Source: a virus
Taxonomy: Duplodnaviria; Caudoviricetes
IMG/VR virus record: IMGVR_UViG_3300020034_000020
Span: 1-53,070 of that record
Strand: one strand, 5' to 3'
Length of the DNA stretch: 53,070 bases
In this document: positions 1-53,070 of the stretch, one piece after another
Numbering within the stretch: position 1 is the stretch's first letter
Layout of the letters: each line of letters opens with the position of its first letter
Made by a program: the position numbers and the translations under genes
Notes under the pieces: model-generated
The model's database searches: none
What the model saw: only the letters and a program-made list of their open reading frames with translations
What the model was told of the DNA's origin: nothing

Positions 1-79
1 GAAAACGTTTTGGTCTGCGGGCGCCCCACGCCTGGAAGAACCTCCTTAATCAGGAGCGCCCGCAGACCAAAACGTTTTC
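1..79. repeat. Perfect 24-bp inverted repeat at the contig end (1-24 / 56-79)
   Basis: GAAAACGTTTTGGTCTGCGGGCGC (1-24) is the exact reverse complement of 56-79. Confidence 0.95.
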
Positions 80-869
80 CATTCCCGCGGCGATGAACGA
101 AATCACCGAGCGCGCCCTCCATGTGGGCTTTGAATTTCAGGTTCGGATTGTCCTCCGCGGCAAAGGAAAGATTTTCCGCACGGTCGTCTACGCCTCGATG
201 CTCGATGAGGAGCAATTTGCCGACCGCGACGAGACATTTTCGGAGTGTATCCAAAACGACATTACTGGAAACGAAATCCAGTATAAACTGGAGCCGTCGC
301 TATGTCCGCCGCCGCCGTCACTTTTCCTTTTGGATACCACGGGGATTCTCGACCTTTGGGAAATGATCCCAGCGGCCAGTGGCGGCTATAGCTATGACCC
401 GGACGCGGGCCACCAGCAGGTTTTTCGCGGGGTTGCCCTTTGGGTTTCCACGGGCGGAACGAGCCGCACCCTTCTCCATGTTTGGGAGGAGTCAGACTTC
501 ACCCCCGGAGACATTCTCGATTACTCAGCGATCATTAAGGGCTATTCGGCGCCCGGGGTGGCGCGGGAAATCTTCTTCACTCTTCTTTATTTAACCGGCA
601 ACGGCGGCGACCCGCTCCGCGAACTGCCTACCCAGCCTGTTATCGAGACCAGTAACGGCGTCATCGGGGTTTCGAACATTGGCGACATCGACGCGGCGAT
701 TGAAGACTACGAGTTCATCGCCCTCATTCACTCGCCTCCTTTTACCTTCATAAGCTGGGCCGACAACATGGGCACCCTCACGATTGGCGACGTGACCGCG
801 GACGCCGCAACGACTCGGCTGAATATTTTCATGGCGAGCCTACCGCCTCCCTCGCCTCCCGCTGGCTAG
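21..869 (+). CDS. Probable C-terminal part of the tail tubular/nozzle protein starting at 51596
   Basis: The frame is open upstream of ATG 93 (APHAWKNLLNQERPQTKTFSIP). FEFQVRIVLRGKGKI resembles the end of podophage tail tubular B-type proteins. Confidence 0.7.
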   Translation, partial: APHAWKNLLNQERPQTKTFSIPAAMNEITERALHVGFEFQVRIVLRGKGKIFRTVVYASMLDEEQFADRDETFSECIQNDITGNEIQYKLEPSLCPPPPSLFLLDTTGILDLWEMIPAASGGYSYDPDAGHQQVFRGVALWVSTGGTSRTLLHVWEESDFTPGDILDYSAIIKGYSAPGVAREIFFTLLYLTGNGGDPLRELPTQPVIETSNGVIGVSNIGDIDAAIEDYEFIALIHSPPFTFISWADNMGTLTIGDVTADAATTRLNIFMASLPPPSPPAG

Positions 870-873
870 TTTT

Positions 874-1467
874 ATGATTTGCTTTATCGTCAACGTCTAC
901 AACGAGCCCGAGGCGCAAGTGGTGGCCCTCTTGGACGGACTGCGCACGCATTATCCTTTAGATAAAATCATCGTCTTGGAAGACGGTGCCCACGAGTACC
1001 CGGGCCTGGGCGACGATTTCCACAAGCGGTTCAATCACCGCAAAACGCCTAAATGGGGTGGCTTCTGGACCCATCGTTATCTGGACCAGGCGCTCCGCGC
1101 GTATCCGACCGAGCATTATATCAAGGTCGACCCGGACACGGCCATCGTGAAGGCCGCGACCAAGCTACCGGATGGTGAGGCGGTCTTTAGCGCCGTCTAC
1201 GCTCACGACCTGGGGCCAAAGGGTAAATGGTATGTCCCGCACGGGGGCGCCCTGGGCTTCACTTACGCCATGGCACGGCGCATCGTGGACGAGCGACTTA
1301 TGCTGAGTCTGGCCTTCTGTAGTAGCGGCGCCTACTGGTCGCACCACGATTTGATGCTCGCAGACGCGATTAAATCGAACCACCTGACGCTTGTCTCTCG
1401 CCCGGACTTTGATTGCGGCAAAACGCGGGCATTGGGGCCGGACACCACCTTCGCCCATACACATTAG
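874..1467 (+). CDS. GT-A-fold (GT2-like) glycosyltransferase
   Basis: N-terminal CFIVNVYNE, IIVLEDG, DxD motif YIKVDPD, and HGGALGF. Confidence 0.7.
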   Translation: MICFIVNVYNEPEAQVVALLDGLRTHYPLDKIIVLEDGAHEYPGLGDDFHKRFNHRKTPKWGGFWTHRYLDQALRAYPTEHYIKVDPDTAIVKAATKLPDGEAVFSAVYAHDLGPKGKWYVPHGGALGFTYAMARRIVDERLMLSLAFCSSGAYWSHHDLMLADAIKSNHLTLVSRPDFDCGKTRALGPDTTFAHTH

Positions 1468-1475
1468 AGTTGCTC

Positions 1476-1514
1476 AAGGGTATACCCTTTAGATATTGCC
1501 AAAGGTATACCTTT
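1476..1514. promoter_or_regulatory. Palindromic operator-like pair AAGGGTATACCCTT (1476-1489) and AAAGGTATACCTTT (1501-1514)
   Basis: Intergenic, immediately before ATG 1515; the motif recurs across the genome. Confidence 0.75.
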
Positions 1515-2327
1515 ATGGCGCTGAACGTTAATTTGCAGGCCCTATCCGTTCCGTTTGGAACGGAATTTCCGGGGACGGTCCAGGATTTCCTGGATTTGAT
1601 CGCCCAGTACATGGAGATCACGGGGCTGGAGGACTTCAACGGTGTCAACTATGGAAGCGTGGAGCCAGAGCCCGAGGACCGAGACAAAGCGTGGTTTAAG
1701 ACCGATGGGAGCGGGACCCCTTTAGGGTGGTATACGTGGAATGGGACGGCCTGGGTGGTTCTTCCGGCGAAAGCCACGGTGGGCACGATTGCCGAGCGGG
1801 ACCTCATTACCGCGCCCCAAGACGGGCAAATGTTTCAGGTCATCGGCACCGGCCTTTACGTGTGGAGCGAAAGTGAATCAGCCTGGGACCCGAGTTTCCC
1901 GGCCTCGATTGCGCCCCAGGCCTATGATCGGAGCTTCTTTTTCGACTCCTATCAGCAGCTAGCCGTCATCAGTGGCTCGGTCGCTGCTTGGACGGCCATC
2001 GACCTGACGGACTTTATCACGGCCGCGGGTCTCACGACGGTCAAGGGCGCCTATCTCTCAGTCGAGACGGCCTTCCCAGACCAGGGCTTTGGGGGACCAG
2101 CAAACTTTAACGTCACCTTGCGCGTGAGCCAAGACAACACCGTTTCGACGTCGTCCAACTCGCTCCTCAAGGCGGTTGCCCAAGGAACTCGCGACGACTC
2201 GCGGACGAGCGCCGCTGCGCAGAATTCGGGCGTCGTGCCACTGCCGACGAATAATGTCTACTATTGCTCTTCCTCCACGGCCTCGGGGGCGAGCGGAACG
2301 CTGTGGTTGGCAGGATTTGTATACTGA
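1515..2327 (+). CDS. Virion tail/fibre-associated protein
   Basis: ATG 1515 follows the palindromes. NYGSVEPEPEDRDKAWF and WYTWNGTAW are fibre-type motifs; position in the tail module. Confidence 0.65.
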   Translation: MALNVNLQALSVPFGTEFPGTVQDFLDLIAQYMEITGLEDFNGVNYGSVEPEPEDRDKAWFKTDGSGTPLGWYTWNGTAWVVLPAKATVGTIAERDLITAPQDGQMFQVIGTGLYVWSESESAWDPSFPASIAPQAYDRSFFFDSYQQLAVISGSVAAWTAIDLTDFITAAGLTTVKGAYLSVETAFPDQGFGGPANFNVTLRVSQDNTVSTSSNSLLKAVAQGTRDDSRTSAAAQNSGVVPLPTNNVYYCSSSTASGASGTLWLAGFVY

Positions 2328-2944
2328 TGCTTCCTTCCTTCCATGTCGTCGATGAGTTTTGCGAGCGGATAAACGACGTTCGCCAGTCCGCGCTGGACTC
2401 GGGCTTTGGTACTTGGGCGCCGAATAAAGGACTCGTCGGAAGTTCAGTTTATCAAGGAATGTCTTTTTGGGGTTCGCATGCTTTGATGCTCCACGCCCTG
2501 GCCGGCGCGGTTGGCGGGGCCGTCTTCCCCAACGCGATGTTCTTTCGCAATACGAATAAGGAAACCGAAAAAGCCTATATCCACTCTGACCGCCACAGCG
2601 GAAATCACACGTGCATCGCGTACCTTTCCAAACACGCCGAAAATACCGGCACCGCGTTTTGGCGCCACCGGCACACCGGACTCACGTTCATGCCGCCTTT
2701 CGAAGAGCAAAAGGCGAAGGGTATTTTCGAGGAGCTCAAGGAAGACATGGTGACCGGCGACCCGGACAAATGGGAGCAACTCGATTACGTGAGAGCGGTA
2801 TTCAATCGTGCACTACTGTTTCAGGCCCCTTTATTTCACTCACGTTGGCCTTTGAGTGGGTTTGGTGAGGGCGAACGAGGCGAAGACCGCCTCGTCTGGG
2901 CCGCGCACTACTTTAAAGTAAACTCTCAAGGGGGCCTCTACTAA
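2327..2944 (+). CDS. 2OG-Fe(II) oxygenase-like protein (DUF6445-like)
   Basis: HxD...H triad (IHSD ... LFHSR), YLS..GT.FW, FNRALLF; start coupled to the upstream stop. Confidence 0.7.
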   Translation: MLPSFHVVDEFCERINDVRQSALDSGFGTWAPNKGLVGSSVYQGMSFWGSHALMLHALAGAVGGAVFPNAMFFRNTNKETEKAYIHSDRHSGNHTCIAYLSKHAENTGTAFWRHRHTGLTFMPPFEEQKAKGIFEELKEDMVTGDPDKWEQLDYVRAVFNRALLFQAPLFHSRWPLSGFGEGERGEDRLVWAAHYFKVNSQGGLY

Positions 2945-3327
2945 TGACCGACTTTGATAAATTTCTCGAAGAGGAGCGCCTGACGCCCGAGGCGCTGGAG
3001 CACGCGAAGGCCGTCGTTCATTTCGATAAATGGTTTCCCGCTAGTGAACTCCTCTTAGAAATTAAGCCGTCGCCGATCGAGGGCGTGGGTGTATTCGCCA
3101 AAGTTAATCTGGAGGAGGGGACCAACGTCGGCACGGGCCGAATTCTGGGACACTGGACGGAGCTCGGCCGCTTTATGAATCACGACGCAAACCCCAACTC
3201 CGTCCCGGTCATGACAGAGCCTGGGAAGATGGATTTTCTCACGACTAAATTTATCGGTGTGGGCGAAGAGCTCACTTGTGAATACCGCAACATCAAAGCC
3301 GTTCTCTTGGGAGGGCCACAACCATGA
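2944..3327 (+). CDS. SET-domain protein-lysine methyltransferase
   Basis: SPIEGVGVFA, RFMNHDANPN and GEELTCEY match the canonical SET motifs. Confidence 0.88.
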   Translation: MTDFDKFLEEERLTPEALEHAKAVVHFDKWFPASELLLEIKPSPIEGVGVFAKVNLEEGTNVGTGRILGHWTELGRFMNHDANPNSVPVMTEPGKMDFLTTKFIGVGEELTCEYRNIKAVLLGGPQP

Positions 3328-4115
3328 GCGAAATCTGGGCCGCCGCCGCGGCAGTAGTCGCCGCCGGGGCGTCCGCGTATGGCACTTATCAATCCGGCCA
3401 GAATGCGAAAGCGGCAGCCGGAAAGCAAGCTCCTGGCCTCGATATAGCCCAAGTCACAAAGGACTCCGCCGTGGGCAATATCCAAGCTGAGCCGGACATC
3501 GAGGCCCTCATTCACTCCGCCAATAAGTTTAACGAAAAGGAAAACCTTTCCCTCCTCGAAAAAGCCATTCCTGGATACAGCAAAATCCAGGGCAATCTCT
3601 CCACCTTGGCGCAAAACGCTTCAGCCGACCCCTACGCGTTACCCCAGGGCGTTGCCGATAATCTCACCCGTCTCGCGGCGGAGCGCGGAATTTCTACCGG
3701 CGTGCGCGGGCAAGCCCAAGACTTCTCTCTTCTCCGTGACTTCGGCGTAAACGAGTTGGCCTACGGTCAGCAGAATATTGCCAATACCCAGTCCATCTTA
3801 GGCACGCTCGCGGGCCTGGGAAAAGTGAGCCCCCTTTCGCCCCTTTCGTTTTACTCGACTCCCGGGCAAGCCCTCGGGGCTAGTGCTACGAACATGAGTG
3901 CCAATCAGGCCGGGATCAACGCGCAGAATGCTGCGAGTCAGTACGCAACGGATAGCAGTTGGGCCGGGATATCGAAACTTGCGGGAGCGGCAGCGACCTA
4001 CGGGCAAAACTACAACGCCAACCAACAGACCCAGCAGCAGGCGTTAAACAATAGCTTCAGCCTCTCTAGCGCTAATCAGCCGTCCTTTAATTCCTCGATG
4101 TTCACGGGACCTTAA
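3324..4115 (+). CDS. Internal virion (ejection/pilot) protein 1
   Basis: Ala/Gly-rich hydrophobic N-terminus, Q/N/A-rich body, first of three genes of increasing size. Confidence 0.72.
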   Translation: MSEIWAAAAAVVAAGASAYGTYQSGQNAKAAAGKQAPGLDIAQVTKDSAVGNIQAEPDIEALIHSANKFNEKENLSLLEKAIPGYSKIQGNLSTLAQNASADPYALPQGVADNLTRLAAERGISTGVRGQAQDFSLLRDFGVNELAYGQQNIANTQSILGTLAGLGKVSPLSPLSFYSTPGQALGASATNMSANQAGINAQNAASQYATDSSWAGISKLAGAAATYGQNYNANQQTQQQALNNSFSLSSANQPSFNSSMFTGP

Positions 4116-4121
4116 AACGCC

Positions 4122-5279
4122 ATGGCCGAAGCACAGTTTACTCCCTATCTTCCTCCTGGCGGCATTGTCGACGCCGCTTTCTCCGGGGCGAGTCAAATGC
4201 AGTCCTTGATGGCGCATGGTCAGCAAATGCGCGAGAGCGCCGAGCAAGCCCAACGCGCAAAGGAGATTTACGAAGTGGGCCGCCCCGTGATGGAGGCGAA
4301 GGCGCAGGCGGATTTAGCAGTCGCACAGGGCACACTCTACAACGCGCGCCAAGTACAACAGTTGCGTGCGCAGTTCGGGCAAGCCTCAAAAGACGCCGGA
4401 GCCGAATACCAGAAGGCCATGCAGCTCCCGACCTACGAACAGCAGGCCAATGCGCTTTCAGATGTCGCGCAGAAGTATTCCTATTTCGAACTTTTCCCTG
4501 AAGGTAAGGCGTTCATGGATACAATCCAAAACAAGGGACTTCAGCAGACCCATTACGGGATTTTAGATACCCAGAATCGCGCCGCCCTCGCCCGGGAACA
4601 ACAGCGCTTCGAGGACGAGACAGCCCTCACGATTACCAAGGGTGACGAAGCCCGCAAGACCAACGCCGCTTACGGCAAGGGTGAGAGCAAAAACGAGAAG
4701 GACATGCGTTTAGTTCAATCCCTCCGCGACCAGGGACGCACCGATGACGCCAACGCTTTAGTTAATGGGTTGAAGGGCGGAAGAGGTGGAAAGCCCAGTG
4801 CCGACATCCAGCTCGTGGACCGCATTGCCGAGGAGACTCGTAACCCAAATGGGGACCCCGAGGTTCTTGCGCTACTCAAGGCCCGATTGCGCAAAAGTGC
4901 TCAGTGGGCGCCCCACCTGGCAGAGTTCGAGGCGAATCAAAATGAGGTCGAAAAGGCGACGGCTGAAGGGAATATCCCTCGGGCTGATGCCTTCGAAGCC
5001 CGCAACCGAGCCCTCGCTTTCAAGGCCGAACTTCCCGACACGTATCCCACGCGCGACAAGCCCGAAGAGAAAAAAACCACCATACTCGAAGATGTGCTTG
5101 GCGGCGTGAAGAAAATCAAAGCGGCGTTTAGCTCTGACCCGATTCCCGCGCCGAGTCCTCCAGCCGCGCCCGCGAACACGAAAACCGTGAAGATCGAAGG
5201 CAAAGACTATCCCGTTTACACGGACGCCAAGGGCAACCGCGCCTATCACAAAGACGGGAAGTATTACCCGATTCCCTGA
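4122..5279 (+). CDS. Internal virion (ejection) protein 2
   Basis: Helical, Q/A/E/K-rich; position between ejection proteins 1 and 3. Confidence 0.65.
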   Translation: MAEAQFTPYLPPGGIVDAAFSGASQMQSLMAHGQQMRESAEQAQRAKEIYEVGRPVMEAKAQADLAVAQGTLYNARQVQQLRAQFGQASKDAGAEYQKAMQLPTYEQQANALSDVAQKYSYFELFPEGKAFMDTIQNKGLQQTHYGILDTQNRAALAREQQRFEDETALTITKGDEARKTNAAYGKGESKNEKDMRLVQSLRDQGRTDDANALVNGLKGGRGGKPSADIQLVDRIAEETRNPNGDPEVLALLKARLRKSAQWAPHLAEFEANQNEVEKATAEGNIPRADAFEARNRALAFKAELPDTYPTRDKPEEKKTTILEDVLGGVKKIKAAFSSDPIPAPSPPAAPANTKTVKIEGKDYPVYTDAKGNRAYHKDGKYYPIP

Positions 5280-8200
5280 TGCCTTTCGACGCCTCAACCG
5301 CCACGTTGGAGGCCGAGCCTCAGGTGGCAGGCTTCGATCCTTCGACCGCAAAACCAGATACGTCCCAGGCTCAGGCCTTCGACCCTAAGACGGCCGCGCC
5401 GCTTAAAGAGGACGTTCCGGATACGGTTATCCGTTCCGCTCCATCGGAGGACGACCCGCTTAACCCGATGGGGGCGGGGCTGCGCGCAATTCGTAAAGCG
5501 CTTTCACCCCTTATCGGCAAAACCGAAGAAGAGCAATTGGTCGCGGGGGCCGAAAGACAGCGTCTCGAAAAACAGTTTCCACAAATCGCGCGTCACGCCG
5601 AGGAGACCGGCGGAAGCGAAATTGAGAAGAAGGGTTTTCTCGGCGGCGTGATGACCAATAAGAGCCCGTGGGCTTTGGCGGTGAACGATGGCGAGGCGGT
5701 CCGCGAAAAAGGAAACCCACTCGCCGAGGTACTCCTTGCGCCAAAAGAAAAAGATGACCCGACGTCGCTTAAGATCGCGAAGGCGCTCTACACCCCCATT
5801 GCGCATACGCTCAACGCGCTTTCTTCGCCGGCAGGCCTGGGCACGGCTGCGATTGGTGCGGGTGCCGAGGCGATCGCGGGCGCCAAATCAGGCCTCGCGG
5901 CCGTCGCTCCGGATTTTATTGGCGCGACTAAGTTGGGCGGTGAATCGGCCCCACTCCTTAAACAGGTTGAGGGCGCGGTTGCTGGGGTTTTCGCCTCGGA
6001 CATGGCGAGCGGGCTGGCGAGCAGTTTGCCGGGCGCCTATGCCAAATGGACCAACCCGGACGTTGACGCCCAGGAAAAAATCCAGGCCGGAGTGGAAATC
6101 ACCCTAAACGCAGCGATGGCCGGACTCGCGGGGGTTGGAGCCTATCGAGGATTAAAGCCCGCTGACGTGGCGGGAATGCGACCCACCGAGGCCGTGAAAG
6201 CGCTCGCTGAAACCTCGGGTAAAACCGTCGAGGAGGTTGCGACGGATGCGCATAAAAACTTTGAGGAGCTCATCGGCCCGAAACAGCCCGAGGAAAAGCA
6301 ATCGGAGTTCAATTTCGACCCCGGCACGGCCCTGCCGGATACGTCGTCGCCGGACGTCATGGCGCCGCCATCTTTCAAGTACGCCATTTGGCCCAAGGAA
6401 TATGGTGTAGCCCGCAGAGTCGACGTGACGCGCTACACTCCGGGTGAACAGCGTATTTCTGAGTCTCGTCTCCTAGAGGACTGGCAGAAGGAGCATCCCG
6501 ATTTGCCTATCCCTCACGAAGACCATCCGGAGGGCAATTTCACAGACGAGCAAGTCCGTGGTTTCGAACCGCGCGAAAAGGAAATCCTCGCCGAACAAGA
6601 CGCCGAATTTACTCCCGTTGGGCTAGGCGCCGCAACGCGCGAGGAGATGACGCCCAAGCCAAGTGTTACCGGCATTAAGAATGCCGACATTGACGCCGAC
6701 CGCGTGAGCCGGGGTCTACCCCCCTTGATGGACACGGCCCGCCGAGGCTGGGGTAAGGTCTGGGAGCAGGCCATGCAACGGATCGACGATTTCGCGAGCC
6801 GGGGCGAAGACGCCGCCAATGAGATTATTGCAAGCCAACTCGACAAGCCTTCGAATATTTCGGACGTCGAGCAGGCGATTCTCCTTCATCGACGGATCGA
6901 CCTAAAAAACCAATACGAGAAGGTCGCCGCGCGGCTGATCGAGGGACACGAAATTGGCAGCGAGGTAACTCTTGCCTCGGACCGTTTGCGAATCGCTCAA
7001 CTCGAAGACCAGCTCCAAGACCTCGAACAGGCCAACAAGGTTGGCGGTGCGGAGTCAGGCCGTGGACTCGCTGCCCGAAAGATGATGGCGCGGGAAGATT
7101 TTTCGCTCGTGAATATGCGGCTGCGAAGGCGTGCCAATAAAGGCGGGGCGCCTCTGACTGAGGCGGAGGGCGCGGAGGTTGAGGCGGCCCACAAGAAAAT
7201 CGTCAAGGCCCAGGAGGAACTCGACCTCCACGCCAAAGGCGGAACGGACACCGAGAGCGACGCGGCGGCAGACGAGGCCGTCGATCAAATTAAGAAGGAC
7301 GTGGGAAGTGAACCCGCCGAGAAAGCGAAGGATTTCGACCTCGATAAAGAGCGCGACCGGGCAATCGACAATATCAGAAAGCGAGTCGAGGACGACGCAT
7401 CGCCCGAGGACCTCACGGCCTTCATTCGCAAGCTCGCGGAGAATTTTGTCCGCCGTGGCGTCAATGAACGTAGTGCTTTAGTGGATGCAGTCCACGGCGT
7501 GATTAAAGATATCATTCCAGAGATGACGCCGCGCCAAGTCATGGATGCGATTTCTGGTTACGGCGATTTCAAGCCTCTCGACCAAGACGCGGTGAAGGTT
7601 CAGCTTCGCGACCTCAAGGGCCAAATGCAACAGGTCGCCAAGTTGGAGGACATGCAGAAGGGTCAAGCGCCGTCGAAAACCGGCGTGGAACGTCGCACCC
7701 CGAGCGACGAAGAGCGCCGCCTCATTAAGGAAGTAAACGAGATGAAGCGCAAAGGCGGCTTCAACGTCACGGACCCAGCGAAGCAATTAAAGAGCGCCCT
7801 GGACGGGATCAAAACTCGGCTCACAAATCAGATTGCGGACCTGACCCACCAAATCGAAACGCGCACGCGTATCGTTAAAACAAAAACGGCGGTGGCGCTC
7901 GATGCGGCGGCCGAAGCGCTCACAAAGCAACGCGACGCCCTAAAGGAGCAGTTCGATCAGATTTTCCAAAAGCCGGAGCTGACAGACGCGCAACGACTCG
8001 CCCTGGCCGAGAAAACGGCGGACCGTCAAATCACGGAGCTCGAAAGGCAGCTCCGAAACCGCGAGGTGTTTCCATCCGCGAAAACGCCGGAACTGGAAAG
8101 TGCGGCCCTCGAAGCGAAACGTGCCCGCATCGAAGCACTGAAAGAGGAACGAGAGAATATCCGCGATAGCATCCAGCCTGGGCGTCTCAACGAAGGGCGG

Positions 8201-9760
8201 CTCGGGGCATTGAAGTCGCGCCTGACAAATCGCATCGCCGAACTCCAGGAGCGTCTTGCTAATTCCGATTTCGGACCGCGCCCAAAACGCACGCCAATTG
8301 AAATGGACGCCGAAGCGGAACGGCTCCAAGCGGCGGCGACTCGCGCGAAACAGGAATTCGAAACAGCGCTCCTTAAAGACCGCTTAGCGAATCGTCCGAT
8401 GCTGCAAAAGATGAAGGATACCTTCGTCAAATGGCAGCGCGGTTTCCTTCTCTCTGGGCCAATCACGCTCTTTAAACTCACGGCCGCCGCCGGGGTCCGG
8501 ATGGCTTCGAGTGCGGCAGAGGAAGGGGTTGGCGGGGTGATTTCCAAGGCACTCCCGTCAGTGGCTGAACAGGCACCGCGCGAAGGCGGCCTCAGCCTGA
8601 AGGCCGAAGCGAAAGCTATTTCCTCAGCCCTCACCCAGGGCATGCGAGACGCGGCGCAAACGCTCAAAACCGGGAGGAGCGACCTCGATGTGAATTATGG
8701 GAAAGGCAAAGACGGCGCCGTTCGGGAAAGCGATGTTTTGCCGCGCTCGATGATCGACTTTTTTGGTGCTCTCCATGGCGCCCTCAAAGCCCCGGTGAAG
8801 CGCGCGGAATTTGAGCGTTCACTACAAAAGCGCATCGAGAGCTATCTAAAGAATAACGCCGATCTCACCGACCCGGCGGTCCAGGTAAAGGCCATGCTGG
8901 AGACCTTTAAGCAGGAGGCTTATAAAGACGCCTCTCGCTCGATTTTCCTCCAAGACAATGTCCTCGTTGACATGGTCAATAGCTTCATTGGGCGCGGCGA
9001 ACAACCGCTTAAAGCCACCGGCAAACCGAGCCCCGGAGGGACGGTGGCGGCAGGTGTAGCGCGCGGGCTGTTCCCGATTGTCCGCGTGCCGCTGAATATC
9101 GTTGCGGAGACCGTCCAGTATGCGACGGGGCTTTATACTGGCTCGGGGCGGCTTGGCCTGGCGTTCCGCCGCGGGATCGAAAACCTCTCTCCGGAACAAG
9201 CTGACTTGATAATGCGGGACCTAAAGAAGGGCATTATAGGAACTACCGCTTTGGTTCTTGGATACGCCTATGCCGACCAGGTGGGCGGCTATTATACAGG
9301 CGAGAAACCAAAGCTCACCGCTGCGAAATTCGGCACCATTAAATTTCTCGGCTACAATATTCCGAGTTTCCTTCTTCACAGTCCTCTTTTGGAAGCCGCC
9401 CAAATCGGTGCGACCATTCGCCACGTTCTCGATAAGAAGATTCGCGGAGCGGATCAAAGTCTGGGCTCTGCCGTCTGGATGTCTGCGCTCGGTCTCGCGG
9501 ACGAAACGCCCTTTGGACACAGTGCTTCGACGGTTGCACGGCTCCTCGACCCACGGGAGACCTCGAAGGCTGGGGGTGAAATCGCGAAGTCAACCCTCGT
9601 CCCTCAACTCGTTTCAAACATCGCCGAAGGGCTAGACCGCGACGCCAAAGGTGTAATTCCGCGAAAAACCGAGGGGCCGGTGACGGCCATCGAATCCGGT
9701 ATTCCCGGGCTCCGCGAAACCCTTCCCGTCGACCAGCGCCGCGCGAACCGCCGCCAATAA
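5279..9760 (+). CDS. Large internal virion (ejection) protein 3, 1493 aa
   Basis: Size, coiled coils, hydrophobic C-terminal segments, last gene of the structural module. Confidence 0.7.
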   Translation: MPFDASTATLEAEPQVAGFDPSTAKPDTSQAQAFDPKTAAPLKEDVPDTVIRSAPSEDDPLNPMGAGLRAIRKALSPLIGKTEEEQLVAGAERQRLEKQFPQIARHAEETGGSEIEKKGFLGGVMTNKSPWALAVNDGEAVREKGNPLAEVLLAPKEKDDPTSLKIAKALYTPIAHTLNALSSPAGLGTAAIGAGAEAIAGAKSGLAAVAPDFIGATKLGGESAPLLKQVEGAVAGVFASDMASGLASSLPGAYAKWTNPDVDAQEKIQAGVEITLNAAMAGLAGVGAYRGLKPADVAGMRPTEAVKALAETSGKTVEEVATDAHKNFEELIGPKQPEEKQSEFNFDPGTALPDTSSPDVMAPPSFKYAIWPKEYGVARRVDVTRYTPGEQRISESRLLEDWQKEHPDLPIPHEDHPEGNFTDEQVRGFEPREKEILAEQDAEFTPVGLGAATREEMTPKPSVTGIKNADIDADRVSRGLPPLMDTARRGWGKVWEQAMQRIDDFASRGEDAANEIIASQLDKPSNISDVEQAILLHRRIDLKNQYEKVAARLIEGHEIGSEVTLASDRLRIAQLEDQLQDLEQANKVGGAESGRGLAARKMMAREDFSLVNMRLRRRANKGGAPLTEAEGAEVEAAHKKIVKAQEELDLHAKGGTDTESDAAADEAVDQIKKDVGSEPAEKAKDFDLDKERDRAIDNIRKRVEDDASPEDLTAFIRKLAENFVRRGVNERSALVDAVHGVIKDIIPEMTPRQVMDAISGYGDFKPLDQDAVKVQLRDLKGQMQQVAKLEDMQKGQAPSKTGVERRTPSDEERRLIKEVNEMKRKGGFNVTDPAKQLKSALDGIKTRLTNQIADLTHQIETRTRIVKTKTAVALDAAAEALTKQRDALKEQFDQIFQKPELTDAQRLALAEKTADRQITELERQLRNREVFPSAKTPELESAALEAKRARIEALKEERENIRDSIQPGRLNEGRLGALKSRLTNRIAELQERLANSDFGPRPKRTPIEMDAEAERLQAAATRAKQEFETALLKDRLANRPMLQKMKDTFVKWQRGFLLSGPITLFKLTAAAGVRMASSAAEEGVGGVISKALPSVAEQAPREGGLSLKAEAKAISSALTQGMRDAAQTLKTGRSDLDVNYGKGKDGAVRESDVLPRSMIDFFGALHGALKAPVKRAEFERSLQKRIESYLKNNADLTDPAVQVKAMLETFKQEAYKDASRSIFLQDNVLVDMVNSFIGRGEQPLKATGKPSPGGTVAAGVARGLFPIVRVPLNIVAETVQYATGLYTGSGRLGLAFRRGIENLSPEQADLIMRDLKKGIIGTTALVLGYAYADQVGGYYTGEKPKLTAAKFGTIKFLGYNIPSFLLHSPLLEAAQIGATIRHVLDKKIRGADQSLGSAVWMSALGLADETPFGHSASTVARLLDPRETSKAGGEIAKSTLVPQLVSNIAEGLDRDAKGVIPRKTEGPVTAIESGIPGLRETLPVDQRRANRRQ

Positions 9761-9768
9761 TTTTCCTT

Positions 9769-9909
9769 ATGAGCTCAAATCAACAATCCAAACTATATTC
9801 GGGCAAAGGCAAGAAGCCTGCCGCCCTCGTTCGCAGTACCGCCAAATCCAAGGCCCTCCGTGCGAAAAACACGGACCCGATGTGTCTTATTAAGTGCAAA
9901 CAAAAATAA
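9769..9909 (+). CDS. Small basic protein, 46 aa (not in the ORF track)
   Basis: MSSNQQSKLYSGKGKKPAALVRSTAKSKALRAKNTDPMCLIKCKQK fills the gap between the flanking genes. Confidence 0.55.
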   Translation: MSSNQQSKLYSGKGKKPAALVRSTAKSKALRAKNTDPMCLIKCKQK

Positions 9910-9914
9910 CCCCT

Positions 9915-10367
9915 ATGAAAACCTTCCGCGCTATCGCCTTCTGTCTGGCCTGGAGCTTCTTTTGCTCCGCCTGTTCAACTACTCCTATTAAGATCACCCC
10001 GGAGACCGGGGCGATGCTCGTGCGGATTTCGGTCATGGCCGGGGTCGCCCCGATGCTCAGTAATAACCCGAAGTATATCCCGGCCTCCGAAGCCTTGGCG
10101 ATGGGTATCGGGGCGGCGCTTCAGCAAAACATGACCATCACGCCGGAACTGATCTCCCAGTACGTGAACCGCGTTTGCAGGGAAAAGGGCGTATCCGAAA
10201 ATGACATACCGCTCTTCGTCACCCTAGCCGAAACGATTTACGACACTTACGTTGCGACCTATAAACCAACGGTGATTAACAGCACGGACCCCAACGCCCT
10301 TCTTTATATTAACGCTTTCCGTGATGGCCTGCTTGCCGCAGCGACCATCGCCAGTACCAGAAAATGA
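9915..10367 (+). CDS. Predicted lipoprotein
   Basis: Signal peptide MKTFRAIAFCLAWSFFCSA-C with a lipobox-like Cys. Confidence 0.7.
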   Translation: MKTFRAIAFCLAWSFFCSACSTTPIKITPETGAMLVRISVMAGVAPMLSNNPKYIPASEALAMGIGAALQQNMTITPELISQYVNRVCREKGVSENDIPLFVTLAETIYDTYVATYKPTVINSTDPNALLYINAFRDGLLAAATIASTRK

Positions 10368-10663
10368 TCCTCGCCGATATCATTACCCCGAACACGAGTG
10401 TCTCGGTCACGATCGCAGCATGCTTTACCATCGTGGTTGCACTCGTGGGTGGCACCTGGCGCATTTCGGCACTCCTTAATCGCCTGGACCGCCGCTTCGA
10501 CGACCTGGAGCGCAAGACGGGCGAGTCTTGGAGTCTGGATGATATGCGGGCCTGGGTTCGTTTGATCGACAAGGCCAACGCGACCCTCGTTGTCCCGGAC
10601 CCCGACATGGTGACGCGAGATCCGGTCTACCGGAAACACGGCACGACGCCCCCTCATGGATGA
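10364..10663 (+). CDS. Small membrane protein, holin-like
   Basis: One N-terminal TM segment followed by a short charged coiled coil. Confidence 0.5.
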   Translation: MILADIITPNTSVSVTIAACFTIVVALVGGTWRISALLNRLDRRFDDLERKTGESWSLDDMRAWVRLIDKANATLVVPDPDMVTRDPVYRKHGTTPPHG

Positions 10664-11004
10664 GCATCACCCGTGAGCACCTCGCCCAAATCCTCGCTCG
10701 TAGTGGATACGCCCTCGAAGCTGAAGGTGTCTCTCTACGGGCACGGCAACGTCCGGTCATTCAAGAACACCAAGCAGATAGTCCCAGCCCGAAACGGAAA
10801 GCCGCCGTTCCTCGTAACTCATCCCGAAATCAAAAAGCAAATGGACGGGATCATCCGCGATTTGCTCTCACTCTTAATTTCCGCGTCTCAGACAATCGGC
10901 CACGAGACCTCGACGGGCTCCTCTCGACGATCCTTGATTGCCTCGTTACTGCCCGAGGACGATTCGCGGCAATGGATACCCCGAATCCTCGTGGAGTGCG
11001 CTGA
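10660..11004 (+). CDS. RusA-like ORF A (central catalytic RDLD segment)
   Basis: RFALTLNFRVSDNRPRDLDGLLSTILDCLV resembles RusA (RRRDLDN..K...DAL). ATGA-coupled to the upstream gene. Confidence 0.6.
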   Translation: MSITREHLAQILARSGYALEAEGVSLRARQRPVIQEHQADSPSPKRKAAVPRNSSRNQKANGRDHPRFALTLNFRVSDNRPRDLDGLLSTILDCLVTARGRFAAMDTPNPRGVR

Positions 11005-11053
11005 GGTCGCGCCTGGCGAGGAGGGCGTCGATCTTACGATTGAGCGGCTCTAA
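10673..11053 (+). CDS. RusA-like ORF B (N- and C-terminal RusA segments), overlapping ORF A
   Basis: GNVRSFKNTKQIV at the N-terminus and LPEDDSRQWI...GEEGVDLTIERL at the C-terminus. Confidence 0.65.
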   Translation: MSTSPKSSLVVDTPSKLKVSLYGHGNVRSFKNTKQIVPARNGKPPFLVTHPEIKKQMDGIIRDLLSLLISASQTIGHETSTGSSRRSLIASLLPEDDSRQWIPRILVECAEVAPGEEGVDLTIERL

Positions 11054-11361
11054 AGCTTCGGCATGGGCATCAATTTAACCGGTTTCCCAGGCTCAAACAC
11101 AAAGGACTTGGTCTCCGAGAAGACGTATAAGGTTCTAGCGTCCCAACGGTCGCTCAACTCCTGGTAAACGGTCAGCATCCAATTTAGATATTCCGTTTGA
11201 ATCGCCTTCACGAAGGCGCGATCAATCTCCGCGTCCGTGTTCCATTTAAGGATAGGTCGCGTGAAGCCCGGCTCTTTCGAGTCAGGAACGCGAAACTCGC
11301 AAGAAACGCCGTTCGCAAACGTTTTTTGGAAGAATAGCATTTTGGGTTCGTCGGTATTCAT
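11050..11361 (-). CDS. Hypothetical protein
   Basis: Last gene of the leftward operon; ATG 11361 chosen to avoid overlap with dnaB. Confidence 0.6.
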   Translation of the reverse strand: MNTDEPKMLFFQKTFANGVSCEFRVPDSKEPGFTRPILKWNTDAEIDRAFVKAIQTEYLNWMLTVYQELSDRWDARTLYVFSETKSFVFEPGKPVKLMPMPKL

Positions 11362-11375
11362 GTAAAGGGATCGGT

Positions 11376-12704
11376 TCAGCGATTTATGGGCCGCGCGCCG
11401 AGTTCGAATCTTGCGCACTCCCTGCGAAAATACACTGAGCTAAAGGTCGTGCCGACATTGCGCCCCTTTTCCTGGAAAATATCTTGGAAGAACCGCGGTT
11501 GCTCACTGACATCCTCATGGGGTTTTTGCGTCATTTTCGTGATCGGGTCTTGGTCCGGCCGATGCAGCATAAGGACCCGGTCGGCATGGGCCTCGATGTC
11601 GCCAGAGTCTTTTAGGTCGATGAGTTTTGGCTCGCGATTCCCGTCTCTCATTTGGTCGCGGTTAAGCTGAACGCCAAGGAAGACGACACATCCCAGCTCC
11701 GTCGCGAGACGCTTGAAAGCCGCGGTCACCATTCCGGTATTTGAGGCCTTCGTGCCAAACCGCGATTGCTCGCAATCCCTAATTAGCCCGAGGTAGTCGA
11801 TTGCAATTGCATCAAGAAAGCCGGTTTCGTGAACACGCTGGCTCGCCGATAGGATAGGATCGAGCGAGGTGAGGTTATCTATGACCGTGATGGGTAGGGC
11901 GCGAAGGCCCCGCAGCGCCAAATGAAACTCCTTTTGGTCTCTGGGGTGTAGGTCCTTTAGCTTCGCCCAGGAATGCCCGCAGACCGCGGCTGCCATTAAG
12001 TTTGCAATGTCGCCTTGCGGAACCTCCAAGGAGATCATCAGCGTATTCAAATCTCGCGTCGCGGCGTGGTGGAGGAACTGCCGCATGAGAGACGATTTCC
12101 CAAGTGAGGGACTTCCCGCAACGATGCAGAGCTCACCCCGCCGAAAGTTTCCGTGTCGCTCACCCAGAGAAGGCCAGGGCCATTCAATCGTGCGAATTTC
12201 CTCGGGCTCTTCTTTCGCTATAATAGCATCAACCTTTTGCGCCTCGACTGTGATTGACTGCTGCCAGGTGAGAGGCGGTCGCGGGTCTGCGCTGAGGTCT
12301 GCCGCCTTGAGTTGAGCCAATGCCTTTTGCGCCGTCTCGTCGTCTTTACTATTCACGGCCTCCGAAAATTTCAGCGCGTTGAGCTGGGTGATGCGCTGCT
12401 GGTTTAAGCGCTTCAGCTCGTAGCACAGAGGCCTTAGCTCGCAGGAAATCATTCCTGGGTTCTCGCGGGTGACGCGCACATAATCCTCCGGTGACATATG
12501 CCCTTTTTCGAAAATCACCTCTCTCAGATACGAAACGAAGAGAAACCTTCTCGTCTTCAGGGTTTCGTGCGCTAGCTCGAAATATGCCCGGCAAGCCGAA
12601 TCGGTGAAGTGCTCGCCTGTGACACCAAGCTCGGCAATAACCTTCATTGCCTCCACTTCGCCGTAATGGATAAAAGCCGTTATGCGTTCTTCGAGAGCGT
12701 TCAT
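11376..12704 (-). CDS. dnaB: DnaB-like replicative helicase
   Basis: Walker A GSPSLGKS, IDYLGLI, QLNRD, DLKDSGDIEAHADRVLMLHR. Confidence 0.95.
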   Translation of the reverse strand: MNALEERITAFIHYGEVEAMKVIAELGVTGEHFTDSACRAYFELAHETLKTRRFLFVSYLREVIFEKGHMSPEDYVRVTRENPGMISCELRPLCYELKRLNQQRITQLNALKFSEAVNSKDDETAQKALAQLKAADLSADPRPPLTWQQSITVEAQKVDAIIAKEEPEEIRTIEWPWPSLGERHGNFRRGELCIVAGSPSLGKSSLMRQFLHHAATRDLNTLMISLEVPQGDIANLMAAAVCGHSWAKLKDLHPRDQKEFHLALRGLRALPITVIDNLTSLDPILSASQRVHETGFLDAIAIDYLGLIRDCEQSRFGTKASNTGMVTAAFKRLATELGCVVFLGVQLNRDQMRDGNREPKLIDLKDSGDIEAHADRVLMLHRPDQDPITKMTQKPHEDVSEQPRFFQDIFQEKGRNVGTTFSSVYFRRECARFELGARPINR

Positions 12705-13324
12705 TAGAAGCGGACCTCGCGTTTACGTTCTGGGGCGGCGTGGCCGTTTGCCGGAAGCGACTGCTCCGCCTTATTCAGCCAATTGAGGAAAAACTTCCGC
12801 GTCATCTGACGGCGGTTGTTTTGGCACCAAAGTGCTGCTTTCTCTCGTTCCCTGTCTACGTCGACCGATTTAAACAGCGGGTTGCTTTTAATATCAGCCA
12901 GCCATTCTTCGTTCGTCTGGATTGGTTTCTTAACCGGCTCAATCAAAGGAGTCCTCGTAGCTATGCTTGAGCTATCCTTAAGCTTAGCGTGAGCTATGCT
13001 TGAATTATTCACACGGGCAAGGCCTCCGACTTTGCCGCCCGCCCGCTTGGCACGCGCAGCCTCTTCTTGCTCGGTTGGGTAACCCAAGACGCGGATGTCT
13101 TCAGCGGTGGCCAGAAGTAGCCGCCCGGCGGACGGAAGGCACTCCTTGACCACGCCGAGCATTCCCCAGGCCTCGGACGACCATGAGGCCGCGCCCTTGA
13201 TGACGCCGCCGTTCTCCTGGTCTGCGCACCAAAGAAGGAGATTAAGCCAGGTGCCGCGCCCGGTCGCATTGGTCGCGATAAACGCGGGCTCGCCTGTGAG
13301 TTTCGGGTCCAGGGTGATTTTCAT
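12704..13324 (-). CDS. Replication initiator (lambda O-like)
   Basis: Directly upstream of dnaB, internal iterons, C-terminal FFLNWLNKA; ATG 13324 coupled to the upstream stop. Confidence 0.72.
   Translation of the reverse strand: MKITLDPKLTGEPAFIATNATGRGTWLNLLLWCADQENGGVIKGAASWSSEAWGMLGVVKECLPSAGRLLLATAEDIRVLGYPTEQEEAARAKRAGGKVGGLARVNNSSIAHAKLKDSSSIATRTPLIEPVKKPIQTNEEWLADIKSNPLFKSVDVDREREKAALWCQNNRRQMTRKFFLNWLNKAEQSLPANGHAAPERKREVRF
12959..13002. repeat. Four tandem 11-bp iterons, probable replication origin
   Basis: AGCTATGCTTG / AGCTATCCTTA / AGCTTAGCGTG / AGCTATGCTTG inside the initiator gene. Confidence 0.75.
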
Positions 13325-14196
13325 AATGCCTTTCGTGTTTTCCATTCCGGCAGCGATACGGGCGTCCCGCTCTCGCTCGAACCGGGCCAGGTGTTCAGGT
13401 CGTAGCACTCCTTTAAAAGCTTCAGGTCGCGGAGGACCTCGGTTGCGCCGATATCCAGCGACTCTAAATCGGGGTCGCGGCGTGCGCAGAGGTAGGGCGG
13501 TTTTGTCTCCACCACGGCGAAAGCGAACTGGACGAAGGCGGCGGGAATACCGAGGACCTTGGACACTACGAGGCGATAAAAGGCCGCCTGGCGGTAATAG
13601 TTGTATTTCTCGTATTGATAATCAAAGGACTCCAGGGACTCGATGGTCTTCACGTCGACGATAAAGGGGGCCGCCTCGGCCGTGCCGTCAAACCAGTCGA
13701 CGCGCGACTGAATCCCATAGCTCGCCATTTTGTGGCGAAAGGTAACCTCGGGATTTCCCGCTTTGAAGAGATCCGCCACGACAGGCTTTGCGCGGACCGA
13801 CTCCACCATTTTGGTAGCCTGGTCCCATTCGTTTTCATCGATCTGTTCGCGACCAGCGGCGGCGAGGTCGAAGTCGGCCCACCACTTCATTTGCGCCTTA
13901 GACTTAGGGGAAGGGCTTTCCGCCTCCAACTGCCGACTGGTCGGACGCGCGGGTGCGTAATTCGGGATCTTCACGTAGCGCTGACCAACGACTGTCTCAC
14001 CTTCCAGCGAGTAGGTATGGAAGAACCGCCCGAAGCGGAACGCGGGGGTATCGGCCCGCTCCGGGAGTTCCTTCGTTATATATCGCAGCTTATAGCGAAT
14101 CGGAAAGGGCGTGAGATCCTCCAAGCGATGCGAGCCGACGCAATCAGTTGCTCGATACTCGCCGAACGACTCACTCAGCAGTTTGCCGTAATTCAT
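13321..14196 (-). CDS. PD-(D/E)XK exonuclease (exonuclease VIII/RecE-like)
   Basis: TPAFRFGRFFH, SRVDW, IVDVKT, YYRQAAFY; lies next to recT. Confidence 0.88.
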   Translation of the reverse strand: MNYGKLLSESFGEYRATDCVGSHRLEDLTPFPIRYKLRYITKELPERADTPAFRFGRFFHTYSLEGETVVGQRYVKIPNYAPARPTSRQLEAESPSPKSKAQMKWWADFDLAAAGREQIDENEWDQATKMVESVRAKPVVADLFKAGNPEVTFRHKMASYGIQSRVDWFDGTAEAAPFIVDVKTIESLESFDYQYEKYNYYRQAAFYRLVVSKVLGIPAAFVQFAFAVVETKPPYLCARRDPDLESLDIGATEVLRDLKLLKECYDLNTWPGSSESGTPVSLPEWKTRKAL

Positions 14197-14392
14197 GGGG
14201 TAGCGCGTGAATGGTTGAACAGTAGTTGCATGTTTTGCTGTTAGGCAGCGGAGCGCCGCAGGAGTCGCATTTCATCGCGCGAAGCTCGCGGGGTTTGGGT
14301 GCGGGCGCCTTGCTCGCCGCGAGATTGGCGGCGTTTTGGCCGTAGGCGCTCGCGGCTGCCCCGGCCACTGCTGCGGCTACTGCGCACCACAT
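14171..14392 (-). CDS. Small Zn-ribbon protein with an ejection-protein-like N-terminus
   Basis: CDSCGAPL..CNYC; N-terminus resembles that of 3324..4115. Confidence 0.7.
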   Translation of the reverse strand: MWCAVAAAVAGAAASAYGQNAANLAASKAPAPKPRELRAMKCDSCGAPLPNSKTCNYCSTIHALPHELRQTAE

Positions 14393-14396
14393 AAAG

Positions 14397-15074
14397 CTAT
14401 TCCTCTTTCGGGGCGTCGATGTCGTCGAGAGATTGGGTCACATTGCGCTCTGGCGGCCGTTCACGGGCCTCCTCGGTAGTTACAAGCCCGCGCATCGTCT
14501 CCGGGACCGCGTCCCGGTAGGCGAAGGTTCGAGCCCGCGCGAGGAGCATGCGATCGGGGTGCGTAACCCACGGAGTGGGCTGACCCTCTTTTCCGCGTTT
14601 TTGCCAGAGCCCAGCCTTCTTGGCGTCGCCCACCGTGAAGGTGCGGACAATCGGCTTCGCGCGGTCCTTGCGCTTAATCGTAACCCGATAACCCCAGGCG
14701 TCCGTTCCCTCAACCCCCACGGTTTCGTCCGCGTAGTCTTCGATTAGCCCGCTTGCGTTGGCGATACCGCCGACGGCGTCGCCCCAAACGGTAGGACGCC
14801 CCTGAATGACACAGATATTTTGCAGCGCAGCCATGGGCGGCAGGCCCAACTCAGCCCCGTATTGAATGGCAACGAGGATCGCCTGTTTAGTTTTGAAGGC
14901 CGCCGGAGCCAGGCCGGAGTCGAGGACAGCCCCGGCGAAAATAAACATTTCCTCCAGGGAATTGAAGGTGATGCCCCGGCTGCCCACTTTCATTAAACTG
15001 GATTTACTGGGACCTCCGGCGATTGGCGCAGTTGGCGGCGGAGTCGCCTGGATGTCGATTGCGTGCTCGCTCAT
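14397..15074 (-). CDS. recT: RecT/Redbeta-like ssDNA annealing protein
   Basis: GAELGLPPMAALQNICVIQGRPTVWGD, AKKAGLW, PWVTHPDRML.ARA. Confidence 0.88.
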   Translation of the reverse strand: MSEHAIDIQATPPPTAPIAGGPSKSSLMKVGSRGITFNSLEEMFIFAGAVLDSGLAPAAFKTKQAILVAIQYGAELGLPPMAALQNICVIQGRPTVWGDAVGGIANASGLIEDYADETVGVEGTDAWGYRVTIKRKDRAKPIVRTFTVGDAKKAGLWQKRGKEGQPTPWVTHPDRMLLARARTFAYRDAVPETMRGLVTTEEARERPPERNVTQSLDDIDAPKEE

Positions 15075-15427
15075 GCGTGAGTCCTCTCTTTGGCGCCAAC
15101 GAGGCGCTTGCGGGTGACGGGCTTAACAGGTTCCTCTTTGGCCGGAACCTCGCCCATGAAGTCAAAAAACGCGGCTGGCTCGGGCTCGCCCTTGTCCAGG
15201 GGCAGGAATGGGAAGTGCGGCGGGATCTCGTAATCAATCCACGCGGGCTCCATTTCAATGGTTCCCTGGCCGGTGTGGACGAAGTGGGTTTCCTTGTACC
15301 CGGAGTAGCATTCCCGAATCGTCGTGCCGGGAAAGCGTTCGAGCGCCTTTTGCATGGCGTCACTGGCGTCGAAGCCTTTGACCTCCACGCGCTCTCTAGA
15401 CGAAAGGAGCATTCTATAGGTCAACAT
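15071..15427 (-). CDS. Hypothetical protein
   Basis: Operon context; ATG 15427. Confidence 0.6.
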   Translation of the reverse strand: MLTYRMLLSSRERVEVKGFDASDAMQKALERFPGTTIRECYSGYKETHFVHTGQGTIEMEPAWIDYEIPPHFPFLPLDKGEPEPAAFFDFMGEVPAKEEPVKPVTRKRLVGAKERTHA

Positions 15428-15656
15428 AGCGCCTCCCGTGGTTGATAATCGCGGGGAGGGCCTCAGAAACGCCCGCGGCGCGGCGCGCAACGCGTTCGTC
15501 AATCTCTTTGGTGCAAGCGCGGCGCGGCGGGGCGCCTCGCGTGGTGTGGCTCATTTCGTTTAGGTCGCTAATGGGTTCGTCGCAGAGCCAGCAAATAGGG
15601 GCCTCGACACCGGCCAAAAAGGCGGCGTGTTCCCCGGGGCAAATAGGTTTTCTCAT
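15414..15656 (-). CDS. Hypothetical Cys-containing protein
   Basis: ATGA-coupled to the xis-like gene; CxxC present. Confidence 0.5.
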   Translation of the reverse strand: MRKPICPGEHAAFLAGVEAPICWLCDEPISDLNEMSHTTRGAPPRRACTKEIDERVARRAAGVSEALPAIINHGRRYVDL

Positions 15657-15883
15657 GAAATGTAAGTTCGAAGTTGATCGCGCGGAATACGCAGGCCGAT
15701 GCGTCGGATCTTTCCTTCGCGGACTTCGCGTTGAATGGTTCGCCGGGATTTCCCGGAGATTTTCGCGAACTCGGTGATAGTGAGGTTAGGCCTCCGGGCT
15801 TCGTGAGCCATTTCCTGGAGGCGAAGTAAGGTGTCTACCTTAGCCTCTAGAGAGGCCAAACGGGCTAACGCCTCGTCACTCAT
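15653..15883 (-). CDS. Excisionase-like HTH protein
   Basis: LTITEFAKISGKSRRTIQREVREGKI; near the integrase. Confidence 0.78.
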   Translation of the reverse strand: MSDEALARLASLEAKVDTLLRLQEMAHEARRPNLTITEFAKISGKSRRTIQREVREGKIRRIGLRIPRDQLRTYIS

Positions 15884-15889
15884 AGGGGG

Positions 15890-16114
15890 TTACCCCTTTA
15901 GGAGGTGTTTATAGTGTTTTAGGATAATCCTCCGCATCACCTGACCGGGGGTTATATAATCAAGGGCCGCTTCCGCAGAAATGATGTCAATCACTTGTTG
16001 CGTAAGTGCGGTTGAGACAGTGTGTAACATCTCGTCTCTGGGTATCGCTTTTCGTTTATGGCTCCGAATAATCGTGGAGCCGGCTGCTTCTGGGGCATCG
16101 AGCATTGGTTTCAT
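15890..16114 (-). CDS. Ribbon-helix-helix-like DNA-binding protein
   Basis: TVSTAL strand followed by two helices (QQVIDIISAEA, TPGQVMRRII); first gene of the operon. Confidence 0.55.
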   Translation of the reverse strand: MKPMLDAPEAAGSTIIRSHKRKAIPRDEMLHTVSTALTQQVIDIISAEAALDYITPGQVMRRIILKHYKHLLKG

Positions 16115-16256
16115 TAAAACTCCCTTCGCTTGCGTTCCCGCTGCCTTTTTAAAAGGCGCGTAATGTTTTATAGGTGAACAATCTGCCCTATATGGCAAAG
16201 TGAGGTCAAAAACTTATTTCTCGTATGTTTCCTATTTGAAACATATGACAGTGAAT

Positions 16257-16271
16257 AACACCCTATCCCCT
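16257..16271. repeat. 15-bp element AACACCCTATCCCCT, copy 1
   Basis: Identical copy at 26811-26825; both lie upstream of leftward operons. Confidence 0.8.
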
Positions 16272-16393
16272 TGGGAGCCAATATGACCATTCCCGCTGTC
16301 TGTTTAACACGCCCGCTGAAAATACTTTCAGAGGAGCTTTTTTCGCCCATCGGCTTTGCGTCGGTTTTTGCCGGACCCCCCTCGAGTCACCCC

Positions 16394-16593
16394 TTGTGCC
16401 GCCAAAGCCTGGCACGGAGCGGCACATGGAACTGGTTTACCAGGGAAGGGTGGGCGCTCCTAGAGTCCATTCTTTTCCCTGCTACAGAGGTAAATCCCTC
16501 TGTAGCTTTGTGCCAAAAAGTGCTAAAAAAGGACAGAAATGAGCACTAAACCGGCACAGGATCTTGGAGGCAGTGGCACGGACATGGCACAGA
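16394..16593. other. Candidate attP: GGCAC(A/G) arm-type repeats around a 10-bp inverted repeat
   Basis: GGCAC(A/G) at 16411, 16421, 16553, 16575, 16586; inverted TTGTGCC at 16394 and 16508; GCTACAGAGG/CCTCTGTAGC at 16481-16506. Confidence 0.55.
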
Positions 16594-17801
16594 GCGAAAG
16601 CAAGGCGACCATCGCACTTCGAAAAAAACTCCCTCGCGGAATAAGGATCGGGACCTGGGGGGGCACCGCGCACCAAGCAAAGCCTTACTTCGTCCGTTAT
16701 GGCCCCCAGCGGACCGTCCAATCCTTCGAGGTCGAGTCGACCCGCAATAAGTTCGCCGAGGACCTGACGCTCCAGGCGAAACAGTTAGGCTCACCCTCCC
16801 TTGGAGTGAACCATACCGAGATTAAGGAATGGTTGCTTATTAAAGCCCAGACGGGCGCGACGGCGGCCGAGCTCTTGGAGGCATGGCAGAAGCATAAGAG
16901 CCGGATGAACCTGACTCTGACGGTCTCCGAGGCGGTCGGGAAGTATCTCGCCCTCCGGCGAAACGAGGACATTGCGGAAAAGTCCACCACCTACCGGCAA
17001 ATGAAACGCCACCTTGTGGATTTCCTCGTGGCGACCCACGGCGAGCGGCTACTCATCGACGTCACCGCAGAAGACTTGCGGACGCTCCTCACTACGGTGA
17101 TGGACCGGGACGGCGAAAAACCGGCCGCCGCCGTCACCAAAAAGAGCTACCGAAAGAACTGGATGACGTTCTTCAATCGAGCCTGTGCCGAAAAATGGCT
17201 CGAAGTTAATCCCTGTGCCGAAGTTGTGCCCCCTAAGGTACACGCCAAGGAGAAGGAGCTCTTCTCGATCGAGAAGGTGTTCCACTTCCTCCAGGCCAAT
17301 ATTAACGAGCCGGTCTTGCCCCGCGTGGCCCTGGAAATGTGGGGCTTTATGCGGGCCTCCAGTGCCGCCCGAATCCTCGAGGAGCATGTCAACTTTGAGG
17401 AAAAGGGCCTGAAAATGCCCGGCAAGCAGCATAAGGGCGGCAAGTGGAAATTTCGTCAGGGGCATGCCGAGGTGCTTTGGGATTGGCTTGCCTTGGCAAC
17501 CGAGGAAACTTGGGCTCTCGACGAAAAGATGTACGCCGTTCGCAAAGCTCAGGCCTTTATCCGCGCGGGCTTTAAGCTCAAAAAACGGGCGTTCCACAAC
17601 ATCCTACGCCACTCCTGCATTAGCTATCACCTCGCAGCGCTCAAAGAAATGTCTCGTACCAGCTACCTGGCCCAACACTCCAGCCTAACCATGACTGAGG
17701 AATACGAGGGGGTTGCCACCGAAAAGGACGGCAAGCTCTGGGCAAAACTAACTCCGAAGGCCGTTTCAAACGGCTCGTTTGAACAGTTCATCACCTCATG
17801 A
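16539..17801 (+). CDS. int: Tyrosine recombinase (integrase)
   Basis: Catalytic R (MRASS), HxxxR (HNILRHS), H (AQHSS) and Y (EEYEG); WLEVNP. The true start may be ATG 16584. Confidence 0.9.
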   Translation: MSTKPAQDLGGSGTDMAQSESKATIALRKKLPRGIRIGTWGGTAHQAKPYFVRYGPQRTVQSFEVESTRNKFAEDLTLQAKQLGSPSLGVNHTEIKEWLLIKAQTGATAAELLEAWQKHKSRMNLTLTVSEAVGKYLALRRNEDIAEKSTTYRQMKRHLVDFLVATHGERLLIDVTAEDLRTLLTTVMDRDGEKPAAAVTKKSYRKNWMTFFNRACAEKWLEVNPCAEVVPPKVHAKEKELFSIEKVFHFLQANINEPVLPRVALEMWGFMRASSAARILEEHVNFEEKGLKMPGKQHKGGKWKFRQGHAEVLWDWLALATEETWALDEKMYAVRKAQAFIRAGFKLKKRAFHNILRHSCISYHLAALKEMSRTSYLAQHSSLTMTEEYEGVATEKDGKLWAKLTPKAVSNGSFEQFITS

Positions 17802-18205
17802 ATGAAATCACCTACCAAAAAACACTCGAAGAAACCCTAAGGGAGATCGCGGAACTCGAAGCGCGACTCGAGCGGCTCAAAAGAACCGCGAAGGCTCTCC
17901 GAGAACTGACGAAATGGCCCACCGGGGCGTCGCGTCTTATCCTCCCGCCGGACCTAAAGATAACTGGCAAACGGGCGCCAAAATACTTCATGGAGGACAC
18001 CCTCCTTAAGAAGATATTCAAGGACGGGCTTTGGCTCTCCAACGCGAACGTTCGCGAGGCGTTGAGGGAGATGGATTACCCGTTCCTTATCGACAATCAC
18101 CAGCTCCGCAAAACCCTCTCCCGCCTGCGAGTCGCCGGGCAGCTCCAGGTCAAACACGAGCGAGGGTATGCGTTTTTCTCACTACCCCCCAAGAAAAAGA
18201 ATTGA
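17798..18205 (+). CDS. Coiled-coil plus winged-helix protein
   Basis: N-terminal coiled coil; LRKTLSRL..AGQLQV wHTH-like C-terminus; coupled to int. Confidence 0.65.
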   Translation: MNEITYQKTLEETLREIAELEARLERLKRTAKALRELTKWPTGASRLILPPDLKITGKRAPKYFMEDTLLKKIFKDGLWLSNANVREALREMDYPFLIDNHQLRKTLSRLRVAGQLQVKHERGYAFFSLPPKKKN

Positions 18206-18211
18206 CCCCAC

Positions 18212-18229
18212 CCAAGGGTATACCCTTGG
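18212..18229. promoter_or_regulatory. 18-bp palindrome CCAAGGGTATACCCTTGG
   Basis: Perfect palindrome upstream of the non-coding region; TTGACC just 5' of it. Confidence 0.75.
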
Positions 18230-18300
18230 CTTGGCTTGCTTCCGTGAGTAAGACGAGCAAGCTGAGCACACTTTTGAGGGGGTCTGCCCTTCGCCTTTGT

Positions 18301-18339
18301 ACCCGGTTTCCCTGCTTACTCCAGGGAGCCGGGTTTTTT
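18301..18339 (+). terminator. Intrinsic terminator-like hairpin
   Basis: ACCCGGTTTCCCTG / CAGGGAGCCGGGT stem followed by a T run. Confidence 0.65.
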
Positions 18340-19125
18340 CACGCCCGGATAACAGGTGAAAGATCCTGCCCCCGAGGCCTTGGCTTTCGCGGGAGAGTTT
18401 AGAACGGTGTCCGCGCTGTCGAACAGCAGGGCGGCACTGATGAGCATCGGCGTTGAAGGAAACGCATCTCTCCTACTTGTAGGTGCCCAAGCGAACGGAA
18501 CCTATCAGTGCCTCGGTCAACGAACCGACGCTGAACGACAACGACGACATTGGCGCCAGGCTAGAGGCCGAGCCACCGCAAGTGAAAACTCGGAGCCGGA
18601 ATCAAGCCCGGCATGCTCTTCAGTGCTGCCCGTAGGGCGGCACTGATGGACGAGAAATACCTCAAAGGTTAGGCGCTGCGGATTCTTGATGATAACGGAC
18701 TACGGTTGGAAATCCTGCCCCGTCGCTGAGACCTGGGTGCTAAAGTTTCGCGCAATCCTATAGGCCGAGATTGCCGTCCATCAGTGCTTCCCAACTCCAA
18801 GCGGGCTGAAATCTGTCTGGCCGCAAGGCCGTGAGGACCGTAGCAAGCTTTTGGTTTTCTAGCTTAACCAGCAGAGCGCTGGGGAGGCCTCCATAAAACG
18901 AGCTCCAGAGATCCGGGTTCAAGTCCCGGGGAAACCGCAAAGCACCCCCTGAAACGTGGACACGCCGTGAGGGTCTGAGCTACGGTCAAAAAGTATACCG
19001 GAAACCTCGCCTCTCTGTTATGCAAAGTTTCTTGATGCCCTCACCCGTTACTGGGTGAGGAGTACCCGTTTGCCTACATCTGTCAGCAAAGTATTCATGA
19101 AGACAGGCGCTCGTTGGCGCCGGAA
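18340..19125 (+). ncRNA. Candidate large structured ncRNA
   Basis: No credible ORF. Long-range stems 18429-47/18613-31, 18635-52/18775-92 and 18836-44/18979-87; GCAA and CUUG tetraloop hairpins; embedded tRNA-like domain. Boundaries are approximate. Confidence 0.65.
18853..18937 (+). tRNA. tRNA-like element with an enlarged anticodon loop and no CCA
   Basis: Acceptor GGTTTTC/GGAAACC, D stem GCTT/GAGC, T arm CCGGG-TTCAAGT-CCCGG; anticodon stem CTGGGG/CTCCAG closes an 18-nt loop. Confidence 0.7.
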
Positions 19126-19351
19126 AGACGATCGCTCAACAGTTAATCTATGACCCTCCAAACCAACCCCGTTAAAGAGTATCGCATTTGGTGCACTACC
19201 GACGAGTGCCTAAGCAATCGCGATTCGTTGTGCTTCCGGAGTCATGGTCTTAAATTAATCCAGGCGCCTCGCAGGTTTCCACCGAAACGCGGGACCACTA
19301 CGCAAGGCGCCCGAACCCGTATTCGAATGGTGGGCACACTTAGTGTATTTC

Positions 19352-19753
19352 CTACACTGTCAAGCCAGGGAGCTTAATGAGAGCGTCCTCGCAACCCGGT
19401 TCTTTACTGGGCCTGTAACCGCGTTTTTCGATGAGGTGGCGCCAGAGCCCCGTGTTCCAAATGCTCCCGACGACCATAGGGAGGCCTGCTTGATGCGCAG
19501 TCTCTTCCAGAATAGTCATGAGCAAAGGAAACTGCCCGTTTCCAGGTGTGTCGTTACAAATCGCAACTACCGTCAGGGCTTTGATTGTAGGGCTAAAACA
19601 GAGAATGCCGTGTAACGTCACGAACCGATATCTCAGGATTTCGGGGTCGAGTTCCCCGATTGTGGGCTGGGCGAGGATCTCCGTTTGCCACGGCGAAAGA
19701 CGAAGCCCGTTCTTCATTAAAGCCGCTCGTAGATCAATGGGGAAGCGGATCAT
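19352..19753 (-). CDS. GNAT-fold acetyltransferase-like protein
   Basis: VVAICNDTPGNGQF (motif A-like) and N..L..HL..KRGY; ATG 19753 coupled to the upstream stop. Confidence 0.55.
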   Translation of the reverse strand: MIRFPIDLRAALMKNGLRLSPWQTEILAQPTIGELDPEILRYRFVTLHGILCFSPTIKALTVVAICNDTPGNGQFPLLMTILEETAHQAGLPMVVGSIWNTGLWRHLIEKRGYRPSKEPGCEDALIKLPGLTV

Positions 19754-20025
19754 TTCCCCTTTTCGGCCTCCACCTTCGCCTCGTGAATCTTCTTTAGGAT
19801 CGTAGCGCACGCATCATGGAGCCCGATGAGTTCGCGCAGCGTGAGCTCGTAGGCGTGGCCTTGCAGCGTAAATAGGTGGACGTTTAATTTGATGATAGGC
19901 TCCTCGGTAAGATCGACCTTGCCGTCTTCGCCCCGGGCATAAAGGACCCCGAGCGCAAACGCAGCGAGTTCGTCGCCGGGGATTTCGAGCGGGCCTTCCG
20001 GTTTTTGTTTGGTTTCGTCTCTCAT
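19750..20025 (-). CDS. Hypothetical protein (possible paralogue of 20022..20294)
   Basis: Both start MRD and share AxFxx and (H/Y)ELT..E.x.L patterns. Confidence 0.65.
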   Translation of the reverse strand: MRDETKQKPEGPLEIPGDELAAFALGVLYARGEDGKVDLTEEPIIKLNVHLFTLQGHAYELTLRELIGLHDACATILKKIHEAKVEAEKGK

Positions 20026-20294
20026 GTTTCGTCCTCTCCTTTCTTTGCTGCGATATCGTTGAGTTCCGAAAGCACCTTGTGAAAGAGTTCCTTAAGTTCC
20101 AGGGTTTCGCCTATCGTGAGCTCATGGGTGATCATTTCGCCGCTCTCCTGAACGAAGCTCACGAGCACCCGGGTACTCCGTGAAAGCTCCTTGGTCGTGG
20201 CGTCGACCATAACATTACAAGTCACCCCGAAAGAGGCGATATCGCCGCTCTTGATGAGCGTGTGCCGGTCGTCTTTGGCGGTGTTGTCTCTCAT
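20022..20294 (-). CDS. Hypothetical protein
   Basis: ATGA-coupled operon gene. Confidence 0.65.
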   Translation of the reverse strand: MRDNTAKDDRHTLIKSGDIASFGVTCNVMVDATTKELSRSTRVLVSFVQESGEMITHELTIGETLELKELFHKVLSELNDIAAKKGEDET

Positions 20295-20530
20295 GGTTTT
20301 GGGGCGTTATAGTCGATGATAATTTTCTCCATCCTCAAAGCATTGCTCTCGGCCTGTGCCTTCATGTCGAGGCAAAGCTTTGCCATCGCCGCGTTCTTCT
20401 CGACTTCGGTAAAAATGATTTCTGACAGCTTATACATACTCGCCATCTCCCTGGCGTCGTCTCTCCACTTAAGGATCAATTTGAGGGTCTTTTCTCGCAG
20501 GTCGTTATCCGTCGTTTTGTTTTCGGTCAT
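20291..20530 (-). CDS. Hypothetical protein
   Basis: ATGA-coupled operon gene. Confidence 0.65.
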   Translation of the reverse strand: MTENKTTDNDLREKTLKLILKWRDDAREMASMYKLSEIIFTEVEKNAAMAKLCLDMKAQAESNALRMEKIIIDYNAPKP

Positions 20531-20784
20531 AGGTGGGTTATTCCTTCGGGCGTGATGACGCTGAGTGTTTCCATGGTCGAAAAGCGCCGCACTTCGATCT
20601 TCATGCCGCTCTCTTTCGAGATGCCCTCAGCGATCGGGAAATAGTCTTTAAGGCGCTTCACGTCGGCCGCGACCATCGGCCAAAAGGTTCCACTTGGGCC
20701 GCGAAATCCGCAAACGCCTTCTTCGCCATTTTTGTCTTGCGAGACGAAGGCCCAGAGCTCGGTGATTTTGAAAGGCTCGTTCAT
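20527..20784 (-). CDS. Small phage protein
   Basis: ELWAFVS.D..GEEGVC...PMVAAD pattern; coupled to neighbours. Confidence 0.7.
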   Translation of the reverse strand: MNEPFKITELWAFVSQDKNGEEGVCGFRGPSGTFWPMVAADVKRLKDYFPIAEGISKESGMKIEVRRFSTMETLSVITPEGITHL

Positions 20785-21191
20785 TTTGTATGCGATGTTT
20801 CACTACCTTTCCACTTCTCCATAACGCGCTCTTGCGCGGCGAAGATTCGCTCTAATTCCTGGCGTGCTTCCTCGGCCGCGCCGGGGTTCCCATCCTGAAG
20901 GGCTTTGATTTGGCGCGTCATGATGGCGTCGATTTGCATCGTCAGGGCGACAAGCTCCAAGCGGCATTGCTTTTCTATTATTTCGGCCTGGGCGTCCCTT
21001 TTTAGAATCGCGTTCACCCTGAGCGCGTAGCGGACGCTCTGGCCGATGCAAAGCCCGATAAAAATAAGCGTGAGCGACGTGCCCCACGGCTCCGGGTAGC
21101 GCGGCAGAATAAGACTCACGGGCATAAGGACGAGAATCGGCCAGCGCCCCAGCGTGCCGCGAACCTGCTTCAGAGCGCTAGCCCAGGTCAT
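20781..21191 (-). CDS. Membrane protein (2 TM plus coiled coil)
   Basis: Two hydrophobic segments at the N-terminus. Confidence 0.65.
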   Translation of the reverse strand: MTWASALKQVRGTLGRWPILVLMPVSLILPRYPEPWGTSLTLIFIGLCIGQSVRYALRVNAILKRDAQAEIIEKQCRLELVALTMQIDAIMTRQIKALQDGNPGAAEEARQELERIFAAQERVMEKWKGSETSHTK

Positions 21192-21817
21192 ACCCCAGCC
21201 TCCGCAAACTCCGCTATAAAGTCATGCCCGGCCGCGCTGCGCTCGGTCTTCCCGAGGAGAATATGGCCGAGCCAGACCCCGAGATAATCCACTTGGTAGA
21301 GATAACGCGAAGCGCCGTCGGCAAGAAGGGAGACCGCATTCGCCTCCACTTGCGCTTGCTCCTGAGTGGACATATAGATTTGCGACGGCCGCTCAGTGTC
21401 GACCCGGCATTTGCGGGGAGCTCCGATTGCATTGTGAAAGCGGCAGCTTGTGGGCCGACCGGCATATAGTGAACAAAGACCTTTCTCTAAAATCGGGCAC
21501 CATAGGTTTTCGGCGCGGTAGTTGAGAATGTAATCAAAACCCGTTCCTTTTCTTGGCATAGGCATTTGGTCGAGTCCACTGGCGAGAAAGTTATCCCACC
21601 AAATTCTCGTTTTCTCGGTCACACGGTCCCGGTGCGCTGGATCGGTCAAGGAGTCGACTAGGTGTTGAGCCTCTTCCCGGAGTGCTTGAACGGGCTCCTT
21701 GCAGCAATGGAAGCAACCTAGGTGACAGGTGACGGGGCCACCTTGGGCGGCGGACTTACGCACCGATTGTTTTATAAAGCGGTCGACGTAAGCGAATGAT
21801 TTTTCAATCGAGGTCAT
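21188..21817 (-). CDS. YkgJ/CxxCxxCC cysteine-cluster protein
   Basis: CHLGCFHCC, CPIL, CSLYAGRPTSCRFH. Confidence 0.85.
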   Translation of the reverse strand: MTSIEKSFAYVDRFIKQSVRKSAAQGGPVTCHLGCFHCCKEPVQALREEAQHLVDSLTDPAHRDRVTEKTRIWWDNFLASGLDQMPMPRKGTGFDYILNYRAENLWCPILEKGLCSLYAGRPTSCRFHNAIGAPRKCRVDTERPSQIYMSTQEQAQVEANAVSLLADGASRYLYQVDYLGVWLGHILLGKTERSAAGHDFIAEFAEAGV

Positions 21818-22035
21818 ATCCAGGTCTCCACAAGGGTAGGATGATCGCCGGGCATAGGGAACATCGGGAAAAGCCCATCCGGAAGAAACTGGCGAACGAG
21901 TTCCAGGGTCTCGGCGGCATAGGCTTCATCCGTTGGCGTCTCGCCATCGAAGCGCCGCAAAATGAATTTGCCGGGCGCGTCCGCTGGATTCTTAAAGACG
22001 GCCCAGACCTGCAAATTGTCGTGCTCGCCGCTCAT
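21814..22035 (-). CDS. Small phage protein
   Basis: WAVFKNPADAPGKFILRRF...LVETWI; coupled to neighbours. Confidence 0.7.
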   Translation of the reverse strand: MSGEHDNLQVWAVFKNPADAPGKFILRRFDGETPTDEAYAAETLELVRQFLPDGLFPMFPMPGDHPTLVETWI

Positions 22036-22223
22036 GCCTCGTCCTTCTTTGGCGTGATGCGCACCATGTATCTATGGAGAGCTAGAAGCGTGTACGGCTC
22101 CAGCGCGATGGCTTCCGACTCGCGCACGCCGTTACTCGTCCAAATCCAGATTTGAAACCCGTCGAAGCCGCAATAGACGCCGTCACCTAAATAGTCTTTT
22201 TCTTTGAGGTCTTCTATGTTCAC
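22032..22223 (-). CDS. Small phage protein
   Basis: YLGDGVY..FDGFQIW...IALEP; coupled to neighbours. Confidence 0.7.
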   Translation of the reverse strand: MNIEDLKEKDYLGDGVYCGFDGFQIWIWTSNGVRESEAIALEPYTLLALHRYMVRITPKKDEA

Positions 22224-22534
22224 AGGTATTTTTTCAAGTGCTTGACGAATTGCGCGTCGGCCACCTGGCGGACTTGTCCTAAGACGATATTCGCCATGGG
22301 GCTAGTTCCGTTGCGAAAATCCGAGCGGCTCGCGTGGTTCTCCGTCGTCAGCCCTGCTTTCTTTAGGCGATAGGTGACTTGGGAGGGGCTAAGATCGGTC
22401 CTCTCGCAGATATAACGCGTGGAGAAGCCAAGGGAGGCCAGGAGGACGCACGTGTGGTCGTCGACGTCGTCCCAGAAATCAACCCGCCGATGCGCGACCG
22501 GCGCGCCGTTGCCATTACTTTGAGCGTTACTCAT
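22220..22534 (-). CDS. HTH DNA-binding protein
   Basis: LGFSTRYICERTDLSPSQVTYRLKK. Confidence 0.7.
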   Translation of the reverse strand: MSNAQSNGNGAPVAHRRVDFWDDVDDHTCVLLASLGFSTRYICERTDLSPSQVTYRLKKAGLTTENHASRSDFRNGTSPMANIVLGQVRQVADAQFVKHLKKYL

Positions 22535-23067
22535 GCGGCGGCCTCCGTTCCGGGCTTAGGCTTTTTATAAATAATCGGGCCGACTGTGCCGATTTTAAAA
22601 CCCATCGACTGGGCAATATGCGCAATGCTTTCGCCTGCGGCTTTGCGGCGGCGCATCTCATCGCGTTGCGCGGGCGTAATTGTCCCGGAGGGTAGCGCCT
22701 CACGCTTCAGTTTGGGTTTTGGTAGAGCGGTGCGCACCGCGTTTGCTTTCATGGTGGCCTTGGTTAGCGCGGCTCTCATGTGCTCCGCTTCCACCTTCTT
22801 GCGATGTTGGTAAATGGCGGTTTCGGAAAGGCCCATTTCCGCCATAATCTCTTTGATTTTTCGGCCCTGGGCTCGCCCCTCGTTCACCCGCCGGACAATC
22901 TCCGCGGAAGAGAGTTTAGGCTTTTTGGTTTTTGGCTCCGGTTCGCGTTCCCGCTCGGGGGGCCTGGGGATTTGCGGCATCGTCAGTTCCAGGGCGCGAG
23001 CAATCACGCCGATATTACAGCCGCACTGAGGGCAAAATGAAATGCCCGTTTGGATTGGTTTATTCAT
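22531..23067 (-). CDS. CxxC plus double-HTH protein
   Basis: FCPQCGC, then two HTH units (GRKIKEIMAEMGLSETAIY, GESIAHIAQSMGFKIGTV); ATG 23067. Confidence 0.7.
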   Translation of the reverse strand: MNKPIQTGISFCPQCGCNIGVIARALELTMPQIPRPPEREREPEPKTKKPKLSSAEIVRRVNEGRAQGRKIKEIMAEMGLSETAIYQHRKKVEAEHMRAALTKATMKANAVRTALPKPKLKREALPSGTITPAQRDEMRRRKAAGESIAHIAQSMGFKIGTVGPIIYKKPKPGTEAAA

Positions 23068-23202
23068 GAGGGAAAAATGTATTCCGAGGGGCACCCCTTT
23101 AAACCCTCTCCCGGGTCTTTCATGGTCAAGGGCATACCTTATTGTTCCGTTGTAAACGGAACACCTTAGCGTGTTCAATCCCTAATTTGGCACAGAGGGC
23201 AC

Positions 23203-23234
23203 AAAAAAGCCCCGGCCTACTCAAAGGACGGGGC
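23203..23234 (-). terminator. Intrinsic terminator
   Basis: Minus strand GCCCCGTCCT...AGGCCGGGGC followed by a T run. Confidence 0.65.
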
Positions 23235-23258
23235 GGGAGGAGGTGTTTGAAGGGAGTC

Positions 23259-23447
23259 TTACTTCGCTTTGCCCGGCGGACGGCCGCCTTTGGCGCCGTT
23301 GCGCCGCGCGGTTTCAGCTTTAGTTTCCGAGGTGGAAGCGCCGCCTTTGGCTCCGATGCGCGCAAAATGGGCTTTCGCTGCCGGGGTTTGGAAGGGCGAG
23401 AGGATCTTGCGCGCCTGCTTACGGGCCTGGGCGTCGTCGGAGTTCAT
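23259..23447 (-). CDS. Small basic protein with a KGG.STS..K....RRNGAKGGRP motif
   Basis: Motif read directly; coupled to 23444..23707. Confidence 0.7.
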   Translation of the reverse strand: MNSDDAQARKQARKILSPFQTPAAKAHFARIGAKGGASTSETKAETARRNGAKGGRPPGKAK

Positions 23448-23707
23448 GCGGCTTTTCGTTTGCGGGTGGCCTTGGTGGCAACGTGGGCAATCTGGGACGC
23501 GTGAACGATGGCCAGACTGCCGTCGGCGCCGTCGATATAGACCCGAGAACCCATGATGGAAACCTGGACGTATTCCGGGTGAGGAACGGCAAAGGTTTTG
23601 CCGCCGGTCGTGGCGATTTCGAAGGGCCGAAATGGCTCCGCGGCGAGAAGTGATTGCACGCTGGCAATCGCCTCAATTTTTGAGTGCATGTTATGGTCGG
23701 ACGTCAT
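23444..23707 (-). CDS. Small beta-rich protein of the PFRPFEI..GG....VPHPE type
   Basis: Motif recalled from Planctomycetes/Verrucomicrobia proteins; the start could be a downstream Met. Confidence 0.7.
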   Translation of the reverse strand: MTSDHNMHSKIEAIASVQSLLAAEPFRPFEIATTGGKTFAVPHPEYVQVSIMGSRVYIDGADGSLAIVHASQIAHVATKATRKRKAA

Positions 23708-23751
23708 GAGGAATGCAAGTTAGCTGCTTGGGTTATGGTTGGCAAGGGAGA

Positions 23752-23994
23752 TTAAGACGCGGCACGGATCGCGGCGTGTAAACGGTCCCAGGCTTGCGCT
23801 TTCGTTTTGGTGGGCTCCGCGTCCAGGTAAGCGGAAGATAATGCGCTGGCGGCGGCCAGGAGCTCGGCAAAGCCGCTTTCCTGGTCGATAGTCAGGGCGA
23901 TTTCGCGCTCTCCTTGGATGTCGTCCTGGCCTAGGGTCTCTTCGAGGATGGCGATTGCGGCGCGCAAGGCGGCCGGCGTTGGGTTGGCGTTCAT
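23752..23994 (-). CDS. Hypothetical early protein
   Basis: Operon context. Confidence 0.6.
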   Translation of the reverse strand: MNANPTPAALRAAIAILEETLGQDDIQGEREIALTIDQESGFAELLAAASALSSAYLDAEPTKTKAQAWDRLHAAIRAAS

Positions 23995-24037
23995 GGTTTT
24001 TCGTCTTTAAGGTCGATGAGGGGCGAACTATTAAGAA

Positions 24038-24379
24038 TCACTTAATAGTTGCGGTGGCTTTGGCGATTGCTTCGCGAGCCTGCTTGAGTCGATGCGCAGT
24101 CTCGGGGATAAACTTTGACGCATCAATTCCGGCCATTGGCTCAATGATGTCGATTAGTGCCGCCAAAAGCTCAGGCGCAGCCGCGATTAGGCGCGCGTTG
24201 GCAACGTTCCTGGCCTCTAGGCTCTTACCGCTATTAGGTATCCTTGCGAGGACTACGCCGCTACTTTCATGCTCGATTTGATGGGATGGACTCTGCTTTT
24301 CGCCATAGTGCGAAGCCTGGCTTTTTACCAGGCGGTTAAGCCAAGGGCCTGGCGTGTGTTTTGATTGAGTAGTATTCAT
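24038..24379 (-). CDS. Phage protein with KHTPGPW...ANARLIAAAPELLAAL motifs
   Basis: Widespread motif of phage early proteins. Confidence 0.8.
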   Translation of the reverse strand: MNTTQSKHTPGPWLNRLVKSQASHYGEKQSPSHQIEHESSGVVLARIPNSGKSLEARNVANARLIAAAPELLAALIDIIEPMAGIDASKFIPETAHRLKQAREAIAKATATIK

Positions 24380-24452
24380 GAGAGGAGTGTTCAGCCAAAA
24401 GCCCCGCGACTCCGGAGAGTTCGCAGGGCGAAGGGTTGGGTGTGCGGCTTAT

Positions 24453-24968
24453 TTAGACGCGGTTCGCTTTCTTGCGTTGGCGGACGAGTTCCATGAGGGA
24501 AACCACGTTCGGTTGCGGTGCACGCTTGTCGAAGCGGTCAAAGTCGCTCCATTTGGCTTCCTCGTAGCCGGGCAGCGAACCAATGGCGGCATTCTTGATT
24601 TTTTCGACCAGGGCACACGCAAGCGAGGCTTCCCAACCTTTATCTTCGCAAGCCTGGTAGGCGTAGCTCTGACAGGCCTTGAGCGCTTCCACGGCAGTGA
24701 GCGGCTTTACGCCGATGTCGAAATGATACTGCGACTCGAAAAACGGGTTCGGCTCGTCCTTATAGCGCGCCTGCAAACTGACTTGGTTCGCGTCGAAAAG
24801 GAGTTTCATGGCCTTGACCCATGTTTCGTCATGGTGCCAGGGGCCGAGGTTATCCCCGGCTTGCCCAGTGGCGTAAAGGCGGAGCTCGTTTTCACGAGTG
24901 GCGGAGTTAATGCGAAGGAAATGAAGGATCGCGAGAAGGTGAGCGTCAGAGCATTGGAAGGCGGACAT
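24453..24968 (-). CDS. Conserved-type phage early protein
   Basis: N..SL.ARY and LKACQSY.YQACE..GWE.S.A motifs. Confidence 0.75.
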   Translation of the reverse strand: MSAFQCSDAHLLAILHFLRINSATRENELRLYATGQAGDNLGPWHHDETWVKAMKLLFDANQVSLQARYKDEPNPFFESQYHFDIGVKPLTAVEALKACQSYAYQACEDKGWEASLACALVEKIKNAAIGSLPGYEEAKWSDFDRFDKRAPQPNVVSLMELVRQRKKANRV

Positions 24969-25013
24969 ATTTGTGTATTCGTTAGTTGGTTACTGAGCGG
25001 GAAAACGGGAGTG

Positions 25014-25289
25014 TTAGGCCTTGGCGTCTTTGATGGCCTTGCGGGCGAGTTTGAGAAACGCAGCCCAAGCTTTGCCCGCGTCTTGCATGGAGAGATCAGG
25101 CGCGAAACGGTTTTTGCTGTCCGTTCGGCCGACGATGAATTCAAGCGCGGCGAGGAGATCGGGCGAGGTAGCGAACAAAGGACCGACCTTGCGCTCATGT
25201 CCCTCCTTGGTGAGGGTCGCAAGACGCGGGGCGAATTCGCTCCCTTTGTCGTTAATTCCTTGGCCGTCGTAAGTGAATTGATTAGGCAT
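25014..25289 (-). CDS. Hypothetical protein with an ATSPDLLAALE motif
   Basis: ATG 25289; motif related to 24038..24379. Confidence 0.65.
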   Translation of the reverse strand: MPNQFTYDGQGINDKGSEFAPRLATLTKEGHERKVGPLFATSPDLLAALEFIVGRTDSKNRFAPDLSMQDAGKAWAAFLKLARKAIKDAKA

Positions 25290-25323
25290 ATAGTTGAAGC
25301 TGAAGTGAGAAAGTGAATACAGG

Positions 25324-25803
25324 TTAACGGCAAAGGAGCTCGCTGGCATAGCCGGCGAAGTAGTTCCCGCGAACGCATCCGAGCAAATCAGCGAAGTCGT
25401 GAAACGAGAATTGCGAGCGATACTTGCGGATATAGGCCACGCGCTCCGCTACGTCGTAACAGTTTTTCCACGTCTCGTTTGCGTCCTCGCTTTCCAGTTC
25501 GGAGAAATCGTTTTCGTCTAAAACGGGGTAATTCTCTAAGCGCTCCTGTTGTTCGGTCGCCTTGGTGATGAGCTCCGCTTGCGCGGGGTTAATCGTGAGA
25601 TATTCGATCCACCCGCAAGCCCAGTGAGAGGAACGTGAGATTTCCACGTGTTCGCCTTCGCCTCCTAAGAGCGCAAGGAATGAGCGAAAGTTAGACCGCG
25701 CTAAACAGTCAGAATCGCGGTTTTGAGTGTAAACGATAAGCCAGTCCGGTTTGTCACCATAATAGACGGCAGAGAACGAGTGAGCTTGCTTTAGTGTTTT
25801 CAT
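25324..25803 (-). CDS. Conserved-type phage early protein
   Basis: RDSD.L..SNF, HWACGWIE, LENYPVLDE..FSELE; ATG 25803. Confidence 0.75.
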   Translation of the reverse strand: MKTLKQAHSFSAVYYGDKPDWLIVYTQNRDSDCLARSNFRSFLALLGGEGEHVEISRSSHWACGWIEYLTINPAQAELITKATEQQERLENYPVLDENDFSELESEDANETWKNCYDVAERVAYIRKYRSQFSFHDFADLLGCVRGNYFAGYASELLCR

Positions 25804-25867
25804 GAGGAGAAATGAGTTTGTGCTTTGCAGCATGGAGCCCGGGCTAAACGGGCTGTGGTGCTGGAAA

Positions 25868-26113
25868 TCAGAGAGAATAGGAGCGAAGCGCGAACGGTTC
25901 GGCGGTGTAGCTATCGGGAGAAAAAACCGAGTAGGTTTGCGGAATGAAGGGAGCGCGGAACTGAGCGCAGAATTCGCGTTGCTCGGCATTGTGCCGTGCG
26001 ATCTCGGCGCATTCGGAGGCGTTCAGTTCAGAGGCGAATTGCGTTGCGGCTTGGCGAGTGGCGAACAAGGCAACGCTTGCGCCGTTAAAGGGGGAAAGGA
26101 CGAGGTAGTTCAT
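25868..26113 (-). CDS. Hypothetical protein
   Basis: ATGA-coupled to the upstream gene. Confidence 0.55.
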   Translation of the reverse strand: MNYLVLSPFNGASVALFATRQAATQFASELNASECAEIARHNAEQREFCAQFRAPFIPQTYSVFSPDSYTAEPFALRSYSL

Positions 26114-26757
26114 TTGCCGGGGAAGCGAAAACCTTTGATCGGGAAGCGAAACCAGAGGCAGTCACCCGCGAGAGTTCCCGCGTCGTTATGCGTGCGGAAT
26201 TCCTTTTCCTCTGAACACCCGCAACAGGAGAGGAGTTTGCCGGCAAGGGCATCAAACCAGGCGTCAACCTGGTTTTGCTCCGCGTCGTTTAGCCCGCTCG
26301 CATCCCCGTTTATGAGGTAGGATGCCCAGTATTCCGGCAAGCGATAGTCAAGAAACCCATCAGGAGGGTTTCCCCATGAGGGTATGCCGTAGTCCTCATC
26401 TGAATACGTGGCAAGGTCGGCGGAAATGGCATCAGAAGCGCCTTGCTCGAACGCCTCCCAGAGCTCTTCTGAGTTTTCTTCGGCTGAATTGAATTCGTGG
26501 GCGATGAACTCGAAAGGGGAGAAATCCCGCGAGTTACTTTCCGCAGCGTGGCAGGCGTCTGCATGCACTTCGCGGATGTTTTCCGCGTCGACGGTTACCC
26601 GGCCGAGTGAGTCAGAATTAACCTTGTCACCAAGGGTCGGCACGTTGTGACAGGCGAAACCGTGGCCATGGTTCCAGCCTTTGCGGTAGGCGTTAGACAG
26701 AGGCTCGCTCGCATCGAAAGGAGCGGGAATGGATTCGGGAGAGGATTGGCTTTTCAT
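26110..26757 (-). CDS. Acidic two-domain early protein
   Basis: Very D/E-rich; C-terminal LPEYWASYLINGDASGL domain; first gene of the operon. Confidence 0.7.
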   Translation of the reverse strand: MKSQSSPESIPAPFDASEPLSNAYRKGWNHGHGFACHNVPTLGDKVNSDSLGRVTVDAENIREVHADACHAAESNSRDFSPFEFIAHEFNSAEENSEELWEAFEQGASDAISADLATYSDEDYGIPSWGNPPDGFLDYRLPEYWASYLINGDASGLNDAEQNQVDAWFDALAGKLLSCCGCSEEKEFRTHNDAGTLAGDCLWFRFPIKGFRFPGK

Positions 26758-26810
26758 GATGCCCACAGAATAACCCAACCATGCTTAGGTTGTCTTTAAG
26801 TATTTCTCTC

Positions 26811-26825
26811 AACACCCTATCCCCT
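26811..26825. repeat. 15-bp element AACACCCTATCCCCT, copy 2
   Basis: Identical to 16257-16271. Confidence 0.8.
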
Positions 26826-27201
26826 CGCAGTAACAACGGGATACCCTCGAAGATTTTTCAAAGGGGCTAGCCCAACCCCCTAGCGCTCCGAGGGCTCAGC
26901 ATTACGGTAATGTAACGCAAACGCCTGCCCCTCAACGCTCCGTCCCAAGCCAAAGCATTACGGTTTACATTACTGTCAAGTAAAGCATGGCTTGACGGAG
27001 CTCCGAACGAGGCAAAACCTCGCGCGCTATGGGTTTCGGAGGTTTCGAGCGAGTGGTGCGAGCGCCCAAGAAACCGGAGAATCTGCCCCATCCGAGGTAA
27101 GCGGCAGCGTAGGCTTTGCGGAGCGTTAGCGCACCGAGCATCCGCTAGGGGGGTTGAGTGGGGGTTTGACTGTGCCGCAAGTTGTTAGCTATGCGTTGGG
27201 T

Positions 27202-27735
27202 GTGATCGCACCAAAAACTGAGCCTAAGGGACGTGTCCGCTACAGCGCAGCAACGATGGCCAAATGCAAGGCGCTATACGTAGTCAAGGGGATGGGGCCA
27301 ACCGATATATCCAAGGAAACCGGAGTGGCCAATCAAACGGTGCGCCATTGGATCTCGAAAGGCCAATGGATGAGTGAACAGAAAGCACGGCTCACTCGAC
27401 TGGAGAACGTTGCTGTAGCACGTGCAACGGATCAAAATGCAGCGTTTCTGGAGTCTATGGCGGCCCAGAGCGAAGACTTAGCCGAAAGCGGTATGGAAAT
27501 GGCCCGCAAGCACGTTGCGAGCGCAGACGATTACGCAGCACGCAACTTCCAGAGCGCAACCCAAGGGATTAAGAACGTGGTTGACGTGTATTTTAGGGCG
27601 CGAGGTATCGACGGAAAGACTACAGGTTCAACGCTGAACATCGGCTCGGTATACGTGAACAACGTGCCCATCGAACGGGCACTGAAACCCGTTGTGGACC
27701 TAGGGAAGGTCCAACTCCCGGAGGGAAAGGCGTAG
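27202..27735 (+). CDS. Terminase small subunit-like HTH protein
   Basis: KALYVVKGMGPTDISKETGVANQTVRHWISKGQW HTH, helical middle, beta-rich tail. Start uncertain (GTG 27202 or ATG 27255). Confidence 0.6.
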   Translation: MIAPKTEPKGRVRYSAATMAKCKALYVVKGMGPTDISKETGVANQTVRHWISKGQWMSEQKARLTRLENVAVARATDQNAAFLESMAAQSEDLAESGMEMARKHVASADDYAARNFQSATQGIKNVVDVYFRARGIDGKTTGSTLNIGSVYVNNVPIERALKPVVDLGKVQLPEGKA

Positions 27736-27910
27736 TCCGTGCCGTGCCGCGCCGCTTTGGGTGAGGTGTGAGCGACGAGCGACGGCTCAGTGTAGGGCTA
27801 GAGCGGATACGTAGCTTGACCCTCCGGGGGAGGGGGGTGGCCCCCGCCAGCGGAGCCCCGGCCTTCCTGCGCAAACCCCTAACCACAGTGTTGGCTACAC
27901 GTACGGCCCC

Positions 27911-28101
27911 TTATTTATAGACGCAGTCCAACTCCTCCCCTGTGTCGATATCGATCAGTCGCGCGTAGGGTCTGTGAAACCGCGAAGCCTCACGTCTGCC
28001 TCGACGCAAGCGTCTCCTAGGTTCCTGTGGCCGGTGGGCTTCTCCTGAAGCAAGGTGCCGAAGCCGTCCTCGATGCGGATTTTGATGTTATACTCGTTCA
28101 T
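27911..28101 (-). pseudogene. Small gene with an apparent one-base frameshift
   Basis: MNEYNIKIRIEDGFG...DACVEA continues plausibly in the -1 frame as RREASRFHRPYARLIDIDTGEELDCVYK. Confidence 0.4.
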
Positions 28102-28193
28102 AAAGTCACCCCTTTCCACACTGCCGACCCTCACGTACGGCGTTTCCGAATACGCGACGCGTGTTCTGCGCCGACCAAATTAGACAAGCGCTC

Positions 28194-28412
28194 CTAGATA
28201 GTTTCCTCCAACTGTTTTTCCAGGTCCTCAATCCAGGCAATCGTAGAATCGCGGTGCACCCGGCAAATCGTAATCGTGTTGGGCGAGTGGAGGCCGCTTT
28301 TCTGGAGGTCTGAGAGCATCGCATTAAGCTCCGCCAAGACCTCTTTTTTGCGGGCGAGGACGGCCTTCGTGATTTCGAGTTGTTGATTGCTCATAAAAAG
28401 GTGGTTTTTCAT
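28194..28412 (-). CDS. Hypothetical coiled-coil protein
   Basis: Operon context. Confidence 0.55.
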   Translation of the reverse strand: MKNHLFMSNQQLEITKAVLARKKEVLAELNAMLSDLQKSGLHSPNTITICRVHRDSTIAWIEDLEKQLEETI

Positions 28413-28612
28413 CGGCTATACGTAACCCGTTTCCGAATCCCCAGTTTCTCAGCGCAGGCCTTGCAGTAGTCTTTTGCTCGCTGTTGCACCCAGCCTTCCT
28501 TTTTTGCGCTGAGGCGTTGGGCTTTACCGGGCTGGTATTTCGCGTCGCCCTCCGCGTAGGTCATTCCGCAAGGGCCGTCGCAGCCTAGGATGGTTTCGAT
28601 TTTGATGCTCAT
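28409..28612 (-). CDS. Small Zn-finger protein
   Basis: CDGPC...GW.....DYCKAC. Confidence 0.65.
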   Translation of the reverse strand: MSIKIETILGCDGPCGMTYAEGDAKYQPGKAQRLSAKKEGWVQQRAKDYCKACAEKLGIRKRVTYSR

Positions 28613-28618
28613 TAAAAT

Positions 28619-28810
28619 TCACTGTTTCAAAATCCGCTCCATATTCTCGCGGAGCGGAAAGCGCACCGCCGACCCAAGTTTGACTGCGCGCAAAACCCCT
28701 CGCGCTCGAAGCACGTGAACAAACCGTGGCGAAATATTGAGCACTGCCGCCAATTCCGTGTCTTTCACCAGGCGCTCAAAAGCTGGGTCTGGATTGGGCT
28801 TATTCTTCAT
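28619..28810 (-). CDS. Excisionase-like HTH (HTH_17-type) protein
   Basis: ELAAVLNISPRFV..LRARGVL.AVKLGSAVRF. Confidence 0.8.
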   Translation of the reverse strand: MKNKPNPDPAFERLVKDTELAAVLNISPRFVHVLRARGVLRAVKLGSAVRFPLRENMERILKQ

Positions 28811-29099
28811 CGCTTCCGAGATCCGCTGGTAGGCTGTGTAAATATTCGAGGAGCGACGCCAAGTGAATAAGACGCCTGCCCTTTGCGGTTCCCGGCCGCC
28901 GAAGGTTTATGCTCTTCACTAGCGGCTTGTATCCGTTTTCCTTACACGGAAGAACCAGGATGTTTAACGAGGATCGTCCAAGCGAAGTATAAGGACAAGG
29001 CGTGCCGGGTTTTGGCAGGCCGATAAACTCGGGCCGCGGTGGAGCGCCGCCGACTTTGATTTGGGCGGTCGTGTAAAGCGTCTTTTTCAGCTTTGGCAT
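28800..29099 (-). CDS. Verrucomicrobia-type excisionase-like DNA-binding protein
   Basis: PEFIGLPKPGTPCPYTSLGRSSLN.L.LP...VKS..LRRPG...G.RLIHLASLLEYL; family recalled from memory, not searched. Confidence 0.7.
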   Translation of the reverse strand: MPKLKKTLYTTAQIKVGGAPPRPEFIGLPKPGTPCPYTSLGRSSLNILVLPCKENGYKPLVKSINLRRPGTAKGRRLIHLASLLEYLHSLPADLGSDEE

Positions 29100-29145
29100 A
29101 AAAGTCAGTCTTCCTCCGCCGCGGCCGTTTTCGTGTCCATAAAAT

Positions 29146-29544
29146 TCACCCAACCCAGGGTTGCGGGGCGGGCCTCGGTCCATCCTCGCCATTCAGCCGT
29201 GCCCGGACGAGTCCCAGGATCTCCAGCGCTTGCCCCACCTCCTGGAAAATCTGCACGCGTTTCAGTTCGTCCCGAGGCAAGTTGTGGAGTTTGTCGAGTT
29301 CCTCTCGTGCCTTCGTCAGTTTGAGGCGGAGCGAGGTTTCGCTGCCCTTGGAAATCGCCAGTTGGGAGTAGAGCTCGCTATGCTTTTTTTCCAGCTCACG
29401 GATGCGCCCTCTTTGCGTTTGGAGTTCGCGTTCGAGGGCTTCACGCATTTCAAGCACCTCGCGGGCGTGGGCCGTCCTCATTTCGATAAGGTCTTTTTTC
29501 AGTTGGTCGGCGAGTCGGTTTCGCACTGGGGGTTTTCGCTTCAT
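29146..29544 (-). CDS. Coiled-coil protein
   Basis: Heptad-rich E/L/R/K sequence. Confidence 0.65.
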   Translation of the reverse strand: MKRKPPVRNRLADQLKKDLIEMRTAHAREVLEMREALERELQTQRGRIRELEKKHSELYSQLAISKGSETSLRLKLTKAREELDKLHNLPRDELKRVQIFQEVGQALEILGLVRARLNGEDGPRPAPQPWVG

Positions 29545-29768
29545 AAAGTCAATCCTCCTTCGTATGGGTCCGTCCCCTCAAATGACGGGTCGTCCACCGC
29601 CCCACAGGTGTTTTTCGCCCAGGCGTCGCACGTATAGCCGCCCGTGGTGTAACGCGAGTTCTGTGGAGAACTCCGGCTTAGACAGAGGGCATTTAGCGGT
29701 CCGCCTCCCTCGCAGAAGGCCACCCGTTCCGACCAATAACGGCAGGTCTCGCAGATTTTCGGGGTCAT
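29541..29768 (-). CDS. Small Cys-rich protein
   Basis: CETCRYW...ALC...CDAW; ATG 29768 coupled. Confidence 0.65.
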   Translation of the reverse strand: MTPKICETCRYWSERVAFCEGGGPLNALCLSRSSPQNSRYTTGGYTCDAWAKNTCGAVDDPSFEGTDPYEGGLTL

Positions 29769-30145
29769 GGTTTCTCTTCCCGCTTTATATCCACCGCGTC
29801 CCGGATCGTCCGTTTGCGGTCGGTGTCGCCATCCCACAGGCCGAGGCCCCAATCGACCGCCCACTCAGTGCCCTCGGTTTTCTCCAGCCAGTCCATTCGC
29901 GCGGTGTCCTCCGCGACGATCGCCACGCTTTTCGCGAGTTCGTTGATTCGCTCTGCGTGCCGGTCGACGAGCGCGGTCAAACGCTCCAGGGCGGCTTCTA
30001 ACTCAGAATTCCTCGCCCGTAGGGCGCGCAACCCCTGGGTGGCCTGCGCGAAATCTCGGTCACAGGTCTCACTCCATGCCTCGCCGCATTTGATGACCGA
30101 ACGGAAAAAGGCTAAACAGTTTTCGGGTGTAGTGGAGTCATTCAT
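29765..30145 (-). CDS. Hypothetical phage protein
   Basis: DTARMDWLE...TIRDAVD motif; ATG 30145 coupled. Confidence 0.65.
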   Translation of the reverse strand: MNDSTTPENCLAFFRSVIKCGEAWSETCDRDFAQATQGLRALRARNSELEAALERLTALVDRHAERINELAKSVAIVAEDTARMDWLEKTEGTEWAVDWGLGLWDGDTDRKRTIRDAVDIKREEKP

Positions 30146-30579
30146 GGTTTCAAAGCTTTCTCCGCCCACGCGGCTAAATTCGCGGCGCAATCGGCATCAC
30201 TCGTGAACAATTCAGACCGGGCCTCGTAGGATTCTTTTATTTTCAATAGCGCGGCCTCCGCTTCCTCCGCCCGATCATTCACCCACTTCCCATTCCACGA
30301 CATGCCGGGGGCGAGATAGGCGTCAATCATGGGCTGCATCTTTTTGATATAAGCCTCCAGCTCGGCGATGCGAACCTTCGCCTTGTCCGCGCGCTCGGCC
30401 TCGAATTCGATGTTCTCCTCCGCGAGCACGAGTAGGGCGCGAAGTTCCTCGGCGTTGAGTTCTTCCTTTGGTTTCGCGAGCCAGACATAGCGGCACTGCG
30501 GACACCGCCAGCCAAAGAGCGGGGCGCCCGTAGCTTCGACTTTTGCGCCGCACGCCGGGCATGGGTCCATGTCACTCAT
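30142..30579 (-). CDS. Zn-ribbon plus coiled-coil protein
   Basis: CPACG...CPQC; ATG 30579 coupled. Confidence 0.65.
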   Translation of the reverse strand: MSDMDPCPACGAKVEATGAPLFGWRCPQCRYVWLAKPKEELNAEELRALLVLAEENIEFEAERADKAKVRIAELEAYIKKMQPMIDAYLAPGMSWNGKWVNDRAEEAEAALLKIKESYEARSELFTSDADCAANLAAWAEKALKP

Positions 30580-30785
30580 GGCCGTTTCTCCTCGGGCTTC
30601 CAGCTCGTCCACGTCACCCGAACATTTCGGCAGCACTTGAACTCCTGCTCGCATTTGCCGCACGTGTGCTCGATTTCGTCGCCGTCATCGCCCTTTAACT
30701 CCCAAGCGTCCCGGACCTTGTGGGCACAGAAAGGGCAAACGGGTTCCCGTGTGTAGTCGCAGTCGATTGGCTCCGGCTCACTCAT
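30576..30785 (-). CDS. Small Zn-ribbon protein
   Basis: CPFC...CGKC. Confidence 0.7.
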   Translation of the reverse strand: MSEPEPIDCDYTREPVCPFCAHKVRDAWELKGDDGDEIEHTCGKCEQEFKCCRNVRVTWTSWKPEEKRP

Positions 30786-31006
30786 GGCGTCACCGGCAAT
30801 TCTGCTTGAACTTCCAGCCCTTCCACCCCGGCCTTTTTGGCCTCGGCTTCGGCGGCGGTCTTAAATTTCCAGAGGCCTGTATCGTCGCCACCAATACGCC
30901 ACTTGCGGTTATGGAGAACTTCCACGACGTGGTATTGCTCGACTTTGATGCCCTTATCCTGGCCGGTTAGGTAGAGCTGGGTTTTAATTCGGGCTTTTAG
31001 TTTCAT
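30782..31006 (-). CDS. Hypothetical protein
   Basis: Operon context. Confidence 0.6.
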   Translation of the reverse strand: MKLKARIKTQLYLTGQDKGIKVEQYHVVEVLHNRKWRIGGDDTGLWKFKTAAEAEAKKAGVEGLEVQAELPVTP

Positions 31007-31169
31007 GGGGCGTCTTGGTTTTCTTGGACTTGATTTGAATAGTGATGGTGGATTCAGGGGCCAGGGCCGCGATCAGATACACGGACTTTAACTCCGGCCA
31101 GACGTTCGCGAGCGCCTCAAGTTGCTCCAAGGTGAGCGGGATTTTCTTCGTTTCCCAGGTGGGCTTCAT
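30984..31169 (-). CDS. Hypothetical protein
   Basis: Operon context. Confidence 0.55.
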   Translation of the reverse strand: MKPTWETKKIPLTLEQLEALANVWPELKSVYLIAALAPESTITIQIKSKKTKTPHETKSPN

Positions 31170-31483
31170 GATCGCTCTTTGATAATCCGGTCTAGTTCCG
31201 CGCGGCTTAATATGAGCTTGGGTTCACGCGCAGCGTTGGGGTCTCCGTGGTCGACAATAAGGAGGTCGGTTTGGTCACTGAAAACATAGTCTAGGCGGCG
31301 CTTGTCGGCCTCCGCCGAATCCTTGACGCGCATCGACCCCGCCATAAAAACAACCAGGTTTCCGGCCTGGAGGGTGACTTCGTCGTTGGGTCCTTGGGTT
31401 AGGGCGAGCTTCGCTTTAACAATCTCCATCACCTCCTCGAACTCGGCTTTCGATGGCTTAAAAGGATCTACGGTTTCGTTCAT
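31166..31483 (-). CDS. Hypothetical protein
   Basis: DKRRLDY...RAELD motif similar to 29765..30145. Confidence 0.6.
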   Translation of the reverse strand: MNETVDPFKPSKAEFEEVMEIVKAKLALTQGPNDEVTLQAGNLVVFMAGSMRVKDSAEADKRRLDYVFSDQTDLLIVDHGDPNAAREPKLILSRAELDRIIKERS

Positions 31484-31486
31484 AGT

Positions 31487-31660
31487 TTACTCCACTGATT
31501 TCCCATCTTCCGCGTAGGCCTTCTGGAAATGCGCCTCGGCGGCCTTCAGGTTTTCTAAAAGAACGAATTCCGGTGTATCCACAGAAGGATTACGTTTCTC
31601 CAGTGACTCGATTAGCCGGCGAATGGCCGTCAGGAGGTAACTGGGGTCGGGGTCGGTCAT
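31487..31660 (-). CDS. Hypothetical protein, 57 aa (not in the ORF track)
   Basis: MTDPDPSYLLTAIRRLIESLEK...; fills the gap and is ATGA-coupled. Confidence 0.55.
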   Translation of the reverse strand: MTDPDPSYLLTAIRRLIESLEKRNPSVDTPEFVLLENLKAAEAHFQKAYAEDGKSVE

Positions 31661-31854
31661 GGCCTCTCCTTCGCAAGGTTAATCATGACGTCTTCGAAGT
31701 GGCCTCTGGCTTTCACGTCGTCGACTAAGGCCCGCCAGACTTCATTTAGGAGGGCCACCTCCTCCGCGTCCAAGGTGACGCCGGTCTTTTTTTCGACACA
31801 GTAGCCCACTTTAAACATCAGGTCGCGCAAGCGGATTTGCCGGGAAATCGTCAC
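31657..31854 (-). CDS. Hypothetical protein
   Basis: Coupled operon gene. Confidence 0.55.
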   Translation of the reverse strand: MTISRQIRLRDLMFKVGYCVEKKTGVTLDAEEVALLNEVWRALVDDVKARGHFEDVMINLAKERP

Positions 31855-32276
31855 GTCAAAACCAGTTCCTTTTCTGCTTCGGTTTCAGGCAGCCAGCTGT
31901 CAGAGGCGATTTCCAACAGGGCGTCCACTTCTATCTCGGCCAAGAGTTGCGCCGAACGCTCCTCGATCTTTTGAAAAGTGTCCAAGGCCCACTTCATGCA
32001 GCCCCGGACATCGTCGGCGTCAGCCTCGGCGTAATGCCGCCACGCCCGGCTAATCTCGGTATAGAACCGTGCCCCCAGTTCCGCCAGTTCGTCGTCCATC
32101 GGCGCCCCGACATTTGTTCGCGGCAGGCTGGCGCACTGGTTTCCACAAGCACAGGTCGGCCAGACTTCGGAGAGGAGGAGCGCTTCATGCAAATCGAGCG
32201 CCGTCCAATAATTCCGCCGCAAAAATTCCAGCCAGTTAAACGGCTTTTGGCCGATACTCTCCGCATAGGTTTTCAT
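31851..32276 (-). CDS. Hypothetical phage protein
   Basis: W.TCACG...P.D..L..LG..F motif. Confidence 0.7.
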   Translation of the reverse strand: MKTYAESIGQKPFNWLEFLRRNYWTALDLHEALLLSEVWPTCACGNQCASLPRTNVGAPMDDELAELGARFYTEISRAWRHYAEADADDVRGCMKWALDTFQKIEERSAQLLAEIEVDALLEIASDSWLPETEAEKELVLT

Positions 32277-32278
32277 GG

Positions 32279-32470
32279 TTAGTTTTCGTTTTCTTTTTTG
32301 TTCAGTCGGATCAAAATATTCAGCGCCCGGAGCACCGTCACGCCGTCCAAAAAACGCACCGTCACGGTGTGCTCCTTCAAGTCATAGGCCCGGTCTAATT
32401 CTCGTTCGAACCGCTCCACGGCTTCCATCAGTTCGCGCGAGTCGAGTTTGTCTGCGGAGTCGTGGGACAT
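32279..32470 (-). CDS. Hypothetical protein
   Basis: Operon context. Confidence 0.55.
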   Translation of the reverse strand: MSHDSADKLDSRELMEAVERFERELDRAYDLKEHTVTVRFLDGVTVLRALNILIRLNKKENEN

Positions 32471-32625
32471 TTTCCATTCAAAGTTCTGCGGGCAAGGTCG
32501 CCCCGCTCAAAATTAAAGTCATTGGTGGTCGCGCGGGCGTAGAATTCCAAGGCCCTGCGCAGACGGCTGTTTTCCTCGGCCAGGTTTGGGCGCTCCTCCG
32601 CTTTTTCGTCACTTTCGGTATCCAT
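32428..32625 (-). CDS. Hypothetical protein
   Basis: EN.RLRRALEFYA...GDLARR.L motif; first gene of the operon. Confidence 0.6.
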   Translation of the reverse strand: MDTESDEKAEERPNLAEENSRLRRALEFYARATTNDFNFERGDLARRTLNGKCPTTPQTNSTRAN

Positions 32626-32874
32626 AAATATAACACGTCGTTAAATCGGGTGGGGCTTGGCGGGCGCCGTCTTTTTTCTCCGCAGGCCTTAACGTCACTT
32701 TCCGCATATGCGAGACATGTGCGCAAGTTCTCGCATTTGTCTAGCCCGATTTTTTATAAGGGAGGATTAAAGTGGGGGTTAGCGTGTACCGTTTACTTCA
32801 AAAAGAAAGACCGGGTGGTATTGGTTTCGCCTGGGGAGTTGCGTCTCCCCAGGCCTTCCCTTTGGCTGGGAACC

Positions 32875-33078
32875 ATGAAGTGGTATTTCCGGCTGAAAGG
32901 TGTTCATATGCAGGTCAGGGTTTTCATGAATGGAGCCCACTGCGGCAACCTCACTTTCCGAGAGGAAGAATTTCGCGTCCTCTTAGGTCTCCTCCGGGGC
33001 CGGGTCCTTTTCTACGCGGAGGACGAAGAGCCCAAAGAAAACCTTCCGCCGGAAACCCCCGTCCCCGGTTCCACGTAG
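32875..33078 (+). CDS. Hypothetical protein upstream of terL
   Basis: MKWYFRLKGVHMQVRVF...; preceded by a 10-bp hairpin at 32829-32854. Confidence 0.55.
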   Translation: MKWYFRLKGVHMQVRVFMNGAHCGNLTFREEEFRVLLGLLRGRVLFYAEDEEPKENLPPETPVPGST

Positions 33079-33166
33079 AACAAGGGGTTACCCTTTAGAT
33101 TGCCATAAGAATGGCATTCTTATAGCCGTGGCCCATGCGCGAACGGCCTCCAAGGGGTAACCTGGT

Positions 33167-34954
33167 ATGAGTGACGGCTGGAAAAAGCCGCCGCCGGGGC
33201 ACGACCTAATTTACGGGAGCTTTTGGCCCAAGGGCGCTTCGCTCCTGGCCTTGGAACTGGCCTGCTACCGTGAAAACCGTCAGCCGGTGGACGGCGGCCT
33301 CGGGGCCTATAAACATTTTCGCAACGCCTGGCGGATCGTCTGGCCGCACTTCGAGTGGAACGACTGGGCGAAAATCATCGTGGAGGCGTGGTGCGAATAT
33401 TCGCGGATTTCGATCATGGGACACGGCGCGGCCGGGAAGACCTACGTCGTCGCCTTCTGCAGTTACCTCGATTGGCTGGCCGAACCCTTCACGACCATGA
33501 CTAGTTTAACCACAGTCACGGCGGACGGCCTTAGGCTGCGGATGTGGGGCGACTTGATGCGCGCCCATGAGTCGGTGCAACCCGAAGTGCGGCAAATGCT
33601 CAAGGTCTACTCCTCGTCCAATCGCATGAACGTCATGTTCGACGTCGAGGCGGCCGGAGGGATGAAAACCCACGAATTCGATAAATACATTATCGAGGGG
33701 ATGGCCACCAGTCGGACGGCCGACGCCAGTGGAAGAATTCGCGGAAAGCACGCCCCGCGCAAGCGGCTCGTGTTAGACGAGGCCGACGACATGCCGACGG
33801 TCATTTACGAGACGTTTGCCAACGTCATGACCGATCCGGATTGGAAGATCGTGGACATGAGTAACGCGATCGACCGCTACACCGACTTCGGCAAAGCCTG
33901 TGAGCCGGTCGGAGGATGGGGCGCGATTCACGACACGGATTTATTTTGGAAGACCAAGGCAGGCGGAATTTGCATTCACTTGGACGGATTGCAAAACCCG
34001 AACGTTAAGGTGGGGCTAATCGACGGGAAAAAGCGCTACGCCTATATGCTGGGGCCCACGGAAATCGAGGACATCCGTAAGCAATTCGGCGAACAGTCCA
34101 AAGAGTGGTGGAGTTACGTGCGGGGATTTTTCCCACCGGACGGGATTGTGGCCCGGGTCTGGCCCTCGGCGTCCATTGAGCGAGCCCGCCAAATCTTGGA
34201 GTTCGACTTTGCCCCCGAAGGGTGCGCCGCGCTTGACCCGGCATTTTCTTACGACGATTGCGTGCTTCACCGTGGCGAAAAAGGAAAACTCCGCGACGGC
34301 CGGATGGCGATCAATGGCTGCGAGTCGGTCCGCATCCAGGTGAAGCAAGGCCCAGGAATGGAGCCCGAGGACTACCAGGTGGCCCATGAAGTCATGCGTC
34401 TATGCGCCCTCTGGGGGGTAACCCCCAGGAATTTCATCCAGGATAAAACCGGCAACGCGCGCGGGGTCTACGCGATTCTCCAGAAGGAATGGTCCCCGGA
34501 CGTCGTGGGCATTAACTACGGGGGCGAGGCGACCGAACGCCCGCTCCGCGCCGGCCAAACCGACAAGGCCAACGACGTCGTCCGCTACTTCGTTTCCGAA
34601 CTGTGGTTCCGCGCCTCGTATTTGGCTTACGATGGGCTTCTCGGCGGACTCGACCGGCTGAACAAAAAGACCCTCGATGACCTCCACGTTCGCCGCTACG
34701 AGAATAAGCAATTCACCAAGGGCAAACTTTCCCAGGTCGAGACCAAGGACGAACTAAAAAAGCGGCTCGGCCGCTCGCCCGACAATGGCGACGCCTATTG
34801 CCAATTTTCGGAACTCCTCGTGATGGATTTCGCTCTCCAGGCGAAGAAGGACGCGAACTTGCCGGTCAGCCAAAAGTGGCACGCCCAGCGGCTCCGCGCG
34901 CAAAAGGCGGCTCGGATATACGAGCGGGAGTATGTCGACGTGGAAACGTGGTAG
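33167..34954 (+). CDS. terL: Terminase large subunit
   Basis: Walker A GHGAAGKT, Walker B LVLDEADD, nuclease ALDPA, KDELKKRLGRSPDNGDA. Confidence 0.92.
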   Translation: MSDGWKKPPPGHDLIYGSFWPKGASLLALELACYRENRQPVDGGLGAYKHFRNAWRIVWPHFEWNDWAKIIVEAWCEYSRISIMGHGAAGKTYVVAFCSYLDWLAEPFTTMTSLTTVTADGLRLRMWGDLMRAHESVQPEVRQMLKVYSSSNRMNVMFDVEAAGGMKTHEFDKYIIEGMATSRTADASGRIRGKHAPRKRLVLDEADDMPTVIYETFANVMTDPDWKIVDMSNAIDRYTDFGKACEPVGGWGAIHDTDLFWKTKAGGICIHLDGLQNPNVKVGLIDGKKRYAYMLGPTEIEDIRKQFGEQSKEWWSYVRGFFPPDGIVARVWPSASIERARQILEFDFAPEGCAALDPAFSYDDCVLHRGEKGKLRDGRMAINGCESVRIQVKQGPGMEPEDYQVAHEVMRLCALWGVTPRNFIQDKTGNARGVYAILQKEWSPDVVGINYGGEATERPLRAGQTDKANDVVRYFVSELWFRASYLAYDGLLGGLDRLNKKTLDDLHVRRYENKQFTKGKLSQVETKDELKKRLGRSPDNGDAYCQFSELLVMDFALQAKKDANLPVSQKWHAQRLRAQKAARIYEREYVDVETW

Positions 34955-34974
34955 GTGTTCTGTTTTTTCTTGAA

Positions 34975-34994
34975 CACAAGGGTATACCCTTGTG
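34975..34994. promoter_or_regulatory. 20-bp perfect palindrome CACAAGGGTATACCCTTGTG
   Basis: Longest copy of the motif; intergenic, after terL. Confidence 0.78.
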
Positions 34995-35004
34995 AGTTAA
35001 GGCC

Positions 35005-35496
35005 ATGGTCGAAATGGCTGCTATGTCCACCGCCTTTTGCGGGCTCGCGAATAAGTATGGTGCTGGTGGGACTATTGCGCCGGTAGGCGCCCATGGCCTC
35101 TTAGCGAAGCCGAAAGATTGGGACCAGCGAATGGGCCAAAACCTCATGCAGCTCGCGCGCGGCGGCTACCAGCCCGTCGATACCAGCGCCGGAATTTCCA
35201 TCCTCACCCAAAAATCTATGTCCAAACGTCTCGTCCGTGTTTTCCTCGTCGACCCCAACGAAAGCGTTCCGCTCGACTCCTCGATGCTCTATAAGTCCGA
35301 TGAGAAATTGACCGATCTCACCGACCAGGAGCTTTTCTTCGAAATCCCCGTCCAGGAGTTGCTCACGAAACACAACGCGCTGCGCGTGACCCTCGTCGAC
35401 AAGGCGGGCTCGAAGCGCAGCAATAAAGACGTGATGCTGGAGCCCGCGAAAATTCGCGACCTCACCATGACGGTCCTCGTTCTTGAGACGTGGTAA
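35005..35496 (+). CDS. Hypothetical phage protein
   Basis: Globular C-terminal ~90 aa (RLVRVFLVDP...); start uncertain. Confidence 0.65.
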   Translation: MVEMAAMSTAFCGLANKYGAGGTIAPVGAHGLLAKPKDWDQRMGQNLMQLARGGYQPVDTSAGISILTQKSMSKRLVRVFLVDPNESVPLDSSMLYKSDEKLTDLTDQELFFEIPVQELLTKHNALRVTLVDKAGSKRSNKDVMLEPAKIRDLTMTVLVLETW

Positions 35497-35769
35497 ATGA
35501 ACCTCCAGGAGCGCATCGACAGCCATTTTCAGGGGCGAGCGACCATTGAATCTCAGGAGTTGGAGTGGCATAAAGAGTTCGGGATTCTGATGCGCGCCCA
35601 GCGGATCGCTTGCGGCATGAGTATTCGCTCGATGGCCATCCTCCTCGAACTGGCTCCCTCCGGCCTCTGCGACTACGAAAACGGCAAGCGCCGCTGGACC
35701 CCGGAACTGGCCAAGACCTACCTCTCGATCGTGGAGTATAAGGCCAATATTCTTCATGGCGTATCTTAA
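35497..35769 (+). CDS. XRE/Cro-C1 HTH regulator
   Basis: MRAQRIACGMSIRSMA..L.LAPSGLCDYENGKRRW. Confidence 0.82.
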   Translation: MNLQERIDSHFQGRATIESQELEWHKEFGILMRAQRIACGMSIRSMAILLELAPSGLCDYENGKRRWTPELAKTYLSIVEYKANILHGVS

Positions 35770-36388
35770 AGTCCCCAGTCAGCAGCCCCCCGGCGGTTGG
35801 ATCTATTTTCAATCCGAAACCCGCAAATGGTTTAATGGCGACCAGGGTTTAAAAGAAATGGCCGAAGAGATCGCCGAGCATCGCCGTTACCGGGGGTTGC
35901 CGCGCGCAACGCCCGACGAAGCCCTAGAGGATATTCACGAGCAAATCTGTAACCGGATTGGGCCGGAGCACTGCCGCCCGAATAAAGGCGAGGACTGGCA
36001 GCCGATCCGGCGCGACTACACGCGGAACTTGGATTCGGAAATGGCGCTGGGCTTTACGCGTGGGTTTCTCGAATTCGTGAAGGGCCACGGTGAAATGGTG
36101 GCCGAACCCGAGCTTACCCGCCGCGCCAATATTTGCCTCTCCTGCCCTCTGAATATGAAGGCGGAAGGCTGCGCGGGTTGCACGACCCTCTATCACCTGA
36201 TTAACGCGGCGATTCCGTCCCGGCGCCAAGTGGGGGGCCTGGAAATCTGTGCGGTTTGTGGGTGCGGACTCAAGGCCAAGACTAACATGCCACGCGCAGT
36301 TATCGACGCGGCGGACCAAGGCCGGGATTTGGTTTTTCCCGCGTGGTGCTGGAATAATAAAGAGAGCGAAAACTATCTGCCCTATTGA
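35756..36388 (+). CDS. Cys-rich (multi-CxxC) phage protein
   Basis: PPGGWIY; [31 protein letters not shown]. Confidence 0.75.
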
Positions 36389-36393
36389 TCTCC

Positions 36394-36873
36394 ATGAATC
36401 TCGTCTCGACATATCGCCATGGGTTTATGCGGCGAGGGGCAATTCACCCTCTCGTAATAGTGTGGAATGGCATGCGCAACCGCTGCAAAAATCCGAACAC
36501 GATCAATTATGCCAACTACGGCGGGAGAGGAATTATCGTCTGCGAGAGATGGAGCGACGTTGCGAATTTTATCGAGGACGTAGGGCCGACCTATCGCCCC
36601 AGCCTGACCCTCGACCGAATTGATAATGATGGCCCTTACTCTCCCGAGAATTGCCGTTGGGCTACGCGTCGCGAACAATGCGAAAACTCCAGGAGGGCAC
36701 GGCTGATGGAATTTCGCGGAGAGAAGCATTGCGTCGCGGAGTGGGCGCGTCGTCTCGCGATGCCCCGTTATGCAATTAACGACCGGATTCACAGGCTCGG
36801 ATGGACTGATGAAGAAGCGCTTTCAACCCCCGTAAAACCACGTGCACCTATTAAAATCCCTAGAAGGAATTGA
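36394..36873 (+). CDS. HNH-type homing endonuclease
   Basis: YGGRGI.VCERW...[20 protein letters not shown]. Confidence 0.85.
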
Positions 36874-37939
36874 CCTGGGCGCACGGGGCGCTTGGCCGCC
36901 CGCGACCTATTTAGTCGAAGACATGGCCGGAGCTACTTACCTCCAGGTCGGGCATCGCGGCATGACTCAGATGACCTATTTGGACGGCAACCCGCGCCCG
37001 TTCGACGAAAAGGAAGACTGGAACGGCAAAAAGATCCTCATCATTCGCCCGGGTGGATTCGGCGATCTGCTTTTTTGCACACCCTCCATTCACGAGATCA
37101 AGCGCCGCTGGCCCTTAAGCGAAATTCACGTCTGCGTATATTCAATGTTTCAAGACATCCTCTTCGCTAACCCGGAGGTGGATAAAATCGTTTCGTACCC
37201 CATAGCCCTGGCCGACGCGGAGGACTATCACGCCTGGGTTTTCCTAGAAAACGTCATCGAGGGTAACCCCGAGGCCGAGCGTATCCATGCAGTGGATATC
37301 GTGGCCAAGCGGATTGGGCTCTCCGAGGTGGCCGATAAAGAGATGCGCTACGCCTTGACCGAAGAGGAACGGGCTTGGGCGCTCGAGCGCTACCCGCGTA
37401 CGCAAAAAGGGGCACTATTTAGGCCCCGCATCGCCATCCAAGTAGAGGCGAGCGGCAAGGCGCGCACTTATCCAGGCAACTTGATGACCGAAGTGATTAT
37501 CCGCCTCGCCCAGAAAGACTGGGAGGTCTTCCTCTTAGGTTCGCCTTTCAAGGTCAAAGCCAAGTCCACGCCGCTCGTTCGAAATCTGATGATTGAGAAC
37601 CTCTCCTTTCGGCAATCGGTCGCCGCGATGACGACCTGTAGCCTCGTCCTCGGGCCGGACTCGGTTATGATCCATATTGCCGGAGCGATTAACATGGGTG
37701 CCCTCGGGCTCTACGGCTCCTTCCCCTGGAATTTGCGCACGGCCTACGCCCCGAGCGTCCAGGCAATCCAGGGCCACGGGGGCTGTGATTTAGCCCCCTG
37801 CTTTTATCACGGTAGCCAACAGGCGCCGCACTTCCCTTTTAATGGCCCCTGCAACAAGAGCCAGCGCTGTGAGCCTCTGGCCAATATCACCCCCGAAAGG
37901 ATCATCGCAAAGTTAGAGGCGATGCTTGGAAGACTATGA
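36842..37939 (+). CDS. GT9 (heptosyltransferase-like) glycosyltransferase
   Basis: [43 protein letters not shown]. Confidence 0.88.
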
Positions 37940-39459
37940 AATTCACCGTCTCGATTCTTTGCTTTAAGGCGCTCTCCCTGGCCCGGGGTTGCATCCGCAG
38001 CGTCCTCGAAAATTCCCCCGGCGACACCAAGCTCATCCTCACGGATAATGGCTCGCCCGTGGACGTGGGCGGTTTTTTTGAAGAGGTGGCGCTGGCTTAC
38101 CCCGGGCGCGTGACGGTGATTCACAACCTGAAAAACGAAGGCTTTATCGAGCCTAACCGGCGGGCCTTGGCTCTCTGCGACACCGAGTTTTTCGTTTTAC
38201 TCAATGACGACACCGTGGTTCCGCCGGGCTGGCTAGAGGCGATGGAGAAACCCTTTCGCGACTTCCCGAGGGCGGCGCTCTCCGGCCTTTCCGGCGGTTG
38301 CCAAATGCTCACCAACGATTTTCACGGGCGGCAGGGAGGCAACTTCGAATACCTGGAGGGCTCGTGTCTGATGTGCAAAGCCGAGATCGTTAAACGCGAG
38401 GGGCTTTTCTCGCCGTATTTGGAATTCGCCTACGGGGAGGACTCCGACCTTAGCCTACGGATGCGCAAACTCGGCTACACTCTCCACAAGGTGGATTTGC
38501 CGCTCCGCCATCAGCGGGCCGCGACCTCGGCTCACATTCCCAATATCAATCAAATCCAGGCGAAAAACCACGCGGTCCTTCGCAAGAAGTGGAACCATTA
38601 TTTGCGGATTCGAAAGTTCGATTACCCGATTCTCGTCCGGCGCTGGGCCGCCCGGGGCGACGTGGTCCTCGTGACCGCGATTCTCGAACAACTCGCAAAA
38701 GAAAATCCCCTCTCGCCAATCCTTGTGGAGACGGCCTTTCCGGAGACCTTCGCCCACAACCCGCACGTCAAGCATGCCGCGACCAAGATCGAACGCAACC
38801 ACGAGATGCGGGTGATTAATCTCGATATGAGTTACGAGAGTAAGATCCGCACCCATATTGTGGCGGCCTACGCGGGCGCGGCGGACTTGGCTCTGGAGAA
38901 GTACGTGACACGGCTCTACCCAAACGAACTCCATCACAAGTACGGCGCCTCGCTGCTAAAAAAGGGGGATTGGTGCGCGGTTCACGCTGGCCCCACGACC
39001 TGGCCCGGGAAAAATTGGCCGAAGGAGCGTTGGAACGACGTCATTTCCCACGTGAAAAGGGAGCACGACATGAAAGTGGTTTTGGTGGGCCACTCCGATT
39101 TAACCCCGCTCCTCAACGACCGGGACTTGCGCGGGCTAACGGACACACTGCAACTGGCGGCCGTCCTCGCCCGGTGCCAACTCTTTATCGGCCTGGATAG
39201 TTTCCCTCTTCACGTCTCCCAGGCGATGGGAACCCCTACGGTGGGGCTTTTTGGTTGCACACTCCCAGAGTATATTATGACGGACGGGAGTCCCAAGGCC
39301 TCCGTCCAAGGCGACCCGCGGATTGCCGAGTCGGGAGCGCGCCATTTCACCGCGGCTTTAACCTCTCTGCCCACGACCGGAGAATCCATGCTGTCCATCA
39401 AAAGTGAATACGTGACGAGCGTCGTCGACAATATCCTGGAGGCCGCGACCGTCAAATGA
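37936..39459 (+). CDS. GT2-GT9 fusion glycosyltransferase
   Basis: GT2: LTDNGS, LLNDDT, GEDSDLSLR. GT9: RGDVVL, KNWP, FIGLDSFPLHV..A.GTP.VGLFG. Confidence 0.9.
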   Translation: MKFTVSILCFKALSLARGCIRSVLENSPGDTKLILTDNGSPVDVGGFFEEVALAYPGRVTVIHNLKNEGFIEPNRRALALCDTEFFVLLNDDTVVPPGWLEAMEKPFRDFPRAALSGLSGGCQMLTNDFHGRQGGNFEYLEGSCLMCKAEIVKREGLFSPYLEFAYGEDSDLSLRMRKLGYTLHKVDLPLRHQRAATSAHIPNINQIQAKNHAVLRKKWNHYLRIRKFDYPILVRRWAARGDVVLVTAILEQLAKENPLSPILVETAFPETFAHNPHVKHAATKIERNHEMRVINLDMSYESKIRTHIVAAYAGAADLALEKYVTRLYPNELHHKYGASLLKKGDWCAVHAGPTTWPGKNWPKERWNDVISHVKREHDMKVVLVGHSDLTPLLNDRDLRGLTDTLQLAAVLARCQLFIGLDSFPLHVSQAMGTPTVGLFGCTLPEYIMTDGSPKASVQGDPRIAESGARHFTAALTSLPTTGESMLSIKSEYVTSVVDNILEAATVK

Positions 39460-40217
39460 AGCTCTTTGGCTTGGTCGTTACCCGCAACCATCGCTCGCTT
39501 GATTATATGCCGGTCGAGGCGGCGCGTTCCCTTTTCAGTATTTGCGACACCGTGGTGGTGAGTGATATGGAGTCAGATGACGGCTCTTGGGAGGACCTGA
39601 ACGAAAAACTAGGAACGACCCGTCACGTGAGGCTCCTCCGGCAACCCTGGGAAAAGCCGCACAATGATCCGCAGTGGTGGGTCAAAGCGCTTAACTACGC
39701 CCGCGAGCGGCTTGACCCCGACGCCTGGGTGCTCCAACTCGATGCCGACGAGGTTCTGGGGTCAGAGAGTTACTCGTCAATCAAACTCGCGATCCAAGAC
39801 GAGACGCCGGGCCTCTTTCGCCGCTACACCTTTTGGCGCGACCCGCACCACCTGGTCCCCTGGAATAAATGCTGTGGGGAAATGGTGGCGCGCTTGGGTC
39901 CCTGTAACCTCTATTTGCCCTCCGACGAACCGAACCCGGCGGTCCATCCCAATATTCGCGACCGGGCGGAGGTTTACTCGGGGCTGCATATTTATCACTA
40001 CGGGATGATCCGCTACCCGGAGGCCTTCGTTGCGAAAAGTAGGGTCGTCCAAAACTGCTTTTTTGGAGGCTTGGATCCACGCATCCCAGCGGCTCAGGAG
40101 AAATACGCGCGGTGGGACGAGCACGACTTTTTTGACGGTGAACCTTTGCGCGACTTTACCGGGCAACACCCGGAGGTCGCCCGCCCATGGCTTCTCGAAA
40201 GAGGCTACCAACCATGA
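39456..40217 (+). CDS. GT2-like glycosyltransferase
   Basis: VVVSDMESDDGS, WVLQLDADE, IYHYG. Confidence 0.85.
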   Translation: MKLFGLVVTRNHRSLDYMPVEAARSLFSICDTVVVSDMESDDGSWEDLNEKLGTTRHVRLLRQPWEKPHNDPQWWVKALNYARERLDPDAWVLQLDADEVLGSESYSSIKLAIQDETPGLFRRYTFWRDPHHLVPWNKCCGEMVARLGPCNLYLPSDEPNPAVHPNIRDRAEVYSGLHIYHYGMIRYPEAFVAKSRVVQNCFFGGLDPRIPAAQEKYARWDEHDFFDGEPLRDFTGQHPEVARPWLLERGYQP

Positions 40218-40831
40218 CGCCCGAACCTTGGATGATGGAGCGAGTATTCCTCCGGACGCACCGCGACGATGCCCTCTTTGAAAAGTGGACTCGCGATTTG
40301 CCCAAGCGACTCGACACGACCCCCTTTCACTCGGGGCCGCACTCAATTCGCCAAATGCGCGGTGCTCTCCACTTAGTGGGGCGAGACAACGGTTTTTTTA
40401 ACGTCCTAGAGACGGGCTTTTGCCTGGGCCACAGTGCGCGAATTTTCCTTGGGCTAGGGGTGGATACCGTTACCTCAATCGACAACTCCCAGCGGCAGCA
40501 AACCAAGGCGGCGGCGGCTATCCTGCAGTCGACCCATAAAGATGCTTTCGAATTTATTTACGGCGATGCGATCAAGGACCCGGAGCCCATTTTCCTTCAT
40601 TTGAAGGGGCGGCGCTTCGACCTCATGTTTGTCGACGGGAACCACAACCTGGACGGGGTCGTGGCCGACATCGCCCTCGGGCTAAAACTCAAGGTGATAC
40701 ATTTTCTCTTTGACGACTTCTATCCCCACTGGGGCCCCGGGGTTTTGCCCGCCATCGATGAGGCTAAACTCGTCCCCCTGGCCTCCTTTGGAACCATGAT
40801 GCTCTGCGCCACCCCGGAACTCTATTACTGA
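40214..40831 (+). CDS. Class I SAM methyltransferase (Methyltransf_24-like)
   Basis: VLETGFCLGHS, SID, FDLMFVDGNH, FDDF. Confidence 0.85.
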   Translation: MTPEPWMMERVFLRTHRDDALFEKWTRDLPKRLDTTPFHSGPHSIRQMRGALHLVGRDNGFFNVLETGFCLGHSARIFLGLGVDTVTSIDNSQRQQTKAAAAILQSTHKDAFEFIYGDAIKDPEPIFLHLKGRRFDLMFVDGNHNLDGVVADIALGLKLKVIHFLFDDFYPHWGPGVLPAIDEAKLVPLASFGTMMLCATPELYY

Positions 40832-41403
40832 TGAGCTACAAGGAATACTATAAACCGACGCCCAAGGGCTTTGCTGCTTGTGATTCGGAAACGGAGCGCT
40901 ACCGCTACTTCACCGCGCCATTCTGCGAGGGCGTCGGAGTTGATATTGCCTCGCAGGGCGCCCCGGTTGTCCCGTGGGCCATTAGTTACGACCTGCCCGA
41001 AAAAGAATTTATAGCCTACTCGAATGGGCGGCCGCCAAAGGGGCCGATTCACCTTCGAGGGTTTGCCGACCAATTACCGTTCGAAGATAGGTCCCTGGAC
41101 TTCGTCTACTCCTCTCATTTCCTTGAGGATGTGTTCGATTGGGTTCCGATGCTTAAAGAATGGGACAGGGTCCTAAGCGTCGGAGGGCACATGATTATCT
41201 TAGTGCCGGATAAAGACCGGTGGGCGGTAGCCCTACAGAAGGGTCAGAGCCCAAATTGTAGCCATAGGCATGAGTCTTATCCCGGCGAATTAACCGAGGT
41301 CTTCGGGAAGTATTTTGGACACTATAAGGTAATCAAGGACGAATTCACGGACGTGACACCGGACGACTACACCGTGGCCTTCGTGGCCAAGCGCCTTCGA
41401 TAA
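40831..41403 (+). CDS. Class I SAM methyltransferase (Methyltransf_11-like)
   Basis: GVDIASQG, LPFEDRSLDFVYSSHFLED, LKEWDRVL..GG....VPD. Confidence 0.85.
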   Translation: MSYKEYYKPTPKGFAACDSETERYRYFTAPFCEGVGVDIASQGAPVVPWAISYDLPEKEFIAYSNGRPPKGPIHLRGFADQLPFEDRSLDFVYSSHFLEDVFDWVPMLKEWDRVLSVGGHMIILVPDKDRWAVALQKGQSPNCSHRHESYPGELTEVFGKYFGHYKVIKDEFTDVTPDDYTVAFVAKRLR

Positions 41404-41411
41404 AGGTTTGC

Positions 41412-41444
41412 GGTATACCCTTTGGGGTTCTAAAGGGTATACCC
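41412..41444. promoter_or_regulatory. Two partial copies of the GGGTATACCC palindrome upstream of the portal gene
   Basis: GGTATACCCTTT at 41412-41423 and AAAGGGTATACCC at 41432-41444. Confidence 0.72.
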
Positions 41445-41451
41445 CGGTAAT

Positions 41452-43527
41452 ATGGATACTTTAATTGATTCCCAGAAATTCGACGATGTCGCGGAGGAAC
41501 GGCGAATCAAAGACGTCGAGTCCGCGCGCAGTCTTTACGAGACCTTCGTTTACTACAATTCCCAGCGGGCGAACACCTACGTTCAGACCCGAAACCAACT
41601 CGAAGGCGGGCGACCCTACAACCAACACGACTGGGAGACGCAGGGCAATAACTGGCAAACCAACGTCAACTTTGGAGACGCCCAGGCCTCCCGCGATCGG
41701 ACTCTTTTGCCCTACTGGCGGGCGGTCCACGGTGCACCCCACGCGGCAAGTTTTGCGATTGACTCGCGCGCTCCCGACTCCTCGCGCTGGGAGGTCAGTA
41801 TGGCGGAGTGCTTCGACCAGTGGATTGCCGACTACGGGCAAAGTTACTTCGTCAACTATATGCGGTTCGCGAAGAACTTCGTGGATTTTGGCCCGGGCAT
41901 GGTGGCCTGGCCCGACCCAGATAATCCCCGCTTCGAGGCGATCAATGTTCAGCGGGTCTATTTCCCGAAGAACTGCCATATGGACCAAGACAAGTGGGAG
42001 TGCGTGGCGGTCGTGCGCGAGATGAGTGGGGCCGAACTCTATAATAAAATTCGCACCAAAAAAAACCAGAAGAACGCGGAGTATTTAGGTTGGAATTCGA
42101 AGGCGGTAAAAGCCGCTCTGGTGTATGGGAAAGACGGGACTTCCTGGGATGGCCGCGACTTCACGAAGTACCAGGACATGCTGGTCAATAATGATATTTC
42201 AGTCACGAGCAAGTTTCAGCCCCTCGAAGTCGTTTACCTCTATGTAAAGCAGTTTAATGGAAAGATTGGCTGTTACGTTTTTACGGTGACGGGGACGGGC
42301 AACGAGTTTCTGTATCGAAAGGAAGCCTACGCCGACCACTTTAAGGAATTCTTAGGGGTCGTTTGGTACGATACCGGGACCGACGCGATGGTTCATTCGA
42401 TCAAAGGCTTTGGGATTAAGAATTATCATTTCTCGGTCCTCGTGAACCGGATGAAGTCCCGGGTTTGCGACGGGGCTTCCATGGCCATGTCGATGAATTT
42501 TACGCGCACCCCGGATATGCCGGACGAGGCTCCGCCGATCGAGAATTACGGGCCGGTCAATGTCTTTCCCCAAGGCCTGCAACAGATGGAGACCTATCCC
42601 CAGTTTAGCCAGGGGTTATCGATTATCGAAATGCTGGAGCAAAACCAGGCCGGGAATAACGCCCTTTACCGAGAACAGCAGCAGCAAATCCAAGAAACGG
42701 ATACGGCCACCCAAGCAAAGATTTTGTCCGCCATGCAGGGCGACGTGACCGAGAGTTCAATGGCGATTTATTTGTCCCAGGTGGGCGAGAATATTTTTGC
42801 CCAGTGTTTTGCAAGACTGCGCCGCAGTGGCAACACCAACGAGGACGCGAAAAAGTTCGTCAAGCGACTGATTGAACGCGGCGTCCCTAAAGCGATTATT
42901 CACGACGGCGATATTGTCGTCCGCACGGGGACCTCCGCCGGGATGAGTAACCCTGCCGCCCGCGCGATGAAGTTTCAACAGGTCATGCCCATGACTAGCC
43001 GCGCCGGGTGGAATACCCGTTGGTTTGATGAGCAATTTATCGCCAACGAATTTGGCGCCAACGCCGTGGGCAAAGCCCTCCTCCCTGAAGGGCAAGAAAG
43101 TAAACCAATGCAACGACGCCAAGCCATGATGGAGAACGGCGACTTTAGCCAGGGCATGCCGCTGCCGGTTGATCCGTCCGATGCACACGCCGAGCATATT
43201 GACGAGCACTTGAAGCCCTTGGAGGCGATCCTTCAGCAGTACCAGCAAAACGGCGGGCAGATTGATAAAGAGAAGGTGCCCGCGATGGTCATCACAATGG
43301 AGCACACCGGGAAGCACTTCGGTTTCATGGTTAACGACGAAACCCAGAAAGCCGCCTACCAGCAGCTCTGGCCGCGCTTCTCTCAGGTCAAATCCATGGT
43401 CACGGGTATTCTCACGCGGCTCCAGAAAGAGCAGCAGGCCCAGCAACAAAATGGCGCCATGGGCGGCCCGCCCAACGTCCTCCCTTACCAGAATCCCTCG
43501 CAGCCACAGGCGATGCCCGGACGCTAG
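41452..43527 (+). CDS. Portal protein
   Basis: 691 aa, upstream of scaffold and capsid, TATQAK motif, Q-rich tail with a HAEHIDEH motif. Confidence 0.78.
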   Translation: MDTLIDSQKFDDVAEERRIKDVESARSLYETFVYYNSQRANTYVQTRNQLEGGRPYNQHDWETQGNNWQTNVNFGDAQASRDRTLLPYWRAVHGAPHAASFAIDSRAPDSSRWEVSMAECFDQWIADYGQSYFVNYMRFAKNFVDFGPGMVAWPDPDNPRFEAINVQRVYFPKNCHMDQDKWECVAVVREMSGAELYNKIRTKKNQKNAEYLGWNSKAVKAALVYGKDGTSWDGRDFTKYQDMLVNNDISVTSKFQPLEVVYLYVKQFNGKIGCYVFTVTGTGNEFLYRKEAYADHFKEFLGVVWYDTGTDAMVHSIKGFGIKNYHFSVLVNRMKSRVCDGASMAMSMNFTRTPDMPDEAPPIENYGPVNVFPQGLQQMETYPQFSQGLSIIEMLEQNQAGNNALYREQQQQIQETDTATQAKILSAMQGDVTESSMAIYLSQVGENIFAQCFARLRRSGNTNEDAKKFVKRLIERGVPKAIIHDGDIVVRTGTSAGMSNPAARAMKFQQVMPMTSRAGWNTRWFDEQFIANEFGANAVGKALLPEGQESKPMQRRQAMMENGDFSQGMPLPVDPSDAHAEHIDEHLKPLEAILQQYQQNGGQIDKEKVPAMVITMEHTGKHFGFMVNDETQKAAYQQLWPRFSQVKSMVTGILTRLQKEQQAQQQNGAMGGPPNVLPYQNPSQPQAMPGR

Positions 43528-43530
43528 CCT

Positions 43531-43872
43531 ATGACCAAAAAGAAGACTTTAGCCAAACCCACTTACGAAAGGCCGCTCGCCTTTCCGGTTTATACTTACA
43601 TGCCCTTGGACCTGAAAGAGCGAGAAAAACTCCGGGGGATTATTAGTGACCCGGTATTTCAGAAGGTCATACGTAACGCCCACAGTAAAAAGCCAGGCGT
43701 CAACCCCTCGGGCACGGGGGTCGCTCCAACGGAGCGGTGTGAGTTGATTGCCAATAACCGCCTCCATCAGCTCCAGGGCTGGGAAATGTTAGAGGCCGCG
43801 ATTTTTGCCCAGGCCGAAGAGACCGTGCCGCGCGCCTTCGTGCCCCTTAAAGAAACTTATCCAACCGAATAA
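43531..43872 (+). CDS. Small protein between portal and scaffold
   Basis: Conserved podophage position; LQGWE motif. Confidence 0.65.
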   Translation: MTKKKTLAKPTYERPLAFPVYTYMPLDLKEREKLRGIISDPVFQKVIRNAHSKKPGVNPSGTGVAPTERCELIANNRLHQLQGWEMLEAAIFAQAEETVPRAFVPLKETYPTE

Positions 43873-43875
43873 ATC

Positions 43876-45114
43876 ATGAAAACATTCCTCTATAGTCCCG
43901 AAGGTGAGCCAGGTGGCGGTGGCGGCAATACAGGTGTGGTTGACGCACCGCCGCCCGGAGGCGAGCCAGATATTTCCGACATGTCGATGAGCGACGCAAT
44001 CTCCAGCGTCTTTAAAGTGGAGCCGAAGGCGCCCGCGCCCAAGCGCGAGCCCAAGAAAGATCCGAAGACTGACCAGAAGCCTCCCGAGAAAAAGGTCGAG
44101 GAGAAGCCTCCCGAGACCAAACCGGAAGTTAAGACGGAGCAAAAGCGCACGAGTATTTTCGATACTCCGCCCGAGACTAAAACCGAACCCCCTACTCCTT
44201 CGCTCGACGAGGACGGCGTGGCGGAGGGCGATTGGAAGACCGCCAAGGCCCAGCGTAAACAGCTCCTCCTCGATTTAGATAAAGCAAAAAAAGAGCTCGC
44301 GACCTATCATCAGGTAGCTCCCGACACCGCCGAAATAGAGAGGCTTCGCACCGAACATAAAGCGTTTTCGGAAAAGGTGGCACTCCTCGATTATCAGAAT
44401 CACCCCGAGTTTCAAAAGCAGTTCGTGGAGCCGAAGCAAAAACTAAACGCCGAGATTAAAACGATTTTGGCGGACAACGCCATCGAGGGGTTTGATCTCC
44501 AGCGCGTCATGGGGCTGCCGCGCGCCGAACAGGCGAAGGAGCTCTCCAGCGTCATGGAGAAAATGAACGACTTTGATAAAGGCGAATTCCGCATGCAACT
44601 GCGCGAATATCAAAAGTTGTCCGCCGCCGAACAGGCCGCCCTAGGGACGCATAAAGAAGCGCTCGCCACGCTGGCCCAGCGTAACCAGGCGAAACAACGC
44701 ACGGCCTTCGAGGGCAAATGGAAAACGACCTCCTTGGCCACCTTTGCGCAAAAATTAGACCCTCCCCAAGGGTCTACCCCTGAAGACGTCGCCCGGATCA
44801 CCGCGTTAAATACCGGGATCGACGGGATTCGCAACACGGCGGAGAAATACGCCTTCGCTTTAGGCGACGAACACCAGGCGGCAGACGTAGCGATTAAGGC
44901 CGCCAATTACGATTTCGTCGTCAACCACGCGTTCCCCAGTATGCAGGCCGATTATAAGAAACTTCGAGGGGACTACCAGGCGGTAATAACGAAACTCCAG
45001 GAGCTAGCGGCCCATAAACCCGGCACCGATTTCGACGGAGGCTCCGGGCCTAAGCAAACTTCAGAAGAGGACTTGCCAATCAGCGACCAAATCAAGAAGG
45101 TATTTAGAACCTGA
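43876..45114 (+). CDS. Scaffolding protein
   Basis: P/E/K-rich disordered N-terminus, coiled coil, directly upstream of the capsid gene. Confidence 0.72.
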   Translation: MKTFLYSPEGEPGGGGGNTGVVDAPPPGGEPDISDMSMSDAISSVFKVEPKAPAPKREPKKDPKTDQKPPEKKVEEKPPETKPEVKTEQKRTSIFDTPPETKTEPPTPSLDEDGVAEGDWKTAKAQRKQLLLDLDKAKKELATYHQVAPDTAEIERLRTEHKAFSEKVALLDYQNHPEFQKQFVEPKQKLNAEIKTILADNAIEGFDLQRVMGLPRAEQAKELSSVMEKMNDFDKGEFRMQLREYQKLSAAEQAALGTHKEALATLAQRNQAKQRTAFEGKWKTTSLATFAQKLDPPQGSTPEDVARITALNTGIDGIRNTAEKYAFALGDEHQAADVAIKAANYDFVVNHAFPSMQADYKKLRGDYQAVITKLQELAAHKPGTDFDGGSGPKQTSEEDLPISDQIKKVFRT

Positions 45115-45142
45115 TTCAGTCTGGTTGAACTTATTCATGAGA

Positions 45143-45175
45143 AAGCGGTCGCCCCTTGGGGTGGCCGCTTTTTTA
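45143..45175 (+). terminator. Intrinsic terminator after the scaffold gene
   Basis: AAGCGGTCGCCCC / GGGGTGGCCGCTT followed by a T run. Confidence 0.75.
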
Positions 45176-45187
45176 TTGCCTTAAGGC

Positions 45188-45199
45188 AAAGGGTATACC
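45188..45199. promoter_or_regulatory. Partial palindrome AAAGGGTATACC upstream of the capsid gene
   Basis: Immediately after the terminator and preceded by TTGCCT. Confidence 0.65.
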
Positions 45200-45352
45200 A
45201 TTGGGAGGGTAGCTCAACCGGGATTGGCTATCCGGAAACATAAAACGTCCCAGAGCAAGGTTGACGGCCTTGTGACCGAGAAAAAGGAGCGCCTAGCGCC
45301 CCCTCAGTCGACTCCACGTTGGCACTTTCACTCTGGTTAGCGTTTTCCCGTC

Positions 45353-46534
45353 ATGGCCTATTGCCCAACCCTCCAGGATCTTAACTCTTTGATGGCAAAG
45401 ACTAAGAACCAGTTCGACAAACAGATGTACGTCAAATTCTGGCAAGAAAACATCTACACGTCGATGTTTCCGCGGCTCGAATACGATCTCTCCGAAGGTC
45501 AGACGCCCTCGGTGATTTCCACCACTTACGAAATGCCCACCGAGGAACCCATTGGCACCGCCATGGGCTCGATCACTCTTTCCGGCGGCACCGGCAATGC
45601 CTGCTTGGTCGACGCGACCGTAGTGAAGTCTGGATACACGACGCGCGACTACAGTTTGATGACGAAGGCCTTCGAGTCCGAAGTCATTTGCTTGACCGAT
45701 CTGCAATTTAGCTACCAGGCCGAGCAGCAGATCGCCAATAAGCAGCGCGGTCTCTCCGAGTTCACGACTCGCTGGTGGGCCTCCTGGTACATGGCCCAAA
45801 ATATTGGCATGATCGACACCAAGTTGTCCACTCAGGCGGGCGGCACGTTCGACGAGGACGTCAACGCGGGTTACGATCCCTTTGCTGGTAATTCGCTGCC
45901 CACGGTGCAACTGGAATGGGATCACCTTGACCCTCTCTACGACCGGCTCGCCCGCGTCGGTGGCGTTGAATACGCCGTAGGCCAGGCGGGTGGCATGCCC
46001 GCTTACGCCCTCAACGTGGGTCCCGGCTACAAGCGCAAGCTTTGGCAGGTTGACCAAGGGGTGCGCGACACCGTCAACTGGGGCGACGCCTTCGAGAATT
46101 TCACGCCTCGCGGTATCAATATGGCCGTCTACGGCTATATCCCGAACGTGGAGTTGTATCCATATCGGTATGACGGCGCCCAACGGTGGATTCCGCCTTT
46201 CCTCAACACGGATGCGACCAAGGGCCGCAAGAGCATTCCGAACCCCGCCTATCGCACGACGGCGTCGCCCGGCGGGGCGGCGGTTTACGAGCTCATCTCA
46301 GTCACGGCGCGAAACATTTACGAGGTCCGGGTTCGTCCGACTTCGCCGACCAGTTTCTCGAAGGCGCGTTTTGACCCCACGAGTTACGCGGGCGACGTTC
46401 GCTGGATTAACAATCCGGACATGTGCTACAACAAGCTCGGTAATATGGGCTTCTTCCGCTTCGACATCCAAGTCGCGGCCAAGCCCATCTTCCCGGACAA
46501 CGGCTTCTCGATAATTACGCTCGCCATTGATTGA
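45353..46534 (+). CDS. Major capsid protein
   Basis: 393 aa after the scaffold gene, own leader region, double stop codon. Fold not verified. Confidence 0.75.
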   Translation: MAYCPTLQDLNSLMAKTKNQFDKQMYVKFWQENIYTSMFPRLEYDLSEGQTPSVISTTYEMPTEEPIGTAMGSITLSGGTGNACLVDATVVKSGYTTRDYSLMTKAFESEVICLTDLQFSYQAEQQIANKQRGLSEFTTRWWASWYMAQNIGMIDTKLSTQAGGTFDEDVNAGYDPFAGNSLPTVQLEWDHLDPLYDRLARVGGVEYAVGQAGGMPAYALNVGPGYKRKLWQVDQGVRDTVNWGDAFENFTPRGINMAVYGYIPNVELYPYRYDGAQRWIPPFLNTDATKGRKSIPNPAYRTTASPGGAAVYELISVTARNIYEVRVRPTSPTSFSKARFDPTSYAGDVRWINNPDMCYNKLGNMGFFRFDIQVAAKPIFPDNGFSIITLAID

Positions 46535-46541
46535 TAGGTAC

Positions 46542-47231
46542 TTATGTAAATAAAGCCATACGTCTTTTCCGGCGTATGGCAATTTCTTTTTCTGGCTCCG
46601 TCATCGCGCGGTCAAGATCCCAGCCGGAGACAATTCGATTTCGGAGCGTCATTTTTCTGAACCCAAGACGCTCTGTCCACTCGGATAATGTCAGGCTCTC
46701 CCCGTGATATTCCACGCGATGATTATTCCTTTTATTGCGGCACTGCTCTTTTTGGGTAGCCCAGCGGCAATTGTCTTTGCAGTAGCCTTTGTCGTTGTCC
46801 TTTCGGTCGAGGGAGTGCTTGGGAGATGGTCGTTCTCCCATGTCGCCGAGGAACGTTTCGAAAGAATCTCGCCACTCCGGACAAACGGTGATTCCTCGGC
46901 CTCCGTATTGGTCGTAGTTATGGATTTTTGGGTTTTCCGTGCGCTGAATAATTTGAGCCCAAATCCGGAATTCGTCCGTGTCGGTTTTTCCGTGGGTCAA
47001 AACTCGCTCTCGCGAACGCTCGCTTTGAAGGCATCCGCAACTTCTGGTTGCTCCCTTGATGAGGTAAGTCCCTCGCGAAATCTTCTCTTTGCCGCAATCG
47101 CACAAGCACCTCCATTGCGCATGGTGCATCTCCGTTACTCCGACGAATTCTTGGACCACGAGCCGACCAAATCTTTGGCCGCGAATATCTTTAACCTCCG
47201 TATTAAACGGGATTTCTTGAGTTTCGTTCAT
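46542..47231 (-). CDS. HNH-type homing endonuclease
   Basis: GQRFGRL, WRCLCDCG, RSCGC, YGGRGITVC, SLDRKDNDKGYCKDNCRWAT. Confidence 0.88.
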   Translation of the reverse strand: MNETQEIPFNTEVKDIRGQRFGRLVVQEFVGVTEMHHAQWRCLCDCGKEKISRGTYLIKGATRSCGCLQSERSRERVLTHGKTDTDEFRIWAQIIQRTENPKIHNYDQYGGRGITVCPEWRDSFETFLGDMGERPSPKHSLDRKDNDKGYCKDNCRWATQKEQCRNKRNNHRVEYHGESLTLSEWTERLGFRKMTLRNRIVSGWDLDRAMTEPEKEIAIRRKRRMALFT

Positions 47232-47243
47232 TGCCTTTTCTTA

Positions 47244-47257
47244 AAGGGTATACCCTT
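47244..47257. promoter_or_regulatory. Palindrome AAGGGTATACCCTT
   Basis: Between the divergent HNH and fibre genes. Confidence 0.75.
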
Positions 47258-47276
47258 GACTAAGGCAAATCCGTAA

Positions 47277-48644
47277 ATGCCACTCTTTAAATTAGGCGGT
47301 GCCACAGCCGGAGTAACAAGTGTGGGGCTCACGGCCCCGCCAATTTTCGCCGTCACGGGAAGTCCCGTCACGACGGCGGGGGTTCTTGCGCTGGCCTTGG
47401 TGACCCAGGCGGCTAATCTCGTTTGGGCAGGTCCGGCCACGGGAGCGGCGGCCAATCCGACTTTTCGCGCCCTAGTCGCGGCGGACATCCCGGACCTCTC
47501 GGGTGTTTACCAGCCGCTTAATACGGAACTGACAGCCATTGCGGCACTCGCCAATGCGAGTGGGGCGCTCACGAATAATGGAAGCGGAGGCTTTTCATAT
47601 GTCATTCCCACGACCGGCACGGTGACGAGCGTGGCCCTCACCGTGCCCAGTTTCCTTTCGGTTGCAGGGTCCCCGGTGACGAGCTCCGGAACCTTGGCGG
47701 TGACTCTCGCCACGCAAACCGCGAACCGGATTTTTGCCGGGCCAACCACCGGGGCAGCAGCAACGCCGACTTTTCGGGCACTCGTGGCCGCCGACTTTGC
47801 GAGCATTCCCGCGACAACCTTTACGATGGCGACGGCCCGGCTCCTGGGGCGGACGACGGCCGCAACGGGAACCGTTGAGGAACTCACGGCAGGAACCTCG
47901 CTTTCGCTGAGTAGTGGTTCACTGAATACGATTCAGGATATTCGGACAAGCGCGACGCCAACTTTTATTGGAGTGAATGGGGCTAGCGGTCTAATACTAA
48001 AGAATGGGGGAACCCAGGCTGTTCTAATCGACGCCTCGTCGAATGTTATCGTAGGAAATCAGGCAGTGGCTGGAGCCATGCTCGACGTTCAAACCGCAAG
48101 CGGTGCGGCCTCGACGATGAGGCTTTTCCAGAACGGAATTTCAAATTGGGTATTTAGCGTACCGGCGAGCACGGACGCCTTAATATTCTCGCAATACGGA
48201 ACCACGGAAAGAGCACGCTTTAGTTCGGTGGGAGACTTTGGGGTAGGTGGTACTCCAGCCGTTCGGCTTCATGTCAAAGCGCCGGCCCCCACCCGCGGAA
48301 TTATCTCGAAAGTCGAAAACTCCTCTTCGGGAACAACTGGAGCGTTTCAGTCATTGGTTGCTGTTGGCGCGAACGTTTGGAGCTTCGGGCTTCCAGCGGG
48401 ATCCGCAGACCTCGTCTTTTACACCGGGAGGGACGAGTCTACCGATGGAACTGAGACCGTCCGATTTTCATCGGGCGGGAATTCGACGTTCGCCGGATCA
48501 ATCAAAACCAACAATCCATCCGGCGGGACCGCCGCGCCTTGCAAAATCGGCTCCGTCACGAGCATCGTCTCGGCCGTCCTTTCACTCAATTACCTCCAGT
48601 TCGACAGTAACGGAACGGCCTATAAAATCGCTCTTCTCACCTGA
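47277..48644 (+). CDS. Fibre-like virion protein (head or tail fibre)
   Basis: T/S/A/G-rich; two copies of VTSV.LT.P...V.GSPVT..G.LA..L.TQ.AN...AGP.TGAAA.PTFRALVAAD; fibre-type RFSS.G motifs. Confidence 0.75.
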   Translation: MPLFKLGGATAGVTSVGLTAPPIFAVTGSPVTTAGVLALALVTQAANLVWAGPATGAAANPTFRALVAADIPDLSGVYQPLNTELTAIAALANASGALTNNGSGGFSYVIPTTGTVTSVALTVPSFLSVAGSPVTSSGTLAVTLATQTANRIFAGPTTGAAATPTFRALVAADFASIPATTFTMATARLLGRTTAATGTVEELTAGTSLSLSSGSLNTIQDIRTSATPTFIGVNGASGLILKNGGTQAVLIDASSNVIVGNQAVAGAMLDVQTASGAASTMRLFQNGISNWVFSVPASTDALIFSQYGTTERARFSSVGDFGVGGTPAVRLHVKAPAPTRGIISKVENSSSGTTGAFQSLVAVGANVWSFGLPAGSADLVFYTGRDESTDGTETVRFSSGGNSTFAGSIKTNNPSGGTAAPCKIGSVTSIVSAVLSLNYLQFDSNGTAYKIALLT

Positions 48645-48648
48645 ACCC

Positions 48649-48915
48649 ATGGCAAAGATTCTCGATCCTACCCCCATTTCGGTTACCCGCATTCGGCGCT
48701 CGATGCGTATTGAGATTCTCTATGATGAATCCGGAGCGGTGACTCAGGTGGTGGCCCATCGCTGGGCCGTCGCGCAGCAAGCGGGACTTGACGTGACGCC
48801 GCCGGTTTATGTGGGGCCGACCCTATTTCTCTCCGCCGTCATTCCCGCCGCGGTCAAAACCCAGCTCCTCGCCCTGGCGACCCTAATCGACAACGCGGAC
48901 ACGGGGCCGGTATAG
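48649..48915 (+). CDS. Small virion-associated hypothetical protein
   Basis: ATG 48649 just after the fibre stop codon. Confidence 0.6.
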   Translation: MAKILDPTPISVTRIRRSMRIEILYDESGAVTQVVAHRWAVAQQAGLDVTPPVYVGPTLFLSAVIPAAVKTQLLALATLIDNADTGPV

Positions 48916-48928
48916 AATTGCCCATTGC

Positions 48929-48942
48929 AAGGGTATACCCTT
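48929..48942. promoter_or_regulatory. Palindrome AAGGGTATACCCTT
   Basis: Intergenic, 10 nt before ATG 48953. Confidence 0.75.
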
Positions 48943-48952
48943 TAAAAAGCTC

Positions 48953-49270
48953 ATGGCGCTCCTGAAATTCACCCAACCCCAGGTCAACGTGCTCCGCACC
49001 CTTCTTGGCCAAGAGGGATACGCCAAGGATTTCGGTGACTTCTACGACGCGGGCAAAGCGTTAAGCGAATGGCCAAAAGAGAAATACCTTCCGCAGACCG
49101 CCAACATAGAGCAGTTCGAGGCTCTCATTGCCGCCGCCCATGAGTTCGAGGTGGACGATAAGGCCAAGGCTATCGTGAAAAAAGCGTTCGACCATTATAT
49201 TTCGAAAGCGGGGGCGCCCACGGACGTTCATTTTCAAGTTTTAACAATTCTGGAAATCGGCCGCTCATGA
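48953..49270 (+). CDS. Hypothetical protein (fibre chaperone-like)
   Basis: Small helical protein downstream of the fibre gene. Confidence 0.55.
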   Translation: MALLKFTQPQVNVLRTLLGQEGYAKDFGDFYDAGKALSEWPKEKYLPQTANIEQFEALIAAAHEFEVDDKAKAIVKKAFDHYISKAGAPTDVHFQVLTILEIGRS

Positions 49271-50295
49271 TTCGCCGCACTCTAGGACAAGCCCGCGCCA
49301 AACTCGCCCGCATCGCCGGGACGAGTGGCTTTAAGATGAACGACCCGCGCATCGTGGACCGAATCAACGACGCGACCGAGGAACTCATGAATGAGGGCGA
49401 TTGGCCCGGCGTAGTCGACCGCTACCTCTTTCAGTCGAATACCGGCGACATCATTTTGCCTTCGTTTCTGGACCGGATAATGGGGGTTGCGCTCAACAAT
49501 ATCCCCTACGCGATGCGCTCGCCCTGGTATGAGTTTGTTGAATACGGTCCCGGCCCCCAGGCGGGATGCAACTGGATTGACACCGTCATCGACCGGGACG
49601 AAACCCCGCTCCAAGTCGCTTTCCCAGGGACGGGCGGCCCTTACTCCCTTTATACGAAATGTGAGCTGGATGAGACGGTTGACGGCGAGACGCCCACCAT
49701 GCTGGTCACAGGATTTCTTGCCAATAGTCGGCGCGAGGTTCGCTCCTTTTTTGGCACGAGTTATATCGACGGCGAACAACTCGACCTCTCCACCCAATTT
49801 TTCGGCACGGCCCAGTTTAGCGAAATTACCGGGGTGGTGAAGCCCGAGACTAACGGCTACGTGGAACTCTGGGCTACGAACGGTTCCTCGTCTCAGGATG
49901 TCCTTCTGGCGAGCTACGCGCCCCAGGAGACGACCCCCAGTTATCACGCCTACTTTATTCCGGCCCTTAAAACCGAGTGGATTGGCCGGGCAATCTGTCC
50001 ACCGTGCGCCCCGGGCTCACGCAATATGCAGATTTTGGTGCGCGGGCGCCGCCGGTTCGTGCCGGTCGAAAACGATAACGACCTCCTCATTATTTCGAAC
50101 CTCCCGGCGATGATAGCCATGATAATGGCCATCCAAAAGCGCGAGATTTCCGACATCGAGGGCTACGGCCAATACAAGGGTGCGGCGGTGGATATTCTGC
50201 GCAAAGAAGCCTTCAGTTACCGCGGCAAAGTAAAGGCGCCTGCGATTACCTTCGATTCGGGCGCCTCGATGGGTGACATGATCTATGTGCGATGA
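49267..50295 (+). CDS. Head-tail adaptor / tail tubular protein A-like
   Basis: RINDATEELM..GDW N-terminal helix pattern; helical C-terminus; position. Confidence 0.65.
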   Translation: MIRRTLGQARAKLARIAGTSGFKMNDPRIVDRINDATEELMNEGDWPGVVDRYLFQSNTGDIILPSFLDRIMGVALNNIPYAMRSPWYEFVEYGPGPQAGCNWIDTVIDRDETPLQVAFPGTGGPYSLYTKCELDETVDGETPTMLVTGFLANSRREVRSFFGTSYIDGEQLDLSTQFFGTAQFSEITGVVKPETNGYVELWATNGSSSQDVLLASYAPQETTPSYHAYFIPALKTEWIGRAICPPCAPGSRNMQILVRGRRRFVPVENDNDLLIISNLPAMIAMIMAIQKREISDIEGYGQYKGAAVDILRKEAFSYRGKVKAPAITFDSGASMGDMIYVR

Positions 50296-51587
50296 ACCGC
50301 ATCCCCTTAGCCGACTGGGCCGCGCAAGTTCCTTGGGCAGGCGTAACGAATAAGCCTGAATGGGTCGGCACGTCGGGCCCCTTGGTTGATCTTTCGGGAG
50401 TGACTTGGGACGGCGTGGCCCCGGGCTTCATTTATTGGAATGGCCAGCGGTTCCTCTCGGTAACGGTCGCCACAGGTCCCGGGGGCGGCGGAACCAAGAT
50501 TAAAGACGGCGACCAGCCCGCGCTTGCGGTGCGCCGCCGACCCCCGGCCAACCCTTCAGGAGAATTCGAAGACGTTTGGGCTCGCTTCGTTTTCAATGTG
50601 AAACTCTACGGCGCCACCGGCACCGGAGTAGACGATCTCCAGGCGATCAATGCGGCTATCTTCGACTTAAACGCCGCCGGAATGGGGATGCTCTATTTCC
50701 CAGCGGGCCGTTATGCGTGCTCCGCACCTCCCGACCGGATTACCGGCTTCTCGCTGGTGAAAGGCGATGGGGTAGGGGTAACGACCCTTATTTTCGAGGG
50801 CGGAAACGGGCTCACCTTTGAGCCCAGTTCGGATGGGTGGAACGCCGCCCAAGGCTTCGCCGTCGAGCAAGTGGGGACGGCGCTAAATTTCCTCTCGGGG
50901 AAAGCGCGGGTTAGTTCGGTTGCCATTAGCTGTTCGGAGGTGGGGTTGTTCCTTGGGGCCGCCTCATCTCCGCTCAGTGGGGCCAGTGTCTCCGACGCTC
51001 AGTTTCTGAGCGCAGGCACGCATGCGACTGCGATCTTGGCCTACGGCACCTCGATCGACCTTGCCGACGTGGAAATATTAGGTACGGGCGAAGCCTGGCT
51101 CCACGGGGTTTCCCTGGAGGAAGGGCTCAACGCGGCTTTTCATGACCTCTATATTTCCAATTGTTTAGAGGAGGCGATTTTCGTTGGCACGAGTGTCACT
51201 CATTCGCGGATCCATGACATCGCTTTTGCCGGTATTCAGGGCGCCCGGGCGGTGAGTGACACCGGGACGAGTAACTACGTGAATGAACTTTTCGGACTGG
51301 GTAGTAACACAGATACCCGGTTCGATCACCGGAAAGAGCTGTATACGGTTTTTGGTTGGGGTCCGGGGACGGTCGCGCCTGGTTACGGGTTTTATGACGA
51401 TTTCGCTGTGCCGGGCGCGGCTTTGGGAGACCAATGTGTGCTCGGTGCGCCTTACTCCTTTTATGAGGGCGTCTCTTCGGAGATTCGCGTCGTCGCAGCC
51501 GACAGTGTCCGCGCGACCCTTTTTAACCTGGGGACGGCCCTAGCCAATTTCCCTTTAGGGAACTGGAAAATGAGAATCTTTAACTAA
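50292..51587 (+). CDS. Tailspike-like beta-helix protein (Pectate_lyase_3-like)
   Basis: FNVKLYGATGTGVDDLQAINAAI...LYFPAGRY, LVKGDGVGVT. Confidence 0.78.
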   Translation: MNRIPLADWAAQVPWAGVTNKPEWVGTSGPLVDLSGVTWDGVAPGFIYWNGQRFLSVTVATGPGGGGTKIKDGDQPALAVRRRPPANPSGEFEDVWARFVFNVKLYGATGTGVDDLQAINAAIFDLNAAGMGMLYFPAGRYACSAPPDRITGFSLVKGDGVGVTTLIFEGGNGLTFEPSSDGWNAAQGFAVEQVGTALNFLSGKARVSSVAISCSEVGLFLGAASSPLSGASVSDAQFLSAGTHATAILAYGTSIDLADVEILGTGEAWLHGVSLEEGLNAAFHDLYISNCLEEAIFVGTSVTHSRIHDIAFAGIQGARAVSDTGTSNYVNELFGLGSNTDTRFDHRKELYTVFGWGPGTVAPGYGFYDDFAVPGAALGDQCVLGAPYSFYEGVSSEIRVVAADSVRATLFNLGTALANFPLGNWKMRIFN

Positions 51588-51595
51588 CCCCCTTC

Positions 51596-53070
51596 ATGCA
51601 ACCTGGTTGGACTCCACTGATTTTTGAGACGTGCGAACTCGGCGTCTCCACGGCCTTTGAGCCTGAACTCATCCCTGACAATCAACTCGTCTGGATGAAA
51701 AACGGCGTGGCTCGGGGCGGCAAGGCCTCCAATCGACCATTCCTTAAGCAACGGATGATTCTGCCCACCGGCAAAGTCCAGGGCGTATCTTATTTCTCGA
51801 TACAAAAGGGCATGCTCATCATGCAGATTGCGGGCCGGGAACACCGGATTCGAATTGCCAATAAAAGTTTCTCCTCCGAAGAAATCCCCCTTTCCTTCCT
51901 TAACTCCTCGGCCCTGCCAGAAGTTTGGATGCAGGAGACGGTCGGTTCAATCGTGATTCAAGACGGCCAGTCCTACGCCATTATTTACGATGGCTCCACG
52001 GCCCGCAGAAGTGACCCGACGAAAAGCGAGGTCCCCATGGGGCGCATGATGGCCTACGGCAACGGGCGCCTTTGGATTGCCATTAACGACAACGAACTCA
52101 TTGCGGGCGACATCAAGACGCGCACGTTTCAAAGCGAATTGAAATTCACCGAGGGCCAATACTTCCTTGGTGGCGGGGCTTTCTACTTTCCTTTTGCCCA
52201 GCGGGGGCTCGCCTTTATTCCGGCCTCGGGCGCGGCGGGCTATGGCTCCCTGATGGTTTTCGGCGAGGCCCAGATGCAGGGCGTTCGGGCCGACATCGCC
52301 TCCCGGGATCTCTGGGCCACCTTCCCGGGGTTTATTCAACCGATTCTTTTGTCGAGTGGTGCCATTAGCCATTTCTCCATCGTCGAAGCCAATCAGGATC
52401 TCTTTTGGCGCGACGGGACCGGCGGCATTCGTTCGGTGCGTAGCTCCGCCTCCGCCGAAATCCAAGGTCCGGGAAATTCGCCGCTCTCCCGTGAGGTCTC
52501 CCGGATTACCGACTACGAATCGGTTCACCGCTTAAGCCAGTGTTCGGCGATCCAATTTAACAACCGCCTTCTCATGACGGCGTCGCCTTTTATCAACATG
52601 TATGGGACGACCTCCTACCGAAATCTGATCTCGATGGACTTCGCCCCCATGTCGAGTTTGCGCGGGAAGGCGCCCCCAGCCTATGACGGACAGTGGGAGG
52701 GGATCAATTTCGTTCGCCTTGTCCAAGGGCAATTTCAAAACGTTCGCCGGGCCTTTGCGGTCTCGACCGATGACGACGGGCTGAACCGCCTGTGGGAAAT
52801 CGTCGATTCAGGGCAGGCGGATCTCTACGAGGCCTGCGACGGTTCGGAAGTCGTAACGGTTAATTCGCCGGTCCCGATGGTCATCGAATACCCGGCCCGG
52901 TCTTTTGGCGACCCCAAGCGCCGCAAAAGGCTGGAGCGGTGCGACGTCTTTCTCGCTGGATTGGACGGCCAGAGTGAACTCAGCGTTTATTGGCGGGCTG
53001 ACAATTACCAGAAGTGGAGCGCTTGGGACGACGTCAGCGCGTGCGCCAAGACGACAGACCCGGCGACCAA
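51596..53070 (+). CDS. Tail tubular/nozzle protein, truncated by the window end (not in the ORF track)
   Basis: MQPGWTPLIFETCELGVS...IPDNQLVWMKNGVARGG...MAYGNGRLWIA; beta-rich; the same frame reads CAKTTDPAT at the window end. Confidence 0.78.
   Translation, partial: MQPGWTPLIFETCELGVSTAFEPELIPDNQLVWMKNGVARGGKASNRPFLKQRMILPTGKVQGVSYFSIQKGMLIMQIAGREHRIRIANKSFSSEEIPLSFLNSSALPEVWMQETVGSIVIQDGQSYAIIYDGSTARRSDPTKSEVPMGRMMAYGNGRLWIAINDNELIAGDIKTRTFQSELKFTEGQYFLGGGAFYFPFAQRGLAFIPASGAAGYGSLMVFGEAQMQGVRADIASRDLWATFPGFIQPILLSSGAISHFSIVEANQDLFWRDGTGGIRSVRSSASAEIQGPGNSPLSREVSRITDYESVHRLSQCSAIQFNNRLLMTASPFINMYGTTSYRNLISMDFAPMSSLRGKAPPAYDGQWEGINFVRLVQGQFQNVRRAFAVSTDDDGLNRLWEIVDSGQADLYEACDGSEVVTVNSPVPMVIEYPARSFGDPKRRKRLERCDVFLAGLDGQSELSVYWRADNYQKWSAWDDVSACAKTTDPAT

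What the first reader, a model, noticed from the sequence alone, without database searches (positions are those of the whole stretch)
10660..11053. RusA-like resolvase split between two almost fully overlapping reading frames
Seen: frame B (10673-11053) has the RusA-like N-terminus (GNVRSFKN, then an amphipathic helix) and C-terminus (EDD with DD at 10958-63, ...VDLTIE), but no RDLD. Frame A (10660-11004) encodes the missing middle: a strand RFALTLNF, RPRDLD (RDLD at 10903-14) and a helix STILDCLV. Known: E. coli RusA uses D70/D72 (RDLD) plus D91 (DD). The frame-A strand is written over the frame-B helix, so a double frameshift would lose an element. Inference: two overprinted proteins assemble into one split enzyme. 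An alternative is -1 slippage at CAAAAAG (10831-37) followed by a +1 return. Caveat: the residues equivalent to N73 and K76 are substituted.
Basis: partly seen in the sequence, partly recalled or inferred. Interest (0 to 1): 0.85.

Follow-up and report, generated by a model that had tools for sequence, protein, structure and literature searches.

The report
RusA-like resolvase written across two frames
In this soil phage and dozens of distant relatives, one 390-base stretch is read in two overlapping frames, each holding alternate pieces of a RusA-like DNA-junction-cutting enzyme, so the enzyme is probably assembled from two proteins made from the same DNA.

Summary
ORF A (10660-11004) and ORF B (10673-11053) both exist.

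Both frames stay open in all 35 non-redundant related loci tested. Chance would give about 4 of 35 (A) and 9 of 35 (B).

Selection alternates along the DNA:
- B frame over 10712-10843
- A frame over 10853-10948
- B frame over 10949-11050
- A's N-terminus is also selected in frame A

The selected stretches overlap at 10852-10876, where wobble choices show both frames constrained. No conserved slippery site lies at either switch.

Read through the second switch, the window aligns collinearly with two natural single-frame RusA-like proteins: 47% and 44% identity, E 5e-17 and 5e-15. One of them passes Pfam's RusA cut-off.

A complex model docks A's strand and helix into B, score 0.65 against a best control of 0.00.

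Best reading (0.6): two overprinted proteins form a split RusA-like resolvase. A double frameshift is unlikely.

Binding, activity and expression are not shown. The equivalents of RusA K76 and N73 are substituted.

Three literature searches found nothing in print. This scan has noted the same phenomenon in at least 17 other genomes.

The parts
10660..11004 (+). ORF A, 114 aa. It has an N-terminal helix, a linker of about 45 residues with no selection of its own, a RusA-like strand, the RDLD motif, a helix and a short tail.
   Evidence: The frame is open in all loci. 35 A proteins are aligned in A2. AF2 of A alone gives a helix at 5-15, no secondary structure with pLDDT about 50 over 16-65, and pLDDT 82-91 over 71-100.
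10673..11053 (+). ORF B, 126 aa from GTG 10673. The real start may be GTG 10703, which aligns with the ATG starts of homologues P0004, P0007 and P0008. B holds the first strand, the SFKNxK motif, a helix, an S/T/G-rich middle, DD and two terminal strands.
   Evidence: 480 clusters (at 50% identity) match the B profile at E<=0.001.
10660..10663 (+). ATGA: A's start codon overlaps the TGA stop of the upstream ORF (10364-10663, which is in frame B).
   Evidence: The same ATGA or GTGA overlap occurs in 12 of 36 loci, and TGATG in 2 more.
10669..10719 (+). A's N-terminal conserved segment (T-x-E-x-L...), selected in frame A. B's start codon lies inside it.
   Evidence: At the conserved T and E columns, A's third codon position is the most variable (entropies 0.95/0.72/1.63 and 0.60/0.51/1.94). 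AF2 puts a helix at 5-15.
10712..10843 (+). Segment selected in frame B: first strand, S29-F-K-N-x-K34 (10757-10774), loop, start of the helix, and invariant Met57 (10841-10843). Frame A here reads an unselected K/R/Q/P-rich linker that is nevertheless kept open.
   Evidence: B's third position is the most variable and B's amino-acid conservation exceeds A's. Close-clade differences by B position 1/2/3 are 42/38/80. Phe30 is TTC in 33 of 33 Phe codons; TTT would create TAA in frame A.
10852..10876 (+). Doubly constrained overlap. B's amphipathic helix (I61, L64, L68) is written over A's H65-P66-x-F68...L72, the start of A's strand.
   Evidence: A's F/Y68 codon is TTT or TAT in 35 of 35, never TTC or TAC (background TTT 0.41, TAT 0.38). 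A's residue 72 is NTT in 32 of 35. The wobble T keeps B hydrophobic. In the complex model, B residues 60-61, 64-65 and 68-69 touch A.
10853..10948 (+). Segment selected in frame A, the RusA-like core: strand F68-R75, R82-D83-L84-D85 (10903-10914), invariant G86, and helix L87-A98 with invariant D93. Frame B here reads an S/T/G-rich loop that is kept open, with the island S87-x-I89-A90 conserved.
   Evidence: B's second position, which is A's third, is the most variable, and A's conservation exceeds B's. Close-clade differences by B position 1/2/3 are 13/45/34. phrog_34 (RusA-like) matches 18 of 35 A proteins. hhalign places the motif on RusA's DxDN..K..D.
10949..11050 (+). Segment selected in frame B: L93-P94, D96-D97 (10958-10963), S98, W101-I-P, two strands and G115-x-E117-G118.
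   Evidence: 47/41/83. This segment continues the RusA match when the second switch is read through. Asp96 is GAC in 35 of 35, since GAT would create TGA in frame A; Asp97 is GAC 24, GAT 11.
10831..10837 (+). It is not a canonical X_XXY_YYZ heptamer in this window.
   Evidence: Canonical in-phase heptamers occur in 9 of 35 loci, none in the window, and all lie 3-12 codons upstream of B's invariant Met.
10364..10663 (+). Upstream ORF, 99 aa, with a hydrophobic N-terminal stretch. Its stop is coupled to A's start.
   Evidence: No PHROG family matches.

Best explanation
Two nearly co-extensive same-strand genes are both translated in full, each from its own start.

- Protein B supplies the first strand, the SFKNxK loop, helix 1, the DD motif and the last two strands of a RusA-like fold.
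- Protein A supplies an extra N-terminal helix, a disordered linker, and then the missing middle: strand 2, the R-D-x-D acidic motif and helix 2.

A's strand and helix insert into B non-covalently. This rebuilds a RusA-like domain whose acidic site is shared: D83 and D85 come from A, and D96 and D97 come from B. By analogy with dimeric RusA, the complex is probably an (A.B)2 Holliday-junction resolvase.

Shown here:
- both frames are open and selected
- selection alternates and in places overlaps
- the A-core plus B-C-terminus is homologous to contiguous RusA-like proteins

Predicted: the A-B contact.

Inferred: start-codon use by coupling or re-initiation after the upstream ORF, the stoichiometry, and nuclease activity.
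For: 1. Both frames stay open. The off-frame is open in 35 of 35 loci against 4.2 and 8.6 expected. Stop-avoiding codons are visible: Phe30 is TTC in 33 of 33, and Asp96 is GAC in 35 of 35, while the next Asp is GAC 24, GAT 11.

2. Selection alternates by codon-position entropy and by amino-acid conservation. Substitution counts in close relatives agree. A's N-terminus is selected in frame A.

3. The selected parts overlap, so one polypeptide cannot carry both. A's wobble is T in 35 of 35 at F/Y68 and in 32 of 35 at residue 72. That keeps B's L64 and L68 hydrophobic.

4. Frame A avoids stops just after the second switch (the GAC above). In one subclade A runs past B's stop to a conserved ...PF end.

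5. Each ORF has a start codon, and A's often overlaps the upstream stop.

6. There is no conserved slippery site.

7. The complex model scores a median ipSAE of 0.65 (runs 0.57, 0.65, 0.67), with the best of 3 controls at 0.00. The tool's mark was reached by 58 of 80 solved complexes and by 2 of 110 mismatched pairs. The runs agree in at least 95% of contacts, and the partner's pLDDT is at least 65. A residues 68-75 lie against B 105-108 and 119-124, and A 94-98 against B 60-61.

8. Neither protein looks complete alone. B has pLDDT 69 with residues 77-87 under 50, and no Foldseek hit at E<=0.001. In A only residues 66-105 are confident.

9. The link to RusA:
- phrog_34 matches 18 of 35 A proteins
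- the window's read-through scores phrog_34 E 1.6e-5 over both parts
- 8 of 9 other read-throughs have phrog_34 as their top family
- BLASTP against the natural single-frame proteins P0180 and P0228 gives E 5e-17 and 5e-15
- P0228 passes Pfam's RusA cut-off at 27 bits; P0180 scores phrog_34 at 2.4e-13
Against: - No expression, protein or activity data exist. No RNA run holds the locus.
- The complex score is a model's confidence and may reflect memory of the RusA fold. It would be equally high if the pieces were really one chain.
- Pfam's RusA model matches neither A, B nor the read-through of the window. B alone shows no statistical likeness to RusA.
- The equivalent of RusA K76, which is critical in E. 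coli RusA (PMC1636454, passages read), is S89 here and varies. N73 is replaced by an invariant Gly. The second Asp (D85) is Asp in only 30 of 35 loci.
- No Shine-Dalgarno motif is evident before either start.
- Natural relatives with strand 2 through strand 4 in one frame (P0180, P0228) show that the second break is not universal. A +1 shift there would recreate a known arrangement.
- The loci are phylogenetically related, so the combined probabilities are overstated.
Confidence: 0.6

Rival explanations
1. Mixed recoding. Ribosomes reading frame A shift +1 near 10946-10950. This yields an A-B fusion (N-terminal helix, linker, strand 2, helix 2, DD, strands 3 and 4) like the natural protein P0180. 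The first strand and helix 1 still come from B in trans. Full-length A and B are also made.
For: P0180 (130 aa) has exactly this architecture in a single frame. It is 47% identical to the window's +1 read-through, with a 3-residue gap at the switch. The read-through raises the RusA-like PHROG score from 15.5 to 25.7 bits.
Against: No conserved shift-prone sequence lies at the switch. Frame A avoids stops immediately after the switch: Asp96 is GAC in 35 of 35, and in the alignment I saw no T at the preceding wobble. A shift before the DD motif would make that avoidance unnecessary. A's helix is modelled through residue 105 and touches B.
Confidence: 0.12
2. Double programmed frameshift. One ribosome starts in B, slips -1 before strand 2, and returns +1 before DD. 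This makes a single-chain B-A-B RusA.
For: The B-A-B order of selected segments matches the order of RusA elements. A AAA AAG occurs in phase in some relatives. An earlier scan note on another genome (e1-6199099) proposed this reading.
Against: In-phase heptamers occur in only 9 of 35 loci, none in the window. All lie upstream of B's invariant Met57, which a shift there would skip. The parts this model does not use are kept open in 35 of 35 loci. A has its own coupled ATG and an N-terminus selected in frame A. B's helix and A's strand are both selected over 10852-10876, so the single chain would lose most of helix 1.
Confidence: 0.08
3. Both ORFs are real genes, but they do not rebuild a nuclease. 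B is a degenerate RusA-derived protein lacking the DxD motif, for example a junction binder or regulator. A is a separate small protein that keeps a RusA remnant. The pair may or may not interact.
For: The catalytic Lys76 equivalent is absent, and D85 varies in 5 of 35 loci. Pfam RusA is not matched. A has an extra conserved N-terminal helix and, in some clades, a conserved C-terminal ...PF tail of its own.
Against: The invariant residues are the ones a shared acidic site would need: D83, G86 and D93 in A; D96 and D97 in B. The conserved part of each protein sits exactly where the other lacks a fold element. The complex model is confident and reproducible against zero-scoring controls.
Confidence: 0.15
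4. Artefact: a RusA gene broken by two sequencing or assembly indels, or a decaying pseudogene.
For: The B-A-B pattern is what two compensating indels would give in a single sequence.
Against: The same arrangement is found in 46 fetched loci from independent assemblies, down to about 30% identity. Contigs from three studies show no indels over the parts they cover. Both frames are under purifying selection.
Confidence: 0.01

Closest known systems
RusA Holliday-junction resolvase (E. coli DLP12 RusA, Pfam PF05866, PHROG phrog_34)
   Same: The order of elements is the same: strand, PSxN-like loop, helix, strand, R-D-x-D, helix, DD, two strands. The acidic residues equivalent to D70, D72 and D90/D91 are present. 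The total size is about 120 residues. The gene sits beside replication and recombination genes. PHROG-level matches support the link. Residue roles are taken from PMC1636454 (passages read).
   Different: The elements are distributed over two reading frames and, on the best reading, two polypeptides. The Pfam model is not matched. K76 and N73 are substituted. A carries an extra N-terminal helix and linker, and B a 35-residue loop.
Natural single-frame relatives P0180 (130 aa) and P0228 (80 aa, Pfam RusA 27 bits)
   Same: They are 47% and 44% identical to the window's A-core plus B-C-terminus, collinear across the second switch. P0180 has the same A-type N-terminal helix and linker.
   Different: In these proteins strand 2, helix 2, DD and strands 3-4 are in one frame, so there is no second switch. 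P0228 keeps the canonical RDLDN. Their DNA could not be fetched, so it is not shown whether the first strand and helix 1 lie in an overlapping frame there. P0180's FVQELK is what an overlapping SFKNxK would give; this is inferred.
Lambda Rz/Rz1 spanin genes, the embedded architecture (PMC6139136, passages read)
   Same: One gene lies in another frame of the same DNA, both are needed, and the two products bind each other. Gene callers usually miss one of the pair.
   Different: Rz and Rz1 are unrelated proteins with separate folds. Here the two products are complementary fragments of one ancestral domain, the overlap is about 95% of both genes, and selection alternates between the frames.
Programmed frameshifting in phage and bacterial genes (dnaX, tail-chaperone G/GT, prfB). 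The systems are recalled; see also PMC10885494 (passages read).
   Same: Information for one product is spread over two frames. A AAA AAG occurs in some relatives.
   Different: There is no conserved slippery site or stop at either switch. The second frame is open from its own start codon. Two or three shifts would be needed.

Membership tests
RusA (PF05866) | Match to the family model above its curated cut-off (22.8 bits) | tested here: not met
   No PF05866 match was found for A, B, 35 A homologues, 35 B homologues, the six-frame window or the +1 read-through. The relative P0228 passes at 27 bits, and P0180 scores 21.1 bits. The PHROG RusA-like family phrog_34 scores E 0.021 for A and 1.6e-5 for the read-through.
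RusA (PF05866) | Acidic metal-binding residues equivalent to D70, D72 and D90/D91 | tested here: met
   A's D83 is invariant, and D85 is Asp in 30 of 35 loci. B's D96 and D97 are invariant. hhalign puts them on RusA's DxD...DD. They lie on two different ORFs.
RusA (PF05866) | Lys76 (critical for catalysis) and Asn73 (minor role) | tested here: not met
   K76 aligns with S89, which varies among S, E, A, T and D. N73 aligns with the invariant G86 (roles from PMC1636454). B's invariant K31 or the nearly invariant K34 could substitute; this is speculation.
RusA (PF05866) | One polypeptide carrying the whole domain | tested here: not met
   The elements alternate between the frames. No single open frame holds them all.
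RusA (PF05866) | [12 protein letters not shown] mixed sheet flanked by two helices; homodimer | tested here: inconclusive
   The complex model places A's strand against B's last two strands and A's helix against B's helix. No coordinates were returned to superpose on RusA. Neither A nor B alone matches any PDB fold.
RusA (PF05866) | Mg-dependent cleavage of Holliday junctions | not testable with these tools
   This needs a biochemical assay.
Overlapping gene pair with interacting products (Rz/Rz1 kind) | Two same-strand ORFs in different frames, both open and both under purifying selection | tested here: met
Overlapping gene pair with interacting products (Rz/Rz1 kind) | Each ORF has its own translation start | tested here: inconclusive
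   Start codons are present in all loci. A's is ATG in 28 of 36 and coupled to the upstream stop in 12 of 36. B's chosen start is ATG in 25 of 36. No Shine-Dalgarno motif is evident, and there are no expression data.
Overlapping gene pair with interacting products (Rz/Rz1 kind) | The two products bind each other | tested here: inconclusive
   This is a prediction only: ipSAE 0.65 against a best control of 0.00.
Programmed ribosomal frameshift | A conserved shift-prone sequence, in phase, at the frame switch | tested here: not met
   In-phase heptamers occur in 9 of 35 loci, none at or after B's invariant Met, and none in the window. Nothing is conserved at the second switch.
Programmed ribosomal frameshift | A downstream stimulatory RNA structure | not tested
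   Dual coding constraints would confound covariation analysis, so I did not attempt it.

The most novel reading that the evidence does not exclude
A single small enzyme domain is encoded in alternation by two reading frames of the same DNA (A, B, A, B along the sequence). At least eight codons are selected in both frames at once. The domain is rebuilt after translation from two obligate partner proteins with a shared active site. The family arose from an ordinary single-frame RusA through one-switch intermediates of the P0180 type. It is now widespread in uncultured phages, with at least 480 clusters at 50% identity.
Probability: 0.55. Interest if true: 0.9.

Novelty: new variant of a known kind. 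Interest (0 to 1): 0.82.

Why it matters
If the two products do assemble, this is a natural case of one protein fold being interleaved between two frames of one DNA stretch. That is a far tighter form of overprinting than the usual pairing of one old gene with one new disordered gene.

It would matter in four ways:
- It shows that fragment complementation can rescue frame-broken genes and then become fixed.
- It gives a compact model for how dual coding constrains sequence.
- It explains why gene callers and Pfam miss the resolvase in a large group of soil and aquatic phages. Either A or B gets called, as a hypothetical protein.
- It offers a built-in way to tie the two halves of a potentially toxic nuclease to one transcript.

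It is directly testable with a 400-bp clone.

Tried and rejected
Searches and comparisons that gave nothing useful:
- Pfam scans of A, B and their homologues found no RusA. A six-frame PF05866 search of the phage found nothing at E<=10.
- Profile searches of PDB sequences with B (A1), A (A2) and the read-through (A5) found no RusA at E<=10.
- Foldseek of B alone found nothing at E<=0.001. Foldseek of A alone found no match at all.
- hhalign against my 8-sequence RusA alignment (A4) was weak. A scored E 0.0034, the read-through 0.0037, and B 0.46 with a misaligned match.
- Local hhalign of script-built B-A-B composites against A4 gave E 0.0014, barely better than A alone at 0.0027. The A-B-A and B controls gave 0.81 and 0.47.
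- A local HMM built from the 8 RusA sequences was too poor to discriminate. Median scores were 4.35 bits (B-A-B), 3.75 (A), -0.9 (A-B-A) and -1.0 (B). I treat both local tests as inconclusive because the RusA alignment was bad.
- The ESM Atlas gave only leads. A's second and third nearest clusters carry RusA (scores 0.90 and 0.89). B gave no usable hit.
- tblastn of B against 50,697 cultured-phage records found no match. No isolate, and hence no host, is known.
- P0180 has no relative in viral contigs. P0228 led only to an ordinary single-frame RusA, L058.
- No RNA holder is listed for the locus. Contigs of four runs (three studies, one of them probably the source) cover the stretch in part or in whole with no indels. 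Contigs cannot show expression.

Literature:
- Three searches found no paper describing a RusA gene in two frames: RusA / overlapping reading frames / frameshift; RusA / overprinting / dual-coding / embedded gene / overlapping genes; RusA / programmed ribosomal frameshift / slippery sequence / resolvase.
- PRFect (PMC10885494, passages read) lists 'RusA/RuvC' among genes 'known to contain a frameshift', but the reference it gives is about ruvC.
- The corynephage phi16 paper (PMC5506516, passages read) mentions RusA and a frameshift in unrelated genes.
- Supplementary files were not consulted.

Recalled rather than taken from any call: the secondary-structure boundaries of E. coli RusA, the Rafferty 2003 structure paper, the SSB C-terminal tip, and the dnaX, prfB and G/GT examples.
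Full report
**What is there.** The window is a complete 53-kb virus record. Soil metagenomes hold the stretch. Two ORFs share nearly all of their DNA at the end of a plus-strand gene block. ORF A runs 10660-11004 (ATG, 114 aa). ORF B runs 10673-11053 (GTG, 126 aa) and lies one base to the right of A's frame. A's ATG overlaps the TGA of the upstream ORF (ATGA at 10660-10663). B's real start may be GTG 10703, which aligns with the ATG starts of homologues P0004, P0007 and P0008. Downstream, on the minus strand, lie a 122-aa ORF and a DnaB-like helicase (phrog_19, E 1.7e-44).

**Both frames are kept open.**
- B has homologues down to about 32% identity. Its profile finds 480 clusters (at 50% identity) with E<=0.001 among 1.84 billion representatives. 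The 150 listed all match in one stretch.
- I fetched 46 loci: 21 from viral contigs, 2 from MAGs and 23 from metagenome contigs.
- Every locus that covers the gene has both frame B and the -1 frame (A) open for more than 100 codons. The third frame is open for only 4-71 codons at the same point.
- After dropping 7 duplicates and 4 partial loci, 36 sequences remained. L030 was then dropped from the later counts because its codon threading was off by one.
- I resampled synonymous codons of the selected frame, using each locus's own codon usage. Frame A stays open over B's N-terminal part in an expected 4.2 of 35 loci. Frame B stays open over A's core in an expected 8.6 of 35. Observed: 35 of 35 for both.
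- Individual codons show the avoidance directly. B's Phe30 is TTC in 33 of 33 Phe codons, because TTT-AAR would read TAA in A. B's Asp96 is GAC in 35 of 35, because GAT would read TGA in A. The next Asp is GAC 24, GAT 11. Background frequencies are 0.59 for TTC and 0.56 for GAC.

**Selection alternates between the frames** (36 sequences).
- Over 10712-10843, B's third codon position is the most variable and B's amino acids are the better conserved.
- Over 10853-10948, B's second position, which is A's third, is the most variable and A's amino acids are the better conserved.
- From 10949 to 11050 the pattern returns to B.
- Among the four closest sequences, differences at B positions 1/2/3 are 42/38/80, 13/45/34 and 47/41/83 in the three segments.
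- A's first 20 residues, which lie upstream of B's conserved part, are selected in frame A.
- The order of selected segments is therefore A, B, A, B.

**The selected segments overlap.**
- Within the A-selected core, A's wobble base is fixed wherever B needs a hydrophobic residue.
- A's F/Y68 codon is TTT or TAT in 35 of 35, never TTC or TAC. Residue 72 is NTT in 32 of 35. D93 is GAT 28, GAC 6.
- These choices keep B's L64, L68 and I89 hydrophobic, on the face of a helix that runs from about residue 51 to residue 73 in the AF2 model.
- So between 10852 and 10876, B's helix and A's strand are both under selection. No single ribosome path can read both.

**No signal for frameshifting.** An in-phase X_XXY_YYZ heptamer occurs in 9 of 35 loci. 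There is none in the window, whose CAAAAAG is not canonical. All nine lie 3-12 codons upstream of B's invariant Met57, which a shift there would skip. Nothing shift-prone is conserved at the second switch. Both ORFs have start codons, and A's precedes B's by 7-46 nt in 34 of 36 loci. A's start overlaps the stop of the upstream ORF in 12 of 36 loci, with TGATG in 2 more. I saw no Shine-Dalgarno motif before either start. Coupling or re-initiation after the upstream ORF is my inference.

**Is it RusA?**
- Taken alone, neither protein matches Pfam's RusA model.
- A's core matches the PHROG RusA-like family phrog_34 weakly: E 0.021 for the window, 18 of 35 homologues at E<=1, best 9.7e-5.
- hhalign lays A's S-D-x-R-x-R-D-x-D-G...D-C-L on RusA's D-x-D-N..K...D-a-L.
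- B alone matches nothing.
- I read the second switch through with a four-letter step (GTTA=V), as a test of the +1 hypothesis. The product, P0176, scores phrog_34 at E 1.6e-5 and 25.7 bits, with one alignment running over both parts (residues 8-71 on profile positions 128-193).
- Of 9 other loci read through the same way, 8 have phrog_34 as their top family, at E 6e-4 to 0.35.
- The decisive link came from searching with an alignment of these read-throughs. Of the 72 hits, most cover only about half the query because they are A-type or B-type proteins. Two natural single-frame proteins have their RusA-like part collinear across the switch.
  - P0180 (130 aa) is 47% identical over 76 residues, E 5e-17.
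  - P0228 (80 aa) is 44% identical over 66 residues, E 5e-15.
  - Both alignments have a 3-residue gap exactly at the switch.
- P0228 passes Pfam's RusA cut-off (27 bits against 22.8). P0180 scores phrog_34 at 2.4e-13 and Pfam RusA at 21.1 bits.
- So A's core plus B's C-terminus are homologous to a contiguous RusA-like sequence.
- That B's N-terminus is RusA's first strand, PSxN loop and helix 1 rests on pattern and on the structure model only.

**Residues.** The roles of E. coli RusA residues are from PMC1636454 (passages read). D70, D72, K76 and D90 are critical, D91 also lies at the cation site, R69 acts in DNA binding, and N73 has a minor role. Here R82, D83 (invariant), D85 (Asp in 30 of 35) and D93 (invariant) are in A. 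D96 and D97 (invariant) are in B. K76 aligns with the variable S89, and N73 with the invariant G86.

**Do A and B fit together?**
- B alone folds only moderately: pLDDT 69, with residues 77-87 under 50. It has no PDB fold match.
- A alone gives an N-terminal helix, then about 50 residues without structure, then a confident extended segment plus helix over 66-105. It also has no PDB match.
- The complex of B with A residues 58-114, each given with 35 aligned homologues, scores a median ipSAE of 0.65 (runs 0.57, 0.65, 0.67). The best of 3 controls scores 0.00.
- The tool's mark was reached by 58 of 80 solved complexes and by 2 of 110 mismatched pairs. Because I supplied my own alignments, those counts hold only roughly.
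- The runs agree in at least 95% of contacts, and the partner's pLDDT is at least 65.
- A residues 68-75 lie against B 105-108 and 119-124. A residues 94-98 lie against B 60-61.
- This supports complementarity. It does not prove binding, it may draw on memory of the RusA fold, and it cannot tell two chains from one.

**Why two proteins rather than one recoded chain.** The stretches that a B-A-B chain would not use are A before 10844, B over 10853-10948, and A after 10950. All are kept free of stops. A has a coupled start and an N-terminus selected in its own frame. The selected parts overlap. In a subclade (L018, L020, L044, P0020-P0027), A runs 20 nt past B's stop to a conserved ...[V/I/P]PF end. 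I put 0.6 on the split-enzyme reading, 0.12 on an added +1 shift that makes a P0180-like fusion, 0.08 on a double shift, 0.15 on two real genes that do not form a nuclease, and 0.01 on artefact.

**Origin (inferred).** P0180 has an A-type N-terminus and linker, and its FVQELK is what an overlapping SFKNxK would give in the other frame. Its strand 2 through strand 4 are in one frame. It therefore looks like a one-switch form, with the window's family carrying a second break in the loop before DD.

**Novelty.** Three literature searches found no description of this arrangement. The nearest known architecture is lambda Rz/Rz1, one gene embedded in another frame with products that bind each other (PMC6139136, passages read). 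Those two proteins are unrelated to each other. This scan's own notes list 18 findings of the same phenomenon in at least 17 other genomes, two of them followed up with the same conclusion. They are unchecked AI notes and I count them as leads, not support.

Noticed in passing
L018, L020, L044 (A frame, about 20 nt past B's stop); proteins P0020-P0027: In one subclade, ORF A is about 145-171 aa, runs through the whole of B, and ends just beyond B's stop in a conserved C-terminal ...[V/I/L/P]PF. This resembles, from memory, the C-terminal tip of bacterial SSB. It suggests that A carries a partner-binding tail of its own.
   Followed up: partly
L006, L012, L013, L015, L022, L028, L032, L036, L039, L040 (A frame over B's C-terminal part): In another subclade, A stays open almost to B's stop (10-22 nt before it, and beyond it in L036). 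There it reads a basic tail ...D.[KR][TA]LR[KR].A..[LK][KR]R.RGR over B's terminal strands. Whether that tail is selected or is just a shadow of B was not tested.
   Followed up: no
P0180 (130 aa), P0228 (80 aa); DNA not available: These are natural relatives with strand 2, RD.D, helix 2, DD and the last two strands in one frame. P0180 still has the A-type N-terminal helix and linker. They look like one-switch forms of the same dual-coded gene.
   Followed up: partly
window 9894-10367 and 10364-10663 (+): Two small coupled ORFs lie just upstream. The first begins with a lipoprotein-like signal (...FFCSAC). The second has a hydrophobic N-terminal stretch followed by a charged helix-like region. 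They might be a lysis (spanin-like) pair. Neither matched a PHROG family.
   Followed up: no
window 5279-9760 (+): A 1493-aa ORF, Ala/Glu/Lys-rich with long coiled-coil-like stretches, has no PHROG match at E<=0.001. Other first-reader notes on this window call neighbouring genes ejection proteins.
   Followed up: no
window 11050-11418 (-) and 11376-12704 (-): A 122-aa ORF converges on B and overlaps its stop by 4 nt. It has no PHROG match. Behind it lies a DnaB-like replicative helicase (phrog_19, E 1.7e-44).
   Followed up: partly
PHROG families phrog_1532 (80 positions) and phrog_11573 (110 positions): Both are labelled 'unknown function', yet both match the A core, the read-through products, P0180 and P0228 collinearly. 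They are probably unrecognised RusA-like families or fragments of this dual-coded family.
   Followed up: no

Follow-up and report, generated by a model that had tools for sequence, protein, structure and literature searches.

Introduction

Morons are accessory genes that interrupt an otherwise conserved gene order among related phages. The capsid-targeting leader of the T4 type is a short N-terminal sequence, which suffices to have a protein packaged and is removed by the prohead protease. In the Autographiviridae, the internal virion protein B of T7 (gp14) is the first-ejected outer-membrane pore protein; as described in a part of PMC8954989, gp14-like proteins are ~180-240 aa long with several predicted membrane helices, and residues 1-78 of gp14 are located within the gp15 dome in the virion, while the protein is membrane-bound after ejection. 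A part of a second source (PMC10883804) describes P22 SieA as an inner-membrane protein that can block ejection proteins, and cites along with it HK97 gp15, a membrane protein that blocks DNA entry via ejection/tape-measure proteins. Our literature search has found nothing on a glycine zipper in phage ejection proteins, and nothing related on ejection-protein decoys in superinfection.

Here, we have analysed one stretch of DNA of 53,070 nucleotides (IMG/VR virus record IMGVR_UViG_3300020034_000020; hereafter, the window), which appears to come from a lineage of temperate short-tailed soil phage; relatives of the phage are found in Verrucomicrobia assemblies. Between recT and an exonuclease gene, the window carries a small ORF of 73 aa (14171..14392, minus strand, ATG start, stop included), composed of a leader, a basic linker and a zinc ribbon. 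We read it, at a probability of about one half, as a recently acquired accessory gene that is translated with recT-exo and encodes a probably membrane-associated zinc-ribbon protein.

A recent insertion at the 3' end of recT

The neighbours of the small ORF are well recognised: recT, shortened by the insertion described below, is located at 14397..15074 (minus strand; PF03837; phrog_561, E 1.6e-33), and the PD-(D/E)XK exonuclease (exo) at 13321..14196 (minus strand; DUF3799, PDDEXK_1; phrog_412, E 8.1e-47). The RecT of the window is 72-73% identical to the RecT of two related genomes, G001 and G002.

The comparison of this site with three relatives has revealed a lineage-specific insertion of 208 bp (14196..14403, minus strand; position uncertain by 1 nt) at the 3' end of recT. 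In the relatives L001 and L006, recT directly overlaps exo, with no insert between them, while in a contig of run X3 position 14195 is followed directly by 14404, exactly 208 nt being skipped, with flanks that differ from the window at 3/115 and 14/254 positions (~95% identical). The insert is therefore missing in 3/3 relatives, and it must be recent, because a relative that is ~95% identical in the flanks has none.

The insert contains a new recT stop, part of a Shine-Dalgarno site and residues 1-65 of the 73-aa ORF. By direct reading of the sequence (span 14397..14409, minus strand), the new stop is a TAG at 14397..14399, which ends recT two codons past the junction, RecT losing 7 residues; the Shine-Dalgarno-like AGAGG, in the same span and on the same strand, crosses the left junction and is located 9 nt upstream of the ATG of the ORF, and the spacer between the TAG and the ATG is 4 nt. 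The former recT tail and stop (14171..14195, minus strand), which overlap the start of exo by 26 nt, now form the last 7 codons and the stop of the small ORF. The RecT proteins of L001 and L006 end with the same tail motif and with the same 26-nt overlap with exo, and the joint in the X3 contig is consistent with this arrangement; the frame of the small ORF continues through what used to be the end of recT, and so takes over 7 codons, the stop and the overlap. The exo ATG itself straddles the right junction, and the start of exo is conserved in L001 and L006.

The GC content is 63.5% in the insert, 61.5% in recT, 57.8% in exo and 56.7% in the genome. A second copy of the insert has not been found by blastn-short in the window and all the loci gathered, where other matches are of at most 17 nt; a repeated mobile element has been rejected on this single self-match and on the lack of terminal inverted repeats. 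A promoter-like site has not been found on the minus strand of 13000..16600, with a consensus of the sigma-70 type that may not be that of the host, nor a terminator-like site between recT and exo. The product of the small ORF would probably be made together with RecT and Exo from the early operon. Two other gene models have been considered: a shorter one that starts at Met40, the start motif of many ribbons, has been set aside because the protein P0097, described below, conserves 9 residues upstream of Met40, and a +1 frameshift that fuses RecT with the ORF has no support.

Relatives of the small ORF are very rare. A word search among 5.8 billion protein clusters has returned only the ORF itself; PHROGs hold no match for it or for the 263-aa protein that is introduced below, and neither does a tblastn search of 50,697 phage records. 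The protein-cluster, representative, viral-contig and metagenome searches have shown no homologue adjoining a recT, and a RecT scan of the genome contigs collection has yielded nothing. The ORF is seen on 2 contigs of one lineage, with both full-length occurrences in the same sample, possibly the source sample.

The 208 bp that recently entered the last codons of recT are most likely foreign coding DNA. A phage accessory gene would then have been caught at birth with both of its states known: a close relative keeps the empty site, and the window shows the route from 208 bases to an ORF: a stop is placed upstream, a ribosome-binding site is completed, and the tail, stop and coupling are borrowed.

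The zinc ribbon and its relatives

The basic linker and the ribbon occupy residues 32-62 (14207..14299, minus strand), with the cysteine codons in 14219..14269. The cysteines follow the pattern C42-x2-C45-x9-C55-x2-C58, i.e. two CxxC knuckles with a spacing in the range of zinc ribbons (~9-20 residues), and five Lys/Arg are located between residues 28 and 41. The ribbon gene, of 73 aa and with CxxC-x9-CxxC, lies between recT and the exonuclease, as the earlier note had placed it.

Among 1.84 billion representatives, the sole small homologue of the ribbon is P0097, with 56% identity over residues 31-64 (E 5.8e-5), conservation of all four cysteines and the same coding frame; the Smith-Waterman (SW) score of the pair is 112, against 22.9 +/- 5.0 for shuffles, of which 0/5000 reach that score. 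The likeness does not extend to the leader: its homology with the N-terminus of P0097 is rejected (SW 15, where shuffles average 17.0), and P0097 opens with a different, moderately hydrophobic 15-mer (Kyte-Doolittle 1.59). The reading of the ORF as a modular fusion, made in the earlier note, agrees with this unrelated N-terminus. Searches of viral contigs with P0097 and with the A4 profile have given no match, and a word search with the A4 profile has returned the two known members and nothing further.

AF2, run on a two-row alignment, models short strands over residues 40-62 at pLDDT ~80 (pTM 0.32); the structural neighbours in the Atlas are zinc-ribbon clusters, at TM 0.36-0.50, which serve as a lead only; the Pfam scores for zf-ChsH2 (PF12172; 17.0) and DZR (PF12773; 16.6) are below the gathering cut-offs of 23.2 and 27.3, respectively. 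In 7/8 metagenome loci (L080-L087), a matching ribbon is located at the N-terminus of an ORF of 126-277 aa with hydrophobic segments downstream, and P0095, a protein of 528 aa, has two such ribbons as well as hydrophobic stretches. The complete records of G001 and G002 reach an SW score of at most 41 for the ribbon; no ribbon homologue occurs anywhere in them, and relocation of the small ORF within these relatives is discarded. The ribbon is real coding sequence, and what its very rare family of small proteins conserves is the ribbon itself; ribbons of this type appear to go with membrane proteins.

The conservation of the ribbon bears on the alternative that the insert is a neutral passenger, a scar of illegitimate recombination with a foreign gene fragment, whose ORF is perhaps translated but useless and on its way to being lost. 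This would suit the absence of the insert from all the relatives, its restriction to a single lineage, the shortening of RecT, and the fact that the ORF has no stop of its own and ends through the recT tail; moreover, GC-rich DNA often contains open frames, so that translation of the leader part need not imply a function. However, the same 208 nt bring a recT stop, an ATG 4 nt further on with a Shine-Dalgarno site, a four-cysteine ribbon and an in-frame exit that preserves exo, and the frame is conserved in P0097; we regard a useless scar as rather unlikely.

The leader and the ejection-protein N-terminus

The leader (residues 1-31; 14300..14392, minus strand) consists of Met-Trp, ~15 Ala/Val/Gly residues, a Gln/Asn/Lys/Ala-rich stretch and a terminal Ala-Pro. 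The protein that it resembles is a candidate gp14-like ejection protein of 263 aa (3324..4115, plus strand) with an N-terminal match to T7 gp14; the corresponding leader spans its residues 1-38 (3324..3437, plus strand), and a second copy of the motif its residues 213-229 (3960..4010, plus strand). The 263-aa protein belongs to a family of 93 unnamed proteins, across which the N-terminal Trp and the small-residue helix are conserved. Its N-terminus matches T7 gp14 with a BLASTP E of 0.007 and an SW score of 53, against a background maximum of 47 (two GC-rich Verrucomicrobia MAGs, read as 10,872 six-frame segments with 1,220,847 aa in all). Full-length homology of the family to T7 gp14 is rejected, at an hhalign probability of 0.3%. 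The recurrence of the T7 gp14 N-terminal motif in this unannotated family of 93, from uncultured soil phages, provides a first functional handle.

The next two ORFs, of 385 aa and 1493 aa (4122..9760, plus strand), are gp15-like and gp16-like by position, and with the 263-aa ORF they match the small-medium-large order of gp14-gp15-gp16 that is given in a part of PMC8954989. Searches with the two larger ORFs have returned nothing in Pfam, PHROG, NCBIfam and PDB sequences, and so their assignment is positional only. PDB sequence searches have given no match, and Foldseek of a model of pLDDT 61.5 against the PDB and BFVD has given weak rows only (E 0.65-4). The names on these weak rows are DNA transfer protein or internal virion protein. 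For the small ORF together with the gp15-like protein, complex prediction scores 0.00 and is uninformative.

The earlier note had claimed that the leader aligns with the start of the ejection protein at 3324, and had cautioned that Ala-rich sequence inflates such similarity; the comparison bears out both the alignment and the caution. The 31 residues of the leader align with the 263-aa protein at its N-terminus with a BLOSUM62 SW local score of 62, against 29.4 +/- 5.4 for composition-preserving shuffles (0/2000 reach 62); this is the best non-self match of the leader in the window, the next scoring 41 (1086 six-frame segments), and it exceeds the background maximum. A leader profile has been built from 40 distant N-termini of the 263-aa family, with the 3 closest excluded; before composition correction, the small ORF scores 16.1 bits with it and is surpassed in the window only by the 263-aa protein (23.3), the next segment being at 8.9, and 0/10,872 background segments reach 16.1 bits. 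The advantage is lost on correction for composition: the HMMER null2 correction lowers the profile score of the small ORF to 3.5 bits, and composition-adjusted BLASTP gives E values of 0.51 and 8.7, which are not significant. Of shuffles that keep the Trp in place and permute the hydrophobic block and the polar block each within itself, 258/20000 reach 62. The likeness thus goes beyond chance, although common architecture and composition account for most of it.

The leader scores highest against ejection-protein N-termini of its own clade (62-67); in 16/93 members of the family it reaches the background maximum of 47 or more, and its score climbs with relatedness (rho 0.40, p 6e-5), a trend that seems to fit homology at least as well as convergence, with Ala-richness as a confounder. 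In the complete records of G001 and G002, the leader scores 62 and 59 against their own ejection genes, the next score being 38; a second leader or another leader fusion has not been found in either record. That the leader was copied from the phage's own gene, as the note had it, is not supported by the nucleotides: the two leaders are 57% identical (50/87), and only 5/18 identical residues share a codon; the differing codons exclude a recent copy, and with it a recent intragenomic duplication of the 5' end of the ejection gene. The assignment of the leader to the ejection-protein type has support, T7 gp14 and the 263-aa protein having the motif in common.

AF2 places a helix at residues 6-28 of the small ORF (pLDDT ~55). 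The Kyte-Doolittle maximum of the leader is 1.67 in a 15-residue window and 1.14 in a 19-residue window, and the latter value makes true membrane insertion doubtful. The most likely source of the likeness is a membrane-active helix of small residues, of one kind in both proteins, which was reached by convergence or inherited from an older donor.

A stronger interpretation, which we consider unlikely, holds that a true gp14-type leader sits on the zinc ribbon, and that the product would be either cargo, packaged in the internal core near the gp15-like protein and then ejected, or a poison of the nascent membrane channel, which would assemble together with incoming ejection proteins and so act in exclusion. 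The leader match stands above all background and is best to its own clade; the motif is exactly N-terminal in both the small ORF and the 263-aa protein; T7 gp14 and 5 more gp14 proteins of the Autographiviridae have an N-terminus of this type, and the small ORF aligns with T7 gp14, N-terminus to N-terminus, at a BLASTP E of 0.041. The location of gp14 in the virion and after ejection, and the precedent of SieA, would suit such roles. Against them stand the block shuffles and the corrected scores, the absence of nucleotide-level likeness, the scores of the other gp14 N-termini against the small ORF (20-42, in the background range) and the two related genomes with no other leader fusion; the early recombination operon, in which the ORF has no promoter of its own, is also ill-timed for a virion protein, and a gene for exclusion by the prophage would hardly be expected there. 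The natural leader swap that this implies, in which a gp14-type N-terminus would take the ribbon into the core or ejectosome, or would disturb the assembly of the membrane channel, is about as unlikely. If it were true, the first ~30 gp14-like residues would be a portable address from T7 to Verrucomicrobia phages, and nature would thus offer a simple tag with which proteins could be loaded into short-tailed phage particles, or ejection could be blocked.

Proposed reading of the small ORF

In the reading that we prefer, that of a recently acquired accessory gene, the protein would have two modules: a Trp-led Ala/Val/Gly helix of marginal hydrophobicity with the basic linker, followed by the four-cysteine ribbon. 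The helix would tether the protein to the inner membrane or lie within it, or would drive self-association, while the positive linker and the ribbon would be located in the cytoplasm, where the ribbon may bind a partner. The small ORF would then be a non-essential accessory, a moron-like gene.

Zinc ribbons often bind nucleic acid, and the ORF is translationally coupled between recT and exo and has a helix that is only weakly hydrophobic, but that it encodes a soluble recombination accessory, whose ribbon would bind DNA, RecT or Exo and modulate recombination and whose helix would oligomerise instead of anchoring in the membrane, is very improbable, as the relatives recombine without it, ribbons of like sequence sit on membrane-type proteins, and a homologue beside a recT has not appeared in any search run.

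Comparison with known systems

A prohead protease, by which leaders of the T4 type are cleaved, has not been identified within the window. The small bacterial proteins of the PP0621 family (NF041023) have a similar length (~71 aa) and match residues 1-62 of the ORF weakly; the ORF scores 14.4 bits (E 0.033) where the curated cut-off is 45 bits, and is not a member.

With SieA, the small ORF may share the general situation of a small phage protein that sits at the inner membrane of the host of a temperate short-tailed phage. SieA is, however, ~162 aa long, with three predicted TM helices and expression from the prophage, according to the part of the source that describes it, and has no sequence likeness to the small ORF.

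The N-terminus of T7 gp14, with its Cys/Trp-led small hydrophobic run followed by a Gly/Ser-Gln-Asn-Ala and Lys-rich stretch, appears to be alike in type to that of the small ORF. Unlike gp14-like proteins, the small ORF has 73 aa, one predicted helix and a zinc ribbon in place of the helical channel body, and its gene lies on the opposite strand, flanked by recT and exo, whereas the first place in the virion cluster is taken by the gene at 3324. The low-GC membrane proteins of loci L080-L087 have a ribbon that is almost the same in sequence around its first knuckle (identity of 53-68% across 19-32 residues), but in them it stands at the front, ahead of the hydrophobic segments, while the small ORF has the reverse order and ends past its ribbon.

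The resemblance to morons lies in a site that is empty in the three relatives, in small size and in foreign origin. The GC content of the insert is above that of the genome (63.5% vs 56.7%), but near that of the neighbouring recT (61.5%). Unlike morons, the small ORF has no promoter (on the sigma-70-type scan, whose consensus may not be the host's) or terminator of its own, and it is located inside the 3' end of a gene, whose tail and stop it reuses.

A recent short insertion at the 3' end of recT

A small ORF of 73 aa (14171..14392, minus strand) is located in the early operon of the window, between recT (14397..15074, minus strand; PF03837; phrog_561, E 1.6e-33) and the gene of a PD-(D/E)XK exonuclease, exo (13321..14196, minus strand; DUF3799; phrog_412, E 8.1e-47), in an operon that also contains a DnaB-like helicase gene on the same strand (phrog_19). 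The ORF starts 4 nt past the recT stop and overlaps the start of exo by 26 nt. Its product begins with Met-Trp, followed by about 15 Ala/Val/Gly residues and by a Gln/Asn/Ala/Lys stretch up to Ala-Pro; after this leader come a basic linker and the zinc ribbon C42-x2-C45-x9-C55-x2-C58. A further small Cys-rich ORF of the early operon (15414..15656, minus strand, 80 aa), with several CxxC-like pairs, is conserved in the recT-exo locus of a relative (L001).

In two related virus records (G001 and G002), whose RecT is 72-73% identical to that of the window, recT and exo overlap directly by 26 nt with no intervening ORF, and the final residues of the RecT tail coincide with those of the small ORF; in a 369-nt contig from a soil metagenome of another study (X3), position 14195 is joined to position 14404, exactly 208 nt being skipped, and the flanks differ from the window at 3/115 and 14/254 positions. 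Segment 14196..14403 is thus absent in all three relatives, one of which is ~95% identical in the flanks.

Read on the minus strand, the insert supplies a TAG two codons past the left junction, whereby RecT loses 7 residues, and together with flanking bases it completes an AGAGG located 9 nt before the ATG of the small ORF. Codons 1-65 of the small ORF are carried by the insert, which leaves in the old recT frame, so that the old tail, the stop and the exo overlap are reused; the ATG of exo spans the right junction. Terminal inverted repeats are absent from the insert, which occurs once in the window and in none of the other loci analysed. A scan with a sigma-70-type consensus, which may not be that of the host, has revealed no promoter-like site, nor was a terminator-like site of its own found; the complete records of G001 and G002 contain neither a ribbon homologue nor a second leader.

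Similarity of the leader to a candidate ejection protein

Over its first 31 residues, the product of the small ORF aligns with residues 4-37 of the 263-aa candidate ejection protein (3324..4115, plus strand) with a BLOSUM62 score of 62, which bears out the earlier description of a zinc-ribbon ORF with an ejection-protein-like N-terminus. Of the 1086 six-frame segments into which the window was translated, this one gives the leader its best non-self match (next score 41). When both N-terminal pieces are shuffled with their composition kept, the score is 29.4 +/- 5.4, and 0/2000 shuffles reach 62. As an empirical null, we have used 10,872 segments (1,220,847 aa) from two Verrucomicrobia MAGs (691,739 bp, 67% GC), where the top score is 47 and none reaches 50. 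The leader also matches a second motif copy in the 263-aa protein (residues 213-229; 3960..4010, plus strand), with a Smith-Waterman score of 40 and a BLASTP E of 0.51.

Of the 43 N-termini aligned for the family, 40 went into a leader profile, from which P0002, P0005 and the window's own protein were excluded. Without composition correction, the profile assigns 23.3 bits to the 263-aa protein, 16.1 to the small ORF and 8.9 to the next segment of the window; none of the background segments reaches 16.1 (the maximum, 15.9, is the sum of weak matches in a Gly-rich frame), and 1/5000 leader shuffles equals the real score. Significance is lost after correction: composition-adjusted BLASTP gives E 0.51 and 8.7, and the HMMER null2 correction brings the small ORF down to 3.5 bits, a correction under which the true family member, too, falls outside the top ten. 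Block shuffles (Trp fixed, hydrophobic and polar blocks separate) have a higher mean of 43.9 +/- 6.6 and reach 62 in 258/20000 cases. Judged from these alignments, the likeness is real, but is mostly one of a Trp, a small-residue helix and a polar Ala/Gln/Lys stretch.

Origin of the ribbon and the leader

A phmmer search with the small ORF against 1.84 billion representatives has returned five other proteins at E <= 0.001, three of which are repeat or low-complexity proteins. The informative match is P0097 (67 aa, on a 1613-bp contig), with 56% identity in the linker-ribbon part, residues 31-64 (E 5.8e-5; score 112 against shuffles of 22.9 +/- 5.0, 0/5000); the N-termini of the two proteins are unrelated (score 15, shuffle mean 17.0), although P0097, too, starts with a moderately hydrophobic 15-mer. 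P0095 (528 aa) contains hydrophobic stretches and two ribbons, and is matched partly on the ex-recT tail (14171..14195), which resembles the Pro-x-Glu-Leu-Arg sequence located behind a ribbon of P0095; this likeness could be either coincidence or the trace of a microhomology that guided the right junction. In metagenome contigs, a back-translated scan has located the ribbon at eight loci; at seven, all those resolved, an ORF of 126-277 aa begins with the ribbon and continues with hydrophobic segments, and four of these encode the same 267-aa protein. A word-based search of 5.8 billion clusters has returned the small ORF alone, and a two-sequence profile only the small ORF and P0097.

The idea of a transplanted leader is partly supported, in that the product is modular and its leader is of the ejection-protein type; a source in the phage's own gene is not supported. 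There is no nucleotide signal between the two leaders of the window (50/87 aligned bases identical), and 5/18 identical residues have the same codon, one leader using AGC for Ser and the other TCC. A copy of the phage's own gene made at the time of insertion is ruled out, because the insertion is younger than ~5% divergence; by this sequence reasoning, the leader came in with the insert.

Possible roles of the small protein

Beside the established insertion anatomy, coupling signals and conserved ribbon, we give a probability of about 50% to an accessory protein, so called because it is absent from the relatives, which would be co-translated with RecT and Exo. The AF2 model has a low-confidence helix at residues 6-28, and the leader has a Kyte-Doolittle value of 1.67 over 15 residues, only 1.14 over 19; in this reading, the helix would serve membrane association or self-association, and the five Lys/Arg located after it would keep the ribbon in the cytoplasm.

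That the inserted ORF is a neutral passenger is unlikely. Slightly less likely still is a functional mimicry, with the small protein as putative packaged cargo or exclusion factor. In favour of it, the leader has its highest scores with ejection proteins of its own clade (62-67; at least 47 in 16/93 family members; rho 0.40), a closeness confounded by Ala-richness in the same genome; the gp14 N-terminus is located inside gp15 in the virion, according to PMC8954989, and SieA is, in PMC10883804, a precedent for a membrane protein that blocks ejection proteins. However, an early-operon site without a promoter is unsuited both to a virion protein and to an exclusion gene expressed from a prophage. 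A soluble recombination accessory, in which the helix would serve oligomerisation and not membrane anchoring, is improbable.

Genomic setting

The window, a complete virus record of IMG/VR (53,070 bp, 56.7% GC), contains a large terminase (phrog_2), an ORF that is integrase-sized by its length (16539..17801) and a tail spike whose pectate-lyase-like beta-helix (50292..51587, plus strand; PF12708, E 1.9e-10) points to a polysaccharide receptor. Among public runs, soil metagenomes are the only holders of its DNA, and contigs of three Verrucomicrobia MAGs contain distant relatives of the 263-aa protein (33-35% identity). Five auxiliary genes lie between the large terminase and a 691-aa ORF (36842..41403, plus strand). 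Two are GT9 heptosyltransferase-like, one of them as a fusion with GT2, another is weakly GT2-like under the Pfam cut-off, and two encode SAM methyltransferases; the block is a candidate glycan-modification cassette of a temperate phage.

In the virion module, 2264..3327 (plus strand) is occupied by an ORF with DUF6445 and one of 127 aa with a SET domain (PF00856, E 3.8e-8), directly upstream of and overlapping the gp14-like gene. As the DUF6445 gene runs straight into the gp14-like gene at two loci of relatives (L003 and L004), the SET-domain gene could have come in by another lineage-specific insertion.

Comparison with T7 gp14

The family of the 263-aa protein comprises 93 proteins, none named beyond "hypothetical protein", with a conserved N-terminus and the second motif copy near the C-terminus; a small-residue Ser/Ala/Tyr stretch is also seen near the C-terminus of T7 gp14. 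The G001 orthologue (L003, 3863..4906), P0003 and P0004 (318-322 aa) are extended at the C-terminus by a domain of ~60-80 aa with no counterpart in the window's protein. For the 263-aa protein, sequence searches of Pfam, PHROG, NCBIfam and PDB and a tblastn of 50,697 phage records gave no match, nor did a structural search with the all-helical AF2 model (pLDDT 61.5) give a significant one.

After the gene of the 263-aa protein come ORFs of 385 and 1493 aa, the same small-medium-large order as that of the gp14-, gp15- and gp16-like genes in PMC8954989. The N-terminus of the 263-aa protein matches that of T7 gp14 (NC_001604) with a BLASTP E of 0.007, 13/26 identical residues and a Smith-Waterman score of 53 (background maximum 47), and five more Autographiviridae gp14 proteins begin with the same type of segment; profile comparison finds no whole-length homology. 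Because of the gene order and the N-terminal match, in the absence of whole-length homology, we treat the protein as a positional analogue of gp14 with a common N-terminal motif, the homology being not proven. The small ORF also aligns with T7 gp14 N-terminus to N-terminus (E 0.041), but against the six gp14 N-termini it scores 20-42, within background. As an orphan accessory gene, it belongs to a general kind already known; the unusual aspects are the resolved insertion event and the occurrence of a T7-like N-terminal motif in a family of uncultured phages.

Follow-up and report, generated by a model that had tools for sequence, protein, structure and literature searches.

Positions 18340-19125 of the window, i.e. 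the whole 53,070-nt stretch of phage DNA analyzed here, raise the question of what kind of element is encoded there. The original prediction had read this region as a large structured non-coding RNA, in which a repeated sequence and its complements, arranged as A-A′-A-A′, would form switchable helices, and had considered as well an array processed into several small RNAs.

Repeats and coding potential of the locus

Repeat analysis of the window placed the two copies of a 15-mer at 18428 and 18634, and two long inverted repeats were found with their arms at 18429-18447/18613-18631 (19 nt, 89% complementarity) and 18632-18652/18775-18795 (21 nt, 86% complementarity). Among 300 dinucleotide-preserving shuffles of 18340-19125, none yielded an exact direct repeat of ≥15 (shuffle maximum 14) or an inverted repeat with ≥17/19 matches (shuffle maximum 16). 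An alternative hairpin that pairs 18620-18631 with 18635-18646, a partial complement at 18504-18512 and a further inverted repeat at 18836-18844/18979-18987 are present as well, so all these repeats lie where the original prediction had placed them, and its 15-mer and both long inverted repeats exceed the shuffles. The motif ATCCTGCCCC, which had been likened to a tRNA 3′ end, does occur in two copies within 18340-19125, but the second copy has no tRNA 3′-end character. The fold energy of the region is low on both strands (z = -2.93 and -2.91 versus shuffles) and, being equal on the two, is uninformative about the strand.

The region had also been described as having no credible ORF. A 96-aa ORF does exist at 18356-18646, but it matched nothing in Pfam or PHROG, and no reading frame is conserved: the differences in length among the arms are not divisible by 3, and in the homologues the in-frame ATG of the repeat is followed, on visual inspection, by nothing more than short frames that are unrelated. 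Directly upstream of the element, and outside it, lies the terminator of the integrase operon, the region of which is conserved up to 18354 in the relative L003. As an observation that counts against the interpretation preferred below, a scan called a − strand terminator-like site in L124, just past the 5′ end of the element there. The features of the locus are compiled in Table 1.

Table 1. Features of the locus, in window coordinates
Feature	Coordinates	Strand	Basis
Intrinsic terminator of integrase operon	18305..18340	+	Stem 18308-18328, then T run
5′ leader	18359..18403	+	Similarity to other soil-phage contigs starts at 18359
Block A: P1 5′ strand 18409-18414, hairpin P2 18415-18427, P3 5′ strand 18429-18447 (invariant)	18404..18447	+	88-98% identity in G001-G004
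Arm a interior, variable	18448..18612	+	No similarity to arm b interior
Arm a helix, 3′ strand	18613..18631	+	Inverted repeat, pair counts
Arm b helix, 5′ strand (second 15-mer copy)	18632..18652	+	Inverted repeat, pair counts
Arm b interior, variable	18653..18774	+	Kept in X3 contig with 18735 G>A
Block B: arm b 3′ strand 18775-18795, junction strand, P1 3′ strand 18801-18806, linker, GNRA hairpin P4 18819-18830, P5 5′ strand 18836-18844	18775..18846	+	94-95% identity over 66-68 nt in G001 and G002; first 24 nt 96% identical in G003 and G004
Variable arm P6, here a tRNA mimic	18847..18943	+	tRNA model match 18853-18937
Block C: hairpin P7, P5 3′ strand 18979-18987	18944..18987	+	88-91% identity in G001 and G002; nhmmer E 7e-13 to 8e-14
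Block D: hairpin 19039-19060 and tail; last part common to the window, L063 and L124	19039..19078	+	nhmmer E 7e-8 to 1e-6
Window-specific hairpins, possibly belonging to the element	19079..19125	+	MFE fold; no homologue by alignment or nhmmer

A two-junction frame in unrelated soil phages

Homologues were located by exact-pattern scans of IMG/VR, which found the frame in four other contigs (G001-G004), all from uncultured soil phages, with blocks A, B and C 88-98% identical between these and the window. The sample comprises five genomes from four lineages, G003 and G004 being close relatives with ∼60 kb aligned. The frame blocks are the sole nucleotide similarity of the window to G001, G002 and G003; G004 and the window have one further 107-nt stretch in common (73% identity), elsewhere in the genome, and no protein family is common to all five phages.

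The frame consists of two three-way junctions, each bearing a hypervariable stem-closed arm. Junction 1 brings together the short closing helix P1, the hairpin P2, which is small, and the long P3 helix, junction 2 is made up of a helix P5, the arm P6 and the hairpin P7, and the linker between the two carries the GNRA hairpin P4. In the window, G001 and G002, which are unrelated phages, junction 1, linker, P4, junction 2 and block D follow one another in identical order, and sequence and spacing across the frame are near-identical. In G003 and G004, junction 1 occurs without junction 2 and beside other modules, and a 178-nt cassette with 97.8% identity lies directly 5′ of block A in G002 and G003, and in these two only. 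The occurrence of junction 1 on its own in two phages indicates that the element was assembled from modules, which speaks against the one monolithic large RNA that had been envisaged.

Used as a search key, the 15-mer gave at least 114 matches in IMG/VR, nearly all of them single chance matches, and two nhmmer matches of slightly greater length, L032 and L073, were set aside because they sit in unrelated sequence that has no 3′ arm. The element of the window had no match in GenBank phages or PLSDB plasmids, and those of L123 and L124 had none in GenBank phages. In Escherichia coli K-12, a crude proxy for universal RNAs, block A gave an 18-nt match at chance level (E = 0.49) and 18775-19080 gave none. 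Relatives sought via the integrase or its 135-aa neighbor fell into the same two phage types only.

Helix conservation and strand orientation

Helix pairs were counted over 28 pairs in six instances. The main helix is kept in all six, and 91.7% of the cells are paired, versus 32-60% with the partner columns slid. P3 hardly varies over its first 16 pairs, in which a C-U mismatch and a G-U pair are fixed and a U is mismatched in most cases, and on one strand the arm sequence is invariant at 16/16 positions in 6/6 instances. At 94-98% identity, the frame leaves almost no independent compensatory change to be seen. At the inner P3 end, five pairs differ in both partners with complementarity retained, and the inner P3 helix extends with six different complementary sequences; the covariation score of 0.169, versus 0.077 in shuffles, was reached by 0 of 500 shuffles. 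The homologues that the original prediction had asked for thus exist, and they retain the main helix, the inner end of which varies in both of its strands. These two-sided changes may have been inherited together with swapped arms, and would then not be independent mutations, and the invariant helix sequence is equally compatible with a DNA- or protein-recognition site as with an RNA helix.

On the + strand, nine G-U cells were counted versus one A-C cell, an excess that favors this strand, and GNRA-closed hairpins number seven on the + strand versus one on the − strand, three of the seven being one homologous hairpin. The original prediction had likewise favored a + strand RNA, from G-U pairs and GCAA/CUUG tetraloops. 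P4 keeps its stem unchanged, and its loop is GCAA in both L124 and the window and GAAA in L063.

Exchange of the variable arms

P3 and P6 each run on into a hypervariable stem-closed arm that is wholly different among the phages, and even the close relatives G003 and G004 differ in their arm interiors (189 and 95 nt, respectively). Each arm domain folds better than its own shuffles (z from -3.2 to -6.2). The window carries two P3 arms, a and b, in tandem, which produces the A-A′-A-A′ pattern, and its MFE fold uses the nested pairs. Arm a is an extra arm, found only in the window's phage; all four homologous phages and a contig of run X3 carry a single arm pair. The second pair being peculiar to the window's phage, conservation does not extend to mutually exclusive folds, and the switchable helices of the original prediction are not upheld. 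The interiors of arms a and b have no similarity (score 5 versus 6.4 ± 3.1 in shuffles) and are not alignable, so only the arms are common to both copies; tandem duplication of a 206-nt unit was rejected on this ground. The tandem P3 arms likely arose when two alleles recombined unequally at their conserved arm sequences.

Metagenome contigs of runs X3, X4, X5 and X11 were compared over the parts of the stretch that they cover, and matching starts at 18359 in those of X3, X4 and X5. The X4 contig carries 18359-18445 with 0 differences between unlike flanks on both sides. The X3 contig (433 nt), which comes from a near relative, skips arm a exactly, from repeat to repeat, and has the P6 arm replaced by 94 other letters. 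It differs from the window by six substitutions, of which three, at 18735, 18788 and 18805, fall in predicted pairs and each convert a G-U pair to a Watson-Crick pair (at 18735, G>A turns U-G into U-A), and one base is missing within its 3′ arm (18781). Contigs of the four runs contain two skipping joints and no strand-changing joint, as read from contigs, which drop rare variants.

Guide-like matches, for which a search had been suggested, were absent: the arm interiors match nothing else in the five genomes, and a role of the arms as antisense guides was dropped. A CTGATGA motif in an arm was considered as part of a hammerhead, C/D-box or K-turn; its bases are in Watson-Crick pairs, none of the ribozyme and snoRNA models in Rfam fits, and these candidates, examined by eye, were dropped as well.

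A tRNA-like arm and searches of Rfam

The third domain, 18836-18844/18979-18987, had been predicted to enclose a tRNA-like fold, and it does: the tRNA model RF00005 matches 18853-18937 on the + strand over model positions 1-71 with 46 bits (cut-off 29, E = 2.6e-9). P6 has acceptor, D and T arms. Its anticodon loop, as folded, comprises 18 nt (22 nt where the tRNA model has 9), the acceptor is followed by GCA with no CCA, and the acceptor stem runs into a further 5-bp helix and then into P5. ARAGORN called no tRNA in the window or the four homologous loci. G004 also gave a tRNA-model match on the + strand (38.7 bits), and no further matches to the model, hence no ordinary tRNA gene, were found in any of the five phages. 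Plain long hairpins take the place of the tRNA mimic in L063 and L124, so the tRNA arm is dispensable for the family.

Searches of Rfam with cmscan gave 0 matches for the whole window at the gathering score, and neither GOLLD nor ROOL on 18000-19500 at E up to 10, the filters of both runs having also missed the 46-bit tRNA. Neither of the two was matched on 18340-18850 and 18930-19400 at E up to 5, and the four homologous loci yielded no match with an E-value of 1 or below. The mascRNA model gave a weak match of 17.6 bits, versus a cut-off of 42.5 bits. Apart from tRNA for arm P6, no Rfam family fits the element, in keeping with the original view of a structured, probably + strand non-coding element that could be matched by eye to neither GOLLD nor ROOL.

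Interpretation and alternative explanations

With moderate confidence, we regard approximately 18359-19078 as one version of a structured non-coding RNA element that is modular in build and lies on the + strand, and we place it in a small family, as yet uncatalogued, of which uncultured soil phages with no relation to one another are the carriers. The same modularity could arise from a chain of independent small RNA cassettes, like the stable RNAs from the tRNA region of phage T4, each stem-closed piece being released by processing, with no joint frame or function. This would suit the isolated junction 1 next to other modules in G003 and G004, the cassette that G002 and G003 carry 5′ of block A, and the presence of a closing stem of its own on every domain; however, the window, G001 and G002 keep all frame parts in one order with near-identical sequence and spacing, and the variable pieces are nested within conserved helices rather than strung between them, so we consider such a chain a minor possibility. 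The repeats might instead act at the DNA level, as recognition, recombination or hairpin-extrusion sites for a host protein, in the manner of integron attC sites, invertible segments or single-strand initiation hairpins, with the interiors swapped as DNA cassettes. Invariance on one strand is commoner in binding sites than in RNA helices, mosaic breakpoints fall at the arms (X3 skips from repeat to repeat, and the similarity of X4 ends just past arm 1), and interiors turn over even among close relatives. Nevertheless, no recombinase or other protein is common to the five carriers; the Pfam model Phage_integrase matched 0 of the 4 other carriers, a result of little weight because it also misses the window's own integrase. 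The 9 to 1 ratio of G-U to A-C on one strand, together with tRNA-model matches, GNRA loops and conserved junction sequences, points to RNA, and joints that change strand are absent from the contigs of four runs, although contigs drop rare variants. A DNA-level element is thus rather doubtful.

That one large RNA uses the duplicated helices in mutually exclusive folds, as a conformational switch, appears improbable. The alternative pairings do exist in the window sequence, but the second arm pair is absent from all four homologous phages and the X3 contig, the MFE fold takes the nested pairs, and the two interiors are unrelated, as expected from insertion or unequal recombination. The locus was also considered as the attP of the adjacent integrase, with the repeats as arm-type sites and the tRNA-like piece as a copy of a host tRNA target, given that a tyrosine integrase gene (PHROG phrog_1, E = 6.5e-13) ends ∼550 nt upstream and that repeats in both orientations adjoin the tRNA-like sequence. 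This reading was rejected and is essentially refuted, as related integrases lack the repeats and the repeats occur without the integrase: L002 and L003, with integrases 78-80% identical, carry unrelated DNA between 18284/18354 and 19255/19257, a slot in which none of the repeats is present and a gene for a DUF7694 protein was among the contents, and the repeats occur in four phages that have no homologue of the window's integrase. Moreover, a 22-mer of the T-arm and acceptor had 0 exact matches in genomes of 185,579 species and a 24-mer had 0 in viral contigs, and the tRNA-like sequence has its full length and is situated outside the cluster of repeats.

Proposed mechanism and significance

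If the locus is a modular RNA element, transcription would proceed rightward from just past the integrase-operon terminator, and the RNA would fold into separately closed domains. For the following step we purely infer that the invariant frame would be recognized by a host factor common to the carriers' hosts, e.g. an RNA-binding protein or an RNase specific for double strands, by which the arms would be stabilized or cut out. The arms would be exchangeable cargo, and the tRNA mimic may add recognition by tRNA-handling enzymes or serve as a decoy for them. No RNA run was found to contain the stretch, and none of the four loci scanned has a sigma-70-like promoter on the sense strand. A bolder version, which we put forward tentatively and regard as unlikely, is that the conserved two-junction frame serves universally as a scaffold for display or processing, into which soil phages swap small-RNA cargos including tRNA mimics, as an RNA-level counterpart of integron cassettes; the arms would stay hypervariable through diversifying selection in conflicts of phages with hosts or with other phages, and a shared host factor would read the base of P3, which is invariant and bears mismatches.

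If transcribed, the element would represent a new family of large RNAs in phages, and one with an unusual way of evolving: the frame is 94-98% identical among otherwise unrelated phages, and the arms are replaced wholesale even in close relatives. A conserved frame with swapped arms suggests a conserved host interaction with exchangeable cargo. The frame provides an alignable core for a covariance model with which soil metagenomes can be mined. Host systems that handle or target tRNAs are candidate partners of the tRNA mimic, which occurs in phages lacking ordinary tRNA genes.

Comparison with known systems

A published description of this RNA family was not found in the literature searched, and one may still have been published. 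In PMC10690425, 8,495 candidate structured RNAs were predicted from IMG/VR, the same source collection as the window, with tRNA-like candidates and cis-regulatory leaders among them; unlike the present element, these candidates have an average length of 67 nt. The element resembles GOLLD and ROOL, which are large ornate RNAs found in phages and prophages, in its size of 0.5-0.8 kb, phage location, many separately closed domains and association with tRNA-like sequence. It differs in lacking a match to their covariance models, even with lax filters on short stretches, in a near-invariant frame with wholesale arm swapping as the defining trait, and in having been seen only in uncultured soil phages.

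tRNA mimics are known within longer RNAs, for instance the mascRNA that forms the end of MALAT1 and, in bacterial YrlA Y RNAs, a tRNA-like domain. P6 likewise sits inside a longer RNA, and it departs from a tRNA in its enlarged anticodon loop, missing CCA, extended acceptor stem and failure to be called by ARAGORN. The tRNA region of phage T4 encodes the small stable RNAs RNAC and RNAD (species 1 and 2). Both there and here, non-coding stem-closed modules with tRNA-like members lie in phage intergenic islands and are exchanged by relatives; unlike RNAC and RNAD, the variable pieces of the present family are nested in a conserved multi-junction frame that recurs in three unrelated phages, and, unlike in the T4 region, ordinary tRNA genes are absent from all five carriers. 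Integron attC sites and invertible segments combine imperfect inverted repeats, fixed mismatched bases, a variable center and breakpoints at the repeats, and in the window, too, imperfect inverted repeats with fixed mismatches flank a variable center, with breakpoints at the repeats. In contrast to these DNA systems, the carriers have no shared recombinase, the 95-189 nt interiors are highly folded, and the strand-specific G-U pairs together with the tRNA and GNRA features point to RNA.

A conserved frame with variable arms in five phages

Exact-pattern scans of IMG/VR with the conserved arm sequences identified the element in four further soil-phage contigs, namely G001, G002, G003 and G004 (loci L063, L124, L123 and L025, respectively). 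All four conserved blocks were found in unchanged order in G001 and G002, while G003 and G004 have block A and, from block B, its initial 24 nt. Nucleotide similarity of the window to G001, G002 and G003 was confined to the blocks, and G004 shares one extra 107-nt stretch (73%) elsewhere in the genome. The five genomes represent four lineages. Their GC contents span 50-57%, and no protein family occurs in all five. No homologue of the window integrase was detected in the other four carriers, nor did a Pfam integrase search hit any of them, a model that also misses the window's own integrase.

Features of the element and its flanks, with the inner P3 helix of each instance
Feature	Position or sequence	Strand	Remark
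Tyrosine integrase gene	16539-17801	+	PHROG phrog_1, E 6.5e-13
Strong intrinsic terminator	18305-18340		end of integrase operon
96-aa ORF	18356-18646		no match in Pfam and PHROG searches
Block A	18404-18447		conserved among homologues
Block B	18775-18846		conserved among homologues
Helix P5	18836-44/18979-87		junction 2
tRNA-model match	18853-18937	+	46 bits (cut-off 29)
Block C	18944-18987		conserved among homologues
Block D	19039-19078		conserved among homologues
P3 inner helix, window (two instances)	GAGCAT/ATGCTC and GGACG/CGTCC		
P3 inner helix, L025	GAGCGA/TCGCTC		
P3 inner helix, L123	GAGCGT/ACGCTC		
P3 inner helix, L124	GAGCGGA/TCCGCTC		
P3 inner helix, L063	GAGAAACGG/CCGTTTCTC		

Junction 1, a three-way junction, is made of block A together with the first part of block B. 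It has P1, a closing helix of 6 bp; P2, a small hairpin; and P3, a long helix whose initial 16 pairs hardly vary. Among these are a C-U mismatch in five of six instances, a G-U pair in all six and a U that lacks a matching partner in four. The inner continuation of P3 differs per instance, each being complementary, and encloses highly folded, mutually unrelated interiors of 95-189 nt. Junction 2 follows after a conserved linker and P4, a GNRA hairpin (identical stem, loop GCAA in the window and L124, GAAA in L063), and comprises P5, the variable arm P6 and the hairpin P7. Across the six instances, standard pairs occupied 91.7% of pair cells versus 32-60% for slid partners, and the covariation score exceeded all 500 shuffles. 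Five pairs had changed on both sides, although such double changes near the inner end of P3 may have moved in with swapped arms rather than arisen independently. A helix is kept across unrelated phages, and a conserved frame holds nested hypervariable arms.

Some of these phages share further DNA. A 178-nt stretch, 97.8% identical between G002 (16264-16440) and G003 (4332-4508), consists of block A and a stem-closed cassette directly 5′ of it, and G002 7636-11607 shares mosaic segments of ~2.3-3 kb (77-98% identity) with the otherwise different G003 and G004, which suggests that G002 has exchanged DNA with both and that the three may share hosts. The non-coding island of G001 has ~500 nt more upstream of the shared element (L063 ~830-1340, −), holding a piece that by eye resembles the G003/G004 island leader.

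Arm number and arm turnover

The repeats listed in the original prediction, among them the 15-mer at 18428 and 18634, all lie where it had placed them. Neither an exact direct repeat of 15 nt nor an inverted repeat matching at 17 of 19 positions was reached in any of 300 dinucleotide-preserving shuffles of 18340-19125. Conservation of the A-A′-A-A′ helices built on these repeats is not supported, as each of the four other phages has a single 5′ and a single 3′ arm. The same holds for a near relative's 433-nt contig from metagenome run X3, which follows 18359-18427, jumps from one repeat to the other across precisely 206 nt, resumes with 18634-18846, and then has 94 other letters replacing the tRNA mimic before 18950-19003. 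The window's two arm interiors are not alignable. The window therefore carries an additional arm that entered at the conserved arm sequence, with unequal recombination of two alleles as the simplest route. Its mutually exclusive pairings are a side effect of this insertion and do not amount to a conserved switch.

Arms also differ between close relatives: G003 and G004 align over ~60 kb, yet their P3 interiors and tRNA-like modules differ, and a contig of run X4 matches 18359-18445 with zero differences and then continues into yet another sequence, so that at least seven distinct interiors are present in this very small sample.

The tRNA-like arm P6

The tRNA-like fold of the original prediction is real. 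It passes the Rfam tRNA model with 22 nt in place of the model's 9, has neither the anticodon loop nor the 3′ end of a tRNA and was not called by ARAGORN; P6 of the window is therefore a tRNA mimic, shown to be unable to decode, while P6 of L063 and L124 is a long plain hairpin. The speed filters of cmscan, at default or broad-range settings, missed this match, which emerged with a 131-nt input or by covariance-model search of genomes. Since a blank from a broad cmscan is thus weak evidence, cmscan was repeated on short stretches and, tRNA aside, no Rfam family fitted the element.

Within the mimic's enlarged anticodon region lies a 10-nt palindrome, GGAGGCCTCC (18883-18892), which could pair between two molecules and includes CCTCC, like the 16S rRNA 3′ end. 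G004 has a 98-nt tRNA-like module (L025 3502-3599, −) with an 8-base anticodon loop, reported as 'tRNA-???' by ARAGORN and scoring 38.7 bits with the tRNA model. At its place in G003 (L123 ~4600-4720, −) lies a different insert with the T arm alone recognisable (13 bits); two pairs of the 11-bp stems closing these modules differ with complementarity kept.

Genomic setting

The window record is a complete uncultured virus of 53,070 bases, and the element occupies the longest gap without genes in the region. To its left, a + strand operon encodes the tyrosine integrase and a protein of 135 aa that belongs to no known family; the genes on its right are on the − strand and end at 19352. The gap's one sizeable ORF (96 aa) is not conserved and has no family match.

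The 420-aa integrase, despite its PHROG match, goes without a Pfam hit at an E-value limit of 0.01. It is a divergent tyrosine recombinase, for which IMG/VR and the metagenome collection yielded just two relatives and 185,579 reference genomes yielded none. The window contains five copies of the perfect palindrome AAGGGTATACCCTT (1476, 18214, 34978, 47244 and 48929), four being ~10-25 nt ahead of a + strand ATG and that at 18214 instead ahead of a hairpin and the terminator of the integrase operon; the palindrome may serve as an operator or translational hairpin, and any tie to the RNA element is hypothetical. A 109-nt block (19256-19364), directly 3′ of the − strand gene ending at 19352, is found again in X3, X4 and X5 contigs (0-2 differences), with flanks unlike the window on both sides in X4, and is 97% identical in the phage type L002 versus 73-76% for adjoining sequence. 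It has no Rfam match by cmscan and may represent the actual attP core, a terminator module or a small RNA. A 46-nt piece (19158-19203) recurs in the same three runs with 4 differences and unrelated flanks; it lies near the beginning of a + strand ORF of 75 aa (19150-19377) without Pfam match.

RNA helix, DNA site or attP

One reading takes the repeats as arm-type sites of the window integrase within an attP. L002 and L003, phage types with integrases 78-80% identical to the window's (met again as L118 and L120), align with the window until 18284 or 18354 and resume at 19255 or 19257, with 1.1-1.4 kb of unrelated DNA in between, including a DUF7694 protein gene in L002. As relatives of the integrase hold unrelated DNA there, the repeats are not its arm-type sites; together with the absence of the T-loop-plus-acceptor 22-mer from all genomes of 185,579 species (exact match), this leads us to reject the attP reading of the element.

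A site recognised as DNA or by a protein, in place of an RNA helix, fits the invariance of the arm sequences equally well, and several observations are neutral or adverse to a + strand RNA: the region folds better than shuffles to an equal degree whichever strand is taken (z −2.93 and −2.91), one base of the 3′ arm is missing from the X3 contig, and no sigma-70-like promoter was found on the sense strand of the four loci scanned. On the other side, P1-P3 have nine G-U cells versus one A-C cell; tRNA-model matches lie on the element's strand in the window and G004; and GNRA-closed hairpins number seven on the + strand (three being the same homologous hairpin) versus one on the − strand. These sequence features argue for a + strand RNA. 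In addition, half of the six X3-contig substitutions convert a G-U pair to a Watson-Crick pair, and the element runs in the direction of its neighbouring genes on either side in G003 and of the following genes in G002. On balance we lean slightly towards a modular + strand RNA as a whole, and regard any particular partner of it as much less probable.

Proposed working and relation to known large RNAs

Such a modular RNA would be transcribed rightward from just past the terminator, similarity across phages beginning at 18359. The invariant, mismatch-bearing P3 base and the junctions would be read by a factor, presumably supplied by the host because the carrier phages share no protein. The arms would be exchangeable cargo, displayed or cut out, and the tRNA mimic might recruit tRNA-handling enzymes or act as their decoy.

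The element is like GOLLD and ROOL, the large ornate phage RNAs named in the original prediction, in size, setting and tRNA association; it fails both covariance models and is therefore a member of neither family. Predictions of short structured RNAs across IMG/VR exist (PMC10690425). The present analysis adds that a shared multi-junction frame holds the variable pieces as inserts.
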